Of a stretch of 64,000 bases of DNA, positions 1 to 64,000 are shown in pieces (the first letter of the stretch is position 1; each line of letters opens with the position of its first letter). The stretch is from the NCBI GenBank assembly GCA_963779615.1, contig CAVZZA010000001.1, forward strand, positions 512,001 through 576,000, written 5' to 3'. The position numbers and the translations under genes are program-made. The notes beneath the pieces are model-generated. The model was not told where the DNA came from, made no database searches, and saw only the letters and a program-made list of their open reading frames with translations. Origin of the DNA: an uncultured Nitrososphaeraceae archaeon. GTDB taxonomy: Archaea > Thermoproteota > Nitrososphaeria > Nitrososphaerales > Nitrososphaeraceae.

Positions 1-687
1 TTTCCCATCTAATAATCTTCCTTTTGATTTGGAAGTAAGTCCACCCCATTGCTTGAAAAAGAAAGGTGTATTAGTTGAAATGCATTGATTTCGTATTTCC
101 CTAACCCATTCAGTCTCGCAAGGCCTATGATTGGATCCTGATTCGCCTCCGGCAATAACCCATTCTATATCATCAAGATTTAACAGTCCCATTGGACCGA
201 TTAAAGGCTCTAAACTTAAAAAATGGACTTTGGCATCAATTGTTGTTAAATCGGAAATTCTGTTTTTAAAATATTGATTTTCTACGGATACTCCAATCCA
301 AATATTGTCTGGAAATTTTCCATAAACCTTTCCGAATTCTTTAAGCCTTGTGCTTCTTTTAGTTAAAATTTGAAATTTATGCCATGTTGCCTTTTTGATG
401 ACATCAAAAACCATTCTGATAAATCCAAAGGGTACATCTTGATGAAATAGATCAGACATGCTATTTACAAAAATCATTCTAGGTTCTTTTATTTTTAAAG
501 GAAAATCAATCACATCTTCGTGTATTGTGAGATTAAATCCATTTGAATATTTTTTTGTTCCCATTTTTTGTAATCTGAGTGCAAATCGTTCGGCATAACA
601 ATTTCTGCAACCTGGGGATACCTTATCACAACCTGTAATTACATTCCAAGTTGTATTTGTCCACTCAATTGCAGACTTATCCGCCAT
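1..687 (-). CDS. DUF5131 / phage Gp37-Gp68 family protein (three-Cys motif, radical-SAM-like), truncated by the window edge
   Basis: Manual translation from ATG at 687: MADKSAIEWTNTTWNVITGCDKVSPGCRNCYAERF...IFVNSMSDLFH...FQILTKR...FLSLEPL...EWVIAGGESG...PFFFKQWGG. Absent from the ORF track because it has no stop inside the window. Confidence 0.9.
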   Translation of the reverse strand, partial: MADKSAIEWTNTTWNVITGCDKVSPGCRNCYAERFALRLQKMGTKKYSNGFNLTIHEDVIDFPLKIKEPRMIFVNSMSDLFHQDVPFGFIRMVFDVIKKATWHKFQILTKRSTRLKEFGKVYGKFPDNIWIGVSVENQYFKNRISDLTTIDAKVHFLSLEPLIGPMGLLNLDDIEWVIAGGESGSNHRPCETEWVREIRNQCISTNTPFFFKQWGGLTSKSKGRLLDGK

Positions 688-845
688 GTTATTATAAATG
701 GTAGGAACATAATAAAATTATAATGTTGTTTGTTGTCACACATTACATTTTAGATTCTTACTTCATAAAAATAACAGAAGTATGGTTGTTGAAATAATTA
801 AATAATCTTAATTATGAAAAATAATATAAAAGATAAAACTTAACA

Positions 846-2741
846 TTATTTTCTCTTATTCATTTTGCAGATATGCTCTAACATATGCCATTTGTCTCCT
901 GTTCCGTTACAATTAAGACAGGCCCATGTGTCTGAACCGGGCCATTTTCTGTAGAGTTGCTTTTCCTTGATTTTGGCTTCCACTTCATTTTCACGCTCTA
1001 ACACTTCTAACACTTCTAACGCTTTGGTAGGTCTTGCATCTTCACTCTCTGTAATATCCATCAATGAAATGTTATTGTTTTCGTCTATAACTTTACTATT
1101 TCCTTCATATTTTATAGTTTTTTGTTCTGAATTAGTTAGCCTACCGCTTTTTAAACCATTGTCATGAAAGCCATTTCCCTCAACACTCTTCCAAAAAGTG
1201 TTAAAAGTGTTAGAAGTGTTAGTTAATTTACCGGTATCCAATATTTCTATTCCCTTTACTGAGGAATAGTTGCCTTTGAGCTTTTGTAATGTGGTCCAAT
1301 TGAAGACAAGGGACCTTTTCTCTCCATTATGCATCTTACGAGCTCCAAACTTGTCCTCGCATATTCTGGTCACCAGTGTTTTTGATATAGTTCCGAATTC
1401 ATCCGTGTGAAAACATTGAGGTTTATAGGAGTCGGCATGTCCAGGAAGTAAACATATTATTTTCCACAAATCTTCATTTGGAACTACTATGTTTTCATCC
1501 TTTACCAGTTCTAATAGAACTGAGAAAAGGTACGAATCCAAAGAGTTTAATTTTTTGTTGTTCTTCTCGACAAGAAATTTGGATAAGGCCTTGACAATTT
1601 CATCCACAGTTTTTGTGTTTTTGAATAGCCTTAGAATGGGCTTGCAAAGCTGCTTGTCCCTGTTTCTGATTGAAAGGCGAATGTCGGATACTTGGTCATC
1701 GTAATGGATTATCCTATATACAAGCAAAAGCTTGCGCAAGTCATCTATTTCCCTGAATAATTTTATGTGTTTTTGGTCCCCTGCGTCATTTATTACTTCA
1801 GAAATGTCATATGAAGGGTTACCGGGAGAACATCTTACAGTAAATATTCTTTCTGCGAATCCCCTACCCTTGTAACCCGGTTGCTTCTCTGAGCTGAACG
1901 CCTTAAAGCAATATGTGTTGTATCTTTGTTGTCTTTTGCTTTTTGCCCCATTTGGAGTGTCATAAATTCTGGTGACCTTGGCTCCAGCAACATATCCTGC
2001 CTTGTATATCCTCATTTTATCTTCCTGTTCCTCAATGCTGTCTATTTCATCCTCAAGTATTATTCCCTGACCTTCTTCAAACTGCCCAAGGAAGTTGTAG
2101 ATGTTGGCAGGAGTAATGCTGGTATCAAATAAGGGTCTGTATCCCAATTGATGGAAAATTCTCAGAGCATTGCTTTTTCCTGTGTTGTTGTCTCCCACAA
2201 ACAAAAGGTAATGGGTCATGCCCATCTTGTCTTGAAAATATGTGAAAATGGTGTCTGCAGAGCAAAGAGTTAAAGACTCATCGTCATTGTCAAAACATTT
2301 TTCCCAAACGTTTTTTACTTTTGCAAACAGCCCATCCATTGTTTCTTTTTGGGCTCTTGTTACATACTTTTTGATCTCATCAGCGGATGAAAAGCTGTAC
2401 TCTTTGCTTAAATACAAGGACTTGCCTGGCGGAACTATAGTCAGGTTTTCCAACCTTATTATTTCAGACAGGATTGGCTCGCCATTTCTTATCTGCAGAT
2501 ACATTGGGAGGTCATTTACCAAAATGGATTCTGCAAGTGGCATGCCCTTGCTGTATTTGTAAAATGAATATTCTCTAGTATCTTTGTTTTCCTCTCTGTC
2601 TTCCTTTGTCGATTTCTTTGTTTTGGTATTTTTAGTAATGTTGTTGTTACCTCCTTTACTGCCGACCTGGATATTGTTTTCAGAATAACGGGAAGAGATA
2701 GGGGCATATCCTATCAAATCATCACTTATAGGTTCATCCAT
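846..2741 (-). CDS. P-loop ATPase, putative replication protein/helicase of the integrated element, with C-terminal Zn-finger
   Basis: Walker A GDNNTGKS, Walker B IILEDE, C-terminal CLNC...HMLEHIC, and mobile-element context. Confidence 0.65.
   Translation of the reverse strand: MDEPISDDLIGYAPISSRYSENNIQVGSKGGNNNITKNTKTKKSTKEDREENKDTREYSFYKYSKGMPLAESILVNDLPMYLQIRNGEPILSEIIRLENLTIVPPGKSLYLSKEYSFSSADEIKKYVTRAQKETMDGLFAKVKNVWEKCFDNDDESLTLCSADTIFTYFQDKMGMTHYLLFVGDNNTGKSNALRIFHQLGYRPLFDTSITPANIYNFLGQFEEGQGIILEDEIDSIEEQEDKMRIYKAGYVAGAKVTRIYDTPNGAKSKRQQRYNTYCFKAFSSEKQPGYKGRGFAERIFTVRCSPGNPSYDISEVINDAGDQKHIKLFREIDDLRKLLLVYRIIHYDDQVSDIRLSIRNRDKQLCKPILRLFKNTKTVDEIVKALSKFLVEKNNKKLNSLDSYLFSVLLELVKDENIVVPNEDLWKIICLLPGHADSYKPQCFHTDEFGTISKTLVTRICEDKFGARKMHNGEKRSLVFNWTTLQKLKGNYSSVKGIEILDTGKLTNTSNTFNTFWKSVEGNGFHDNGLKSGRLTNSEQKTIKYEGNSKVIDENNNISLMDITESEDARPTKALEVLEVLERENEVEAKIKEKQLYRKWPGSDTWACLNCNGTGDKWHMLEHICKMNKRK
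997..1023 (+). repeat. 3 x 9-bp direct repeat TCTAAC(A/G)CT (candidate iterons)
   Basis: tctaacact tctaacact tctaacgct read directly from the sequence. Confidence 0.8.
1197..1223 (-). repeat. 3 x 9-bp repeat AGTGTTA(A/G)(A/T), the inverted counterpart of 997-1023
   Basis: agtgttaaa agtgttaga agtgttagt; AGTGTTAGA is the reverse complement of TCTAACACT. Confidence 0.8.
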
Positions 2742-2750
2742 AACTATCCA

Positions 2751-3191
2751 CTATTCTATAAACCGCCACTTGTGGGAAACAAGCTCCCTTATTTCACTAA
2801 GCCGTGCTTTAAGCAGCACTTTGTCTTCATTTGCATAAAGGGATAAAATACGGGATTCAGCTTCTTTTGCTATTCGCGCAATAACGTCCACAATTACCCA
2901 ATTGAGTCTTTGATGTTTCTCTTCCGTGGACTTGCAGCATTTGGTGTAATTCCGGATGTGATCTATTGTTTTGACATCAAGATCTTTATAACTAATTTCA
3001 TAGAGAGTAATGGGCGATTTAATCCTAAAGTACCTGAATTTGTCTGCTAGTTGAAGGATATATTCATTGGATTTTGTATTTTTGTCATATCCGTTTTCCA
3101 TCAGATTGACAAATATATTGTCCACCAAATATCCAGGGGTCCAAATTTCATCAGCAGTGGATATATTATCAACAGAACCTATGGAGTTCAT
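2751..3191 (-). CDS. Hypothetical protein of the integrated element
   Basis: 146-aa ORF with a GGGG SD-like motif upstream, 9 bp before the Rep-like gene. Confidence 0.6.
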   Translation of the reverse strand: MNSIGSVDNISTADEIWTPGYLVDNIFVNLMENGYDKNTKSNEYILQLADKFRYFRIKSPITLYEISYKDLDVKTIDHIRNYTKCCKSTEEKHQRLNWVIVDVIARIAKEAESRILSLYANEDKVLLKARLSEIRELVSHKWRFIE

Positions 3192-3294
3192 AGCCCCTTC
3201 CCTATTGCAATGGTTTTGATATGGTGAAAAAGAGAATTAAGGACCAAGGTTTGATGCAGCTTAAGATAAGAAATATCGACGGACTTTTTAGTAA

Positions 3295-3543
3295 TCATAT
3301 AAAGTCAGCACCACCATTTGCTATTCGCGGAGATTTTCTATGACCAGCATTTTTCATTTCTTCATCGCATCTATTGAATTTCTTTAAGCACACAGAACAA
3401 AGATTTAGGGAAATTGTTCCATATTCTCCTGCACTTGCATCAATCTTCTTTAAAGCTGTGTTTGAACATTCCAATCCGTCGCAAATGCCTTTATAGGACT
3501 TTTCTGTATTTTCATATAGGGGTTTGATATCTGATACCATCAC
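3295..3543 (-). CDS. Small Cys-rich (Zn-finger-like) hypothetical protein
   Basis: CDGLEC...CSVC motif and AGGTG SD; co-oriented with RHH and Rep. Confidence 0.6.
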   Translation of the reverse strand: MMVSDIKPLYENTEKSYKGICDGLECSNTALKKIDASAGEYGTISLNLCSVCLKKFNRCDEEMKNAGHRKSPRIANGGADFI

Positions 3544-3548
3544 CTATC

Positions 3549-3743
3549 TCACCTTGTAGGTTCGCTTGATACTAGGCCTTCGAAACCAACATCAAGCGAG
3601 CTTTTTTTTATGTTTCTTTTTCGATGTGACCTTTCGAGTAACCTCAACAAATATCTACTACGCGGTATATCCCTTCTGTCTATGTCTATCTGCTCTATCA
3701 CTTTTTTTGGGAAAGATATTCCCACTGAAATGGTGTTTGCCAT
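3549..3743 (-). CDS. Ribbon-helix-helix (CopG-like) DNA-binding protein
   Basis: Likely start ATG 3743: MANTISVGISFPKKVIEQIDIDRRDIPRSRYLLRLLE shows an alternating beta strand followed by two helices. Confidence 0.7.
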   Translation of the reverse strand: MANTISVGISFPKKVIEQIDIDRRDIPRSRYLLRLLERSHRKRNIKKSSLDVGFEGLVSSEPTR

Positions 3744-3827
3744 TTTAATAATATTGCAGAGTTTACTATAAAATGCATTTTTGTTATATACCCTTTTTAA
3801 ACAAAAGGGTATCATTTCAATCATTGA

Positions 3828-5016
3828 CATGGGATTATCTGAAACAATGATGGAAATTGAGCAGGAAGAAAGCGCTTGGCTAGAAAACAACAAGAATTTG
3901 AAGGCTTATTTTGAAAGTTTTAAAAATGCAAATGTTGTTGGAATTAATGGACTTACTACTGAGGCGTGTTATACACTAAAGCAGTTCCTTTATGAAGATT
4001 ACTTGTCTGTAAGTCAAATAACCAATATTTTGCAAAATACGGCTCCTCATCATGTGAAAGAAAAGATTGATAAATTCCTTGAACTGGGTTTAATAAAAAA
4101 GACTAATCCTTCTGCCTCTCTTCCAAAATCACGTCACAATAACAAAACAAGCAAATACTATAAGCTGACAAGCATTGGTTTATTTTACCTATTAATCAAA
4201 ATCGACAAAAATGACGTAAGAGTAGATCCAAGCAATGACTGCAGGGTTAAAATATTCAATATTTATGAAAATGATCCCCTTTTTCAAATTTTTATCCATA
4301 GCCTAATAGACAAGGAATTACTTTGTCGTATTACCGAAGATATAATTTTATGGGAAATTATCAATTATATAAAACAAGTATGTCAAGTGATTGACAATGA
4401 ATTAAAAATTTTTAGGGAATTTTACAAAAACGGAAAGATTGAAGAGCGTAGCATAAAATGGAATTATAATTTAAAAGACAATAGGGCAAAATGGGATGAG
4501 TTTTGTCAGGGTTTAGTAGGTAGCGTTATCCTTGTACCTTGTAAACCTGGAAAGTACTCAATTGAATCGATTGTCAATACTTATGTTTCTTCTAATCGCC
4601 TTTCTTTTGAATGTGCTAACACCAAATACTCCATCGAAATGGACGAACAGAATAGTAAAGCTAAATTATTAAGGAATGATAAAGAATATGAGAACATCCC
4701 TGTTAAAAGGGCACGCAATTGCTTTATCCTGTATAGAACAAAATATTGGGATGAACGTGAATTTCTATTATCGATGTTTCCTCGGTTTTGGTACTCTGTT
4801 GATCATTTAAAGTTTCAGTTTGGATTCTCTATTTTGCAATTATTCGATAAACCCGATGGGGAATATTTTTACTTCCTTTCACAATTAGAGTCTGAAAGAA
4901 AATATCATTCTATATTAAAAGAACTAGCAAAGGATGAGAGAATTAGACAACTAATAGGTGATATAAATGATGAATTCAAAGAACATTATGAGGCGTTTAT
5001 AGGATTTAGTAAATAG
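3828..5016 (+). CDS. Hypothetical protein with N-terminal winged-helix-like region
   Basis: LSVSQITNIL...VKEKIDKFLELGLIKK...YYKLTSIGL wHTH pattern; divergent from the RHH gene. Confidence 0.6.
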
Positions 5017-5028
5017 ATTTAATTTTAA

Positions 5029-6564
5029 TTATTTTATCATTTTCTCTAAGACCTCTGGTTTCACGTTAACCAAAGCGGGATTCTGCTGGATAAGTAAGAA
5101 TATCTTGGTCATACCACTCTTTAATGACTCTATATCGCTTTCCAGCCTGTCCATTTTTTGCTTATCTTTATTCCTTACTTCATTATATGAATCATAAGAT
5201 AATATCATTTTACATTTTGGGCAAAACATATTATCCTGTTTATTTGGCTCAAAACAATTTGGACATTGTTTTGATTTGAGAATGTTTTGTGATCCTGTTT
5301 CATTTTCTTTGATTACTCCTCTTACCTTGAGTATGGATCTTGATGATTCAGAACCAAAATAATGAATATATCTTTGGGGCATTTTGCTGGTTATAGACCA
5401 TCCTGCATGATTCCTAAGAATGTGTTCTTTGATGATTTTTGATTTTTCTGTCAAAGCCGAGTGGCGTATGATATACAAGTTCCATGGTTTAGTAATGAAA
5501 TTTTTTATATATGCTTTATCAACTTCAGGGACCTTTTTATCATCTGAAAGTTTACGAAAAAGGTTAAAATACTGATTCTTATACCTTTTTAATAATCCAT
5601 TAACTGATAGTTGATTTGATAATGTAAAATTATCGTTATTGTTACTGCCATAGTTTTTATCACTTAGAGAAACAAAAAGCCATGAATCGGGATTATTTCC
5701 ATTTGGATGATTTAATATCCATTCTTTAAGATAAGGAATGCTGTCTATTAGTGGAAGAGTCCTAGGTCCAGTTTTTCCATCTACTGTAACTTCTGCATAT
5801 TGTATTGAGTCAGAAGATACCTTAAATTTGATGTCCTTGATTTTTAGGCTTAAAAGTTCATGTGGCCTTGCTGATGTGTCACAGGCCATAGCATGGTAGC
5901 ATCTGTCTCTTGGATAAGGACAATATTTCAAGAATAAAGAATGTTCTTCCATGGTCCACATATCATCTGGTTTATATGGTGATTTTTCCTTTCTTGGGAG
6001 TTGTCTTATGCTTTTCATACAACCCGGAGTTTCTCTTTTTCTAATGTCTGGCTCATTACGATTGTATAACCATCTAAAGAATTTTAAAAATAACATCTGT
6101 CTTGAATTCCATGTTCCTATGCTCTTGTGAGTTGGATCTGCTATGGAGGATTCCCTGAGATTGTTGAGATAGTCCAGTATGTCCTCCTTTGTCATTTCAT
6201 AAAATGTTTTTTTGTGATGAAAATATCTGGATAGATGAACAAGTTTTTTTATTTTTGTTTCCTTAGTAGATTCCTTTATATTCAATTCATTTTGTTCTGC
6301 AACAATATAATCACATATATCTTTTAGATTGTTGGAATTAATTTGTAAAACTTCATATAATATTTTTGAAATATATGGTTTAAGATACTGTGTAATATGT
6401 TCAATTTTTCTTTTTAAATTTGCAACATCTTCTAAATTATTGGATGAGGATTTTTCAGTTGTTATGATGAAGATATCGGCATTTTCATTGAAGTCTTTTA
6501 CTTTGTTAGTTTTATTGTTATTGTTCAGAACTTCATTAATTGTAGCTGCATTTTCCTCTGTCAT
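5029..6564 (-). CDS. Tyrosine recombinase/integrase with C-terminal zinc ribbon
   Basis: SARPHELLSL (R), GKTG (K), YIIRHS (xxR), HAGW, QRYIH (Y) and CPNC...CPKC; adjacent to a tRNA. Confidence 0.9.
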   Translation of the reverse strand: MTEENAATINEVLNNNNKTNKVKDFNENADIFIITTEKSSSNNLEDVANLKRKIEHITQYLKPYISKILYEVLQINSNNLKDICDYIVAEQNELNIKESTKETKIKKLVHLSRYFHHKKTFYEMTKEDILDYLNNLRESSIADPTHKSIGTWNSRQMLFLKFFRWLYNRNEPDIRKRETPGCMKSIRQLPRKEKSPYKPDDMWTMEEHSLFLKYCPYPRDRCYHAMACDTSARPHELLSLKIKDIKFKVSSDSIQYAEVTVDGKTGPRTLPLIDSIPYLKEWILNHPNGNNPDSWLFVSLSDKNYGSNNNDNFTLSNQLSVNGLLKRYKNQYFNLFRKLSDDKKVPEVDKAYIKNFITKPWNLYIIRHSALTEKSKIIKEHILRNHAGWSITSKMPQRYIHYFGSESSRSILKVRGVIKENETGSQNILKSKQCPNCFEPNKQDNMFCPKCKMILSYDSYNEVRNKDKQKMDRLESDIESLKSGMTKIFLLIQQNPALVNVKPEVLEKMIK

Positions 6565-6631
6565 ATGTTTATTGTATTAAAAATCTTGTTTTTTTAAGAT
6601 AAAAGCATTCTGTATAAACCCATGAATGGAG

Positions 6632-6706
6632 TGGAGGGAATGGGATTTGAACCCATGACCACCTGCGTGTAAGGCAGGTATCCTAACCAGTCTAGACAAC
6701 CCCTCC
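6632..6706 (-). tRNA. tRNA-Val(TAC)
   Basis: GGAGGGG...CCTGC-CTTACAC-GCAGG...ATGGG-TTCAAAT-CCCAT-TCCCTCCA folds as a cloverleaf; no intron. Confidence 0.97.
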
Positions 6707-6811
6707 AAAAAATATTTAAAATTGTAATGGTATAATGTTATTAAACGTTTGTTTTAATTCAGAAGAAATGGGTTCTTAACAATAGATCATATCTTTATGC
6801 TGTATGTGTGC

Positions 6812-8278
6812 TTAAACGTCTGCATATAGTGAAAACTCGTGCGGATGGGGTCTAATGGTCACATCTTCATGATCCTTTACTTCTTGCAAAATTATTGAAT
6901 CAATAATTTCATTATCAAAAATTGGTTTTAGAAATTCTCTGTCATTACTTAACTCTTCATAGGCCTCACGGAGAGTTGCCGGTAGCTGTCTAATTCCTAA
7001 ATCATGCCTGCGTTGGGGTGTCATTTTAAAAATATCTTCATCTATTGGATCTGGTATTGATGTCTTTTTCTTTATTCCTTCCAAACCTGCAGAAATTATT
7101 GCAGAAAAAGCTAAATAAGGATTGCAGGAAGGGTCCGGGGCTCTGAATTCTATTCTCTTCATATGCGCAAATCTTTCTCCTCTATAATGGGCTGCATTTC
7201 TAATAATTGCTGATCTGTTTCCAGTACTCCATGCAATGTATACCGGGGCTTCATACCCTGGAACTAACCTTCGGTATGAGTTTGTAGTAGGGGCAACTAT
7301 TGCTGCAAGTGCAGGTGCATGACTTAAAACTCCCGCAGCAAAATATCTGGCTGTCTGAGACATTTCCGCGTAGGCATCATTAACATCAAAAAAAAGGTTT
7401 TTTTCTATATCCCATAAGCTAACATTAACATGCATGCCAGAACCGTTATCTAATGCTATGGGTTTTGGCATCATAGTTGCAATCATACCATGTTTTTTTG
7501 CTATATTTTTTACAATATATTTATAGCTTTGAACGGAATCTGCAGCATTTACTAATGTATCAAATCTAATATCAATTTCGCATTGCCCTGCAGTTGCAAC
7601 TTCGTGATGGTGTGCATCACAAATGATTCCAAAATCATTACTTAATACATCTACACACTCATTCCGGTATTCCATTAAAGTGTCACCGGGAGCACTGGGA
7701 AGGTATCCTTCTTTTAGTCTGAGGACATATCCCACTCCCTCAGTGGACCATGGCGCTTCTCTAGATATTATATTATAGCTTTGAGATCTATATGGTGTCA
7801 TTGTGTTAACTTCTAATTTATCAAATACAAAAAATTCTACCTCTGGACCCCAATACGATTGGTGATATCCCTGCTGCCTTACGTATTCTTGAGCTCTTTT
7901 GGCAATTCCTCTTGGGTCCTTTTTAAACTGTTCTCTTAATTTTCCACCAGCTAGTATATCGCATATAAGCCGAGCGGTTTTATCTTTTATTATCCATGGA
8001 ATGATAGCATAAGTCGATGGATCAGGTCTAATTATAAGATCAGATTCATGAATTTTTGTAAAACCCCTTATGGAAGAGCCATCTAATTTTGGCAGTCCAT
8101 CCTCAAAATCTTCTAGTTTAAACATGTTTGCCGCCATTGTTGTATGGTGGAATCTACCGGTTAATCCGGTAAACTGCAGATCCAGAAATTTAATTTCTTC
8201 GTCTTTTAACTTCTTTATTGCTTGTTCTGCGGTGAAATTTAAAGATTCAATCTTCCCACCTACAACTTTATATGGCAA
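6812..8278 (-). CDS. glnA: Glutamine synthetase type I
   Basis: DGSSIRGF, GPEVEFF, HHHEVATAGQCEI, NGSGMH, NSYRRLVPGYEAP and RIEFRAPD motifs. Confidence 0.97.
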   Translation of the reverse strand: MPYKVVGGKIESLNFTAEQAIKKLKDEEIKFLDLQFTGLTGRFHHTTMAANMFKLEDFEDGLPKLDGSSIRGFTKIHESDLIIRPDPSTYAIIPWIIKDKTARLICDILAGGKLREQFKKDPRGIAKRAQEYVRQQGYHQSYWGPEVEFFVFDKLEVNTMTPYRSQSYNIISREAPWSTEGVGYVLRLKEGYLPSAPGDTLMEYRNECVDVLSNDFGIICDAHHHEVATAGQCEIDIRFDTLVNAADSVQSYKYIVKNIAKKHGMIATMMPKPIALDNGSGMHVNVSLWDIEKNLFFDVNDAYAEMSQTARYFAAGVLSHAPALAAIVAPTTNSYRRLVPGYEAPVYIAWSTGNRSAIIRNAAHYRGERFAHMKRIEFRAPDPSCNPYLAFSAIISAGLEGIKKKTSIPDPIDEDIFKMTPQRRHDLGIRQLPATLREAYEELSNDREFLKPIFDNEIIDSIILQEVKDHEDVTIRPHPHEFSLYADV

Positions 8279-8337
8279 TTAAAATATTCGTTATTATAAA
8301 ATAAAAACTTCTAATTAAGCTTATCACACTACGTTAT

Positions 8338-8979
8338 TTGGTAAAAATGGATTTGGATAATCAAACTGATTATGTAAGCATTGAGGAGATTTTTAATACC
8401 TTAAAGAGGGAAATACAACTTACTTCCGGTCCCCAGCCTATCCGACCTAGTTTTTATCAAAATGTAGCCACTTTGATTTACAAGTTGAAAAATAATCCAA
8501 TAGAAAAAAAAGAAGAAGGTGAAGAAAACATAAAATTGGAAAACGAAAAAATAGATAAAATATCTTATCAAATTAAGAATAATCTATTGGATTTATTTAC
8601 TAAATCAGTTACGTTGCTGTTTATTTATAGGTGTAAGAAAACTTTCAATATTAATAAAATTAAGGAAACTTTCGATTATTCTAATTTAACAGACGAGGAA
8701 AAATATGTATTTTATGGCAATAGGGAAAGAGAACACAGAATTAATATTGTTTTAAATATGTTGTTTGAAGGAAAACCTAAAACGTTAGAAAAAATAGTTT
8801 CTTCTATCAATCAAAATTATGTTATTTTAAGATTCTTGGGTTCTCTGGAGCAGTTTGTTGGTATTAATATGAATAAATATGGACCATTTAAAAAAGATGA
8901 TGTTGCAATTTTACCCTTCGAAAACGCAAGATCAATTATTGAAAATAATAAAGCTATTGAAATTAACATGATCAACTAA
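8338..8979 (+). CDS. GINS complex subunit Gins51/Gins15-type
   Basis: Helical A domain (NLTDEEKYVF) followed by the C-terminal B domain ILRFL..LEQFVG.NMNKYGPFKKDDVAILPFENARSII. Confidence 0.75.
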   Translation: MVKMDLDNQTDYVSIEEIFNTLKREIQLTSGPQPIRPSFYQNVATLIYKLKNNPIEKKEEGEENIKLENEKIDKISYQIKNNLLDLFTKSVTLLFIYRCKKTFNINKIKETFDYSNLTDEEKYVFYGNREREHRINIVLNMLFEGKPKTLEKIVSSINQNYVILRFLGSLEQFVGINMNKYGPFKKDDVAILPFENARSIIENNKAIEINMIN

Positions 8980-9040
8980 CTCCTTAGTGTTGAAGATCCT
9001 TTTTTTATTTTCATTTTTTAGAATATGTTGCAATAAATTT

Positions 9041-9202
9041 TTACTTTTTTTCATGATTCATATAGTGCTCTGACAATTTTTGTGAATAACAAATACCGCA
9101 TAGATGTCCTGAAATGCTCCATTGTGGCATAGCAATATACTTGAAATCTTTGATTTCTTTATCGCAAATTTTACACATAATTTGGTCCCGCCCTATTCCC
9201 AT
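9041..9202 (-). CDS. Small (53 aa) CxxC...CxxC zinc-finger protein
   Basis: Manual translation MGIGRDQIMCKICDKEIKDFKYIAMPQWSISGHLCGICYSQKLSEHYMNHEKK*; below the ORF-track cutoff. Confidence 0.7.
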   Translation of the reverse strand: MGIGRDQIMCKICDKEIKDFKYIAMPQWSISGHLCGICYSQKLSEHYMNHEKK

Positions 9203-9398
9203 TCTCTCGTAGCAATAAAATTAACGGAAATAAAAATTATGGTATTACTGCTTACTTTTGATTCAAATTTTATTTGTTTTTTTTTCAGATATTGAAAAAA
9301 TATCTAAAAAAATATCTGAAAAAAGATGCATTTTTGTGGTCTCTTTTTATCTTCGTAAAAGAAATTAATAGGGGATTTTTTATAGAAATGATGTCAAT

Positions 9399-9905
9399 AT
9401 GAATTATGATAATACTGACAAGACAGCATTTTTGGCAATCATGGGATTAGCTGCATTAACGGGAGTTCTTTGCTATTTTATTTTCGCTGCGGCCACTCCA
9501 AAGGTAGGGGTTGTAGATTCGATATATAGGCATGAACTTCCACCACCAACTGAAGCTGCGACAAATGCACCAGCTGCCGAAGCCATAGATGAATCAAAGT
9601 TTACTACAAAGGTTACGGTCAATATATTAAAAGGTGCCTCAACTCAAGGAAATCCAAGTTATGGACCAAGCCCTGTTGCTACTACCAGTGATGCATTAAT
9701 CACATGGGTTAATGAAGATGTTTCTCCTCATACCGCTACAAGTGGAACAGGCCCCCAGGATCCTGAAAGCGCAAAGCTTTTTGACTCAGGCATCAAAAGT
9801 CCAGGTGATAAATTTAGTATACCCGCTTCAAAATTAGGAAAAGGCGAATTCTCTTACTATTGTACAGTTCATCCATACATGCTGGGAAAAATAACCGTAT
9901 CATAA
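9399..9905 (+). CDS. Membrane-anchored blue-copper (plastocyanin/cupredoxin) protein
   Basis: N-terminal TM helix; type-1 Cu ligands in PHTATS and YYCTVHPYM. Confidence 0.9.
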   Translation: MNYDNTDKTAFLAIMGLAALTGVLCYFIFAAATPKVGVVDSIYRHELPPPTEAATNAPAAEAIDESKFTTKVTVNILKGASTQGNPSYGPSPVATTSDALITWVNEDVSPHTATSGTGPQDPESAKLFDSGIKSPGDKFSIPASKLGKGEFSYYCTVHPYMLGKITVS

Positions 9906-10059
9906 TTTTATTTAATTATCTTTATTTATTAAATATTCTTTAAATATTTATTATTTTATAAAAGTATTATATTATTTGTACTGATATTTAATAATTTTTA
10001 TAATTATAACGGGGTTATATTGACGAATATTTATATAATGTACTTTTATTAAAAGATTT

Positions 10060-10842
10060 ATGTCATTTCTTAGTATTAAAGACCTGCGTGTAAATATTGA
10101 TGATAAAGAAATTCTTAATGGGGTTAATTTGGATGTAAATAAGGGTGAGGTCCATGCTATAATGGGACTCAATGGATCTGGGAAAAGTACATTAGCTAAT
10201 GTTTTATTGGGACATCCCCGTTATTCGGTAATTTCGGGCGATATATTAGTTAATGATGAAAGCATTCTAAAGTTAAAAACCGATGAGCGCGCAAAAAAGG
10301 GATTGTTTTTAGGGTTTCAGTATCCAACCGAGGTATCCGGTGTTGGCTACAGTCATTTTTTACGCAATGCATATAATTTATTAACCAAAAGCCTCGCCGA
10401 TGAGCAAAAAAACAGAGAGGTTTTCATAACCGTAAAAGAATTCCATGAGTATTTAAAAAAGAATCTTGATAACGTTGGATTAGACCAAAGCTTTCTAAGC
10501 AGGTATCTTAATGAAGGTTTTTCTGGCGGAGAAAAAAAGAGATCAGAAGTGATGCAAATGCTTGTTTTAAGGCCCAACCTTGCAATTCTTGACGAACCTG
10601 ATTCTGGGTTAGATATTGACGCTGTGCAGGCAGTCGCGGAGGCAATTAACAAATTAATTGAAACAGGGTCTGGTGTAATTGTTATTACCCATTACGCAAG
10701 AATATTGCGATTTCTTGGCAAATTAGATAAGATTCATGTAATGTCCAAAGGAAAAATAATTAAAACAGCCGGCAGAGAATTGGCTGAAGAATTAGAGGTA
10801 AAAGGCTATTCCTGGTTAGGGTTAACCGATGACTTTAAATAA
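10060..10842 (+). CDS. sufC: Fe-S assembly ATPase SufC
   Basis: GLNGSGKST, FLGFQYP, RYLNEGFSGGEKKR, ILDEPDSGLDID and ITHY motifs. Confidence 0.95.
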   Translation: MSFLSIKDLRVNIDDKEILNGVNLDVNKGEVHAIMGLNGSGKSTLANVLLGHPRYSVISGDILVNDESILKLKTDERAKKGLFLGFQYPTEVSGVGYSHFLRNAYNLLTKSLADEQKNREVFITVKEFHEYLKKNLDNVGLDQSFLSRYLNEGFSGGEKKRSEVMQMLVLRPNLAILDEPDSGLDIDAVQAVAEAINKLIETGSGVIVITHYARILRFLGKLDKIHVMSKGKIIKTAGRELAEELEVKGYSWLGLTDDFK

Positions 10843-10909
10843 TAATTTTATTTATTTTTTATTGCGTTTCATTTAAAACTATTTATTAATTTAGAATATC
10901 AGTATTGAT

Positions 10910-11773
10910 ATGGTAGGTAAAAATGAAATTAAAGTTAATGATGATGATAAATTAAACAATTTAAAAAAAGATAACGATAACCCTAATCCCGCTAAAAACA
11001 CAAATACTGATAGCAGTTTAAAAATAAATAAACAGGACAAGGTCATTATCGATTCTACCAAACCCGCCGATAACAGTTATACTAATAATCAAAACAAAGA
11101 AAATAAACCTGAAAAATTCATTAATTTTACCTTTTATAAAGTTGACCCTAAATGGCGTTGGTTAAACGAAGTAGGCAAAGACGAATCTTCTAGGGAATTC
11201 CTTGAATTATTAAAAGCAGCTAATACAAAAATGAAAGTCAAGACCTACTCTACGATTGGTTTAAGGCATGATTCTGAATTTATGATCTGGACAATTTCAC
11301 AATCATTGGAAAATATCCAAATTTTTGCATCAAAAGTATATTCCACCATCTTTGGAAAATATGTGGAACCCACCAACACTTTCCTTTCATTGACAAGAAA
11401 ATCAATTTATTCAAACCAAGCTAAACTCGGATTTGAGAGTGATGATGATGCTCAATTAAAATACGTTGTAGTCTATCCATTTATTAAATCACGAGAATGG
11501 TATCTTTTGCCATTTGAAAAAAGAAAGCAACTTATGGATGAACATATAAAAGTTGGGAGGAAATATCCTGAGATACGACTTAACACTACCTATTCGTTTG
11601 GAATTGGCGATCAAGATTTTATGTTAGCTTTTGAAACCGAAGATCTTTCAAAATTCCAAGATCTCATAATGGATCTGCGAGAAACACAAGTTAGCAGATA
11701 TATTCTAAAGGATATACCAATGATTCCATGTGTTTTAAAGGGTATGGATGAAATAATAAAGAGCCTGGGATGA
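10910..11773 (+). CDS. Chlorite dismutase/coproheme decarboxylase (ChdC/HemQ)-family heme protein
   Basis: VYPFIKSREWYLLP...MDEH...YSFGIGDQDF...LR motif. Confidence 0.85.
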   Translation: MVGKNEIKVNDDDKLNNLKKDNDNPNPAKNTNTDSSLKINKQDKVIIDSTKPADNSYTNNQNKENKPEKFINFTFYKVDPKWRWLNEVGKDESSREFLELLKAANTKMKVKTYSTIGLRHDSEFMIWTISQSLENIQIFASKVYSTIFGKYVEPTNTFLSLTRKSIYSNQAKLGFESDDDAQLKYVVVYPFIKSREWYLLPFEKRKQLMDEHIKVGRKYPEIRLNTTYSFGIGDQDFMLAFETEDLSKFQDLIMDLRETQVSRYILKDIPMIPCVLKGMDEIIKSLG

Positions 11774-11837
11774 CTAGTCATTTATTTTTCATTTAAATTG
11801 AAAATACTTATAAAAACATTTACCTTATCTTAGTCTA

Positions 11838-12710
11838 TTGTTCTCTGTGTTTTATCCTTCTATTTTCTTTAAGGATAATTTATCCTTTGAAAAATTCAAT
11901 TCGTATGGTTTATCTGGTCAATCAAGATCTACCTCTGTATCGACATCATCATCACCGCCTGCACCCAAACTACAGTCATCAAAGTCGGGGTTAGTCAATG
12001 ATGCATCATTATCATTTGACAAAGGATCCGACTCAAATTCGAATTTTGTTGCAGCATTGAAAGAATGGGCTATTGTGTGTAAAGCGGCAGAAGATGGAAA
12101 ACAGGTTTTATTGTTTAGGAAAGGCGGTATAATGGAATATCGAAACGGCTTTGAACTTAAACATAAAAACTTTTTCCTGTTTCCGACCTTTGAACATCAA
12201 TCTATGGAATCGATAAGAGATGAATATAAAAAAGAATTAGAAGGCTTGACTAACCAACATATTATAAAGGATGATGAACAGAATGATTCGATCTCAACAG
12301 TCCCAAATGATTCTCGGATATCGCCAAATTCCACAACAACTATCAATTCATTTGTAGAAATATCTTGCTTTAATGAAATAAATGATATCAACAAACTAGA
12401 AAAATTGGAAAAGTTTCATATTTGGAACCTTGATTATGTGAAAATGAGATTTAATTATAATCCTAAAAAACCTCTTTTTTTAATGTTGTTACGAACCTAC
12501 AGGCTAAGAGATGTCATCAAAATTCATAACAAGCCTGAATGGTCCGGATGCAAATCTTGGATTCAAATAGATCTAAAGGACAAAGCATTGGAAACCCATT
12601 TTAAAAATGGTTTGTCTCAAAGTTTTGAATGCCTGAAATCCATCAGCATACCAAGTATAGATGATGTTACCTTTAATAACATAACTGAAGAAATAAGGAG
12701 TATAGTCTAA
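11838..12710 (+). CDS. DUF1802 family protein
   Basis: ALKEWAIVC...GKQVLLFRKGGI, FLFPTFEHQ and GCKSW motifs; start uncertain. Confidence 0.85.
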   Translation: MFSVFYPSIFFKDNLSFEKFNSYGLSGQSRSTSVSTSSSPPAPKLQSSKSGLVNDASLSFDKGSDSNSNFVAALKEWAIVCKAAEDGKQVLLFRKGGIMEYRNGFELKHKNFFLFPTFEHQSMESIRDEYKKELEGLTNQHIIKDDEQNDSISTVPNDSRISPNSTTTINSFVEISCFNEINDINKLEKLEKFHIWNLDYVKMRFNYNPKKPLFLMLLRTYRLRDVIKIHNKPEWSGCKSWIQIDLKDKALETHFKNGLSQSFECLKSISIPSIDDVTFNNITEEIRSIV

Positions 12711-13702
12711 TGAAATACCGTAATTTGGGTAATAGTGGAATTAAAGTTAGTGAAATTGGTTTTGGAACTTGGACTTTGAGCTTGGATTGGTGGGGGAAAA
12801 AACTTGAGGAAGAAGAGTCTATAAAGATGTTAAAACATGCTTATGATGTAGGAATAAACTTTTTTGAAACCGCTGACATGTATGGAAAAGGCAAAAGCGA
12901 AAAATTGCTATCAAAAGCATTTAAAGATATGCGTAACGACGTGATTTATTCAACAAAATGGGGCTATGACATGTATAGTGCTGACCAAATCGGACATAAC
13001 GAAATTCCACAAAAGCACAATATTGATTTTTTAAGTTTTGCATTGACTGAAAGCATGAAAAGATTGGAGACTGATTTTATAGATGTATACAGTTTGCATA
13101 ATCCTAGAATGAGTGCAATAAAAAATGATCTGTTGTTTGATGAATTGGATAACCTGGTGAAATCTGGGAAAATTAAAAGTCATGGTGTTGCTTTGGGCCC
13201 CGCAATAGGCTGGAAGGATGAGGGCATTTACGCTATTGAACACAGGAATATAGTTAGTTTACAGACTGTATACAATATTCTAGAACAAGATCCGGGACGT
13301 GCATTTCTTGACGCTGTTGATAAAACAAGTAAACCGGTGGGGATAATGGTGAGGGTCCCGGATGCTTCTGGTGTTTTGACCGGAAAAGTGAATGAAAATA
13401 CTGTTATGGATAAAAATGATCATAGGAGCAGCAGAAAGAAAGAATGGATTGTTCAATCAATGAAAAAAATAGAAAAACTTAAACCAATTGCTGATTCTCA
13501 TGGATGGAACATTACTGAAATAGCTATTAAATATATCTTGTCGCAAGAACAAATATCTGTTGTATTGCCGACTGTTTTGAGTATTGATGAAATAGATATG
13601 TTTGCCCAACTATCCGATGGGAATTACTTGAATGCTAGTGAGAAAAAACAAATCGAACAAATGTATGAAAGTAATTTTCATTTGCCCGATCTAACAGCTT
13701 AG
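12710..13702 (+). CDS. Aldo/keto reductase
   Basis: MKYRNLGNSGIKVSEIGFG, INFFETADMYG, TKWG and DVYSLH motifs. Confidence 0.92.
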   Translation: MKYRNLGNSGIKVSEIGFGTWTLSLDWWGKKLEEEESIKMLKHAYDVGINFFETADMYGKGKSEKLLSKAFKDMRNDVIYSTKWGYDMYSADQIGHNEIPQKHNIDFLSFALTESMKRLETDFIDVYSLHNPRMSAIKNDLLFDELDNLVKSGKIKSHGVALGPAIGWKDEGIYAIEHRNIVSLQTVYNILEQDPGRAFLDAVDKTSKPVGIMVRVPDASGVLTGKVNENTVMDKNDHRSSRKKEWIVQSMKKIEKLKPIADSHGWNITEIAIKYILSQEQISVVLPTVLSIDEIDMFAQLSDGNYLNASEKKQIEQMYESNFHLPDLTA

Positions 13703-13710
13703 TATTTTTC

Positions 13711-13727
13711 TTTGCCATCTAGGCAAA
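13711..13727. terminator. Short hairpin between convergent genes
   Basis: TTTGCC-ATCTA-GGCAAA with T-rich flank, just after the AKR stop. Confidence 0.3.
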
Positions 13728-13800
13728 ATAAGACCCCCAAGTAAAAATAGTCAGTTGCAAATTTCAAGCAAAAAAACAAAAATTTTTAATTTAATAAACA

Positions 13801-14793
13801 CTACTCAAAATATTTGACACGTTCCTTTTTAAATTCCCTTGAACTAAATAGTATTTTATAGGTTTCCACTCCAATTACTGTTGAAATTTCTTTAGCTATT
13901 TTTTCTGCAGCTTCTATCGTCCTTGAGTGAATCATACTAAAAAGATTAAATTCCCAATCAGGGTAAACTGGACGTCTATAGCAATGACTTACTTGTGGAA
14001 ATGATGCAATTTTTGTACCCTTTTCGTCTACTTCCTCTTCTGGAACCTTCCAAACTATCATTCCATTTGCTGTAAATCCTGCCTGCCTATGCCTTAAAAT
14101 GGCTGCAAATCTTCTCATTATCCCAATGCTTTCATATTCTTTAATTCTGTTAAAAAGTTCTGCCGATGTTATTCCTAAATTTTCAGTGATTGACTTAAAA
14201 GGCTCTTTGGTTATTTCTATATCTTTCTGTAGTTGCCTTATGTATTCTCTGTCTACCTCAGATATTTTTTCAGCTTTTGTTTCCAAACTTTTAACCTTGT
14301 CATTGGGAGTGGGCTTTTCAGGATCGTCGTTTACCATGTCTAGTTTTACCCCAATTTTGTACATTTTTAACGTTGGTAATACTCTATACTTCAAGACCCC
14401 ATCTAGAGATGCCATTTTGTCAAGATCTGCTTTCATGTCACCGTCTGGTGAAACAGCAAGTGTAAACCATACATTATACTCGTGATTTCTTTCGTAGTTG
14501 TGGCTTACTCCAGGGTGTTTATTTATCTCATTTGCAACATAGTCTATTTTGTTTTTGTCTACTGAAAAGGCTACCAAAGCGCTTTTGTATCCTAGTTTTC
14601 TTGTGTCAAATATTGCGCTTATTTGCCTGATTATTCCAGTATCTTTTAATTTTTTTACTCTTTGAATTACTTCTTCTTCGGTTATGTGGTATCTATTCAC
14701 TAATTCTAAAAAGGGCCTATCGACTAATGGAAATGTCCATTGAATATCGTTTAATATTTGTTTATCTATATTATCTAGTTCATGAATTAGCAT
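13801..14793 (-). CDS. Fused siroheme decarboxylase AhbA-AhbB (NirDL/NirGH-like, double Lrp-fold)
   Basis: Two Lrp-like halves with VSHNYER.HEYNVWFT and VSHCYRRP.YPDW.FNLFSMIH, ending SSREFKKERVKYF. Confidence 0.88.
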   Translation of the reverse strand: MLIHELDNIDKQILNDIQWTFPLVDRPFLELVNRYHITEEEVIQRVKKLKDTGIIRQISAIFDTRKLGYKSALVAFSVDKNKIDYVANEINKHPGVSHNYERNHEYNVWFTLAVSPDGDMKADLDKMASLDGVLKYRVLPTLKMYKIGVKLDMVNDDPEKPTPNDKVKSLETKAEKISEVDREYIRQLQKDIEITKEPFKSITENLGITSAELFNRIKEYESIGIMRRFAAILRHRQAGFTANGMIVWKVPEEEVDEKGTKIASFPQVSHCYRRPVYPDWEFNLFSMIHSRTIEAAEKIAKEISTVIGVETYKILFSSREFKKERVKYFE

Positions 14794-14900
14794 AAATAAT
14801 ATATTTAGATTGCTTTTGATTAATTAATAAATATGTATCTTTAGTTTTCTTATATTATATGCACAAGTTTAAAAGAAGGTTGCATTTTAATAGAACGCAA

Positions 14901-14995
14901 GGGGCTATCGTCTAGCTTGGTAGGATACCATCCACAATTTTGTGGGTATATGCCCGGGGCGCTGGCGGTCGAGGGTTCGAGTCCCTCTGGCCCCA
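14901..14995 (+). tRNA. tRNA-Pro(GGG) with a 21-nt non-canonical intron at 29/30 (14931-14951)
   Basis: Removing TCCACAATTTTGTGGGTATAT restores the CCAGC/GCTGG anticodon stem. BHB: GG-ATAC-[CA^T]-CCACA..TGTGG-GTAT-[AT^G]-CC. Confidence 0.92.
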
Positions 14996-15119
14996 TATCA
15001 TTCGGTTACAGCAGCAGCAGCATTTTTATCCAATACCATATTACCGCATTAACTTAAAGGATCCAAAAACTTTTGAATGCTTGGATGAGAATAATGTGTG
15101 CCATCTTCCATGTATGGTA

Positions 15120-15163
15120 CCATTTGACCACCATTTGACCACCATTTGACCACCATTTGACCA
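15120..15163. repeat. 4 x 11-bp tandem repeat CCATTTGACCA
   Basis: Four perfect copies read directly from the sequence. Confidence 0.9.
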
Positions 15164-15431
15164 TTAGTAATATTGTGCTATCAAAAATTTTACCCATACA
15201 AATAATGATAGTATTTAAAGAGGCGAAATTTTTTAGATCAATTGTCAACAATATCCATCTAATTAAGGCTAAAAGGATAATATCTACACACCTTCTGTAA
15301 AATAAAAGAATATTCGCAAATATACGGAAATGAATTTGGTTTAATTTTGGTGCAATTACAACAAATTTAACAGTAATAATTAAAATTTAAATTAATATAT
15401 GACCGTTTGACAAAGGAAAGCGAATCTATCC

Positions 15432-16415
15432 TTAAATTAGTTCTTGGTTAACAATTGTAAGAGGTATTTGCCCGCGTGATAATCTTTCTATATTTATTGT
15501 AATTATTTTCGTTATTGAGTCAATCGCTTCAGCAGTCCATCCAGCGATATGTGGAGTCAAGAGAAAATTATCAAGACTTAATAGATCTTCATTTGGATCT
15601 ATTGGTTCACTCCAATATACATCGAATGCAGCTCCCGCTATTTCTTCGCTAGTTAAAGCCAAATGCAGCGCATCTTTATCTACTATATGAGCTCTTGCAA
15701 CGTTTATCAAGTATGCTGATGCCTTCATCCTTCTTAATTCGTTAGATCCGATCATGCCCTCTGTTTCTTTATTGAGAGGTGTGTGGATGGAAACTATGTC
15801 TGCATTGGATATTATCTCCTGAAGCTTATCTGTGCCATTTATACTATCCACAAAGTATTTGTTGTTACTTCCTTCTGTTTTTGTAAAGGGATGTTTTGTT
15901 ATTGCGTTAACTCGCATACCAAATGCCTTTGCTCTTTTTGCTACTTCTATCCCTGTTACTCCTAAACCAATAATTGCAAGGGTCTTTCCGGCCACTTCGA
16001 TACCAGGAAAACCCTTTATCTTTGTAGTTAATGTTCCTGAAAGACTACCTTCTTCACTGGTTTTACTTTTAATGTTCTTAGCTAGATATAAAATAAGAAA
16101 TATTGTGTGCTCTGCTACGGAAATTGCATTGGCCATAGGAACATTTGCAACATAAATTCCCCTGATTGTACACTCTTTAATGTCAATACTGTCAACCCCA
16201 ATACCGGATTGCTGTACGAGTTTTAATTTTGGGCATAAATCTAAAATTGATTTATCTATACTATTAAAACCGTTTACAATAATGGTGGCGTCAGCAAGCT
16301 GTGGTTTTAGGGGTTTTTTAAAATCTACAAATCCTATATCAAAACCTATTTTATTCATTTTTTTAGATAGGAATTCAATAAATGTAACATTTTGTAATAA
16401 CCCTATAATTTTCAC
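15432..16415 (-). CDS. D-isomer-specific 2-hydroxyacid dehydrogenase family protein
   Basis: GIGVDSID, SVAEH, GLGVTG, INVARA, FDVY.SEP and LTPHIAG motifs. Confidence 0.9.
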   Translation of the reverse strand: MKIIGLLQNVTFIEFLSKKMNKIGFDIGFVDFKKPLKPQLADATIIVNGFNSIDKSILDLCPKLKLVQQSGIGVDSIDIKECTIRGIYVANVPMANAISVAEHTIFLILYLAKNIKSKTSEEGSLSGTLTTKIKGFPGIEVAGKTLAIIGLGVTGIEVAKRAKAFGMRVNAITKHPFTKTEGSNNKYFVDSINGTDKLQEIISNADIVSIHTPLNKETEGMIGSNELRRMKASAYLINVARAHIVDKDALHLALTSEEIAGAAFDVYWSEPIDPNEDLLSLDNFLLTPHIAGWTAEAIDSITKIITINIERLSRGQIPLTIVNQELI

Positions 16416-16765
16416 TATATTTGTTATTACTTTCTTATGTTTTTGTTTATCTGTTAGTATGAGTTATGGTCATGTAAATATATGTAAAAATTATTGAAAA
16501 TAAATATATATTCGATACGCAATAAAATGCCCAATCAATACTTATTTAAATATAATAAGTTTTATTCTTTTATTGATTTATAATATGTTATGTAAATTGT
16601 TTGATGACAGTCACAATTATTCATGGTGACATTTAATATGAAAGGATAGGCTTGATTTATACCATAAGGTTTATTTTGAATAAATTAAATCAATATTGCA
16701 ACCAATAATATATCCTATAAAAAAGGATAAAATACTTTTTATAACGATTTGATAAAAATTCTATA

Positions 16766-17230
16766 TTGGATAATAAAGTTTCTAAAATTTTGGTCGGGAT
16801 AGATGGATCAGAATCTTCCTTTCACGCAGCAAATTATGCAACTGATCTATCAATAAAATTTGATTCCGAATTAATTCTTTTATCAATTGTTCCTTCTAAA
16901 ATTCATCATGGTGATTCTTCTGGTGTTTTTGGTATGGTCTCACAATCATACATGAATGAATATAAAAAAGAAGCAGAAAAATGGTTCAAAGAAATTATTA
17001 ATAATATGAAAGGTGAACAAACCTTTGAAGCTGATAAAAAAATAAAGACAGATGTCATAACTACACCATTTTCAATTGCTGCATCAATTTTAAATTACGC
17101 TGAAGAAAGAAATGTTGATCTAATCGTAATCGGTACTAAAGGAAAATCAGGACTAAAAAAAATGCTGCTTGGAAGCGTGGCCTCGGACACAGTAACCTAT
17201 TCGTATTGTCCTGTACTAGTAATCAAATGA
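16766..17230 (+). CDS. Universal stress protein (UspA family)
   Basis: KILVGIDGSE, DLIVIGTKGKSGLKKMLLGSVA and CPVLVIK motifs. Confidence 0.93.
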   Translation: MDNKVSKILVGIDGSESSFHAANYATDLSIKFDSELILLSIVPSKIHHGDSSGVFGMVSQSYMNEYKKEAEKWFKEIINNMKGEQTFEADKKIKTDVITTPFSIAASILNYAEERNVDLIVIGTKGKSGLKKMLLGSVASDTVTYSYCPVLVIK

Positions 17231-17683
17231 AATGTCATGTTTTGCCAATAGATCATTTAATCTTGCTTCACATTTTACTGTCTTTTGGAAACAAACACAC
17301 CTTTTGTATTGCCATATTTATATAATTCCTTATAAAAAAAGTAAAATGTACCAATAATTGGCTTTTTAATATTAATTTATTAATATGGCTCAAAATTTCC
17401 TTTCATTACCTTTTTGATTAAAAAATGCCTCTTTAACATAACGGTAAATATTGCTTAAAACTATCATCATATGCGACAGTGATAATGGTTTAAAAAAAAA
17501 ATTATATTTACCAATCAGTTTTACATGATGATAAATAATATCAAAAAATAGATTGTTTTCACCTTTACAAATAAAACTAGTTTTCAATCGAACCAACAAT
17601 TGTTATCGATTAATATAATCAAATACAAGTTTATATCAAAGTAACCATTTATCAAATGCGTTAATTCAGTTTATCTTTAATTG

Positions 17684-17740
17684 CCTCATAACCAATAAAA
17701 TTGATATAATTTCCCTCATAACCAATAAAATTGATATAAT
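17684..17740. repeat. Two perfect 27-bp direct repeats (30-bp period) upstream of the ParB-like gene
   Basis: CCTCATAACCAATAAAATTGATATAAT at 17684-17710 and 17714-17740. Confidence 0.85.
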
Positions 17741-17821
17741 ATTTTTAAAAAAGTAATAAAAATAACAATAAATTTTTAAGTTGATAAAAATGTATAAGTA
17801 TTAGATTAATTTAATTATACT

Positions 17822-18712
17822 ATGCACATGTTCGATACTAGTATAGTGGAACATATAGAAATGAAAATGGTTCGGCCATCTCAATTTTCTATTCGAGATA
17901 AGTATAATGACCATCAGGAAGTTGAATCTCTTATTTCCAGTATCAAAGAACATGGCTTGTTACAACCTATATTGATTCGTCCCTATCAAAATAGTTTTGA
18001 AATAGTTGCCGGTCATCGCAGGTTTTATGCATGCAAATCTCTTCGTTGGCGTCATATTCCGTGCAAGATAAGGGAGTTGAGCGATAAACAATCTTTCGAA
18101 ATTCAAATTACAGAAAATATTCAAAGAAAGTCTATGAGTGCTTTAGAAGAAGCCGAGGCATATAGAAAATATGTTCAAGATTTAGGCTGGGGTGGTGTTA
18201 CTGAGTTATCAAGGAAGATCGGCAAAAGTGAAGAATATGTTTCACACAGAATTCAACTCTTAAAACTTCCGCAAGATGTTAAAGAAAAGATAATGTTGAA
18301 TAAATTAAGTATAAGCCAAGCATTAGAATTAACAAATTTGTCACATGAAAACATGATCCAGTTTACCGATCACATTATAGAGAATGAACTAACAATAAGG
18401 CAGATTAGAGAGGTTAAATCAGTTTTTTCAAAAGAAAAGATTGCCATAGATGATTTGCTAAATAATGATATTATAAGTTCCAAAAGTGTGAAAACCTTAA
18501 AAGTTGCAAAAAAAACCTCTCTTGCTCTAAAAATTACACTTGCTCGATTGGATAGCATAATAGAAGAAGTTCAATTAACTTTTGAGCCTGCCCAAAGTAC
18601 TGATATCATTAGCTTTTTGATGGATTTACGACTTAACATTCATTCTTTAATAGATGACACTATTAGATTTAAAAATTTGAAGACATCCAAAATCCATAAA
18701 TGCCTAAAATAA
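17822..18712 (+). CDS. ParB/Spo0J-family protein (CTP-binding N-domain plus HTH)
   Basis: SIKEHGLLQPILIR, EIVAGHRR, ENIQRKSMSALEEA and the HTH ELSRKIGKSEEYVS. Confidence 0.9.
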   Translation: MHMFDTSIVEHIEMKMVRPSQFSIRDKYNDHQEVESLISSIKEHGLLQPILIRPYQNSFEIVAGHRRFYACKSLRWRHIPCKIRELSDKQSFEIQITENIQRKSMSALEEAEAYRKYVQDLGWGGVTELSRKIGKSEEYVSHRIQLLKLPQDVKEKIMLNKLSISQALELTNLSHENMIQFTDHIIENELTIRQIREVKSVFSKEKIAIDDLLNNDIISSKSVKTLKVAKKTSLALKITLARLDSIIEEVQLTFEPAQSTDIISFLMDLRLNIHSLIDDTIRFKNLKTSKIHKCLK

Positions 18713-18730
18713 CTCGTATTTTGCATTTTA

Positions 18731-19291
18731 CTAGATCTTTGCTGTGTTCTCGTTGTCATTTATAGGAATATAAAACCATTCGCCTAAAAATTTTTTATAC
18801 TCTCTATCCGTGTAGGTAAATGCATTATACCCAAATTCTTCCGTAGGGGAAAAATCATATACCCCATAAGTTTGAATTATATCTCCGAACAAATTTCTAT
18901 AAGTGTCACTTTCCTCATCAGCAATTTCTGTTGATGGAAATACCTGGATTGTGATCCAGTCATATCCTCCTCTGGTTCGACCAGAAAACAATACAAATGG
19001 CGCATCTTCTAAATATTTTTTTAATCCTTCCAGCCTGCTCGTTAAATGTTGTGATGACCTAAAAGTCATCAATACTGCTCTTATTATTTTATGTTTTACT
19101 TTTTTAATGTTGATGGAAATAGTATACCCTAAAATTACTTTTTCATCCTCTAATGTTTTTATTCTTGAACCGATCTCATCTAGACTTAAATTATACCCAT
19201 AGTCTCTTATATAGTCGCCCATTTCATGTAAATCCTGTTTTGAGTTTTTACTTAATGCGGAGAGTATTAATTCATCTACAGTATCTAGCAT
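18731..19291 (-). CDS. Lrp/AsnC-family transcriptional regulator
   Basis: LDTVDELILSAL...RIKTLEDEKVILGYTISIN HTH and an RTRGGYD RAM-like domain. Confidence 0.8.
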   Translation of the reverse strand: MLDTVDELILSALSKNSKQDLHEMGDYIRDYGYNLSLDEIGSRIKTLEDEKVILGYTISINIKKVKHKIIRAVLMTFRSSQHLTSRLEGLKKYLEDAPFVLFSGRTRGGYDWITIQVFPSTEIADEESDTYRNLFGDIIQTYGVYDFSPTEEFGYNAFTYTDREYKKFLGEWFYIPINDNENTAKI

Positions 19292-20137
19292 TCATTTAAC
19301 ATTACTAAATAAATATATCTTAATTTATGGTGTTGAAATTAATAAATAAGAAATATTGTTACATTATTCAAGACTTTGAATCTAATGAAAATGCCGAAGG
19401 AGTGTTACTTTCGACATAACCTTAAATGACGGGCTTTTGGAGCGTGATGCCAGCGTCTGTATTAGTAATTCTTGGAGTCATTGTCGTGTAATAAAATAAG
19501 ACAAGATTTTTATATTTTCAGATTTCGTTTATTCTTTTAGAAGATTTGGACCTGAATTTTAATATTTTTTGCTTTGAAAAACTGGTATAAAGGTTAGCAT
19601 TAGATTGGTTTTATCCTGATTTTAATTCTATCAACATGGTACCCGTATTATAAAACTAAGGAATTATAAAATAACTTATGATCATTGAAGAAGTTAAAAA
19701 TAAAGGGGAAACATAAAGTAATACAAGATTTTTTTTTGCCTTTTTAGTTATTTTTGGATAGGTAACATAATAACTTGATCATTATAAAAATATGCTAATT
19801 ATGCAGACGTAATAAAATAGAAAGGACAAAAGAATGAGAAGATTTGTTTTAAATGTATTTTAAAAAAATTATAAACGATAGGGAATTACAATTATAGATC
19901 ACAAACAATCGAACAACTACAAACGATCCCAATATCTATATATAGACACATTATATTAAAAAGTAGTTGGAAGAAAGCAGGACTTAACTTTTAAAAATAC
20001 CTCAATATATTACGAGAATTACGCGTAGGTTTTTCCATTCAATGTCTTGTTTTATCTAAAGTAATTTTTATCACCTTTTTATTAATAAACTGTAATTTTT
20101 TACAAATTGTTAAACAATACTTAGACAGACACATACT

Positions 20138-21298
20138 GTGGGAATACCTACATTTACATCAGGAGATCCTGTACTTGATTTTTTCTATATATTATTCAAT
20201 GGCATCTCAGAAGTACCTTTGTTTAGTTCTCCTGTAACTGGCATTTTAATCCTTGTTGGAGTGTTAATTGCTTCTCGGAAAGCTGGTATGATGATGGTAT
20301 TAGCTGGATTAGTAGGGGCTGGCACGGCAATATTATTAGGTGCAGATTACGGTCTCGTAACTTTTGGTTTATTCGGTTATAACTCTATTTTAACTGGAAT
20401 GGCTTTTTGGTCTGGACCGTTTGTGAAAGCAAACAGGGTAACCCTATCCATTTCAATATTTGGTGCTGCCGTAACTGCCGTTGCTTGGATGGCATTTGGG
20501 CATTTTATGGGAGATATATTTAGTCCAGACGATAGGGGGGGAATAATAAACTCTGTTGCTATCCCTGGGTTTACATCCTCTTTCATTTTCACAACTTGGG
20601 CAATGATGTATGCGAGCAAACGTTATGGTTATGATGTGTGGCCTGAAGTTCCAGAACCACCAAGGGCTGAAAGTCTTGAAGGGGTAAAAGAGGAGACCAA
20701 TAAAGATATTGATAGCCCTGTTCAAACAACTGAGACAGAGTTCAAATGGACCGCAAAAGAATTTATCAAAGCAACTCTAAAGGGTGTATCTCAAGTTACC
20801 TTTGTAGAAAACTGGAAAACTGGTCTATTGTGGGTTATTGGGTTGACACTGGCTTTTGAACTAGCTCCGTTTATAGCTGGTGTTCAGGATAGGCCTTGGT
20901 TTACTAATGCTTACACTGCAGGATGGGACGAGTATTCACCATTATACCTTGCGGGGGTTATGGCCTTAATAGGATCTGCGATAGGTGCAGCTTTATCTAT
21001 ACTAATGAAGTTACCAACACAGGAGACTCGAATTGGTTTGCATGGATTTAACCAGGTACTTGTTATGATTGCATTAACCAGTTTTGTTCCGTTAACTTGG
21101 CAATCATTCTTGATGGCTGTATTTGCAACTGTAACCTGCTCTGTAGTGGTAATGCCTGCTCTGCAGCGTTTCTTTGGGCAGTGGGGCCTACCTGCACTTA
21201 CCGGACCTTTCGTATTTACTGCGTGGGTATGGTTAATTGCAATATTTGGATTCACAAATATTCCTGCGGGAATTGGCTGGTCTAGACCGCAAGGTTAA
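20138..21298 (+). CDS. Urea transporter (UT/Yut, SLC14-like channel)
   Basis: Internal two-fold repeat (NGISEV/KGVSQV; GLFGYN/GLHGFN), GLPALTGPF signature, and position upstream of ureABC. Confidence 0.9.
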   Translation: MGIPTFTSGDPVLDFFYILFNGISEVPLFSSPVTGILILVGVLIASRKAGMMMVLAGLVGAGTAILLGADYGLVTFGLFGYNSILTGMAFWSGPFVKANRVTLSISIFGAAVTAVAWMAFGHFMGDIFSPDDRGGIINSVAIPGFTSSFIFTTWAMMYASKRYGYDVWPEVPEPPRAESLEGVKEETNKDIDSPVQTTETEFKWTAKEFIKATLKGVSQVTFVENWKTGLLWVIGLTLAFELAPFIAGVQDRPWFTNAYTAGWDEYSPLYLAGVMALIGSAIGAALSILMKLPTQETRIGLHGFNQVLVMIALTSFVPLTWQSFLMAVFATVTCSVVVMPALQRFFGQWGLPALTGPFVFTAWVWLIAIFGFTNIPAGIGWSRPQG

Positions 21299-21417
21299 TT
21301 GACCTACCACTTTTTTTAAAAATGTCCATTGCAATATTCTTTAAATAAATTATATTTCAGAATGTAGTTTTATTTCTATATGATGTTTTGCTTTAAAAAT
21401 GTTAATCATTTTATAAA

Positions 21418-21999
21418 ATGTCCGAATTTAATAAATCTCTAAAACATCTTAAAAATGATATTGAAAGGTCCAACTCTCAAAAAATTGGTATTTTTTACCA
21501 ATTGTGCAAAGAGCACAATATCGAACCCGTTATATTGAGACTCTCTGGTGATATCAAAAATAGGTTTACCCGTTCTGGTTACCTTATCACATTCACTAAC
21601 ACAAGGGTTATTGTATCAGAGAAGAGTAATTTACGAAATCTTTTAGATATTGGTTACATTGCAGGACTTGGACCGTATTTGTATTATCTTTTGTCTGATA
21701 GAGTTAACCTTGAGGATGTAAAATCAAAAGATTCTTTTGTCCAGGGTTTACCTTCTGGTTCAAATTCAACAAAGGAATTTTATATCCATTATAAAGAGAT
21801 TGAGAAACTTTTATTTTACCATGGAATTGAAACGCTAATAACAAACATGCTCGGTTCTGCGGTGAATTATAATTTTTTAAAAATACGTACTCAAAAAACT
21901 CTCTATAACTTTAATATTTCAGCTAAAAAAAATGGTGATTATGAAAAAATACTTTATTGGTTAAAGATGTCTTTGCCTATTAAAGTACACAAAGAATAA
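21418..21999 (+). CDS. Hypothetical protein in the urea cluster (possibly PH-like fold)
   Basis: 193-aa ORF between UT and ureA with LITFTNTRVIV...IHYKEIEKL...LKIRT pattern. Confidence 0.55.
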   Translation: MSEFNKSLKHLKNDIERSNSQKIGIFYQLCKEHNIEPVILRLSGDIKNRFTRSGYLITFTNTRVIVSEKSNLRNLLDIGYIAGLGPYLYYLLSDRVNLEDVKSKDSFVQGLPSGSNSTKEFYIHYKEIEKLLFYHGIETLITNMLGSAVNYNFLKIRTQKTLYNFNISAKKNGDYEKILYWLKMSLPIKVHKE

Positions 22000-22114
22000 G
22001 TATGTTCAATTAAGTCGACATCTACTAAATTCAGACCTTTTTATTATGGATTTATATAAATTATTATTTTGAATTTTAATATAATCCATTTCTGTTTTTA
22101 ACTATGAAATTAAA

Positions 22115-22417
22115 ATGATGTTGGTCCCAAGAGAAATAGAAAAAATGATGATATGGACTGCAGCCCAAATTGCAGAGGGAAGAAAACAAAGAGGAGTAAA
22201 ATTAAATCATCCCGAATCAATAGCGTATATATCTAATTTTGTAGTTGAAGGGGCACGCGAAGGAAAATCAGTCGCAGAACTGATGATGTCTGCACGGAGT
22301 ATTTTAAATAAAGAAGATGTAATGGACGGAGTATCGGAAATGATTCACACAGTTCAGGTGGAAGCTACATTTCCAGACGGAACAAAGCTGGTAACTGTGC
22401 ATGATCCAGTTCAATAG
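22115..22417 (+). CDS. ureA: Urease subunit gamma
   Basis: PREIEK, KLNHPES and [18 protein letters not shown] motifs. Confidence 0.97.
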
Positions 22418-22486
22418 TAGGTTATGAAAAATGATTAAAAAAATTATATATAAATCAAACTTGAAAGGAGGAGGTATTGTTACACA

Positions 22487-22861
22487 ATGATACCTGGAGA
22501 ATATGTTTTATCCGAAGGAGATGTTTTGTGTAACGAGAACAGAAAAACGATAAAGATTACTGTAAAACATACTGGTGACAGGCCTTGTCAAATCGGTTCA
22601 CATACACATTTCTTTGAGATCAATAAAGTTCTTGATTTCCCTAGGAAAGAGGCATTTGGCTTTAGGTTGAATATACCCGCCGGTACCTCTGTGCGATTTG
22701 AACCAGGTGATACTAAAGAAGTAGAACTGTGTGAATTAGGGGGTACGAGAGTCTGTTTTGGTTTTAATGGCTTAACTATGGGAAGCATGAAATCTTCTAA
22801 TATAAAAAAATCCGCATTTGAAAAAGCAAAATTCCAGGGATTTAAAGGAATGGGTAATTAG
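22487..22861 (+). CDS. ureB: Urease subunit beta
   Basis: MIPGE, TGDRPCQIGSHTHFFE and RLNIPAGTSVRFEPG motifs. Confidence 0.97.
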   Translation: MIPGEYVLSEGDVLCNENRKTIKITVKHTGDRPCQIGSHTHFFEINKVLDFPRKEAFGFRLNIPAGTSVRFEPGDTKEVELCELGGTRVCFGFNGLTMGSMKSSNIKKSAFEKAKFQGFKGMGN

Positions 22862-22874
22862 AAAGAGGTAATGC

Positions 22875-24605
22875 ATGATGGTATTAAAATTAACAAAAAA
22901 ACAATATTCTGAATTATATGGTGCAACGAAAGGTGATAAAATCCGTTTAGGCGATACTGATATCCTTATTGAAATAGAAAAAGATTTGATCTCACATGGA
23001 GACGAATGTGTTTTTGGGGGTGGTAAAACTTTAAGGGATGGTTTAGCCCAAACTTCTGGGGTTACTAATGCAAACGGTGCCTTGGACTATGTCATCACCA
23101 ATGCCGTTGTACTTGATCCGGTGATTGGTATAGTAAAAGGTGATATCGGAATAAAAGATGGAAAAATTGCGGGAATAGGAAAGGCTGGTAATCCCTTAGT
23201 GATGGATGATGTGGATAGAAACCTAACTGTTTCTGCTTGTACAGAAGCCACTGCAGGTGAGCACACAATATGTACCCCTGGACACTTTGATACCCATATT
23301 CACATGATTTCTCCACAACAGTATATCGATGGAATAAGCAATGGTGTGTGTAATATGATAGGTGGTGGTACAGGTCCTGCTGATGGAACTAACGCCACAA
23401 CGTGCACCCCTGGCTCATTTAATATAAGTAGAATGCTAGAAGCGGTGGAGGATATACCTGTTAACTGGGGATTCTTAGGAAAAGGTAACGATTCGCACCC
23501 CTCATTAGCCACTCAAATGGAGCAAATAGAAGCAGGAGCATGTGGACTTAAAGATCACGAGGACTGGGGAACAACCAACACAGTATTGGATGCGTCATTA
23601 CGAGCTGCTGATTTGACCGATACACAGGTTGCAATACACACAGATTCCATAAATGAATGTGGTTACCTTGAAGATACAATAAATGCAATAGATGGCAGGG
23701 TTGTACATAGCTATCATACAGAAGGGGCAGGCGGTGGACATGCACCTGATATCATTGCTATAGCTTCTGAACAAAATGTTTTGCCATCCTCAACTAACCC
23801 AACTAGGCCATTCACAGTAAATACTGTTGATGAGCATCTGGACATGCTGATGTTTTGCCACCACTTGAATCCTGCTGTTGCTGAAGATGTGGCCTTTGCC
23901 GATTCTAGAATTCGTGCTGAAACAATAGCTGCTGAAGATGTGATGCATGACGAAGGTGTTTTGAGTATGTACTCTTCCGATAGCCAAGCCATGGGCAGAA
24001 TTGGAGAGGTGGCTCTTCGCGCTTGGCAAACTGCAGACAAGATGAAAAAGATGAGGGGAAGGTTAAAAGAAGAAGCAGGTGACAACGATAATTTAAGAGC
24101 AAAAAGGTATATTGCAAAAACTACCATTAACTGCGCAATTACCCATGGTGTGTCTGACTACCTTGGTTCTCTTGAGGTAGGAAAATATGCAGATTTAGTG
24201 ATGTATAACACTGCTTTTTTTGGTGCAAAACCAAAAATGGTTTTTAAGGGTGGCTTTATTGCCTGGTCTATAATGGGTGACCCTAATGCTTCTCTTCCGA
24301 CCCCGGAGCCAGTCTATTATCGACCAATGTTTGGTGCAATGGGCCGTGCAGTCCAAAAAACTTCCTTTACATTCATGTCTAAAAAGGCTATAGAATTGGG
24401 GGTTCCCCAAAAATTGGGCCTAGAAAAAACAGTATTGGCTGTCAAAAACTGCAGAAATATTGGCAAGAAAGATATGATTTGGAACGATAAAACACCGGAA
24501 ATTACAGTTGACCCCGAAACATATGAAGTAAAAGTTGATGGAGAAATTGCAACAGTTGATCCAGCAAAGGAATTAAGTCTTGCGCAAAGATACTTTATGG
24601 CATAA
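22875..24605 (+). CDS. ureC: Urease subunit alpha
   Basis: [37 protein letters not shown] and SSDSQAMGR motifs. Confidence 0.98.
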
Positions 24606-24691
24606 ATTTCTATTTTTATAATATAGAAAAATTATACATAATATTTTCTTTTTTTTGATATATTTATCTTTTAGGACTTTTGATTTAACTT

Positions 24692-26251
24692 ATGTCTTCG
24701 CCTCAAAATTATGGAGTTTGGAAGCCAATTGCAGAAAATATCGAGTTTAATGCGCTAGAATCAAATTCTAATGCAGTAATGGCAGTAGCAGATACAGTGA
24801 GAACCACTCTGGGACCAAAAGGTTTGGACAAACTCTTGATTGACCAATCTATGAACAGGCATGTTTCCAATGATGGTGTTACAATTCTCTTATCGCTGAG
24901 GGCGATTCATCCGGTCGCAAAAATGATAGTGGAAATTGCTGAGAGACAGGAACAAAAAGTAGGTGATGGTACTACCACAGCAGTTATTCTTGCAGCGGAA
25001 ATGATTAAGGAAGGCAAGAGGTTAATTCGGGAGCTAGCTGTTCATCCTACAAAAGTTGTTGAAGGCATAGAAAGTGGAGTAAAGCACTCTTGCGACCTGT
25101 TAAAAAAAAGTGCGAAAAAAATCAGTTTAGACGAAGTAGAACTTGATCAAATAGTAAAAACAAGTTTGTCATCAAAATTGGATGGAAATGTATTACATAA
25201 AATGGTTGTTTCTGCTTTAAGGGCTGCAGGTAAGGATGCAATTTATGGTGACAAATATGATTTTGATAAATCACTAAAGGTAGTCAGACGAACTGATATG
25301 GATGATAAAATTGTTAATGGAGTTATTTTAGAGCGAAGAAGATTAGACCCAGAGCTGCCTAATAAAGTAAATAACGCTAAAATACTAATATTGAAATTAG
25401 ATTTAAAGCCTGTTAAAGAATCTTGGATTAAAGAGAACAGTAAATATCAGGATATCCTTAAAATGGAAAACGATAGATTGGAAAAGTCCAAAAAAATAGT
25501 TGATGCGATTCTTGAAACAGGGGCAAATACCCTTTTTGTCGCATCCCCTGAAGTTGACCAAATAATTGAGGATTTGTTTGTATCAAAAGGCATTTTTGCA
25601 GTCCACATTTCAAATGAAGAAATAGACTATTTGTCAAGATATACCGGAGCAAAACCTGTAAGAAATTTGGATGATTTAAAAAATAGAGATATTCTCGGAA
25701 CTTCTGAAAAAATATATGAAGACGAAGATATCGGAATAATTTATTTAGAAAACGGTTTAGGAAAAAAAATTATTACAATTCTAATCTCTGGATCCACCAA
25801 AGAAACATCTCTGGAAAGATGGAGATCAACAATTGACGGAATAAATGCTGCAGAAGCTGCATTAAACTATGGGATTGTTGCAGGAGGAGGCGCAGCAGAA
25901 TTACACATCATTGAAAAAATCAAACAGCTTAAGCTTAAGGGACTAGAACAGGTTGGACTTGAGGTTGTTACCTCTGCACTCGAAAGCATAATGAGGCAGA
26001 TATTAACAAATGCTGGATTTAACGGACTTGAAAAGGTGATGAATGCAAAAGCTTCTCCTGAAGGTTATGGTGTTGATATTGATACCGGTGATATTGTTGA
26101 CATGATATCAAAAGGTGTTTTAGATCCTGTATTGGTTAAAACAATGGCCTTGGAAGCATCCGGCGAAATGGCAAAATCCGTATTAAGGATAGACAAAAAC
26201 CTTGCAGCCGATGACCTTAACCCACAAGCAGTTGCTGATTCCAGAAGGTAA
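24692..26251 (+). CDS. Divergent group II (thermosome/TCP-1-like) chaperonin embedded in the urease operon
   Basis: TTLGPKGLDK, SNDGVTIL, GDGTTT, GIVAGGGAAE, GVLDP and VLRID motifs. Confidence 0.92.
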   Translation: MSSPQNYGVWKPIAENIEFNALESNSNAVMAVADTVRTTLGPKGLDKLLIDQSMNRHVSNDGVTILLSLRAIHPVAKMIVEIAERQEQKVGDGTTTAVILAAEMIKEGKRLIRELAVHPTKVVEGIESGVKHSCDLLKKSAKKISLDEVELDQIVKTSLSSKLDGNVLHKMVVSALRAAGKDAIYGDKYDFDKSLKVVRRTDMDDKIVNGVILERRRLDPELPNKVNNAKILILKLDLKPVKESWIKENSKYQDILKMENDRLEKSKKIVDAILETGANTLFVASPEVDQIIEDLFVSKGIFAVHISNEEIDYLSRYTGAKPVRNLDDLKNRDILGTSEKIYEDEDIGIIYLENGLGKKIITILISGSTKETSLERWRSTIDGINAAEAALNYGIVAGGGAAELHIIEKIKQLKLKGLEQVGLEVVTSALESIMRQILTNAGFNGLEKVMNAKASPEGYGVDIDTGDIVDMISKGVLDPVLVKTMALEASGEMAKSVLRIDKNLAADDLNPQAVADSRR

Positions 26252-26259
26252 TTATAACA

Positions 26260-26700
26260 ATGAAAATCCGCCATTGCGTTGAAAAATCTAATGTTGAAAA
26301 ATCTCTAATCATAATGGATCCGTTACAAATAAGGCATGCAGTCATAAAGTCCGGAAAAATATCATCTTTGTCCGGTTTAATAGACCCAAAATCACATCTT
26401 AATTTGGATTACCCTCCTCATTTGGTTAAAAATTGCATAATATCTGAAAAATTTGAGTTAGGTTCTGCAGTTGAAATATCTGATGGCAATTTTATATTTG
26501 CCCAAATAAGACCTGATAGTTACCAACACCTTGGTAAGTATGATTATACTCAAAACTTAATGAACATGATTGAGTCTGTAAAGAAATTAAGAAACATAAA
26601 TACAGACATCACTACTAATACTAATATTGATGCACATAAAATTAAATCTTCTCCAACATGTGCTTCAGATAAAATAAACAACAACAATCAAAATCAATGA
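26260..26700 (+). CDS. Hypothetical protein co-transcribed between the chaperonin and ureE
   Basis: 146-aa ORF 8 bp after the chaperonin stop and 39 bp before ureE. Confidence 0.7.
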   Translation: MKIRHCVEKSNVEKSLIIMDPLQIRHAVIKSGKISSLSGLIDPKSHLNLDYPPHLVKNCIISEKFELGSAVEISDGNFIFAQIRPDSYQHLGKYDYTQNLMNMIESVKKLRNINTDITTNTNIDAHKIKSSPTCASDKINNNNQNQ

Positions 26701-26739
26701 AATTGTTTTTATTGTCAATAAGAAACTATATGATATCTT

Positions 26740-27276
26740 ATGTTAACGGTCACAACTATTTTAGGGAATATAAAAAAGGATCCTATTTTAAATCAAAGAT
26801 ATGGAGAGTTATTCCAAAAAAGCCTTGTTGAAAGCGTAATAATTCAAAGATCAGAGTCAGAAAAAGTCAGGATGAGAAAAACATCAGACAAAGGCACGGA
26901 CATAGGGTTTATTTTGCCATCCAGAACTAGGCTTAAAGACAAAGATGTAGTTTTTTTGGATGACACTAAAATGATCCTGGTAAAACTGTCTCCCGAACTT
27001 GTAGCAGTGTTAAGTTTTAAGGATTACCCAAATCATGAATACGATGGACAACACAAGCCTGATTTGATAAACATCGCAATAAAAATTGGCCATACTATTG
27101 GTAACTTACATAGACCGTTAAAATTAGAGGAAAATAAAATCATTTTTCCACTCCAAACTGTAGAAGAGATAGACCTTTTCCAAAGACTTTTGCCCAGTTT
27201 AAAGGATCATATTGTTATAAAATCAGATAACCTAATTTTTGAACCTGATCAAGGATTTGATATACATGAACATTGA
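26740..27276 (+). CDS. ureE: Urease accessory protein UreE
   Basis: RMRKTSDKGTDIG, IGHTIGNLH and C-terminal HEH. Confidence 0.9.
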   Translation: MLTVTTILGNIKKDPILNQRYGELFQKSLVESVIIQRSESEKVRMRKTSDKGTDIGFILPSRTRLKDKDVVFLDDTKMILVKLSPELVAVLSFKDYPNHEYDGQHKPDLINIAIKIGHTIGNLHRPLKLEENKIIFPLQTVEEIDLFQRLLPSLKDHIVIKSDNLIFEPDQGFDIHEH

Positions 27277-27988
27277 AAAGGATAATACCTTTGTATCTGT
27301 AGATGATATTAGCTTTTTACAGTTATCTGATTCATTTTTTCCTACGGGATTATATACCACTTCAAATGGTTTGGAATCATTATTTTACAATAGGGACAAA
27401 AAAAAATTAACCTATACCGATGTTTTTGATTTCATTAAAGCGTATCTATCGCAACAAGTGGGGCCGACAGATTGTTCTGTCATTGGTAATGTATACAGTT
27501 GCATTCAAAAAAGTGATTTTTCGACACTGCTGGAGTTAGACAGTGTGTATTATTTTATGCGGTTGATAGAAGAAACCAGATCTGCTTCCATAAGGTCTGG
27601 AATTCAGCTCTTAAGGTGTATCTCTTCCTTTACTGGCAACAATGAATATGTTAACTTTTATTTAAAAAGCATTAAAGATGGTCAGGCAAAAGGCGTCTAC
27701 CCTGTCTCTTTTGCATTATCGTGTAATGCCATGAATATAAAAAAAGAGAGATCTGGCTTAATGTTGCTTTATGGTTTTGCCGTTAGTGTAGTTGGGGCTG
27801 CGTTACGTTTGGGTATTCTCCAGCATTATGATGGACAGCGGATTATTCACGAAATGAAACCTATAATTTTATCAAGTGTAACAAAGAACATTAATCGATC
27901 CTATTCTAATATGTGGCAGTTCATTCCCCAGTTAGATATAATTCAAATACAGCATGAACAGATGGATTCCAAAATGTTTATTACATGA
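27266..27988 (+). CDS. ureF: Urease accessory protein UreF
   Basis: LQLSDSFFPTGLYTTSNGLE, AALRLG and C-terminal HEQMDSKMFIT; likely ATG at 27266. Confidence 0.92.
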   Translation: MNIEKDNTFVSVDDISFLQLSDSFFPTGLYTTSNGLESLFYNRDKKKLTYTDVFDFIKAYLSQQVGPTDCSVIGNVYSCIQKSDFSTLLELDSVYYFMRLIEETRSASIRSGIQLLRCISSFTGNNEYVNFYLKSIKDGQAKGVYPVSFALSCNAMNIKKERSGLMLLYGFAVSVVGAALRLGILQHYDGQRIIHEMKPIILSSVTKNINRSYSNMWQFIPQLDIIQIQHEQMDSKMFIT

Positions 27989-28006
27989 TTTTTTATCTAG
28001 TTTTCT

Positions 28007-28663
28007 GTGTCAATTTCACGGATTCCTCGCATTGGAATAGGTGGACCGGTAGGTTCGGGAAAAACAATGTTAATCGAACAAATAGTCCCTATTTTAAAGG
28101 ATAAAGGATATAATGTTGGCATAATATCCAATGACGTTGTATCAAAGGAAGATGCTGAGAGAATGCGAAAAAACCTTGCCACGGAAAAGGGTTTGATGTC
28201 AGAGGACCTAGTTATTGGTGTCGCTACAGGAGGTTGCCCGCATACTGCTGTAAGGGAGGATCCATCCATCAATATATCTATTGTAGAAGAGATGGAGATC
28301 AAACACCCAAACCTTGATTTGATAATTATCGAAAGTGGTGGTGATAACATTACAACTACCTTTAGCCCTGCACTAGCTGATTATTTCATTTATATAATCG
28401 ACGTTTCCAGTGGAGACAAATATCCAAGAAAACGAGGTCTTGGAATAGAAACATGCGATCTCTTGGTAATTAATAAAATTGATATTGCTTCCTATATTGG
28501 TGCAGATCTTAGTATAATGGAAAGGGATGCAAAGATTATACGAGGCGATAAGCCTTTTGTTTTTGTCAATAGTAAGACTGGCCAGGGCATTAAAGAGGCA
28601 ACAAATTATATTATTAAAGACATATTATTTAATGCGACTCCAAAATCTAAAATAACTATTTGA
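28007..28663 (+). CDS. ureG: Urease accessory GTPase UreG
   Basis: GGPVGSGKT, TGGCPHTAVRED, ESGGDN and NKID motifs. Confidence 0.97.
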   Translation: MSISRIPRIGIGGPVGSGKTMLIEQIVPILKDKGYNVGIISNDVVSKEDAERMRKNLATEKGLMSEDLVIGVATGGCPHTAVREDPSINISIVEEMEIKHPNLDLIIIESGGDNITTTFSPALADYFIYIIDVSSGDKYPRKRGLGIETCDLLVINKIDIASYIGADLSIMERDAKIIRGDKPFVFVNSKTGQGIKEATNYIIKDILFNATPKSKITI

Positions 28664-28682
28664 TTAGAATGCGGTAATTTCA

Positions 28683-29618
28683 ATGAGTTTTTATGATCTT
28701 TCTTTTTGTACGCCAAAAGATATTCCACATGAAATTTTGGAATATGACGCGCAATTAGAACAATTAGCTGTGGGAACGTCTGGTAAGCTTGGTGTTTTAA
28801 AATTACATTTAGAGAACGATAAATTTAATAATAAAACATCAATAAAGAATCAGTTTTATAAAGTTCCATTGTGTATCAAACGTGCTCTTTATCTCGAAGA
28901 AACCTGCCCTGAAATGGCATATATTTATATTATTTCGCCATCCGGAGGGATATTGCAAGGGGATAGATATAGAACTGATATAACGCTTAAAAACCATGCC
29001 AAATCCCACATTACTACACAAAGTGCAACAAGAATTTATAAAATGAATAAAAATTTTGGGACTCAAATAATAAATTTAGATGTCGGTGAAAATTGTTATC
29101 TGGAGTATATTCCTGATCAAATAATACCATTTAAAAATTCCAAATACTATCAGGTTTCTGATGTTAAAGTTCATGATAGTGCCACTTGCGTATATTCTGA
29201 GATATTGACGCCGGGGAGAGTAGCTAGTAATGAATCTTTTGAGTATGATATATGTTATATGAAAGTCAAAGCTGAAAACCATTTAAACAAATTAAGGTTT
29301 ATTGACATAGCAAAACTTGAGCCTAAAAAAGAAAACATCAAATCTTTTGGCATCATGAATGATTTTGATATACTAGGGAATGTATATATTTTGTTGCCAA
29401 AGGATCAAGTGACGGATGTTAAAAATGAAATAAATATGATGTTAAACAATCTAAATAACGTTATAGGGGGATGCACAAAATTGCCCGATGACGGTGGGTT
29501 AATGGTTCGAATACTTGGTCGATTTGTTTTTGATATTAGAAATATAATATATTCAATTCTTGGGATAGTTAGAAAAAAAATTCTAAATGTTTCATTTAGT
29601 GGGATACGAAAAATTTAG
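28683..29618 (+). CDS. ureD: Urease accessory protein UreD
   Basis: SPSGGILQGD, TTQSATRIY, LEYIPDQIIPF and PGRVA motifs. Confidence 0.93.
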   Translation: MSFYDLSFCTPKDIPHEILEYDAQLEQLAVGTSGKLGVLKLHLENDKFNNKTSIKNQFYKVPLCIKRALYLEETCPEMAYIYIISPSGGILQGDRYRTDITLKNHAKSHITTQSATRIYKMNKNFGTQIINLDVGENCYLEYIPDQIIPFKNSKYYQVSDVKVHDSATCVYSEILTPGRVASNESFEYDICYMKVKAENHLNKLRFIDIAKLEPKKENIKSFGIMNDFDILGNVYILLPKDQVTDVKNEINMMLNNLNNVIGGCTKLPDDGGLMVRILGRFVFDIRNIIYSILGIVRKKILNVSFSGIRKI

Positions 29619-29699
29619 CATCTATTTATCCTTTTAAGTAATAATTGATTGTTTTTTTCATTAAAAAATAATTAATTCTATTTATTATGATTTCAAATT

Positions 29700-30734
29700 A
29701 TGGTGGAATGTGTCATATATTTACGACCTAAAAGTAGCCATAAATTTTTTATCACACTCTCCATATTTTCTTTTATAGTTCTTGTTATAGGAAATATTGG
29801 ATTTAGTGGAAAAGAAATAAATTCTGCATACGCAATAAATAAATCTCTTTCTGTTATCACTTCTGTATCGCCTATCACCAATATAGTAAAGAATGTGGGT
29901 GGTGATAAAATAAATTTGATAGGCATAGTGCCGGAGGGTGTAAATTCACACACTTTTGAATTGGTTCCCTCAGATCAAATAAAATTAAATAATGCAGATC
30001 TTGTGATTGTAAATGGACTATCTCTTGAGGAAAATATTGAAAAAACTGTTAATGAAATATTGAAAAAAAATCCAAACATTCAATTGTTAAAACTGGGTGA
30101 TAATACCATTAATTCTGCAGATTGGGTTTTTGATTTTAGCTTTCCAAAAGAAAAGGGCCATCCCAATCCTCATCTGTGGTTGAATGTTGCCTATGCAATG
30201 GAATTTGCTAATTTGACCCGTGATAAATTGATAGAAATGGATCCAAATAATGCTGCTTATTATACCGATAATGCAAAAAAATACCATAGTTTATTGAAAC
30301 AATTAGATAAAGGAATAATGGATTCTGTACAAACCATACCTCCAGAAAACAGAAAACTTTTAACATATCATGACTCCTGGGCCTATTTTGCACCACGATA
30401 TAACATGACAGTGATAGGCGCTATTCAACCTTCAGATTTCTCAGAACCATCTCCCCTTGATGTAGCGAAATTAATAGATCAGATAAAACAAGAAAAAGTG
30501 CCTGCGATTTTTGGATCCGAAGTATTTTCAAACAAAATTATAGATCAAATAGCTAAGGAATCTCATGTTGCCATTGTTCAAACCCTACGTGACGACGCAC
30601 TGCCTGGTAACCCAAACGATAAGAATCATACCTATGTGGGTATGATGATTGATAACATGAAAAACATGATAATACCTCTAGGGGGAAATATTGATAAACT
30701 GCTTTCATTAGATCCTGGAAATACATTTAATTGA
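29700..30734 (+). CDS. Metal ABC transporter substrate-binding protein (cluster A-I, ZnuA/TroA family)
   Basis: NSHTFE, NGLSLE, NPHLWL and TYHDSWAYF motifs. Confidence 0.92.
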   Translation: MVECVIYLRPKSSHKFFITLSIFSFIVLVIGNIGFSGKEINSAYAINKSLSVITSVSPITNIVKNVGGDKINLIGIVPEGVNSHTFELVPSDQIKLNNADLVIVNGLSLEENIEKTVNEILKKNPNIQLLKLGDNTINSADWVFDFSFPKEKGHPNPHLWLNVAYAMEFANLTRDKLIEMDPNNAAYYTDNAKKYHSLLKQLDKGIMDSVQTIPPENRKLLTYHDSWAYFAPRYNMTVIGAIQPSDFSEPSPLDVAKLIDQIKQEKVPAIFGSEVFSNKIIDQIAKESHVAIVQTLRDDALPGNPNDKNHTYVGMMIDNMKNMIIPLGGNIDKLLSLDPGNTFN

Positions 30735-30783
30735 TTTTCGGATACTTTTCTTTTTTTTAAAATGTTAAATAGAAATCATTGGT

Positions 30784-31557
30784 TTGTACCTATGGATATT
30801 GAGTTCTTTCAGTTTGTTAAAGTTGATCAATGTGTCATTTGGTTTTTCATATCATGATTATGTTGTTGAGGGTGTTAATTTGACTATTCCAAAAGGACGT
30901 TTTGTATCCATTGTAGGCCCGAGCGGAGCCGGCAAAACCACCTTATTGAAAATTATCTCTGGTATCCATGAGCCTTGGCATGGTGATGTTGAGTTTATGG
31001 ATAACGATGGTATTCATTTATATAATATTCCATCAATTGGGTATGTTCCTCAAATAGAAACAATAGATTGGAGTTTCCCTGTTTCTGTCCAAGAAGTATT
31101 AGCTATGGGCTCTTGGAATTATAAAAGTTATTTGCCATGGATTGATAAAAAATTAAAACAACAGATTAAAGATATTTTAAAAATTCTTGGTTTAAATGGC
31201 TATGGCAGCAGACATATTCGGGAGTTATCTGGAGGAGAGCAACAACGGGTTTTTCTAGGTAGGGCATTGATAAGAAATCCCGAAATTCTTATTTTGGATG
31301 AACCTACTACAGGACTCGATTACGTATCCAGGGAAAAAATTTTTGAAATTCTAAAAAATTTAAATAATAATGGGATGACAATTATCTTGTCTACTCATGA
31401 TATAATTCATATTGCAAAAAGATCTCAATGGGTTGTCTGCTTTAACAAGACTATGATTTCGGAAGGGTATCCTCGTGATGTTCTTGAAGAAACAACACTT
31501 TTAAAAACATTTGGGCTTCCAGATTATAGAGCACTAACTCGTGAAGATCATGACTGA
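30784..31557 (+). CDS. Metal ABC transporter ATP-binding protein
   Basis: GPSGAGKT, IGYVPQ, LSGGEQQR and ILDEPT motifs. Confidence 0.92.
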   Translation: MYLWILSSFSLLKLINVSFGFSYHDYVVEGVNLTIPKGRFVSIVGPSGAGKTTLLKIISGIHEPWHGDVEFMDNDGIHLYNIPSIGYVPQIETIDWSFPVSVQEVLAMGSWNYKSYLPWIDKKLKQQIKDILKILGLNGYGSRHIRELSGGEQQRVFLGRALIRNPEILILDEPTTGLDYVSREKIFEILKNLNNNGMTIILSTHDIIHIAKRSQWVVCFNKTMISEGYPRDVLEETTLLKTFGLPDYRALTREDHD

Positions 31558-32440
31558 TTTTCTTTTACCATTTCAATATGAGTTTTTTATAAAGGGTATT
31601 ATTGTATCGGTTTTACTTGGTGGCATGTGTGGTTTAGTTGGTGTGTACGTAGTACTAAGAGGTTTGGCCTATGTTGGACATGGTCTTTCCCATGCAGCCT
31701 TCGGTGGTGCCATCATAAGCAACATTGGAGGTTTGAATTTTTATGTTGGAGCAATTTTATGGAGTTATCTAGCTTCATTTGTTATACATGAGATTAGTAA
31801 AAGAAATAAAATCAAACCTGATGCTGCAATAGGCCTTGTGACCACAGCAATTTTTGCCTTCGGTGTCTTGTTGGTGAGCATGACAGACCGCTATACCAGA
31901 AATTTCGAATCTCTGTTATTTGGAAACATTTTGTCTATAACTGACCAAGATCTTTACATAATTATCTCTGTAACAATATCCGCTGGGTTTTTCTTTTTCT
32001 TATTTCATAAACGATTAGTCTTTACATTTTTTGACAATGAAAGTGCAAAGATTAGTGGGATAAAAACATATTATGTGGAATTGTTATTTTCGTTTGTTTT
32101 AGCAACGGTTATTATAGCCTCAATGTCTTCTATCGGTGTAACACTCCTTGCGGCAGTGATAGTTGGACCGGCAATATCTGCAAGAATACTTTCAAATAAT
32201 TTTACTAGTGTCATATTGTTATCTATCATTATAGGAATAGTTGCCTCGTTTTCTGGAATGTATTTTAGCTTTTTCTTGGATTCTTCATCAGGACCCACCA
32301 TTGTTATGTTTGTAACTTTAGGATTTGGATTAGCTGTTTTTTACGCTACTTTAAGAAAAATATATCACTCCCACAGTCATGGTGATTTAACTCATTCTCA
32401 TACCCACATGCATACGGACGAACATAGGCATAGTCATTAA
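31541..32440 (+). CDS. Metal ABC transporter permease with His-rich C-terminal tail
   Basis: GHGLSHAAFGG, LLFGNIL, GPTIV and the tail HSHSHGDLTHSHTHMHTDEHRHSH. Confidence 0.92.
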   Translation: MKIMTDFLLPFQYEFFIKGIIVSVLLGGMCGLVGVYVVLRGLAYVGHGLSHAAFGGAIISNIGGLNFYVGAILWSYLASFVIHEISKRNKIKPDAAIGLVTTAIFAFGVLLVSMTDRYTRNFESLLFGNILSITDQDLYIIISVTISAGFFFFLFHKRLVFTFFDNESAKISGIKTYYVELLFSFVLATVIIASMSSIGVTLLAAVIVGPAISARILSNNFTSVILLSIIIGIVASFSGMYFSFFLDSSSGPTIVMFVTLGFGLAVFYATLRKIYHSHSHGDLTHSHTHMHTDEHRHSH

Positions 32441-32896
32441 ATTTTTTTTCTAGGATGTTTTATTAAAGTGAAACCTCAATAATGGATTAATAACTAATCT
32501 GGATAATGATATTTTGTATTAGATTCCATTATTTACCAAATAACCAAAGATGAAATTAATCTTTTTTTTTATATCTATGTCAAATTTATGTAGATTATTG
32601 TCTTTTTGCTCCGCTTAGAATTGAATGTCATTAAAGTTTCAAAGAAGCTAGGTTTTTAAGTTTTGGAAATATCTGGTATGTTAATTTAAACTCAAACTAA
32701 TAAAAAATACTCCTAATTTATTTGGAATTATCCATATCCCAAATTATAAATTGAACAATCATACTTAAGCTAACACGCCCATATTGTTATTGTTACTATT
32801 TTTGTTTGATTATGATAAATTATAATTAATGCGCCTGCTGTTAAGACAGGAAAAAATTTAAATTAAATATTTGAGAGAATGACTATCTTCGGTTTT

Positions 32897-34135
32897 TCAT
32901 TTTGCTAGTTTCTCCAAGCTTTTAAAAAACGTGAATCCTGCAAAAGTCATTCCAGCCAGGACCTGTGAAAAGAAATCGTTTTCGTATAAATTAACTGATA
33001 TGTTTCTTCCTCCTGTTTTTAATGATTTCAAGTATGTGTTTTTTGCAAATTCATCAATCATTTTTGCTATATCCCCGCTAACTACCAGATTGTTTAATAA
33101 ACCCACATATTCATTATTTCCTACGGATAGAATCTGGGCCTTTATTTCATAATCAAATCTTTCCTTTGATTCTGTTTTGTTGATATAATGGTCAGAAATA
33201 TGATCTGCTAAATAACGTGCTTGCCTTACAGCAATTTGTGCCAAAGGTGGGTATAAAGCCCCCTTTGAATCTTTCATCGCAGCTATGTCTCCTATAGAAT
33301 AGATGTTTTCATATTGATTGGTCTTACAGTATTCATTAACTATTATTCTCCCATCGTTAGTTTTTTCAACCGACGGCTCGATGTCTATATTAAATCCTTT
33401 TACTCCTGCTGTCCAAATTATTAGTGATGAATTAATTTGTAAGCCGTCTTTGAGAAACAATGTATTTTGGTCTACCCGTTCCACCAGTGAATTGTGAAAA
33501 ATTCTTATGCCTTTTTTCTTTAAGATGTCTTCAATTCTGTTTTTAACCCTAATATCCCATCCATAAAGTATTGTTGAGGTCGCCTCAATAATATTTACTT
33601 TGACATTGTCTTTATTTTTTGACAGGTTTATCATTTCCGCCAAAGCACTTCCAAGACTTATCCCTGTGGCGCCTGCTCCGACAATTACAATGTTTTGTTT
33701 TTTTTCTTCTTTAACTATTTTTGAAATATGGTCGTAAATAATTGAAGCATCATAGATAGATCTGAGAGGTAGGGTGTATTTGTCTGCTCCGGGAATATTA
33801 AAATATTTAGTAGACGATCCTAGACAGACAATCAATTCGTCATATTTTATTTCTTCAGAATCTAGTATTATTGTCCTCTTATCCGGTATTATTTTTTTTA
33901 CGTTTGATTGGATAAATTTTATTTTTTTTCCGTAAATTAGTGATGATATTGGAATTTTTAATTGCTCTTCTGTCCTAAAGCCTGAAGCGACCAAATGAAT
34001 CTCTTGCATTAATTGATGGTAATCGTTTCTATCTACCAATATTATTTCAGCTAAATCCTTTAATTTGGACGAAAGATTTGTACAAAGAAATATTCCTGCA
34101 TATCCTGCACCAAGAACCACTATTTTAGCACCCAT
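32897..34135 (-). CDS. NDH-2-like NAD(P)/FAD-dependent oxidoreductase
   Basis: VVLGAGYAG, VIVGAGATG, WTAGV, YSIGDIA and PPLAQIAVRQA motifs. Confidence 0.88.
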   Translation of the reverse strand: MGAKIVVLGAGYAGIFLCTNLSSKLKDLAEIILVDRNDYHQLMQEIHLVASGFRTEEQLKIPISSLIYGKKIKFIQSNVKKIIPDKRTIILDSEEIKYDELIVCLGSSTKYFNIPGADKYTLPLRSIYDASIIYDHISKIVKEEKKQNIVIVGAGATGISLGSALAEMINLSKNKDNVKVNIIEATSTILYGWDIRVKNRIEDILKKKGIRIFHNSLVERVDQNTLFLKDGLQINSSLIIWTAGVKGFNIDIEPSVEKTNDGRIIVNEYCKTNQYENIYSIGDIAAMKDSKGALYPPLAQIAVRQARYLADHISDHYINKTESKERFDYEIKAQILSVGNNEYVGLLNNLVVSGDIAKMIDEFAKNTYLKSLKTGGRNISVNLYENDFFSQVLAGMTFAGFTFFKSLEKLAK

Positions 34136-34170
34136 TTTACTTCACCTTTCTCCTCAACTTTTTGTCTCTT

Positions 34171-35472
34171 TCATTGATTACCATTTTTTTTTAATTTAAC
34201 TTTTTTTATTGTGTATTCTATCGATAAAAATGACACTATTGAGATGGCCATACTTGGTATGGTCGAGCCTATATTCAAATTTTCATGATGAATTGGTGAA
34301 ATTGGTGAAATGATAAAATAGGTTAGGCTTCCTATCAGGAATGAAAAAAAGGCGGAAACTTTAAACTTTGCACATTTGTCATAAAATGCATCGATTGATA
34401 CCCTCCCTTTTTTTATTATGTAATAGTCGATTAGTACTATGGCAAATAAGGGCGCAAACAATGCACCTATTACAAGTAAAAATGATTCATATTGATTTAT
34501 GGGTATTATATTTGATAATATGCAACTTAATGCTGTAAATATTATTACAAGGTACCTGTAGTTTATTTTATTAAAAATGTTTTTAAAAGACATTGCAGAT
34601 GAAAAAATATTTGCAAAAACATTGTCTATTTCATCAACAATTAATATCAATAGGATAAACCCAAAAAAGAAAGACTGAATGGCAAATAATATTTCAAAAA
34701 CATCATTTATTCCTAATAATACGCCAATTATATAAAAAAGAGTATTAGTTATTGAAAACCCAATAAATGTTCCTAAAAAAGCATTTTTGCTTTTGTGAGC
34801 AAATCTGTTATAATCTGCCACGAGGGGTAACCATGACAGTGGCATGGCAATCACCAGGTCTAATGAGCTAAAAAAATCAAAGTTGTTAGGTTTGATATCT
34901 ATTAGATTAGCATTGTGATGGCCGCTAAATGCTATTAAATTCACTAGCATAATTACTGTTGAACCATAAACAACCCAAACGGCAAATTTGTTGAGCCATT
35001 GTTTTATAACTTTCAGAGGGCCTGAAATGCCAAAAACAATTATGATTATCCCGAAAATAATCGACCAAATATAAAAGTCAATAAATCCTTGGGTAAAAAT
35101 ACTAGCGGCCTTGGATAGTATTGTTATTTCAAATGTGGCCCATCCTGTCAACTGAAGTATGTTGAGGACAGTAAGTAAATACGATCCATAGATGCCAAAT
35201 GCAGGTCTCATACTCACTACTGATGGGATTGAATGATCACTGCCGATTTTTCCTGCCATCGCTAGTAGAATAGAGCCTACAATAGACCCTAGTACTATTA
35301 CGAATAACGCACCTAAAATATTCGATGTGTAAATGAAAGATCCTGCTGATATTACTAATAATCCTACTCCCAAACTGGACCAAAGGACAAAGAAATCTTT
35401 TCCAGTTAGTATTTTATTTTTTTTATCTATGGGGTTTATTCCTATATCTGAGTCATGCTTGGGAAATTTCAT
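34171..35472 (-). CDS. NCS1-family permease (CytX-like hydroxymethylpyrimidine/cytosine transporter)
   Basis: Multi-TM protein with LNILQLTGWATFE and AMPLSWLPLVADYNRF motifs. Confidence 0.85.
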   Translation of the reverse strand: MKFPKHDSDIGINPIDKKNKILTGKDFFVLWSSLGVGLLVISAGSFIYTSNILGALFVIVLGSIVGSILLAMAGKIGSDHSIPSVVSMRPAFGIYGSYLLTVLNILQLTGWATFEITILSKAASIFTQGFIDFYIWSIIFGIIIIVFGISGPLKVIKQWLNKFAVWVVYGSTVIMLVNLIAFSGHHNANLIDIKPNNFDFFSSLDLVIAMPLSWLPLVADYNRFAHKSKNAFLGTFIGFSITNTLFYIIGVLLGINDVFEILFAIQSFFFGFILLILIVDEIDNVFANIFSSAMSFKNIFNKINYRYLVIIFTALSCILSNIIPINQYESFLLVIGALFAPLFAIVLIDYYIIKKGRVSIDAFYDKCAKFKVSAFFSFLIGSLTYFIISPISPIHHENLNIGSTIPSMAISIVSFLSIEYTIKKVKLKKNGNQ

Positions 35473-35560
35473 TACACGCGTAAACCTGATCTCACTTATT
35501 CAGTCTGTAGGTAAGATATATTTTTTCATCTAAAACGTTGTTTATCGTATACATCATGTT

Positions 35561-36145
35561 GTGAATCCCATAAATTTAAATTTGTTTTTATACACGGTTT
35601 TATATATCATGTCCTTTGGAGTAGATACACTTGGCGGTTTAATAGAGAAACTAAAACAATTGGTTACTGAAACTCAAGATCAGTATGAATCTTTTTATGA
35701 TGACACCCAATTATTCAAACAAGGTAAAATAGACAACAAGGAATATTTTTCAAAGATTGGCGAATTTCTTGTATCATCCTCAGCATTAAATTTTCTAGCA
35801 TGTCGTATTATTCTTGAAATAAAAACTGTTCTTGATAAGGGCACGTCAAGAAAAAGCTCTTTTGGCGATTCTCCTCATTCAATTTCCGCATCGCCATCTG
35901 GATTAGGCAGTGGAGGTGGAGGTAGCGGTATTGATAGCTTTGCCTCAGGGGGCCCCGATAGTTCTTTAAATAAGGGATATGATTTGCCTAAACCACAAGA
36001 AGCCCCGCATTCCTTTAAACCTGTTGATATTGTGATCTCAAAACCGGACTCTCCCACAATCAAAGAGCAAAAAAACTGCATCGTATGTGCCTCATCAATT
36101 CCAAAACATGCAAAGTTTTGTAATAAATGCGGTAATTCCCAATAA
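35561..36145 (+). CDS. Hypothetical protein with C-terminal zinc ribbon
   Basis: CIVC...AKFCNKCG; start possibly ATG 35609. Confidence 0.75.
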   Translation: MNPINLNLFLYTVLYIMSFGVDTLGGLIEKLKQLVTETQDQYESFYDDTQLFKQGKIDNKEYFSKIGEFLVSSSALNFLACRIILEIKTVLDKGTSRKSSFGDSPHSISASPSGLGSGGGGSGIDSFASGGPDSSLNKGYDLPKPQEAPHSFKPVDIVISKPDSPTIKEQKNCIVCASSIPKHAKFCNKCGNSQ

Positions 36146-36175
36146 TTAATATACGCTTTTTTTTATTTTAATAGT

Positions 36176-36577
36176 ATGAAGATCTTTAACGGACGCCTAG
36201 CCACCGATGAGTACATGTCAACTCATTCTCTTACTTTTTCTACCCCTGAAATGACCTTGAAAAAATTTGCTTTATGGTTGGGCGAGCAAGTGAATGATCC
36301 TAAAACAAATATTTCTACCCCTCGCCTGCTTTCATACATTGAAGATAGAAAAGAAAATCGTCAATCATCCTCGAGTTCTACCAGCAAATCTGATTTTCTC
36401 CCCGATGTAGACGAGACTTTTAAGCCCACTGGAGCCATATCTGGTCTATATGGAGAAAATACTGCCAATAAACCTTCTTCTACCCCTGACATTGAAAAAA
36501 AATACTGTATAATCTGCGGCGCCGACATCAAGCCGGCTTCTAAATTTTGCAATAAATGCGGTGGCATTCAAGAATAA
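36176..36577 (+). CDS. Hypothetical protein with C-terminal zinc ribbon
   Basis: YCIICGADI...SKFCNKCG motif. Confidence 0.75.
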   Translation: MKIFNGRLATDEYMSTHSLTFSTPEMTLKKFALWLGEQVNDPKTNISTPRLLSYIEDRKENRQSSSSSTSKSDFLPDVDETFKPTGAISGLYGENTANKPSSTPDIEKKYCIICGADIKPASKFCNKCGGIQE

Positions 36578-36800
36578 AGTTCAATGTTTCTACAGAAATA
36601 ATTTTATTTTAATTTTGTGTAATAGTACAATACTTAAAAAACGATGTACAATAATACGTTATAGAATAAAATTTGCTTTTTTTTATCTATGTCAATTTCA
36701 ATTTCTGATTCTTTTATTAATATTGTTTGCATGATAATTCCATTATTGGATTGTAAATAGATTACATTATATTGATGAATATACACCATAGTTAAAATAA

Positions 36801-37340
36801 TTGACAAGAGTCTTTTCATTTTTATTTTCATTTGTTTCACTATGGATAGGCTTGTCGGCTGTTTTGTCTCACTTGGTTTTCATATATGACCTTAATTATT
36901 CGTTTTATTATGTAGTTTGGATATCTGCTTTCATTTTTTCCTTGCTGATTTTTTTTAAACCTCTTTCATCTGCACGAAAATCACTTCGAGAACGATTTTC
37001 TAGGAGTGTTTCCTGGCCGCATTTTGTTAAATTGATAAACGGTCTTACATGGGCTCTGCCTTTTACTTTAATTCCCTTTTTTCAAAAAGATTATCCATTT
37101 CTATTGCTTACAGGATTATCTTCAGGTAACATCTCTACCTTTATTTTTCTTAGACGGTATTCTCAAATCCATAGCATTGAACAGATAGTTACGGGCTCTG
37201 CCTTATTGATATCATTGTTTTGTATATTAATTTTGTATCATGGCTATTTAGTTGATTATGAGTCAATCTTGTTTGCCTCTCGAATTCTTATTTCTTTATC
37301 TTATGGCTTGGGAGGGATTGTTGGCTATATGAGGAACTAG
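36801..37340 (+). CDS. Hypothetical membrane protein
   Basis: About six hydrophobic segments. Confidence 0.65.
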   Translation: MTRVFSFLFSFVSLWIGLSAVLSHLVFIYDLNYSFYYVVWISAFIFSLLIFFKPLSSARKSLRERFSRSVSWPHFVKLINGLTWALPFTLIPFFQKDYPFLLLTGLSSGNISTFIFLRRYSQIHSIEQIVTGSALLISLFCILILYHGYLVDYESILFASRILISLSYGLGGIVGYMRN

Positions 37341-37393
37341 AAAAAGAATTAATAGTCATATTTACATAATTGAATTTCTTCTAATTATTATCT

Positions 37394-38128
37394 TTGATAA
37401 AAAAGCCTGGCTCATTGAATAATTACACAGAAGCTGTTTGTATTTTTAGTGGCGGAATGGATTCTGTCAGTACCGCTTCTTATCTAAAAAAATTGGGGCT
37501 GGACATCCACCTAATTTCTTTTAACTATGGCCAAAAGGCCTCTATCGAATTGAATATCGCAAAAAAGTTTTCAAAGCTATTGAAAAGTAAAGAACATAAA
37601 ATAATAGATATATCATTTCTAAAAACGTTGTATGGAAATACTAATGCTTTAACCAATCCTAAATCTAAAATACCTAATACTTTTGACTATAGTATTGTTG
37701 TTCCATTGCGCAATACCATTTTTATCACTCTTGCTTCAGTATGGGCGATATCTTTGAAAATTCCACTAATAGTGTATGGTGCACATTCTGGAGATACGAA
37801 ATATCCTGATTGCCGCCCTTCTTTTGTTAAATCTTTGGAAAACACCTTAACTCTATCCGAAATAGATGGGATAGAATTGGGATTGCAAAAAAAAATAAAT
37901 ATTTGGTCCCCTGCAATGGATAATTTGGATAAATCCGCATTGCTTTTGATTGGATATGAACTTTTAGGCGACAAACTTTTTCAATCTTGGAGTTGCTATT
38001 GTGGAAGTGACAATAACAAAGCAAGTAAAGTTAAATCTCATTGTGGCAAGTGTGAGTCTTGTGTGAATAGAAAAAACGCAATAATGAAATCTGGTTTAGC
38101 GGATAAAACTAATTATGCGGAAATTTAA
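37394..38128 (+). CDS. queC: 7-cyano-7-deazaguanine synthase (archaeosine pathway)
   Basis: FSGGMDS, FNYGQ, VVPLRN, YPDCRP and SWSCY...HCGKCESC motifs. Confidence 0.95.
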   Translation: MIKKPGSLNNYTEAVCIFSGGMDSVSTASYLKKLGLDIHLISFNYGQKASIELNIAKKFSKLLKSKEHKIIDISFLKTLYGNTNALTNPKSKIPNTFDYSIVVPLRNTIFITLASVWAISLKIPLIVYGAHSGDTKYPDCRPSFVKSLENTLTLSEIDGIELGLQKKINIWSPAMDNLDKSALLLIGYELLGDKLFQSWSCYCGSDNNKASKVKSHCGKCESCVNRKNAIMKSGLADKTNYAEI

Positions 38129-38376
38129 ATTGAATTTAAAATAATTGTGAAATTATTAAGTTTTATGTTTACCATAAAATATCATTGCTGAGATATAGAA
38201 TATTCTATTTCATTTAAAGGAAGTAATGTCATTACACTTGGAGGATCGACCTAATTCGCCAATATAGTTTGTTCAATGTATTTATTACAACACCAAATGG
38301 TATACTGTGCTATTATTTTAAAACACCATTTTTTTTTGAATAACTTTAATAATCTTGTATTAACTCAAATAAACAT

Positions 38377-38973
38377 ATGAATTCTCAAACAATTTTGATT
38401 TCATTATGCTTGGTAATACTAATTTTTATAGCATCCATCATTACAATCAGTTTTACAATTGGAGATATGAAAAATGTTTTTGATCAATCGTTAAAGTTGG
38501 ACTCTGAACTTTACAAACGAATCTCTGTAGGGACTAATTATGTATATCAAACAGATACTAGTAAATTTATGCAACCAATATTACTTAACGGCTTAAACTT
38601 CAGTCAGAATCAATTTCTCTTGATGTATGATTCTACGCCATATGCAAGTAAAGGACATATTGCAATGAGTGTACCGTGCGATAAAGACAATCCTTCACAA
38701 TCGATGTTTCAAGTCCTTGAAGGTAGAGCCCCAGATTTATTCCCAGTGCCCTTGGGATACATAAAAGATATTTCATCAGTACCCACAATGTGTGTGTATC
38801 ACGGTCAATATGGATTTGGAGACCCAGTCACAGATCTAGCGTTAAAATATGTTGGGGAAGGAAATGTGTCATTGAACGGACCCTATTCAGTGATAGTTTC
38901 TAAGCTAGAATCATACATTCCAAAACAAAAATCATTTGAAGAATTACAACATGCACAAATGGCGAATCCATAG
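38377..38973 (+). CDS. Hypothetical membrane-anchored/exported protein
   Basis: N-terminal TM helix; LMYDSTPY..KGHIAMSVPC...CVYH. Confidence 0.65.
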   Translation: MNSQTILISLCLVILIFIASIITISFTIGDMKNVFDQSLKLDSELYKRISVGTNYVYQTDTSKFMQPILLNGLNFSQNQFLLMYDSTPYASKGHIAMSVPCDKDNPSQSMFQVLEGRAPDLFPVPLGYIKDISSVPTMCVYHGQYGFGDPVTDLALKYVGEGNVSLNGPYSVIVSKLESYIPKQKSFEELQHAQMANP

Positions 38974-40147
38974 TTAGTGAATTAAAACCATTTTTAATTC
39001 TTTTTTGTGTTATAAGAACAAAGGCTATCAAAACATTCAAACAATTTAATTTTAGATTGTTTGAATGCATTTCCAATTCATCAAAGTCCTCAATCCTCAG
39101 GTATTCATATGATCCCATATTCTGAGCTTAAGGGGGTTTTAACTATCAGTATAGTATTTCACCGTTTAATATAATGGGTAATCACAGATACTTATCACAT
39201 TTTTTCCTTTTCTATCGGTAGTAAGGTATTTTTCCTTTTAGAAATAATTATTGTAAAAAACAACTTGCTTATCCAAAAAATGATTTAATTATGAGAAGAC
39301 CAGTGATGAACTTTTTAGGGATATATTGCCAGATTATTTTCCTTTCTCGTTGCTTCACTCACTTCGCCTATTTGCCGTTATTTACCATTTGTCAAATAGT
39401 GTTGATCTCTCTTCTATTGAGTTAAATATAAAACGCTTATTGTGAAAACCTACATAATCATTTTCAACTTTATCGGATTTGGGTATTACCGGTAAAATAA
39501 GAAACAACTTTTCATGAGTTTCATCAAACGGATAATTATTGAGTTTATTGATAAATTTATCAATAATCCAATTAAAGCTATTTATTAATGATTTCCATAT
39601 CAATAAAGAATTGTATTTTTAATGATTAATGCGTGTTAATACCATGTATATGGTGCTAATCTGTCTACAATGAGCCTTTAATACAATCCAAATCTTTTTT
39701 TTATTGCAAATTTGTTAAAGATGAACTTTAACTTAAATTTATAAGTGTTAATATTTTGGTTGGTAACGATTTATAGTGAATTAATAATATATACAAAATA
39801 AAACAAGTGAATAGTTTTTAATGATCGTGATCTGTAAAAAAAATACACATATGTTTTAATGATCTTTGGCATTCAAAAATATAATTACATTATTTCAATG
39901 CTTCGCATTTCAGCAAGTTATAAATTTAAATTTCAAATACGTGAATACTTAAAATACATATGGCGAAGTTGTAATTTTTTAATTTAGTTTTATATTCCCA
40001 CATGAACTATTTGATTAACATTAATTATGATACATGTTATCGAATTGTTTTTATTTTACATTGTTAGAATTATAAATTCAGGTTTTTAGATTATTTATAA
40101 AAAGATAAGGCTTATAATAAAGATCAATTCCTATAGGTAAAATAAGT

Positions 40148-40420
40148 ATGGTGAACACAATCTTTCGGGTACAGTCGCACAAATTCAGTCAAGAAAATAT
40201 ACAAACTACTCTAGTTTGTTCAAATTGTGATGAAGTTTTCACCAAAGAATTTTTATTGGATCTTGAAGGTCAAACAATCGAATTTAAGTGTCCTGTATGT
40301 GGAAATTTGGGTGAAGCTGATATTCCCTATAAGACTGCGGAAGAACGAGAAGAATTCGAAGAAGATTTTGATGAAATAACGGAAGAAGAGAGTGGCGATG
40401 AATTCGAAGAAGATTTTTAA
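40148..40420 (+). CDS. Small zinc-ribbon protein with acidic tail
   Basis: CSNC...CPVCG followed by an E/D-rich C-terminus. Confidence 0.7.
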   Translation: MVNTIFRVQSHKFSQENIQTTLVCSNCDEVFTKEFLLDLEGQTIEFKCPVCGNLGEADIPYKTAEEREEFEEDFDEITEEESGDEFEEDF

Positions 40421-40426
40421 TTGGAT

Positions 40427-41431
40427 TTATCTATTTTTTATTCCTATTTTGCCTAACTGTGCTAAGAATGCGGCCAATTGAATTTCTGGGTGAGCGCCGC
40501 TTGATAGCCTGTAATCGTATTCTGCTATTATTGAAGAGACTTCAGATGGATCTCTAATACTCAAATTATGAATTTCCTCATTGGCGTATTTTAAAAAGTC
40601 AGTTTCTGATACTCCATAGACATATAACAATTCTAATAACTTTATTCTTGATTCGTTGAACTTTGAATCCAGGGCTAATCTTATTATTTCAGATATTTTA
40701 TTTTTTCCTGAAATACCTATTGCATTTTGAACTTGTAGTTCATTTATACTTCCATTGGTTGATGCCGCTTGCAAAATGTTTATGGAATGCCTTAGATCTC
40801 CATTTGTATGTTCGTATATTTTATGAAGTGCCTTTTCGTCAAATTTTATTTGTTCATTTTTACAAATGATCTTTAAGTAATTTACTACTTCATCTACAGG
40901 TACCTTTGAAAAACGAAAGACAACACATCTACTCTGAATAGGCTCTATGATATGAGAAAGGTAGTTGCAAATAAAAATAAACCTTGTAGTTTTTGAGCTG
41001 TCTTCTATAATTCTTCTTAGAGCTGTTTGTGCCTCTGATGTCATTTCATCAGCCTCATCTAGGACAATAATTTTAAACGGCCTCTCATTTTCTATTTGAT
41101 TTAATGAAAGCTTCATGATGGATGCAAACTCCTTTACTCTTTCACGTACCATTTTAATCCCTCTTTCATCTGACGCATTAAGCTCCAGTGTGTCTCTCTT
41201 CCAATTGTCTCCTAGTATTTCTCGTGCAAGACATAATGCAGTGGTGGTTTTTCCTATCCCTGCAGCACCTGTGAATAGGAGGTGTGGTAATTCATTGGGT
41301 TTATTTAACAAATTCTTTAAACCTTTTACAATCTCTTTCTGATTGATTATTTGATCCAGATTTTTCGGCCTGTATTTTTCTACCCACATAATATCTGAAA
41401 TTTTATCGCCTTTCTGTTGTTTATCATCCAT
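40427..41431 (-). CDS. rfcS: Replication factor C small subunit
   Basis: WVEKYRP, GAAGIGKTT, LELNASDERG, LDEADEM and IQSRC motifs; likely ATG at 41431 (ORF extends to 41518). Confidence 0.95.
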   Translation of the reverse strand: MDDKQQKGDKISDIMWVEKYRPKNLDQIINQKEIVKGLKNLLNKPNELPHLLFTGAAGIGKTTTALCLAREILGDNWKRDTLELNASDERGIKMVRERVKEFASIMKLSLNQIENERPFKIIVLDEADEMTSEAQTALRRIIEDSSKTTRFIFICNYLSHIIEPIQSRCVVFRFSKVPVDEVVNYLKIICKNEQIKFDEKALHKIYEHTNGDLRHSINILQAASTNGSINELQVQNAIGISGKNKISEIIRLALDSKFNESRIKLLELLYVYGVSETDFLKYANEEIHNLSIRDPSEVSSIIAEYDYRLSSGAHPEIQLAAFLAQLGKIGIKNR

Positions 41432-41534
41432 CGTTAACAGATTATTTTCTTTTTCCAATTTAAAATTATTTATGGCTACTAAAAACATGCTTTTATAATT
41501 AATAATTTTATTAACCAATCAAACTAACTATATA

Positions 41535-42098
41535 GTGAATTCGTCATTGAATTTTAATACAAATAAATTAATTCAAGATTTGGATGATATTTCAATTCTT
41601 TATAGCTTTTCCAATTTAGATTATTTACTTAAAGATGTACGGGTAATCTATTTACAGGATGTTGAGATTTCAATACAGCCTTTTGTATCTGTCAGCGCAA
41701 AAGAAGGCGATATGACTTCCATTCCAAGATGGATTTCTATAATTTTGAGTGAAAATGGGTTGATAGAACTACACGACGAGGATAATTTATCTTATGTTAA
41801 AAGAGCATTAAACCGAGAAAGGATTTCCTCAACTCACGTTTTGTCTGCAATTGATCCCGATTTTTATGTTCGCGTAAATAATTATCTTCGCAATATTGAT
41901 GAAAAAGAACGAGAATCTCTGGTTGTCTCATTAAATCCATTTATTGCATCAAGAATACAAAAAATAGTAAAACTTTCTGCTTCTTCTCCTCTGGTTCCCG
42001 AAATCGAAGAAAAGCTTTCTTTGGAAGAAAAATTACTATATGAAACTTTTTATGAAATGACTTCTAATTTTAAAAAATTGGTGTTAAAACTTGAGTAG
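41535..42098 (+). CDS. GINS complex subunit Gins23-type
   Basis: N-terminal B domain (SIPRWIS), DFYVRV and RIQKIV...LSLEEK; overlaps the mcm start. Confidence 0.8.
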   Translation: MNSSLNFNTNKLIQDLDDISILYSFSNLDYLLKDVRVIYLQDVEISIQPFVSVSAKEGDMTSIPRWISIILSENGLIELHDEDNLSYVKRALNRERISSTHVLSAIDPDFYVRVNNYLRNIDEKERESLVVSLNPFIASRIQKIVKLSASSPLVPEIEEKLSLEEKLLYETFYEMTSNFKKLVLKLE

Positions 42099-44217
42099 TG
42101 ATGCATCTCACAACTCGTCTAACGTTCAAGAACAACAGCAGACCTTGTCTGCTTTATCTAACGAATTGGAATCTTTTTTAAGATCTTTTAAAGATCGTGG
42201 CGGTAATTATAAATATTTTGACAAGATTAATAACATGATCGCAACTTCATCCACATCTGTTACTATAGATTATATAGATTTTGATGGCTTTAATCCTGCC
42301 CTTGCAAAAGATATCACACACAATCCTGATGAAATGCTTACTGCTTTTAGTGACGCAGTCGTTTCTATACTGGCTGAAATTCACCCTGAGTATGCCGACG
42401 AAATCAAAGATCATGTAAGAGTTAGAATAGGCAATTATGCCGTCCAAAAGGGATTGCGTGATATAAACGCAGATGTAATTAACAAGTTATTAGGCGTTTC
42501 TGGAATGGTTGTGCGTTCTTCTGAAGTTAAACCATTCGGAAAAAAAATTGCCTATAGGTGCCTTAATTGTAACCAAATCAATCTTTCCCAATTAAAAGGG
42601 TTATCATTAAAAAAACCTCAAAGATGTTTTAACTGTTCTGAAAAAGAACTGGAAATGGATATAGAAAACAGTTTATTTATCGATTTTCAATTGGTTAGAC
42701 TGCAAGAATTACCCGAGGACCTTCCTGCCGGACAGCTTCCTCATTATATTGAGGTCACGATTTTAGGTGATCTAGTTGATCAGTGCAGGCCTGGTGATAG
42801 AATAATGTTAACTGGCATTATAAGAATTGATCAGGAATCCTCCTTTATTTCTGGAAATTCTGGTTCTCAAATAAAGACTTCTTTGTTTAAGCTTAGAATG
42901 GAAGGAAATAATATTGAATATCTTGGCGGTCGTGCTGGGGACAAAAAGTCAAGGTCTATTGAACGAATTTCAATTAGTGCAGAAGATGAAAGACAAATAC
43001 TTACAATGTCTAAAAAACCGGACATTTATGAAAAATTAATTTCATCATTTGCTTCTCATATATATGGACACGAAGTCATTAAAGAGTCTATTTTACTTTT
43101 AATCGTGGGTTCGGTTAACAAAAAACTAGACGATGGCTCTGCAAGACGGGGAGATATTAACATACTTTTGGTTGGGGACCCTGGAACTGCGAAATCTGAA
43201 ATGCTCAAATTTGCAGCGAAAATCGCTCCTAGGGGCTTATATACTTCCGGTAGAGGCTCCACTGCCGCTGGACTCACAGCAGCAGTTATACGGGATAAAT
43301 CTGGAATGATGATGTTAGAAGCAGGTGCAGTGGTTTTAGGTGATCAGGGGTTAGTTTGTATAGATGAATTTGATAAAATAAAAGCCGAAGATCGCTCAGC
43401 TTTACATGAGGTTATGGAGCAACAAACCTGTTCTGTTGCCAAAGGTGGTATTGTGGCGACGTTAAATGCAAGAACCTCTATACTGTCTGCAGCAAACCCT
43501 ATGTATGGGAAATATGATCCTTATAAAAATATCACTGAGAATGTAAATCTACCAATACCTCTTCTAACTAGATTTGATATAGTATATGTTATAAGAGATC
43601 TTCCAGAAAAAGAGAAGGATAGCAAAATAGCTGGCCATATTTTGGAAATTCATAAAGATTTTCAAAAAACCTCCCAAACCCCAATCAACATAGATCTCTT
43701 GAGTAAATACTTGGCATTTGCTAAGCAGTTAGTTGAACCTGAGTTGACCCGTGAAGCAGTTTCCCTTATTCGTGATTATTATATGAAAATGAGAAATGTT
43801 GATTCTGATAGCATGATAACTGTGACACCTAGACAACTTGAAGGACTAATTAGGCTTTCTACTGCTCGGGCACGATTGCTATTAAAGAATAAAGTCGAAA
43901 AAGAAGATGCAGAAAGGTCCATCTTCCTTATCCAAAGGATGTTAGAGACAGCTGGTGTAGACGTTAACACTGGTAAAGTTGATTTAGGTGTTTTGCATGG
44001 GAAACCTTTTAGTGAGATATCTAAATTAAAACTTTTTATGGAGATATTTTCAAGTTTGTCTGGAGAAGACAAAAATGATGTCGAGGAAAATACGTTTATC
44101 ATAGAGCTTGGAAAAACAGGTAAATTTGCAGAATCAGATGCAAAATCCTACATAAAAAAGGCAATGAATGATGGTCAAATATATGAAAGAAAACCTGGAT
44201 TTTACTCAAAAGCGTAA
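42091..44217 (+). CDS. mcm: MCM replicative helicase
   Basis: RGDINILLVGDPGTAKS, GLVCIDEFDK, SAANP, LLTRFD and TPRQLE motifs; no intein. Confidence 0.98.
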   Translation: MSSDASHNSSNVQEQQQTLSALSNELESFLRSFKDRGGNYKYFDKINNMIATSSTSVTIDYIDFDGFNPALAKDITHNPDEMLTAFSDAVVSILAEIHPEYADEIKDHVRVRIGNYAVQKGLRDINADVINKLLGVSGMVVRSSEVKPFGKKIAYRCLNCNQINLSQLKGLSLKKPQRCFNCSEKELEMDIENSLFIDFQLVRLQELPEDLPAGQLPHYIEVTILGDLVDQCRPGDRIMLTGIIRIDQESSFISGNSGSQIKTSLFKLRMEGNNIEYLGGRAGDKKSRSIERISISAEDERQILTMSKKPDIYEKLISSFASHIYGHEVIKESILLLIVGSVNKKLDDGSARRGDINILLVGDPGTAKSEMLKFAAKIAPRGLYTSGRGSTAAGLTAAVIRDKSGMMMLEAGAVVLGDQGLVCIDEFDKIKAEDRSALHEVMEQQTCSVAKGGIVATLNARTSILSAANPMYGKYDPYKNITENVNLPIPLLTRFDIVYVIRDLPEKEKDSKIAGHILEIHKDFQKTSQTPINIDLLSKYLAFAKQLVEPELTREAVSLIRDYYMKMRNVDSDSMITVTPRQLEGLIRLSTARARLLLKNKVEKEDAERSIFLIQRMLETAGVDVNTGKVDLGVLHGKPFSEISKLKLFMEIFSSLSGEDKNDVEENTFIIELGKTGKFAESDAKSYIKKAMNDGQIYERKPGFYSKA

Positions 44218-44292
44218 GGGTTTTACCTTTATTTTGCCAAATGATCTAGTAGCCCGGAAAGAAAAAATTAAATTTTGAATTAGGGTCTTATC

Positions 44293-44889
44293 TTGTTTGT
44301 ATTGACTGTTATATCTGACTCCTATATGGGAATATTTTTACCTCCTGATATTTCCAAAAGAATTTCCAAATTTCTTGATGGCAATTTGGATTTTCCATTT
44401 GTTGATAAAGATGAGATTATGGGAGTATTTTTTTTATTTGGAAAAAATTTTGGCGTTAAAACAAATTTGGATATTTCATACGTCAAAGATCTTGCGAGAA
44501 GATCGATTGATCAGGTAAAACGAGAGATATTTCTTTCTAAAAAAATTGTAAAATCAGATATCGAACTAATCAAGGAAAATTATCAAAGAAGAGTTTTACA
44601 AATTTATGTAGAATTTCAGGATAATCAATCATTTGATAAATCTGAAATCAATGAAAGGATTAACCGCGATCCCTCTATTCTTATATCATGCTATTCTCAA
44701 CATATTGCATATTATGATCAAAAATGCTTTTTTGAAATTTTTGATCCTTTAAAAAAAAATCAAATAGATGAAAAATTACATGATTTATTGTTGGATAGAA
44801 TGGTTATGATCGGTTATAATTGCAAGAATGCTGAAATGTTGCCATTTAATACTATAGCTCCATTTTTAACATGGATTAAAATTAATTAA
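44293..44889 (+). CDS. Hypothetical protein
   Basis: 198-aa ORF (likely ATG 44326) in a core-gene string. Confidence 0.65.
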   Translation: MFVLTVISDSYMGIFLPPDISKRISKFLDGNLDFPFVDKDEIMGVFFLFGKNFGVKTNLDISYVKDLARRSIDQVKREIFLSKKIVKSDIELIKENYQRRVLQIYVEFQDNQSFDKSEINERINRDPSILISCYSQHIAYYDQKCFFEIFDPLKKNQIDEKLHDLLLDRMVMIGYNCKNAEMLPFNTIAPFLTWIKIN

Positions 44890-44919
44890 TCATTTTAATA
44901 TTTGTTTGTCAATTAATTT

Positions 44920-45408
44920 GTGTTTTATCTTCTCTATTCAAAACATAAATTAATTGGTAGAAACATTATAGTCAATGTGTCCATTCAGGATAAATCTGAC
45001 TACGAATCTTTGTTAGATAGATTACAAAATAAATTAGGAAACGTGATAAAAAAAGAAGTTTCTAGGCTTGAAGTTCCGACTCCAAAGATTATGTGGGTTG
45101 GTCAAAGAACTATATTTAGGAACTTTATGGATTTTCCAAAAGCTCTTAGAAGAGATCCTGAAAAACTATTATTGTATTTGAATAAGGAATTAGCATCTGC
45201 AGGCTATATAGCTGGCGAGAGAATTATCTTTCTAGGAAGAAAGCCCATATCTTCGTTTGGTGGGTTAATAGATAGATATGTAAAGGATTATGTTATATGT
45301 CCTGTTTGTGGAAGCCCAGATACTAGAACAGAGAAAATTAAAAAATTAGGGTTTATGATTTGTGAGGCTTGTGGAGCAAGATCATCAATCAAGAGTAATT
45401 ATGCATAA
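44920..45408 (+). CDS. Translation initiation factor aIF2 beta subunit
   Basis: YESLLDR, TIFRNF..LRRDP and YVICPVCGSPDT...CEACGA motifs. Confidence 0.93.
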   Translation: MFYLLYSKHKLIGRNIIVNVSIQDKSDYESLLDRLQNKLGNVIKKEVSRLEVPTPKIMWVGQRTIFRNFMDFPKALRRDPEKLLLYLNKELASAGYIAGERIIFLGRKPISSFGGLIDRYVKDYVICPVCGSPDTRTEKIKKLGFMICEACGARSSIKSNYA

Positions 45409-45542
45409 ATTATTCTGAGATTGTCTATGATCTGAAGCATTAACCGTTTTCCATTCTTCCGTTTTCCAACTACGTTATCTTTTATTATGGTATGTACAGT
45501 ACAACGACGCGCTTTTTTATTATCGATATGTAATTATTAGAT

Positions 45543-46232
45543 TTGAATGAATTTATTATCATGGAAAAAGAACAAGAAAAAGAAAATGATAATTATAGTG
45601 ATAATTATAATGACAATGATGGTGGTTCTACATCTGGAAATAATTATAATGACTCCGATTCACCACTAACTACATTAAACACTGATAATTCTTTTGAAGA
45701 TACCTTAAATGAATTAAAGAATACTAAAAATGAATTAGAACATTATCGCAATCTGTATAATGATACGTTTAATAAATTAAAATATAGTTTAGCAGATTTT
45801 GATAATTTCCGAAAGAATGTTGAAAAACAAAACTCTTTGAAAATGCTATCAATCAAAGCTGATCTGTTGTCTGTTGTTGTGGATATGCGCGAAGATTTCA
45901 TTCGTGCTATTGATACAATAAAACAAAAGAAAATTGACAATGCGATTTTTGAGGGATTAGAAAGTATTTTAAAGAATATCGATACATTCTTAGAAAAAGA
46001 AGGCATTAAAGAAATAGATTCATTAAATCATGTTTTCGATCCTGATATTCATGAAATTGTAGGCTTTTCTTATGCTGATGATGATGATGTGGAGGAAAAT
46101 ATCATCACAAAAGAGATTCGCAGGGGTTATTTGCTAAATGGTCGAGTTTTACGTCCAAGCTTAGTTGAAGTCTCCAAAAAGATAGTTAAAAATATCGATG
46201 ATAATAATAATACAATTGGAGATGAAATTTAA
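45543..46232 (+). CDS. grpE: Nucleotide exchange factor GrpE
   Basis: ADFDNFRK, FDPDIHE and RGYLLNGRVLRPSLV motifs. Confidence 0.95.
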   Translation: MNEFIIMEKEQEKENDNYSDNYNDNDGGSTSGNNYNDSDSPLTTLNTDNSFEDTLNELKNTKNELEHYRNLYNDTFNKLKYSLADFDNFRKNVEKQNSLKMLSIKADLLSVVVDMREDFIRAIDTIKQKKIDNAIFEGLESILKNIDTFLEKEGIKEIDSLNHVFDPDIHEIVGFSYADDDDVEENIITKEIRRGYLLNGRVLRPSLVEVSKKIVKNIDDNNNTIGDEI

Positions 46233-48134
46233 ATGGGAAAGATAATAGGAATTGATTTAGGAACCAGTAATTCTGCTGCATCAGCGTTAGTTGGTGGAAA
46301 ACCTGTAATAATACAAGCCGCTGAAGGTACTTCAATAGGCGGAAAGTCATTTCCATCCGTCGTTGCTTTTTCGAAAGATGGACAATTAATGGTTGGTGAA
46401 CCCGCAAGGCGTCAAATGCTCTCCAACCCTGAAGGTACCATTATAGCTGCCAAAAGAAAAATGGGCTCTGATTATAAATTTAAGGTATTTGGGAAAGAAT
46501 ATACCCCACAACAGGTATCATCATTTATCCTTCAAAAAATTAAAAGAGATGCTGAGGCATTCCTTGGTGATACTGTTGATAAAGCCGTTATCACTGCTCC
46601 TGCTTATTTTAACGACAATCAACGACAAGCAACAAAAGATGCTGGTGAAATTGCTGGCTTGGAAGTAGTAAGAATAATCAACGAGCCCACTGCTGCCTCC
46701 CTTGCGTATGGATTGGACAAAGTCCAAAAAGACCTCAAGATCATGGTATTTGATTTTGGAGGTGGAACTTTGGATGTTACCATTATGGAAATGGGCGGTG
46801 GTGTATTTGAAGTAAAAAGCACCTCCGGTGATACGCAATTAGGCGGCACCGACATGGACAATATTTTGATAGATTACCTAGTTAACGAATTTAGAAAACA
46901 GTCTGGACTGGATATAAAAAATGACAAAGCCGCTATGATGAGGATTCGTGAAGCTGCAGAAAAAGCAAAAATCGAGCTATCTAATATAGTTACTACTGAA
47001 ATAAACTTGCCATTTTTAGCATATGACCAGTCTTCGGGACCAAAAAATTTCATTTTAGCATTTACTCGATCAAAATTAGAAGAATTGTTAAGACCTGTTG
47101 TAGAGAAATGCAGAAATCCTATGCTCCAATCTTTAAGAGATGCTAAACTAAACACCACTGATATTGACAAAATAATTTTAGTTGGAGGGCCCACAAGAAT
47201 GCCAATAGTTAAGGAATTTGTAACTTCTGTAATGAACAAAGAACCTGAAGGTGGTGTTGATCCAATGGAAGCCGTGGCATTGGGCGCAGCAATACAAGGA
47301 GCAATTATTTCTGGTGAGGTGACAACAGATATTCTGTTGGTGGATGTGACTCCGCTAACACTTGGAGTAGAAGTTATGGGAGGACTTAAAGAATCTTTAA
47401 TCGAACGTAACACTACCATTCCCACCAAAAAAAGCAAAGTATTCACGACTGCTGCCGATTATCAAACCGCAGTAACTATTCATGTAGTCCAAGGGGAGCG
47501 ATCTATGGCTGCAGATTGCGTTTCTTTAGGCATGTTTAATTTATCTGGTATACCGCCTGCACCTAGAGGTGTTCCTCAGATTGAGGTAACATTTGATATA
47601 GATACCAATGGAATTTTAAACGTGACCGCTAAGGATATGGCAACATCTAAAGAATCTAAAATCACTATCTCTGCAAGCACAAAATTATCTAAAGAGGAAA
47701 TAGAAAAATTAAAAAAAGAGTCTGAGGAATTTGCTGAAGTAGATAGAAAGAAGATAGAAGAAGCTCAGCTGAAAAATGAATCTGATACTTTGATCTACTC
47801 TGCCGAAAAGTTGATCAATCAAGATTTGAAAGATAAAGTTACTTCAGAACAAAAGGATAAAGTCAACAAACTTACTAATGAATTAAGAGAGGCTCTTTCA
47901 GCTAATAATACTGAAACCATAAAATCAAAAACAACTGACCTAAAAGCCGTTCTTAGTGAAATTAGTGTTGCTGCATATCAAACTGCTGCCGCTGCTGCCG
48001 CTCCAAATTCTCCTTCCGGTTCTGCTGACCCCGGTAGTAATGTCCCCCCAAATGAAAGTAATTCTGATCAAAACTTCAAAAAAGACTCCCCTCAAACTGG
48101 TTCTGACACACCAAATTCTGGCACGAATCCTTGA
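46233..48134 (+). CDS. dnaK: Molecular chaperone DnaK
   Basis: [25 protein letters not shown] and [10 protein letters not shown] motifs. Confidence 0.98.
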
Positions 48135-48175
48135 TTTGTGTGGTTCTCATTCTCTACTTATTTTTATGATTTGAG

Positions 48176-49303
48176 ATGGCTAATAAAAGAGATTATTATG
48201 AAATATTGAGTGTTCAGAGGACTGCACCCAAAGATGAAATAAAATCCGCGTACAGGAAATTAGCTCTAAAATATCATCCAGATCGTAATAAATCACCAGA
48301 AGCAGAAGAAAAATTCAAAGAAATTTCTGAAGCATATGCTGTTTTATCTGATCCAGACAAACGTCAACGATATGATACTTATGGTCATGTTGGAACAGAA
48401 GAAGTATTCAGGGGCTCTGAGGATAACTTTGCTGAAATTTTCAAGGATATGGGATTTGGTGGTGTAGGCGATATTTTCGAGCAGATATTTGGGCGAATGG
48501 GTGGTGGTAGCAGCCGCAATGATCCTTTCGGGTTTGGTTCTAGAAATAATGATAGGCGAATTAGAGGCAGAGATCTTTTGTATGACGTTGATATGACATT
48601 GGAAGATGTTTTAAAGGGGACCAAACACGAAATTGAGATTCCTTCAATCGAAAACTGTTCGTCTTGTTCAGGCTCTGGAGCAGCACCTGGCACCTCTTCA
48701 AAAAAATGTGTAACATGTAATGGACAAGGGCAAACAAGAAGAGTTTATAATCAAAATCAGTTTTCTACATTCATCTCGTTGGAAACCTGTAATACCTGTC
48801 ACGGCGAAGGTAAGATAATCGAAAAACCTTGTTATACTTGCAAAGGAAACGGTAAAGTTAGTAAAACAAATACTGTCAGTATAGATATTCCGTCTGGCAT
48901 AGAAGACGGTACAACATTAAGGCTTTCGGGAAAGGGTGAACATATACAAGGCGGCCTAAACGGTGATTTATTAATACGTGTGCATGTTTTACCTCATAAT
49001 CTCTTTAAAGTAATGGATGAAGGCGATTTAATTTGTAATCTTGATGTTTCTTTTGTAGATATGATATTGGGAACAGAAACACGTGTCCCCACTTTAGATG
49101 GAACTGAAAAATTAAAAATACCTGCGTGTACAAAAGCCAATTCCATTTTCAAAATTAAGGGTAAAGGTCTGCCCAGATACGGAAGATTTGGAAGGGGAAA
49201 TCAATATGTAAAGCTCGAGGTCAGGTTACCTGATAAGATCAATGATAATGAAAAGAATCTCCTTAAAGAGCTAGCAAAAGAGTTAAAAAAAAATGAAAAA
49301 TGA
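48176..49303 (+). CDS. dnaJ: Molecular chaperone DnaJ
   Basis: J domain HPD and four CxxCxGxG repeats. Confidence 0.97.
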
Positions 49304-49332
49304 AATAGTTTGAACATTGACATCAAAATATT

Positions 49333-50256
49333 ATGTTTGCTATAGAGTCTTTCAATGTAGATAAGCTCTATAAAGGTTCAAACAAAAAGGCCTTGGATGA
49401 TATATCGTTAAAAATAGAAGGTGGTAGGATATCCACACTTTTAGGGCGAAATGGTGCTGGTAAAACTACATTTGTACGTATTTGTTCCACTCAATTATTG
49501 CCGACTTCTGGCAAGGTGTTGATATTTGGTGATGATGTTGTTTCTTCGCCAGAAAAAATACGTAAAATAGTTTCAATTGTTCCACAAGAAGGAAGACCTT
49601 TGCGTGCATTAACACCCTGGGACCATATTTATAATTGGTTAAAAATCAGAGGAGAATGCAATAATTCTGCATCAAAAAAAACGTCTGAAATTTTGAATCG
49701 ATTGGACCTCTATTCTGCAAAAGATGTTCCTGTGTTGAATCTTTCTGGCGGTATGAAACAAAAAATTTTAGTTGGTATGGCTATGGCTACTGAGTCTCCT
49801 TTATTGTTCTTAGATGAGCCTACTATTGGTTTAGATCCAGTTTCCAGACGTCAGGTTTGGTCTATTATTAAAGATTGGAAAAATAAAGGCAGGACTATAG
49901 TTTTAACCACCCATTATATGGACGAAGCAGAATTATTATCTGATTCAATTTTTATTCTTGATAAAGGTAAAGTTATATCAAAAGGGACTATGGCTGATTT
50001 ACGAAATACCTTGAATTATTCTATACGGGTAGATATCCATGAATCAAGTAAATACGACAACAATGGCATTAAAGATCTATTTGGTTCTTTTGGAAAAATG
50101 ATTGAAATCAGTTCTAATTCTATTAGATTATTTACGTTCGAGTCGAATTTAAAAGAGATATCAGAATTGGCAGTGAAATATAATTTATCATTTGCTGTGT
50201 CTCCAATAACCTTGGATGATATTTTTGTGAACCTTTTGGGTGGCAACACCGATTAA
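49333..50256 (+). CDS. ABC-2-type (drug/export) ATP-binding protein
   Basis: GRNGAGKT, LSGGMKQ, FLDEPT and TTHYMDEA motifs. Confidence 0.9.
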   Translation: MFAIESFNVDKLYKGSNKKALDDISLKIEGGRISTLLGRNGAGKTTFVRICSTQLLPTSGKVLIFGDDVVSSPEKIRKIVSIVPQEGRPLRALTPWDHIYNWLKIRGECNNSASKKTSEILNRLDLYSAKDVPVLNLSGGMKQKILVGMAMATESPLLFLDEPTIGLDPVSRRQVWSIIKDWKNKGRTIVLTTHYMDEAELLSDSIFILDKGKVISKGTMADLRNTLNYSIRVDIHESSKYDNNGIKDLFGSFGKMIEISSNSIRLFTFESNLKEISELAVKYNLSFAVSPITLDDIFVNLLGGNTD

Positions 50257-51019
50257 TTTGTGACACGTGGTATTCGGTTCTGTTGATTTTATGTTATAGC
50301 GAGACAGCAACAATACTTTCCGTATCGTTTAGAGCAGCCTCAGTCGTCAACTTGATTGCAGTGGCCATTACTTATTTTTAATATCATAAGGTTAGAATGT
50401 AGTAGTTTTACCATTATTGATTAGATTTGAATTTAAATATCTGAATGGCTAAGATCCAATTGATTCGCTCCTTCAATTGTATGGTTATACAGGGAAGGGG
50501 ATGCTCCTATGGTGGGTGTGCGTATACCAAAAGCCAAAAAATATTATATCCACCTGGGGAGGCAGGCTGGAAAGAATTTACAAAACCATTATCCTCGTTA
50601 TTTCCAGATTTGCAGAAGATGAGAAGAAGAAGAATACAAACAATCTTGACATGTGTAATGGCAACCGATCGGCTGGTTGATGATGATGATGACCTTGTCA
50701 TAGCTGTATGGAGAAAGTGTACTGTGATATCAAAATAACAAACAGATCATCAAGGATATCTGATAAATGGGATATCCAAGTGGATATGAAAGGCTAACGT
50801 GTTAAAATCTATATGTTGCTGATGTAATGGTCAATATAAAGAGTATCTATACAAACTGTCAAATTGTTTAGAAGAATTACAATGGAATGAAAATAAGACA
50901 GATACAAATAAACAATCCGTTATACAAGCATTTTACTATACTAAAAAGATCTATATTTTCTAATTGGTAATTCTTTATATTATTGATATATATATATGAA
51001 TTTCTTAAAAACCCTTTGT

Positions 51020-51139
51020 GCGGGAGTTGCCAAGCCTGGTCAAAGGCGTGAGATATTTATATACACGATGCTCAGAAATCAGGATAATTGAGACACCTCA
51101 TCTCGCAGGAGTCCATGGGTTCAAATCCCATCTCCCGCA
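51020..51139 (+). tRNA. tRNA-Leu(CAG) with two introns (51053-51069 at 30/31; 51077-51094 at 37/38)
   Basis: Splicing gives TGAGG-CTCAGAA-CCTCA and a long variable arm. BHB1 helix CGTG/CACG, BHB2 helix CTCA/TGAG. Confidence 0.92.
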
Positions 51140-51257
51140 TTAAAATATTTACTTTCTTTCTGATCTGCTTGTATATGTTCTGTAATTTTCTTTCTTTATA
51201 TTTTATCGAATTGAATTCGTCATCATATATATAATGCTTATATTACAACTATTAGAT

Positions 51258-51379
51258 AGCGGGGTGGGGAAGCCAGACCTTTTTAGGGGCTAGGTTATCC
51301 CGGCGGGCTCATAACCCGCAGAGCGGTTACTGTGCTTTAATGAATAAGCCAGCCGTATGTTCAAATCAACCCCCCGCTA
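51258..51379 (+). tRNA. Initiator tRNA-Met(CAT) with two non-canonical introns (51277-51293 in the D-loop; 51329-51358 in the T-stem)
   Basis: A1-U72 pair and GCGGG-CTCATAA-CCCGC anticodon arm. BHB helices AGCC/GGCT and GCGG/CCGT; the spliced T arm reads GGTTG-TTCAAAT-CAACC. Confidence 0.92.
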
Positions 51380-52746
51380 TTTTTTATAATCCATCGAGTA
51401 TTTTTCAATAAGCATGAAATCTGTTTTTCATCATATTTTTTCTCCTTGTCATATCTAAAAAATGGTTTTGTTAAGTGTCTATGGGCTATTGGTTCTGGTA
51501 TGTATAAACCGCGTATCAATTCTCTATCTTTTTTTATTACTGTTTTAGATTTGTCTCTTTTTTTTAATTTGCATATTGGACATTGAAATCCTTTGTTTTT
51601 CCCTTCAGATTTCATGCTCTTACCGCATTTTTCACATAGAGGATTTTTAAAATAAAAAGTTTCTTTTAACTCTTTTATGAGTAGATACTCTAAGTTTAAA
51701 GTTTTTAGGTTATTCAATTTATTATGTGCTCCGTATCCAATTTCAATTTTATCCTCTATATCTAACAATGCAGCGACTTTGGTTAGTCGTGTTGGTTCAT
51801 ATACCGCAACAGGTAGAATATCGTTGGATTCGTCTTTTACATAAAATATAACATGACCGCCATTAATGACATTTGGTTTTGTGATTAACTGACAATTGAC
51901 ATGACCTGCTGTATAAGGTAATATCTTTGATAATTTTCGCTCTTTAACTAAATGTAGATTTGTTCCTTGATTCGATCTAAAAACCATGTATCCCTCCAAT
52001 TTTTCATCTATTTGCAGACTTTCGATAAATAATGTGGTGGTCATTGGATCTTCTCCACGAATTCCACAAAAAACGGGATCAGGACCATGTGGCGCGATTA
52101 AGACTCTTTTTTTTTGGTAATCGAAATTATTGAATGTATGTGGAAATGATTCATCGCTTAATTTTTTAAGCCTATTCTCGTTTATCCTTCTTATTGTTCC
52201 TATATTTTCTTTTTTTCTATAGGCGATTGTTTCATATGTGTGATCGGTATTTAGATAACATCCTATTGCCGCTAATGCTCCTACTAATCCATATCCTTTT
52301 CCAGATTGGAAAAATTGAATGCTGTTTTTTCTTGCAATTTTTTCAGCTAATTGTTTGCTTAATATTGTATCCATTGCATTTTTACTCAAAGAAATTATAT
52401 CGTTGGCGATGTTGTTTTCCTCATAAAAAGCTAAACCCGGATTTGCTCCGTTTTCTAAATCCGCATAATTTTCTATAAAGTAAATTGTCTCTTCTCTAAT
52501 CTTCTCATATTTTTTTCCTTTTATTCGCAGACATACCGCACCATTTCCTCTGGTTTTAAGAGGAATGTTAGGATTTAATCGAATTAGTAACGGAAAGTCT
52601 ATGAAATTTACTTTGAATTTTTTAATCAAAATGTCTGCAAGTAAATATGCCAGGTGAGTGGTGCATCTTCCGTTAACCGAATCAGTGTCATCAAAACCTA
52701 TATGAAGAATTTTCTCATCGTCTTCTTTATTGTTCTGATTATTCAT
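51361..52746 (-). CDS. tiaS: tRNA(Ile2) 2-agmatinylcytidine synthetase
   Basis: GFDDTDS..GRCTT, LIRLNPNIPLKTRGNGA, PHGPDPV, SNQGT, Zn ribbon and RHLTKP motifs. Confidence 0.95.
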   Translation of the reverse strand: MNNQNNKEDDEKILHIGFDDTDSVNGRCTTHLAYLLADILIKKFKVNFIDFPLLIRLNPNIPLKTRGNGAVCLRIKGKKYEKIREETIYFIENYADLENGANPGLAFYEENNIANDIISLSKNAMDTILSKQLAEKIARKNSIQFFQSGKGYGLVGALAAIGCYLNTDHTYETIAYRKKENIGTIRRINENRLKKLSDESFPHTFNNFDYQKKRVLIAPHGPDPVFCGIRGEDPMTTTLFIESLQIDEKLEGYMVFRSNQGTNLHLVKERKLSKILPYTAGHVNCQLITKPNVINGGHVIFYVKDESNDILPVAVYEPTRLTKVAALLDIEDKIEIGYGAHNKLNNLKTLNLEYLLIKELKETFYFKNPLCEKCGKSMKSEGKNKGFQCPICKLKKRDKSKTVIKKDRELIRGLYIPEPIAHRHLTKPFFRYDKEKKYDEKQISCLLKNTRWIIKNSGGLI

Positions 52747-52865
52747 ATGATGTGACTGTTCTCCACTGATTATCTTGTGGTGTTATTTTTAGTCTCCTAT
52801 TTGTTTATTGTTTATTTATTTATTAATATATTTCTGAAAAATTTTATATTATTGTATTATGATAT

Positions 52866-53198
52866 TTGCAAATGCTAAAAACCTTTAATGAAATAGATTT
52901 TGAAAAACGAAATGGTCTGATACCTGTAGTAGTTCAAGATATGCATACAAAAGATATTTTGATGTTAGCATATGTTAATCAAAATGCATTATCTAAAACC
53001 ATGGATACGGGAAATGCTTGTTTTTGGAGTACGTCTCGTAATAAGATGTGGATGAAAGGTGAAGAATCTGGAAATACACAACCTGTAAAAAAAATTTTAG
53101 TAGATTGTGATTCGGATGCTTTAGTATATTTGGTTGATTCTCCTAAACCTATATGTCATACCGGAAATAAAACGTGTTTTCATAACGAATTACACTAG
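52866..53198 (+). CDS. hisI: Phosphoribosyl-AMP cyclohydrolase
   Basis: GLIPVVVQD, WSTSR..W.KGEESG, DCDSD and CHTG..TCF motifs. Confidence 0.95.
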   Translation: MQMLKTFNEIDFEKRNGLIPVVVQDMHTKDILMLAYVNQNALSKTMDTGNACFWSTSRNKMWMKGEESGNTQPVKKILVDCDSDALVYLVDSPKPICHTGNKTCFHNELH

Positions 53199-53279
53199 TT
53201 GATTTTTAATAGTTAAGTAATACTAAATATTATTTAGAGCAATTTATCTATTATATTATTAATAGGTAATTGGAAAATA

Positions 53280-54507
53280 ATGGGAGTTATAAAAGCATTA
53301 AAGTGTAGAGAATGCGGCTTAGAATATTCCCCAAGATTTATATATATATGTGAAGATTGTTTTGGACCTTTAGACGTATTATATAAACTTGACGATAATA
53401 TAACAAAACATACTTTTGAAAATAGGTCTGATTTAACTTATTGGAGATATTTTGAAATTCTTCCAGTAGAACATAAGAAAAATATTGTTAGTTTGAATGG
53501 CTCTATCACTCCATTACAAAAAGCAGATAATTTGGGCCAAAAATTAGGGGGATTAAAAAATCTATATATTAAAAACGATTCTGTAAATCCAACTTTTTCT
53601 TTTAAGGATAGACCCGCAGGAGTTGCAGTATCAAAAGCTAAAGAGATGAATTTGCCTGCAGTTGGCTGTGCATCAACTGGTAATCTTGCTTCTGCAACCG
53701 CAGCACATGCATCCAGGGCTCAACTACCATGTTATGTTTTTGCCCCTTTTGATTTAGAACACGTAAAAATAGCTCAAGCTTTATCATACGGCGCAAAGTT
53801 TGTAGCAGTTGATGGTACGTATGATGATGCTAATAGATTAGCGTCTGTTATAGGAGATTCCAATGGTTATGGTATAGTCAATATAAATATGAGGCCTTAT
53901 TACGTAGAGGGTTCAAAAACTTTAGCTTTTGAGGTATTGGAACAGTTAAACTGGACTGTTCCCGATGTGTTGGTAATTCCGGTTGGTAGCGGAGTCTATG
54001 TTGAACTCTATTTGTAAAGGATTTGAAGAAATGATGAATTTGGGAATAATCCCTGATATTTCCAATTTGAGAATAATTGCAGCACAGCCTTATGGGTGTG
54101 CACCAATTGTAGATGCTTATAAAAATAAAGTTAACGAAGTAATTCCGGTAGAAAAACCTGATACTATCGCAAAGAGTCTTGCGATCGGGGATCCTGGCGA
54201 TGGATTGTATGTTTTAAAACGCCTTAGACAATTTAATGGAATTGGAGAAGAGGTTAATGATGACGAGATAAAACGTGCTATTCTTTTACTTGCACAAACC
54301 GAAGGTATTTTCACAGAGCCTGCTGGGGGTGTATCTGTTGGTGTGATGAAAAAACTAATTGAAGAAAATAAAATCGATAAAGACGAAAAAGTTGTGTGTT
54401 ATGTTACTGGTAACGGACTTAAAACCACCGAGTCTATTATTGATCTTCTTCCTGCTCTTCATCCAATTAAACCTGATTTGCAATTAGTTTCTGCAATGAT
54501 GAATTGA
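53280..54507 (+). CDS. Threonine-synthase-like PLP enzyme with N-terminal Zn ribbon; split by a +1 frameshift near 53994
   Basis: NPTFSFKDR, ASTGN and EGSKT in ORF 53280-54017; EGIFTEPA and TGNGLK in ORF 53983-54507. Removing one base restores PVGSGxMLNSICKG. Confidence 0.85.
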
Positions 54508-54549
54508 ACAAACGGATATAAATCTAAAAATGGTGGTGTAAATTATATA

Positions 54550-55893
54550 TTGGCTAGAGTAGAATTTGTAATTCCCTCCGTTTTAAACAAAGGCGCTGGG
54601 GAAAAAAAACTATCGCTTGATGCCTCGACTTTAGACGAGGCATTTAGTATTATTTCTAATATGTTAGGTGATGATTTTAAACGTAGAGTCATAGATCTTA
54701 ATGGTAGACCCAGAGCATTGATTAATATTTATATCAATGGGAAAAATATTCGTTTTAATAATACCGGAATGAATTCCGTGCTTAATGATGGTGACTCAGT
54801 TTATATATTACCTGCTGTTGCAGGTGGTGCAGAAATAACTAGCGAAGATATGATACGCTATTCCAGGCAAATCATGCTTGAAGAAATTGGTTATGTTGGA
54901 ATGGAGAAACTCAGAGATGTAAAAATATGCGTTGTGGGTGCAGGAGGAATTGGAAATCCTGTGGTCACGCAATTGGTTGGAATGGGTGTGGGCAAAATTA
55001 AGTTAGTAGATAGAGATGTGGTGGAAATTTCTAACTTGCATAGACAGCATTTGTATGCTGAAGCAGATGTTGGTAAAGTTAAAGTAGAAGCAGCTCAAGA
55101 ACGTTTACAAAAAATGAATTCTGGTGTAGATATAGAAGCTGTTCCTATCTCAGTGACTCCATTTACAGCTGACAATATAATTAAAGATTGTAATATTGTT
55201 ATTGATGCTTTGGATAGTATTGATGCAAGATATGCCTTAAATGATGCATGTTTAAAACAGGGAATACCTTTTATTTATGCAGGGGCCCTAGGGATGGTTG
55301 GTTCTGTGTGTACTATTATACCGCATGAAAGTGCTTGTCTTAGGTGTATTTTTCCCGAATTATCGGAAGATGAAATGCCTACATGCAGCACTGAGGGAGT
55401 ACATCCATCCATCCTTTACCTTGTTGCTGGAATCCAAGTTTCTGAGGCAGTAAAAATCATTTTAGGTCAGCAACCATCACTTGTGAATAAGTTACTTTAT
55501 ATAGACCTTAACGATTTAGTTTTTGATAAAATTCAGATGTATAGGCATAATGAATGTACTTCATGTGGATTGAATGTAAACAAAAGGATTGTCCAAGCAC
55601 CATCATTAATGGTGGAAGAGCTGTGTGGTCGGAATAGGGGAAAAAGAACCTATACCGTTACCCCTGCCCAAATTAAAAATGACATCAATTTGTTGAATAT
55701 ATTAGAAAATGCCGAATCTCAGGGTTATACAATAACGTCTAAAGGTAATTTGGGTATAACCGTTTCTAATCAAAACAAATTACTTATTAGCTTTCTTACA
55801 AGTGGTGCTGCAACTATAGTAGGTGCAAAAAATGAAGAGGAAGCATTATCTATCTATAAAACTTTTACAAATGAGATACAAACAACAAATTAA
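54550..55893 (+). CDS. Ubiquitin-like sulfur carrier (MoaD/ThiS/SAMP) fused to a MoeB/ThiF-type E1 adenylyltransferase
   Basis: Beta-grasp N-domain ending ILPAVAGG, then RYSRQI, GAGGIG, SNLHRQ, ACLRC and CTSC. Confidence 0.92.
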   Translation: MARVEFVIPSVLNKGAGEKKLSLDASTLDEAFSIISNMLGDDFKRRVIDLNGRPRALINIYINGKNIRFNNTGMNSVLNDGDSVYILPAVAGGAEITSEDMIRYSRQIMLEEIGYVGMEKLRDVKICVVGAGGIGNPVVTQLVGMGVGKIKLVDRDVVEISNLHRQHLYAEADVGKVKVEAAQERLQKMNSGVDIEAVPISVTPFTADNIIKDCNIVIDALDSIDARYALNDACLKQGIPFIYAGALGMVGSVCTIIPHESACLRCIFPELSEDEMPTCSTEGVHPSILYLVAGIQVSEAVKIILGQQPSLVNKLLYIDLNDLVFDKIQMYRHNECTSCGLNVNKRIVQAPSLMVEELCGRNRGKRTYTVTPAQIKNDINLLNILENAESQGYTITSKGNLGITVSNQNKLLISFLTSGAATIVGAKNEEEALSIYKTFTNEIQTTN

Positions 55894-55961
55894 CATTTCT
55901 ACATTTTGTTAGTTTTTTATAGATCACTTTTAATAATTGTATTTATTTCAAAATATAAGAT

Positions 55962-56602
55962 ATGTTATTAAAACTCCAATCTTTTCCTATGATTGCACCC
56001 AAAGAAAACGTTGCAGATAATGATGAGATTAATTTAAAGCATCTTTATTTTAAGTCTAAAAAACTACAAGATGGTGATACTGAAGAAGAGCTAGAGGAAG
56101 AAAAAAAACTACAAGATGGTGATACTGAAGAGGAAAAAAAACTACAAGATGGTGATACTGAAGAAGAAGAGCTAGAGGAAGATGATGATGAGGAAGAAGA
56201 GTAGAGGAAGAAGAGCTAGAGGAAGATGATGATGAAGAAGAAGAGCTAGAGGAAGAAGAAGAACTAATCCCTAAATCAAATACAAAAAATTCAGCTAAAA
56301 AAAATTCTATTTTTAAAGATAAAGATGTTGATCTAACGCCTATCAACAAATCCTTGGATAAATCTTTCAAAGAAATTCAAAAAATTCAACAGACTGTTCA
56401 AAGCTCTCAAAAAAGCCTTAAAACCATAGAAAAACAATCTATGTTAATAAAGCAAATTCAATCTGAAATGAAGGAAATTAACAAAAAATTAACAAAAATT
56501 GAAAAAAATACCACTACTAGTGTATCTAAACCCGCAGCAAAAAACATTTCTTCAAAAACTACTCAGAAAAAAAACGATAATAAAAAGAAAAAGACTAGAT
56601 AG
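55962..56602 (+). CDS. Acidic low-complexity repeat protein with coiled-coil and basic tail; interrupted by a 1-nt deletion (TAG at 56202-56204)
   Basis: Repeat unit GAAGAGCTAGAG appears as GAAGAGTAGAG at about 56200. Restoring the C joins ORF 55962 to ORF 56354 in frame. Confidence 0.65.
56058..56263 (+). repeat. Coding tandem repeats (KKLQDGDTEEE x3; EELEED units)
   Basis: AAAAAACTACAAGATGGTGATACTGAAGA occurs three times, plus several GAAGAGCTAGAGGAAGA copies. Confidence 0.85.
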
Positions 56603-56620
56603 GTTATCCAATTAACCTTT

Positions 56621-57484
56621 TTACCATTTTCTGCTATTTTCTTCTCTAATACTATAGTATATGTATTGTTGAACATAACCGGAATATTTCCCATAACGAT
56701 CTCGAATTTCTTTGGATATTTTTTTATATTGACTGGATGTGACCTTGGAATTTATTTTTAATTCTATTTTTGTAAATTGTTGCAAGTTACGACACAAAAA
56801 CTTTATAATCCATATATCTATAGGAAATGCTTCTAATTTATCAAATGAAAATAAAAGTATGCAATCTGCAATTTTTTCACCAACTCCATCTAATTTTAAT
56901 AATTCTTCTTTTGCAATTTCATATTTTATTTTTTTCAGGAATTCTATGTTTATTTGATTATCTGAAATATGTTTTGCTACACTTGAAACAAATTTGGCTC
57001 TATACCCAAGACCGCAGGATAAAAGATCCTGGATAGATGCATTACATAGTGATTTTAAACTTGGAAATGTATAAAAATCCATGTCATCAAAAACTGTTTT
57101 CTTTCCAAATTTCTTTGAAAGGTTTCTTAGGATAAAACGAATTCTGGGAATATTGTTATTGCTTGAACATAAAAAAGAAAATATACATTGAATTGGTTTT
57201 TGTCTAAGTATTCGTAGTCCCGGATATTTTTGAACTATTTGCCTAATTTTTTCAGTTTGGGAAATCTCATAAATTATTTCATTGTAATTGTCGTCTTGTC
57301 TAAAAACATATTTCTGCCAATCATTGTATTTAGGATATGAGTCATATTGATAAGTTTTTTCATTCTCATTTTCGGAAATTTTCAGTATGGTGTCTCCATA
57401 AATTCCATACCATGACTTTTTCTTCTTTTCCCATAAAAAATACTGGCCACTATTTATACTTAAATCGATGTTAGTAAAATACAT
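56621..57484 (-). CDS. 8-oxoguanine DNA glycosylase (OGG1-like, HhH-GPD)
   Basis: SGQ.F.W, GLRILRQ, SSNNNIPRI, GLGYRA, GVGEKIADC and FPID.W motifs. Confidence 0.92.
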   Translation of the reverse strand: MYFTNIDLSINSGQYFLWEKKKKSWYGIYGDTILKISENENEKTYQYDSYPKYNDWQKYVFRQDDNYNEIIYEISQTEKIRQIVQKYPGLRILRQKPIQCIFSFLCSSNNNIPRIRFILRNLSKKFGKKTVFDDMDFYTFPSLKSLCNASIQDLLSCGLGYRAKFVSSVAKHISDNQINIEFLKKIKYEIAKEELLKLDGVGEKIADCILLFSFDKLEAFPIDIWIIKFLCRNLQQFTKIELKINSKVTSSQYKKISKEIRDRYGKYSGYVQQYIYYSIREENSRKW

Positions 57485-57550
57485 GTAAATTAATCAGATA
57501 TTAAGAATTGTTTGGTATTGTTTTCATCTCTATTTGCATCTTTGAATTAA

Positions 57551-58816
57551 CTAAATGGTAGTGACCTCTGCAGGGTCGGGTGCATGAGCTTTGAATCCAT
57601 ATTTTTCATTAATTTCTTCTGCAAATTTAGTGCAAGAGTGATTATCTCCATGGACCGTCAATACATGTGGATTTCCTTTTACTTTATCTAGTATCTCAAA
57701 CAATTCTTTTCGACTGTTGTGTCCTGAGAACTCAAATCTGTTTACTTCTGCGAAGCATTTTATAATTTTTCCACCAAATGTAACCTGTCGTTTTTCCAGT
57801 AATGATCTTCCTGGAGTTCCCTCGCCTTGATAGGAAACAAGCGCAATGCCATTAAGTTGATCCTTGCATAATTCTTGTAGATAAAATACCGCTGAACCGC
57901 CAACTAACATACCTGCCGGTGAAATTATTACCCCAGGTTGCTTAACTACCCTTCTTCTTCTATCCCAACTTGTAATGTTTTCTACCTCTTCTATAGATTT
58001 TTTGAAAACCTCGGGTTCTCTTAAAAACTTGGGATGCTTAAGCATAATTTGATTTGCTTTTAAAGCCATACCGTCCATTGCAATTCTATATGGAAAATTA
58101 TATGCTTTGAGTACACATGCAATTTCCTGAGCTCTTTCTACTGAAAACGCTGGTATAAACATTATTCCTTTCCTTTCAACAACCTCGGTAGCGAAGTTTA
58201 CTAATTCTTTTTCAGATTGTTCTCTTGGAACTTGCTCTGCTTGAGAATATGTACTTTCAATTATCAATAAATCAATTTCTCCAATATCCAAATCGGCTGG
58301 TCGTAGTACTTTTGATCCTCTTGTGTTGATATCTCCTGTGTAGAATATTCTTTTTCCCTCTGTTTCTACGGTAACTGTAGAACCTCCAAGCACATGACCT
58401 GATTCATATAATGTTATATCCACATCTTTGACGGAATGTTTTGTTCTATAATCAATATTTACTGAATGATTTATCATATTTATTAAATCTGAAAACTCAA
58501 AAGGAAGATAGAATCCTGATATTTTCAACATATCTTGAATTAATAATTGTGACAATTCAAAAGTTGGTACCGTTCCCAAAGCTTCAATTTTTGCATCAGT
58601 ATTTAAAAAAAGGAAAGGAACAAATCCTGAATGATCTAAATGTGCGTGAGTTATCACAACAGCATCAATATCTTTAGGTTTTACATGTATTGGAAAAATA
58701 GGTTCTCTTTTCAATAAAACCCCATAATCAAGCAAAATATTGGTATTATTTGAATTAACTAAAAAAGCAGACCTGCCAACTTCTTTTGCAGCTCCTAACG
58801 TTGTTATTTTCAACAA
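57551..58816 (-). CDS. Beta-CASP metallo-beta-lactamase ribonuclease (aCPSF2-like, no KH domains)
   Basis: LGAAKEVGRS, THAHLDHSG, SGHVLG, YTGD, ESTY, FSGH and VHG motifs. Confidence 0.9.
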   Translation of the reverse strand: MLKITTLGAAKEVGRSAFLVNSNNTNILLDYGVLLKREPIFPIHVKPKDIDAVVITHAHLDHSGFVPFLFLNTDAKIEALGTVPTFELSQLLIQDMLKISGFYLPFEFSDLINMINHSVNIDYRTKHSVKDVDITLYESGHVLGGSTVTVETEGKRIFYTGDINTRGSKVLRPADLDIGEIDLLIIESTYSQAEQVPREQSEKELVNFATEVVERKGIMFIPAFSVERAQEIACVLKAYNFPYRIAMDGMALKANQIMLKHPKFLREPEVFKKSIEEVENITSWDRRRRVVKQPGVIISPAGMLVGGSAVFYLQELCKDQLNGIALVSYQGEGTPGRSLLEKRQVTFGGKIIKCFAEVNRFEFSGHNSRKELFEILDKVKGNPHVLTVHGDNHSCTKFAEEINEKYGFKAHAPDPAEVTTI

Positions 58817-58858
58817 AATTTTATTAATTATTTATTATATTAAGTCTTTGCGTACAAA

Positions 58859-59665
58859 TCAAAAGATGGGCTCCCACAATTTGTGTTTAGTGTAAGGATT
58901 TTTTAGCATTTCAAAATACTTGTAACCTGAATTGTCCAATACAAATTCAAATCCGTAAGGGCTGTATCCTTTTTTCAATTCTTCTGCAAGGCACCATTTT
59001 AAAGCATCTCGTATCCTTTTTTTCCATTCTGGTTTGCAGTATACATACCATAAATTATGAGCACCCCTTAAATCTATAAGAGTTTGCATTAATTCATTTG
59101 ATAGTTTTGAATAATGTCTATTTGTTATTTCGATATTGATGTCTTCCCATGATGGTGTTACCCAGCTGGCTATTTTTTCAAACCCGTGACCGTCAAATTC
59201 TGCGGCAAGACTTAATCCCTGATCTAAGGTTGTAACTATAACTTCTGTCTTTGTAGATATTTTGTCTCTGTAGTCAACTCCTGGTTCCATCCATCCGACA
59301 AATATTACATCATAGTTTTTGTCAATGCCATTATACGCATCAGCAATTCTGATATGGTTGGGCTTGATTCTTCCTACGCTATAAAAAATTTCTGCACTTT
59401 TTTCAATACCCTCTGCCTCAGGAATGTATTCCCTAATTTTTTCTAAAAAGTCTCCATAACCACAACCTGCGTCTAAATATGTTGGATTTTCCGATACGGT
59501 TTTGGCTATTGAGACTATTCTGTGCACATCTATTTTTCTGTATGTGAAATATGAACCGCAAAGAAATGGGAAAATAAATCTCTCATGGAATGGTGAAACA
59601 GCATATTTTCTAAAGTCATTTAGAGCACTCAATGCTTTCCTAATTTCATTAATTTGCGGAGGCAT
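58859..59665 (-). CDS. Class I SAM-dependent methyltransferase-like protein (paralogue A)
   Basis: YLDAGCGYG motif I, GIEK and YDVIFVGW. Confidence 0.8.
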   Translation of the reverse strand: MPPQINEIRKALSALNDFRKYAVSPFHERFIFPFLCGSYFTYRKIDVHRIVSIAKTVSENPTYLDAGCGYGDFLEKIREYIPEAEGIEKSAEIFYSVGRIKPNHIRIADAYNGIDKNYDVIFVGWMEPGVDYRDKISTKTEVIVTTLDQGLSLAAEFDGHGFEKIASWVTPSWEDINIEITNRHYSKLSNELMQTLIDLRGAHNLWYVYCKPEWKKRIRDALKWCLAEELKKGYSPYGFEFVLDNSGYKYFEMLKNPYTKHKLWEPIF

Positions 59666-60405
59666 CTTTATTCTTCAATTTTTATTTCCCATAAGTAAAG
59701 GCCGGAATTTAGTGGAAGAGCTTCTTTGAAGCCAAACCCACACTCATCTAAAATCTCTTCATGTTTATACTTTTCTTCGATAGCTTTCATTTTCAATTCT
59801 TCAAGAGTTTCTTTTAGACTTTTTTTCCATTCTGGTTTGCAGTATACATACCATAAATTATGAGCACCCCTTAAATTTCTCAACTCTTGACTTTCTATAT
59901 CTTTTAGGTTGTCAGTATAGTATTTGTTCATTAGCTCTGTATTTACATCTATCCATGATGGTGTTACCCAGCTGGCTATTTTTTCAAACCCGTGGCCGTC
60001 GAACTCACACCCTCCATTTATTCCACACTGCCCTCCTTTATCAAAAGTTGTAATTACGCATTTTGTAGCTTCAGATATTTTGTCTCTGTAGTCAACTCCT
60101 GGTTCCATCCATCCGACAAATATTACATCATAGTTTTTGTCAATGCCATTATACGCATCAGCAATTCTGATATGGTTGGGCTTGATTCTTCCTACGCTAT
60201 AAAAAATTTCTGCACTTTTTTCAATACCCTCTGCCTCAGGAATGTATTCCCTAATTTTTTCTAAAAAGTCTCCATAACCACAACCTGCGTCTAAATATGT
60301 TGGATTTTCCGATACGGTTTTGGCTATTGAGACTATTCTGTGCACATCTATTTTTCTGTATGTGAAATATGAACCGCAAAGAAATGGGAAAATAAATCTC
60401 TCATG
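59255..60405. repeat. 333-bp identical direct repeat (59255-59587 = 60073-60405) within the two methyltransferase genes
   Basis: Base-by-base comparison by eye; offset 818 bp. Confidence 0.9.
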
Positions 60406-60480
60406 ATCGCTATCATGATTTATACGGAATTTGACTAGTTCTCTGTTTGCGTTTTTAATGTCTGCAATAGAAAAAGCCAT
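59668..60480 (-). CDS. Class I SAM-dependent methyltransferase-like protein (paralogue B)
   Basis: Same motifs as paralogue A; its stop lies 2 bp before the paralogue A start. Confidence 0.8.
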   Translation of the reverse strand: MAFSIADIKNANRELVKFRINHDSDHERFIFPFLCGSYFTYRKIDVHRIVSIAKTVSENPTYLDAGCGYGDFLEKIREYIPEAEGIEKSAEIFYSVGRIKPNHIRIADAYNGIDKNYDVIFVGWMEPGVDYRDKISEATKCVITTFDKGGQCGINGGCEFDGHGFEKIASWVTPSWIDVNTELMNKYYTDNLKDIESQELRNLRGAHNLWYVYCKPEWKKSLKETLEELKMKAIEEKYKHEEILDECGFGFKEALPLNSGLYLWEIKIEE

Positions 60481-60563
60481 TATGTGAATAAATATAATTT
60501 AAGTGTAATTTTATTTATTGTCATTACAAAATACTTATAAAGCAACTTTACGCTGATTTTTTA

Positions 60564-60782
60564 ATGGTAAGAACATTCGAGGAATGGTGGGCAACTGTTC
60601 CAGGAGACTTAAAAACAAAGGCTCGCAAAGGTGACGAAGCCAACAAGGTTATATTGAATCAGGTAAATTATGTGTTGCTTCATCTGCATCTGCAAGGAAA
60701 ACATGATGCAAAGCCATCACATGATGAATTAAAAGACTGGCTTCACAGCGGACAAGTAGATACAATGCGCGCTAAAGCGTAG
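60564..60782 (+). CDS. Small conserved-looking hypothetical protein
   Basis: 72-aa ORF with typical coding composition and a TTATAA TATA-like box about 25 bp upstream. Confidence 0.75.
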   Translation: MVRTFEEWWATVPGDLKTKARKGDEANKVILNQVNYVLLHLHLQGKHDAKPSHDELKDWLHSGQVDTMRAKA

Positions 60783-60880
60783 AATATCTCTAGATTTTTT
60801 TATCTTTGTATAACACTGTTTTGTTATTAGCATACAGTTTAAATAGTTTTATTGTTAAAAAACGTTTAGTGAATTATTAG

Positions 60881-61174
60881 ATGCCAATTGCTATACTTCC
60901 AGATGTTGATGAACAAAGATGCATTGGGTGTGCACTTTGTGTAGAAATTTGTACTGCATTAGGTCCAGATGTACTTCGTGTTAAACCTGTTGAAGGTTGG
61001 AAACGAGGCAAAGCATTTGTCTTCTATCCAGAAAGATGTATATCTGATGGTGCATGTATTGGTGTTTGTCCAACCCATGCTATTTTCTGGATGAGACCTT
61101 TAGAATATACCTCAGGCCAACCAGTTCCTTTACATAAAAACGGTGTATTCGATAAAGGCTGGGAAGAGGGCTAA
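60881..61174 (+). CDS. 4Fe-4S dicluster ferredoxin
   Basis: CIGCALCVEIC and CISDGACIGVCP motifs. Confidence 0.92.
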   Translation: MPIAILPDVDEQRCIGCALCVEICTALGPDVLRVKPVEGWKRGKAFVFYPERCISDGACIGVCPTHAIFWMRPLEYTSGQPVPLHKNGVFDKGWEEG

Positions 61175-61256
61175 TTCGATATTCCACCCAATATTTTTTA
61201 TTCTTAAATTTTTCATAATTAACAATGCTTAAATAATTAGAAAATAGAAATTTATT

Positions 61257-61667
61257 ATGCTGTTGCCTTCTGAAATTGAATCCAAGTCTTTGATTCCAGC
61301 CATTCGTGCAATTTTATCCAAAAAGTTAATTCGTGATTATAACCTTAAAGAAGAAACAGTGGCCAAACTCTTAGGTATCACTCAAGCCGCTGTTAGTAAT
61401 TATATACGAGGGACAAGAGGCGATTTGGTTTTGGTGGCAAAACTTGAAAACAATTTTGAAGTGATGAAGATGATAAGTGATATAGCTAAGGATCTTTCTC
61501 TAAATAAAGCGTATTCACCAAGTACAATGACTAAATTTATTCAATTATGTAATTTTATGCGCTATACTTTTATCATTTGTGATGTGCATCACAGTATTGA
61601 ATCAAATATAGATAAAAGTATCTGTGAACACTGCGAAGTTATATTGACAGGCTCACGTTTTTCCTAA
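61257..61667 (+). CDS. XRE-type HTH transcriptional regulator with C-terminal Cys/His cluster
   Basis: IPAIRA, VAKLLGITQAAVSNYIRGTRG and ICDVHH...CEHC motifs. Confidence 0.85.
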   Translation: MLLPSEIESKSLIPAIRAILSKKLIRDYNLKEETVAKLLGITQAAVSNYIRGTRGDLVLVAKLENNFEVMKMISDIAKDLSLNKAYSPSTMTKFIQLCNFMRYTFIICDVHHSIESNIDKSICEHCEVILTGSRFS

Positions 61668-61728
61668 TAGTTGTTTTCTTTATCTATATCCATTTAAAAT
61701 AAATTAATGAATTTATCATAATGATTTT

Positions 61729-63054
61729 GTGAAGGTTTCTATTTCGGGAATTAGAGGAATATTTGGGGTTGATCTAAGCCTTCAGGAAATACGTAGGTTT
61801 TCAAGGCTTTTTGGTTCGTATGTTCATAGTAATTTTGATCAATCATCTTGTGTTATTGCTCAAGACAGTAGGCCATCGGGAAAAATTATCCGTGATGTTG
61901 TAATAGGCTGTCTTTTGGGGCAAGGGCTAAATGTTGATGATTTAGGCATTGTTCCTACTCCTGTATTATTTCGAGAATCAAGAAAATACAGCGGTTCAAT
62001 AATGATTACTGCTTCTCATAATCCAATGGAATGGAATGGACTAAAGCTATTAGTTAACGGAAGAGGATTATTTGAAGAAGAATTAAATCTTTTATTAAAA
62101 CACCCAATCCGTGAGTACACAAGTATTGGCGAGTATCACAAAATTAATTCAAGTTATTTGAATGATTTGATGAATTATATTCCTATTTCTAATGATATTG
62201 AACCCGATTTTAAAATCGGCCTGGATTTTGGAGGTGGTGCTGCCTGTAATTATGTTAATAGATTGTGTCAAGTTTACAAAATAAAATACTTGAGTATAAA
62301 CGATCGGTACGGTTTTTCTTCTAGAGGTCCAGATCCAACCTCTGACCATTTAGATGAGTTACGTGAGTTGGTTAAATTAAACAAACTAAATTTTGGGTTT
62401 GCATTTGATATGGATGGCGACAGGTTAGTGATTGTTAATAATAAAGGGGAACTTCTTAGCCCTGATTTGACCCTTTTATTGTGTATCTCAGGTGCAATTC
62501 GCAATAAGATTAACAAGTTTGTCATAAGCTTAGATTCAAGTATTTCAATTGAAAAATATATCAAAGCATATGGCGGTAAAGTCTTTTATTCCAAGGTTGG
62601 GGAATCTAATGTTATAAAAAAAATATCTGAAGTTAATGGTGAATCTGGCGGCGAGGGTAGCAGTGGCGGTTTTATCATGCCCAACTTTACATCATGCAGA
62701 GATGGACTTTTAGCTAGTATAATGATTTGTTCATTAAATCAAAAAATGATAGATGAATGTCTTGACCTGGCTTCAAATTTTAAACAAATCAGAACAAAAC
62801 TCCCAATCAACCCTGAAATTAACCTAAATGATATGCTTGAAAAAATATTTGAGGTTCTAACACCCTATTCAAGTCAAGTGATAGATGATGATGGATTTAA
62901 ATTTATTCTTGATGATGACTCCTGGGTTCTTGTTAGAGCATCGAATACAGAACACGTTCTAAGAATATCTTTAGAATCTGAAAAAAATCGCTGCCATTCC
63001 CTATATGAGTTGATTTATAATAAAATATACGAGATTTATGAAAAGAGTTCATGA
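61729..63054 (+). CDS. Phosphomannomutase/phosphoglucomutase family
   Basis: SGIRG, ITASHNP, FDMDGDR, GGEGS and VLVRASNTE motifs. Confidence 0.93.
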   Translation: MKVSISGIRGIFGVDLSLQEIRRFSRLFGSYVHSNFDQSSCVIAQDSRPSGKIIRDVVIGCLLGQGLNVDDLGIVPTPVLFRESRKYSGSIMITASHNPMEWNGLKLLVNGRGLFEEELNLLLKHPIREYTSIGEYHKINSSYLNDLMNYIPISNDIEPDFKIGLDFGGGAACNYVNRLCQVYKIKYLSINDRYGFSSRGPDPTSDHLDELRELVKLNKLNFGFAFDMDGDRLVIVNNKGELLSPDLTLLLCISGAIRNKINKFVISLDSSISIEKYIKAYGGKVFYSKVGESNVIKKISEVNGESGGEGSSGGFIMPNFTSCRDGLLASIMICSLNQKMIDECLDLASNFKQIRTKLPINPEINLNDMLEKIFEVLTPYSSQVIDDDGFKFILDDDSWVLVRASNTEHVLRISLESEKNRCHSLYELIYNKIYEIYEKSS

Positions 63055-64000
63055 AAAGCAGATATTGTCTTTACTTATGTCTAAATTGGGTCCTGACAAT
63101 ATAGATCCTTTATTTGGTAAAGATGATATCTCTATGGTTTCATTAAATAAAATTGTGAAAATGGCAAACAACGACTATTCCTTAGCAATTACCTGCGATA
63201 TGTTGGTAGAACATACTGATGTACCGCCCAAAATGACATTCAGGCAAATAGCTAGGAAGTCTCTTGTTTCTTGCATGAGTGATTTAAGTACAAAAAGGAA
63301 TAAAACCAATTGTTGCATTAATATCTTTAGGAATACCTAGATACCTAAACAGGTGGAATGTTGATGATATCATCAAGGGGTTTTCGCTGACATCAAAGGA
63401 GTTTGGTTTTTTTGTAATCGGCGGTGATATTAATGAATCTAAAGAGCTTATTATTGACTGTTGCATGTTGGGTTTTCCCAGCAATAAATTGAAGGTCCCT
63501 AGAAGAAATGGTGCTGCTGCTGGTGATTATGTAGTAGTTTCCGGTTCATTTGGATATAGCTCTTCAGGTTTAAAGATTTTACTAAATGATTTAAGGTGCC
63601 CTAATTATCTATTTCGAAAGATGTCTATTGACTCTGTTTTAAATCCATCTCCCCCCATTAAATTTGGATTAAAATTGTCTCACTATCTTTCCTCCTCAAT
63701 AGATTCAAGTGATGGTCTTGCTTTATCGTTATACGAATTAGCTAAAGGGAGTAATGTCGATCTATTGATATATAAGGATAAAATACCGATTCCTTCAGAA
63801 TTGCAAAAATTTTCAACAATGAATAATCTCGACATAGATGATCTGATATATTATGGTGGAGAAGAATATCATGTAATTGGAACAGTTTCGAAAAAAAACC
63901 TAAGAAAAGTTAATGCCCTGGCAAAAAAACACTGTCTGAATTTTTTCATCATCGGTAGGGCCGTTGACGGCATAGGCAAAGTTTTTGAAATCTGCTCTAA
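63038..64000 (+). CDS. thiL: Thiamine-monophosphate kinase; +1 frameshift in the A-run at 63292-63296; runs off the window
   Basis: KDD, TCDMLVEHTD and SDL in frame 1. After the shift the frame reads KGIKP, IGGD, RRNGA, SIDSSDGL and GGEEY and stays open to 64000. Confidence 0.88.

Follow-up and report, generated by a model that had tools for sequence, protein, structure and literature searches.

A probable MetM/MetO-type homocysteine route in an ammonia-oxidising archaeon, with the sulfur carrier fused to its E1 enzyme

Two adjacent genes in an uncultured Nitrososphaeraceae archaeon, a soil ammonia oxidiser, probably encode a homocysteine pathway of the MetM/MetO type in which the sulfur carrier is fused to its E1 enzyme; from the genes we infer the chemistry, the cleavage and the protease. 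In the proposed pathway, homoserine kinase would make O-phosphohomoserine, a ThrC-like PLP enzyme (53280-54507) would swap its phosphate for sulfur from the C-terminal glycine thiocarboxylate of the carrier to give homocysteine, and MetH would methylate homocysteine to methionine. The MetO-like carrier would form the first 93 residues of a protein that continues into the only ThiF/MoeB E1 in the genome, and this precursor would be cut after GG93, likely by one of two unlinked JAMM metalloproteases. The released E1 would then adenylate the MetO-like carrier as well as a separate MoaD and a SAMP2/Urm1-like carrier. A TBP-fold domain sits where MoeZ and Uba4 have a rhodanese, and a role for its invariant Cys in sulfur transfer is speculative.

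In the CysM/CysO/Mec+/MoeZ system of Mycobacterium tuberculosis, a fold-type II PLP enzyme, whose substrate is an O-phospho amino acid, receives its sulfur from a protein thiocarboxylate. A MetM/MetO/Mec/MoeZ pathway in Streptomyces albulus was reportedly described by Hasebe et al. in Appl Environ Microbiol in 2024. The available text of the GapMind appendix gives the Streptomyces pathway as MetO, the hydrolase Mec, which matures MetO, MoeZ and MetM, and describes MetM as often misannotated as threonine synthase (GapMind 2026, bioRxiv version, Appendix 4; PMC13759103); the characterised S. albulus MetM is UniProt A0A059WBP2 (PMC13759103, available part). As in S. albulus, the archaeal ThrC-like enzyme adjoins a GG-ended ThiS/MoaD-type carrier, and the genome offers an E1 to activate the carrier, JAMM hydrolases, and O-phosphohomoserine from ThrB. 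Unlike in S. albulus, the carrier is fused to the E1, which is the organism's only one; that E1 carries a TBP-fold Cys domain in contrast to the rhodanese of MoeZ, and the JAMM genes are unlinked. The M. tuberculosis cysteine pathway would share the thiocarboxylate donor and does share the JAMM hydrolase and E1, but the enzyme here is ThrC-like, not CysM-like, and its product would be homocysteine. The locus lies within the window (the whole stretch of DNA analysed, 64 kb) as follows.

53280 to 54507, forward strand: putative homocysteine synthase gene of MetM type (ThrC-like, PLP fold type II), assigned by PALP profile, clade and motifs
53304 to 53372, forward strand: N-terminal four-Cys zinc ribbon, CRECG (53304-53318) to CEDCFGPL (53349-53372)
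53598 to 53612, forward strand: SFKDR motif with the PLP-binding lysine, K109, invariant in 28 MetM-type sequences
53880 to 53921, forward strand: NINMRPYYVEGSKT, the MetM-type version of canonical ThrC NS.NP[FY]R.EGQKT (motif table of 55 sequences)
53995, forward strand: single extra T causing a +1 frameshift, GGAG[T]CTATG, where relatives read GSG-A-MLN
54508 to 54549, forward strand: spacer of 42 nt between the ThrC-like gene and the fusion ORF
54550 to 55893, forward strand: fusion ORF, 447 aa, TTG start, comprising MetO-like carrier, linker, ThiF/MoeB E1 and TBP-like C-terminal domain
54550 to 54828, forward strand: beta-grasp sulfur-carrier domain, residues 1-93, ending ILPAVAGG (PF02597, 29.9 bits, cut-off 22.5)
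54829 to 54855, forward strand: linker AEITSEDMI, nine residues from GG to RYSRQ of the E1, the presumed cleavage site and new E1 N-terminus
54856 to 55569, forward strand: E1 adenylation domain with RYSRQ, GAGGIGN, DRDVVEISNLHRQ and the CxxC pairs CLRC and CTSC (PF00899, 256.7 bits)
55591 to 55890, forward strand: C-terminal domain of ~100 residues, TBP-like fold, invariant Cys in EELCGR (55615-55632), model pLDDT 85.5

The ThrC-like frame starts at 53280 and ends with a stop at 54505-54507. A first-pass annotation had recognised the gene by its CRECG/CEDCFGPL ribbon and an RPYY.EGSK-type motif, and had placed it 42 bp before the fusion; both motifs (53304-53372 and 53880-53921) and the spacing (54508-54549) are in the sequence, but that annotation took the gene as unbroken, overlooking a split at 53995. 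In this assembly the gene consists of two overlapping ORFs in different frames (53280-54017 and 53983-54507), which match complementary parts of the PALP profile (PF00291, positions 2-168 and 171-295 of 295). Cysteines C9, C12 and C24 of the zinc ribbon are invariant, and C27 nearly so, among 28 MetM-type sequences. Intact orthologues of 404-415 aa occur at nine of ten relatives' loci, and near-identical proteins in databases carry the name Ca. Nitrosocosmicus.

The split at 53995 most likely arose in assembly and does not reflect the organism itself, because the extra T is absent from all 13 congeneric loci (12 genomes) and is left out in every covering contig from four of four public runs (~99% identity), and because similar frameshifts split 8 of the 129 genes (~6%) compared with the relative G018. 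Relatives and the contigs of the four runs have the frame intact. Were the frameshift real, the strain would have lost its ThrC-like and CysK-like enzymes and would depend on external reduced sulfur amino acids; the CysK-like gene is likewise broken by a single extra T, both T's lie outside homopolymer runs, and two of the five PALP-family genes of the genome are affected. The G018 and run comparisons make such a loss very unlikely, as do the completeness of just 92.5% for a 5-contig assembly and the otherwise undamaged halves of the ThrC-like gene, which are 93.7% and 86.5% identical to G018. A genome-wide count of overlapping-frame frameshift candidates gave 577 pairs and was not interpretable; the G018 comparison was used instead.

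As judged from its sequence, the ThrC-like enzyme is of MetM type and not a canonical threonine synthase, an assignment drawn from its clade and motifs together with the linkage to riboswitches and the order of the genes. The phylogeny proposed in the first-pass annotation places it with SAM-riboswitch- and carrier-linked MetM-type proteins. In a careful IQ-TREE tree (52 rows, LG+G4; three long rows omitted, and L097 dropped earlier for internal stops), eight archaeal ThrC-like proteins fell inside a 33-row clade with support of 100/100, together with all 14 bacterial rows that have a SAM riboswitch before the gene and a Thermoplasmata protein whose gene adjoins a carrier gene; the canonical-motif rows lay outside. 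The grouping recurred, at lower support (82 to 94), in a quick tree built from 55 rows under a mixture model.

Of 20 bacterial loci scanned (80 fetched), 18 have a SAM riboswitch (RF00162, 48-84 bits) immediately upstream of the gene, and an ORF of ~91 aa ending IPAVAGG lies downstream in 32 of the 80, plus L046. On the other hand, the 34 loci closest to a Micromonosporaceae query have the riboswitch without an adjacent carrier, which counts against a MetM/MetO reading. A SAM riboswitch also precedes metM of S. albulus (PMC12172450, in the part available). The archaeal enzyme has its clade and motifs in common with bacterial genes that resemble S. albulus metM in following this riboswitch; unlike in S. 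albulus, the archaeal locus has none, and an Rfam search of the 64-kb window found no riboswitch, two tRNAs being the only matches.

The motifs common to the archaeal and riboswitch-linked proteins are STGNLA, VN[IV]N.RP[YF]Y.EGSKT, P.[GA]SG[AS] and E.AGG. The protein here has STGNLA, RPYYVEGSKT and GSG(A) in place of the canonical STGNTSAS, NP[FY]R.EGQKT and GNAGN, which also appear in printed alignments to the solved ThrCs 6cgq and 2zsj. This comparison is partly circular because the canonical group (P0167, P0179, P0213, the only ThrC that an Anaeromyxobacter genome has, and the second ThrC of the present genome) was partly picked by those motifs. The second ThrC, at G000:C5:84977-86392 of this assembly (G000), has canonical STGNTSAS, NS.NPFR.EGQKT and GN.S, and supplies the additional bona fide thrC that the first-pass annotation had suggested seeking.

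The enzyme belongs to the fold-type II PLP ThrC family, with PF00291 on both halves, SFKDR and an invariant K109. It may also have threonine synthase activity, since the intact orthologue passes the NCBIfam TIGR00260 thrC equivalog (278.2 vs cut-off 167.1 bits) and shares ~40% identity with threonine synthases of known structure (6cgq, 216.7 bits); it falls under the cut-off of PRK08197 (283.6 vs 303) and those of the remaining ThrC models. In vitro, a homologue from a cyanobacterium is reported to form threonine and to deaminate it (PMC12172450, available part). Among the representatives sampled, P0129, a high-GC protein, was rejected as actinobacterial, its source being a Thermoplasmata archaeon. 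The best 120 matches to the Micromonosporaceae protein P0130 included no Streptomyces proteins, those named being from Micromonosporaceae genera. Long ThrC-like representatives were rejected as carrier fusions by Pfam (20 scanned): the additional domains were LeuA_dimer in four of 611-627 aa and PadR in nine of 478-499 aa.

The ORF downstream had been described in the first-pass annotation as a beta-grasp domain ending PAVAGG that runs without a stop into an E1 and an EELCGR domain, and the 447-aa ORF at 54550-55893 agrees with this. PAVAGG occupies 54811-54828, with the GG codons at 54823-54828. An AlphaFold2 model of the fusion (mean pLDDT 83.0, pTM 0.71) predicted strands and helices in the carrier domain consistent with a beta-grasp fold. 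The domain aligns end to end with the separate carriers of sister lineages and with the bacterial carriers that follow riboswitch-controlled MetM-type genes; identity to most of 12 bacterial carriers is 28-33% over ~80-90 residues (small database).

Under the ordinary annotation, the first gene would be another threonine synthase and its neighbour a MoaD-MoeB fusion serving molybdenum cofactor synthesis. In databases the fusion goes under 'molybdopterin-synthase adenylyltransferase' or 'ThiF family adenylyltransferase', and the available part of a 2024 catalogue lists a MoaD-MoeB fusion, most likely this same protein, in 61 of 98 Thaumarchaeota assemblies as cluster 356.1, filed under molybdopterin synthesis (PMC11237513); the score of the intact orthologue above the thrC cut-off points the same way, and the fusion, as sole E1, must serve Moco synthesis too. 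Several observations nevertheless render this reading most improbable. A separate MoaD that terminates in SGG is encoded immediately ahead of MoaE, with MoeA-like and MoaC/MoaB-like ORFs (named by eye from translations) alongside. The 12 bacterial carriers and one Thermoplasmata carrier matched solely the fused domain genome-wide (E 7.5e-8 to 2.2e-4), with no match to the MoaD beside MoaE or to the SAMP2-like gene in the whole genome, so the fused carrier is closer to MetM-linked carriers than to MoaD- or SAMP2-like ones. By coordinates, 22 of 23 congeners and 11 of 12 genomes from other families have the carrier gene beside the MetM-like gene, as do nine of the ten relatives' loci read, and the two stay together when the E1 lies on a different contig (G028, G031). 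The canonical-motif ThrC elsewhere in the genome and the SAM riboswitch control of the enzyme's clade in bacteria also speak against the ordinary annotation. Contrary to the MoaD-MoeB filing (PMC11237513, available part), the carrier in the fusion resembles MetO, keeps company with a MetM-type gene and is a different protein from the MoaD of this genome. No link between the fusion and methionine was found in the searchable literature.

A predicted complex of enzyme and carrier, made with the G018 orthologues, scored 0.43, against 0.00 for the best of three controls, and was graded as weak support: the mark is reached by 116 of 157 solved complexes and by 2 of 215 mismatched pairs, but scores at the mark and up to 0.60 take in just 18 of the 157 and both passing mismatches. 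The runs agreed in at least 74% of contacts, with partner pLDDT of at least 78.

The E1 domain of the fusion matched ThiF, MoeB and Uba4 in Foldseek (E 2.9e-24 to 1.2e-22; ThiF 1zud, E 2.9e-24); it has a glycine-rich nucleotide-binding motif and two zinc CxxC pairs, and its conserved Cys lies within PTCSTEGV (55378-55401). It is the only ThiF-family gene above cut-off in the genome, so the separate MoaD and the SAMP2/Urm1-like carrier must depend on it as well. Haloferax volcanii likewise has a single archaeal E1, UbaA, for several beta-grasp carriers (SAMP1-3), with JAMM proteases such as HvJAMM1 acting at the GG end. The arrangement here, without evidence for protein conjugation, differs from it in the fusion of carrier to E1 and in the extra C-terminal domain; the fusion scores 195.8 bits against NCBIfam NF047750 (cut-off 450) and 35.6 bits against NF041918 SAMP1 (cut-off 60).

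The C-terminal domain resembles half a TBP. Its best structural match was 1mp9_B (Z 8.2, rmsd 3.4, 88 residues aligned), Foldseek returned TBPs at E 7e-3, and comparison with 1v8c_A, a MoaD-related protein, gave Z 6.3. The C, G and R of EELCGR are invariant in nine sequences. Pfam detected no rhodanese domain on the 447-aa fusion; other parts of the genome gave 17 rhodanese matches.

In the primary translation GG93 lies inside the chain, and the precursor must be cut after it if the carrier is to work, since the chemistry of adenylation demands that the C-terminal Gly-Gly be free. The linker is the presumed site because relatives' unfused E1s begin ~10 residues ahead of RYSRQ and the fusion model has low confidence around it (pLDDT below 50 at residues 91-95 and 101-111). 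Mycobacterial MoaX is an example of a MoaD-MoaE fusion. In the available part of the catalogue, MoaD-MoaE fusions are proposed to need post-translational cleavage (PMC11237513), and the arrangement here is like theirs in that the carrier is translated before its partner and an internal GG must become a free C-terminus; the partner differs, being the activating E1 and not the synthase large subunit.

Alternatively, the MetM-type enzyme could take free sulfide or another donor, the beta-grasp domain never being released and forming a structural or regulatory part of the E1. In keeping with this, just nine linker residues separate GG from the E1, and 34 riboswitch-type loci have no adjacent carrier. 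The cluster also holds no protease gene: a motif scan found no JAMM gene in it, at nine relatives' loci or at 95 other loci, and in G038 (96% complete, carrier separate) Prok-JAB was not detected at E 1e-5. We nonetheless regard permanent fusion as quite unlikely. GG is retained in all fused forms, and the same PAVAGG-ended domain is free-standing, with a stop right after GG, in G038, G029 and G034; in G038 the carrier and the following ORF are in frame, parted by TAG and one further codon. The genome has no other MetO-like gene. In G026, the gene order is CysM, JAMM and then, directly, a paralogous Ubl-E1-rhodanese fusion.

If the carrier is released, the protease is probably one of the two JAMM-motif (H.H...S..D) proteins, the gene class the first-pass annotation had proposed looking for; their genes, G000:C3:476285-476731 and G000:C5:163101-163532, are unlinked to the locus. 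At least one JAMM gene was present in 38 of 41 genomes, and a JAMM gene adjoins E1 genes in relatives. JAMM is not demonstrably tied to the pathway, because G038 has a separate carrier with no Prok-JAB match.

The pathway inventory accords with a carrier-dependent route. ThrB (225.5 bits) and the homocysteine-binding domain of MetH (245.4 bits) are present. As the first-pass annotation anticipated for metB, metC and metY, no MetB/C/Y/Z was found in this 92.5%-complete genome (best PF01053 match 29.9 bits, profile positions 71-177), nor was MetX (best match 25.3 bits) or HcyBio. All the checks suggested in the first-pass annotation that were run favoured its interpretation; besides the split at 53995, it had overlooked that the E1 is the only one in the genome, that the C-terminal domain has a TBP-like fold and that the fusion is in print as MoaD-MoeB. 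The 40 relatives comprise 24 congeners, of which 23 have the MetM-like orthologue, and 16 genomes from other families, of which 12 have it; strong PF01053 genes occur in only five genomes, including three of the four without the orthologue. The available GapMind supplementary texts state no homocysteine route for Nitrosopumilus. Ammonia-oxidising archaea are among the most abundant microbes of soil and sea, and most of their genomes searched had no conventional homocysteine route. If the proposal holds, MetM/MetO chemistry, described only in 2024 for Streptomyces, would fill this archaeal gap; a gene annotated everywhere as threonine synthase would be misnamed; a catalogued molybdenum-cofactor fusion would be, or would also be, a sulfur-delivery module for methionine; and the fusion would provide a naturally occurring, testable example in which a ubiquitin-like protein has to be cut from its own E1.

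The carrier might also, or instead, feed cysteine synthesis through a CysK/CysM-like enzyme, as in mycobacterial CysM/CysO/Mec. Clusters of CysM, JAMM and Ubl-E1(rhodanese) genes, which recall the M. tuberculosis system, occur in the relatives G026 and G030; this genome carries just one gene of the CysK/M-like kind (G000:C5:46600-47653), which shares 36% identity with CysM of G026, and a single E1 with no further carrier. That gene, however, is unlinked to the carrier, which keeps to the ThrC-like gene in the congeners and other families counted above. Among proteins of known structure, the CysK/M-like gene is closest to ordinary O-acetylserine sulfhydrylases (152 bits), compared with 106 bits for M. 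tuberculosis CysM; chains 3dwg and 3dki of the M. tuberculosis pathway were among the matches. The cysteine reading stays speculative, and in our estimate unlikely, because by its solved relatives the CysK-like gene resembles an ordinary cysteine synthase.

A wider form of the MetM/MetO proposal is tentative, and we hold it possible though rather doubtful. Most soil and many marine ammonia-oxidising archaea would draw all methionine sulfur through a protein thiocarboxylate; carrier and sole E1 of the cell would be made as one polyprotein, each round of E1 synthesis thereby yielding one carrier molecule; JAMM cleavage would switch the pathway on; the TBP-fold Cys domain would replace rhodanese as persulfide relay; and the carrier might feed cysteine as well.

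Contigs from RNA libraries span the spacer between the two genes, covering 54399-55823 (run X9) and 54399-55875 (run X3), a single transcript not being thereby proven. The spacer holds an A/T-rich ATATAAAT ~30 nt upstream of the TTG start of the fusion ORF, which, from its sequence, may be a separate archaeal promoter.

The first-pass annotation had placed a ThrC-like enzyme 42 bp before a ubiquitin-like carrier fused to its own E1 and to an extra C-terminal domain. The motifs and the spacer of the ThrC-like gene stood as described, although its reading frame is split into two ORFs here. The fusion was borne out, with ThiS and ThiF domains in one 447-residue ORF whose final ~100 residues, which hold EELCGR, had no Pfam match.

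Features of the locus (genes from the ORF listing, the ThrC-like gene also from raw DNA; motifs located in the DNA; spacer from raw DNA; domains from Pfam)
53280-54507, + strand: ThrC-like gene, stop codon at 54505-54507
53304-53318, + strand: CRECG
53349-53372, + strand: CEDCFGPL
53598-53612, + strand: SFKDR
53880-53921, + strand: NINMRPYYVEGSKT
Between the ThrC-like stop (54505-54507) and the ORF at 54550, + strand: 42-nt spacer
54550-55893, + strand: fusion ORF, 447 aa, TTG start
Residues 54-93 of the 447-aa ORF: ThiS domain, 29.9 bits
Residues 104-337 of the 447-aa ORF: ThiF domain, 256.7 bits

The two overlapping ORFs that make up the ThrC-like gene in the ORF listing, 53280-54017 and 53983-54507, lie in separate frames and match positions 2-168 and 171-295, respectively, of the Pfam PALP profile. 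In the alignment, a single T is inserted at 53995 of the window (GGAG[T]CTATG) relative to all 13 congeneric loci compared (12 genomes), each of which translates as GSG-A-MLN at the break. Four public runs, each from a different study, supplied contigs for this region: two are DNA runs, one is RNA, and the fourth is listed as RNA with a "probably DNA" flag. These contigs are ~99% identical to the window, and across the four runs each contig that covers 53995 shows the one indel reported, "left out 1" at that position. Frameshift splits recur in G000, the genome holding the window, whose assembly is 92.5% complete despite its five contigs: of 207 ORFs taken from ~380 kb of G018, which is the closest relative, 129 mapped to G000 at ≥70% identity and ≥80% coverage, and eight of these were split. 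One inserted T (GCAGCG[T]AACTGG) likewise disrupts a CysK-like gene (G000:C5:46600-47653). The break at 53995 is very probably an assembly error. The CysK/CysM-like gene, which is outside the window, adjoins SerB-like and homoserine dehydrogenase-like genes. A further split gene (63038-63337 onward) has its first 32 residues in one frame and the remainder in another, with the break near 63295 relative to a 282-aa G018 orthologue, and extends past the window end.

The window's enzyme had been held not to be a threonine synthase, and a second ThrC-like gene, with canonical motifs, was indeed present at G000:C5:84977-86392; the other PALP-family genes among the five in G000 are IlvA, TrpB and the CysK-like gene. 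Both ThrC-like proteins pass the NCBIfam thrC cut-off of 167.1 bits (278.2 for the intact orthologue of the window's gene, 191.7 for the second gene) and both resemble solved threonine synthases, so that scores alone do not separate them; their motifs do.

Motifs of the ThrC-like proteins (canonical: the second G000 ThrC and the only ThrC of one Anaeromyxobacter genome)
Motif 1: canonical, STGNTSAS; window gene, STGNLA
Motif 2: canonical, NS.NP[FY]R.EGQKT; window gene, VNIN.RPYYVEGSKT
Motif 3: canonical, GN.S past the glycine loop; window gene, PVGSG(A)
Motif 4: canonical, AGG absent at this position; window gene, EPAGG

ThrC-like proteins fused to PadR or LeuA_dimer domains were numerous in the protein library. 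In one ThrC-like protein fused to a PadR-type winged helix (L145, G033:C1, ORF 1174-2592, - strand), Met replaces the lysine that binds PLP (SFMDRG); this protein may sense a ligand as a regulator and not act as an enzyme.

Searched against 1.84 billion cluster representatives, the ThrC-like protein yielded 150 relatives. One of these, P0130, is 42% identical to it and is called a Micromonosporaceae "threonine synthase" by its sources. Relatives of P0130 were examined on 80 metagenome contigs, 20 of which were scanned with Rfam; a SAM riboswitch lay directly upstream on the same strand in 18 of the 20 (48-84 bits vs a gathering score of 44.4). An ORF of ~91 aa ending IPAVAGG followed in 32 of the 80 loci, twice with one additional residue past GG, and was absent downstream in all 34 loci most similar to P0130. 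For Streptomyces albulus, a SAM riboswitch upstream of metM and a neighbouring metO are described (PMC12172450). GapMind 2026 (PMC13759103 / bioRxiv version) gives the pathway components as MetO, Mec, MoeZ and MetM, and describes MetM as frequently misannotated as threonine synthase. The S. albulus proteins it names are MetM A0A059WBP2, MetO A0A059W7F4, Mec A0A059W3G7 and MoeZ A0A401R754. In a careful tree of 52 rows, the ThrC-like protein grouped, in keeping with its proposed kinship to MetM, with riboswitch-linked proteins and apart from canonical-motif ThrCs, all of which fell outside a 33-row clade with 100/100 support. The clade holds eight archaeal proteins, all 14 riboswitch-linked rows, ten unnamed representatives and one Thermoplasmata protein, whose gene directly precedes that of a carrier ending FIPAVAGG. 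A quick mixture-model tree (55 rows) was concordant, with support of 82 to 94.

The inventory of homocysteine synthesis in G000 (92.5% complete) included ThrB and the MetH homocysteine-binding domain. The predicted lack of metB, metC and metY held, in that the best match to Cys_Met_Meta_PP (PF01053) scored 29.9 bits and spanned a quarter of the profile, and no true enzyme of this family was found; nor was HcyBio, nor a MetX-like acyltransferase (best, a 25-bit hydrolase match). Orthologues of the window's gene (≥49% identity) occur in 23 of 24 congeners and in 12 of 16 genomes of other families. Strong PF01053 genes were confined to G025, G028, G030, G033 and G040 among the 40 relatives, which include closed genomes of the genus (G012 and G015), and the orthologue-less genomes (n = 4) were G025, G030 and G033, all with PF01053, and G037, with neither; because the relatives are kin, this distribution counts as a pattern, not as a test in the statistical sense.

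The carrier-E1 fusion was uninterrupted in 22 of 24 congeners; of the other two, G011 has a broken copy and none was found in G009 (86% complete). The fused form also occurs in G027 and G036. The carrier is a separate ORF stopping directly past GG in G038, G029 and G034; the G038 carrier and E1 ORFs are in frame, with TAG and one more codon between them. The separate carrier of G032 has eight additional residues past GG. In G028 and G031 the E1 is on a different contig and the carrier still adjoins the MetM-like gene. PAVAGG is kept in all fused and separate carriers compared. Most of 12 bacterial carriers aligned end to end with the fused carrier (28-33% identity, ~80-90 residues), two aligning over the last 48 residues only; when these 12 and one Thermoplasmata carrier were compared with the whole of G000, each matched the fused carrier domain only. 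Of the two other ThiS-family genes in G000, one is a MoaD gene that immediately precedes MoaE, and the other is SAMP2/Urm1-like and ends VVHGG. Since just one ThiF-family gene is above the cut-off, the fused E1 must serve all three carriers. NCBIfam NF009123 aligns over both the E1 and the C-terminal domain (209.6 bits, below its cut-off), so that this architecture is not unique to archaea. A "MoaD-MoeB" fusion is already recorded in 61 of 98 Thaumarchaeota, under cofactor synthesis, in PMC11237513. Among the full texts searched, none tied this fusion, or the "threonine synthase" encoded beside it in ammonia oxidisers, to homocysteine, a point on which the primary MetM publication and GapMind's PDF supplements, outside that set, may bear.

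The full-length fusion model had a mean pLDDT of 83.0, with low confidence in the linker around GG; the E1 portion gave matches to ThiF, MoeB and Uba4. Modelled alone (pLDDT 85.5), the C-terminal domain folds like one half of a TATA-binding protein (TBP; Z 8.2 to 1mp9_B, Foldseek E 7e-3 to TBPs). A further match is to the C-terminal domain of 1v8c_A, a Thermus protein related to MoaD (Z 6.3). Matches at this Z level show a shared fold of the modelled domain, not a shared function. Its Cys-Gly-Arg is invariant in nine sequences. The predicted complex of the G018 enzyme with its own carrier scored 0.43 (best of three controls, 0.00). Of 157 solved complexes, 116 attained the mark for complex prediction, as did 2 of 215 mismatched pairs; at scores of 0.60 or less, the range in which this complex falls, only 18 of the 157 did so, along with both passing mismatches. 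Contact agreement between runs was at least 74% and partner pLDDT at least 78. This model lends weak support to an enzyme-carrier complex.

Cleavage of the carrier from its E1 by a JAMM-type protease had been proposed, and G000 has two JAMM genes with intact motifs, both elsewhere in the genome; at least one occurs in 38 of the 41 genomes. CysM, JAMM and a Ubl-E1-rhodanese fusion lie in a row in G026 (L163, G026:C90), as do CysM, JAMM, a carrier with 15 residues past GG and an E1-rhodanese in G030 (L164, G030:C54). Both are mycobacterial-type CysM-JAMM-carrier-E1-rhodanese clusters, and both relatives belong to the same order as G000. In G037, a JAMM gene directly adjoins the orthologue of the E1 with TBP-like domain. 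Because of these JAMM neighbours of E1 genes, none of which is inside the MetM cluster itself, JAMM processing would be the most likely route of carrier release. Tandem rhodanese proteins are unusually many in G000 (17 domain matches, ~9 genes, e.g., C3:754648-755433).

Elsewhere in the window, a urease operon (22115-29615) encodes the gamma, beta and alpha subunits, then UreE, UreF, UreG and UreD, with a thermosome-type chaperonin gene (Cpn60_TCP1, 24692-26248) between ureC and ureE and a urea transporter gene (20138-21295) upstream. In the region 849-6706, which may be an integrated element, a phage-integrase-like gene (5032-6564) has as neighbours a tRNA gene (6632-6706) and a number of ORFs without a Pfam match. 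Just past the E1 gene (55962-56370) are a low-complexity acidic ORF with KKLQDGDTEEE repeats and, on the opposite strand, a serine-run ORF. Two tandem paralogues (58859-59665 and 59668-60480, - strand; 268 and 270 aa) have in common long internal blocks, identical letter for letter, and diverge at both ends, a pattern that suggests recent gene conversion.
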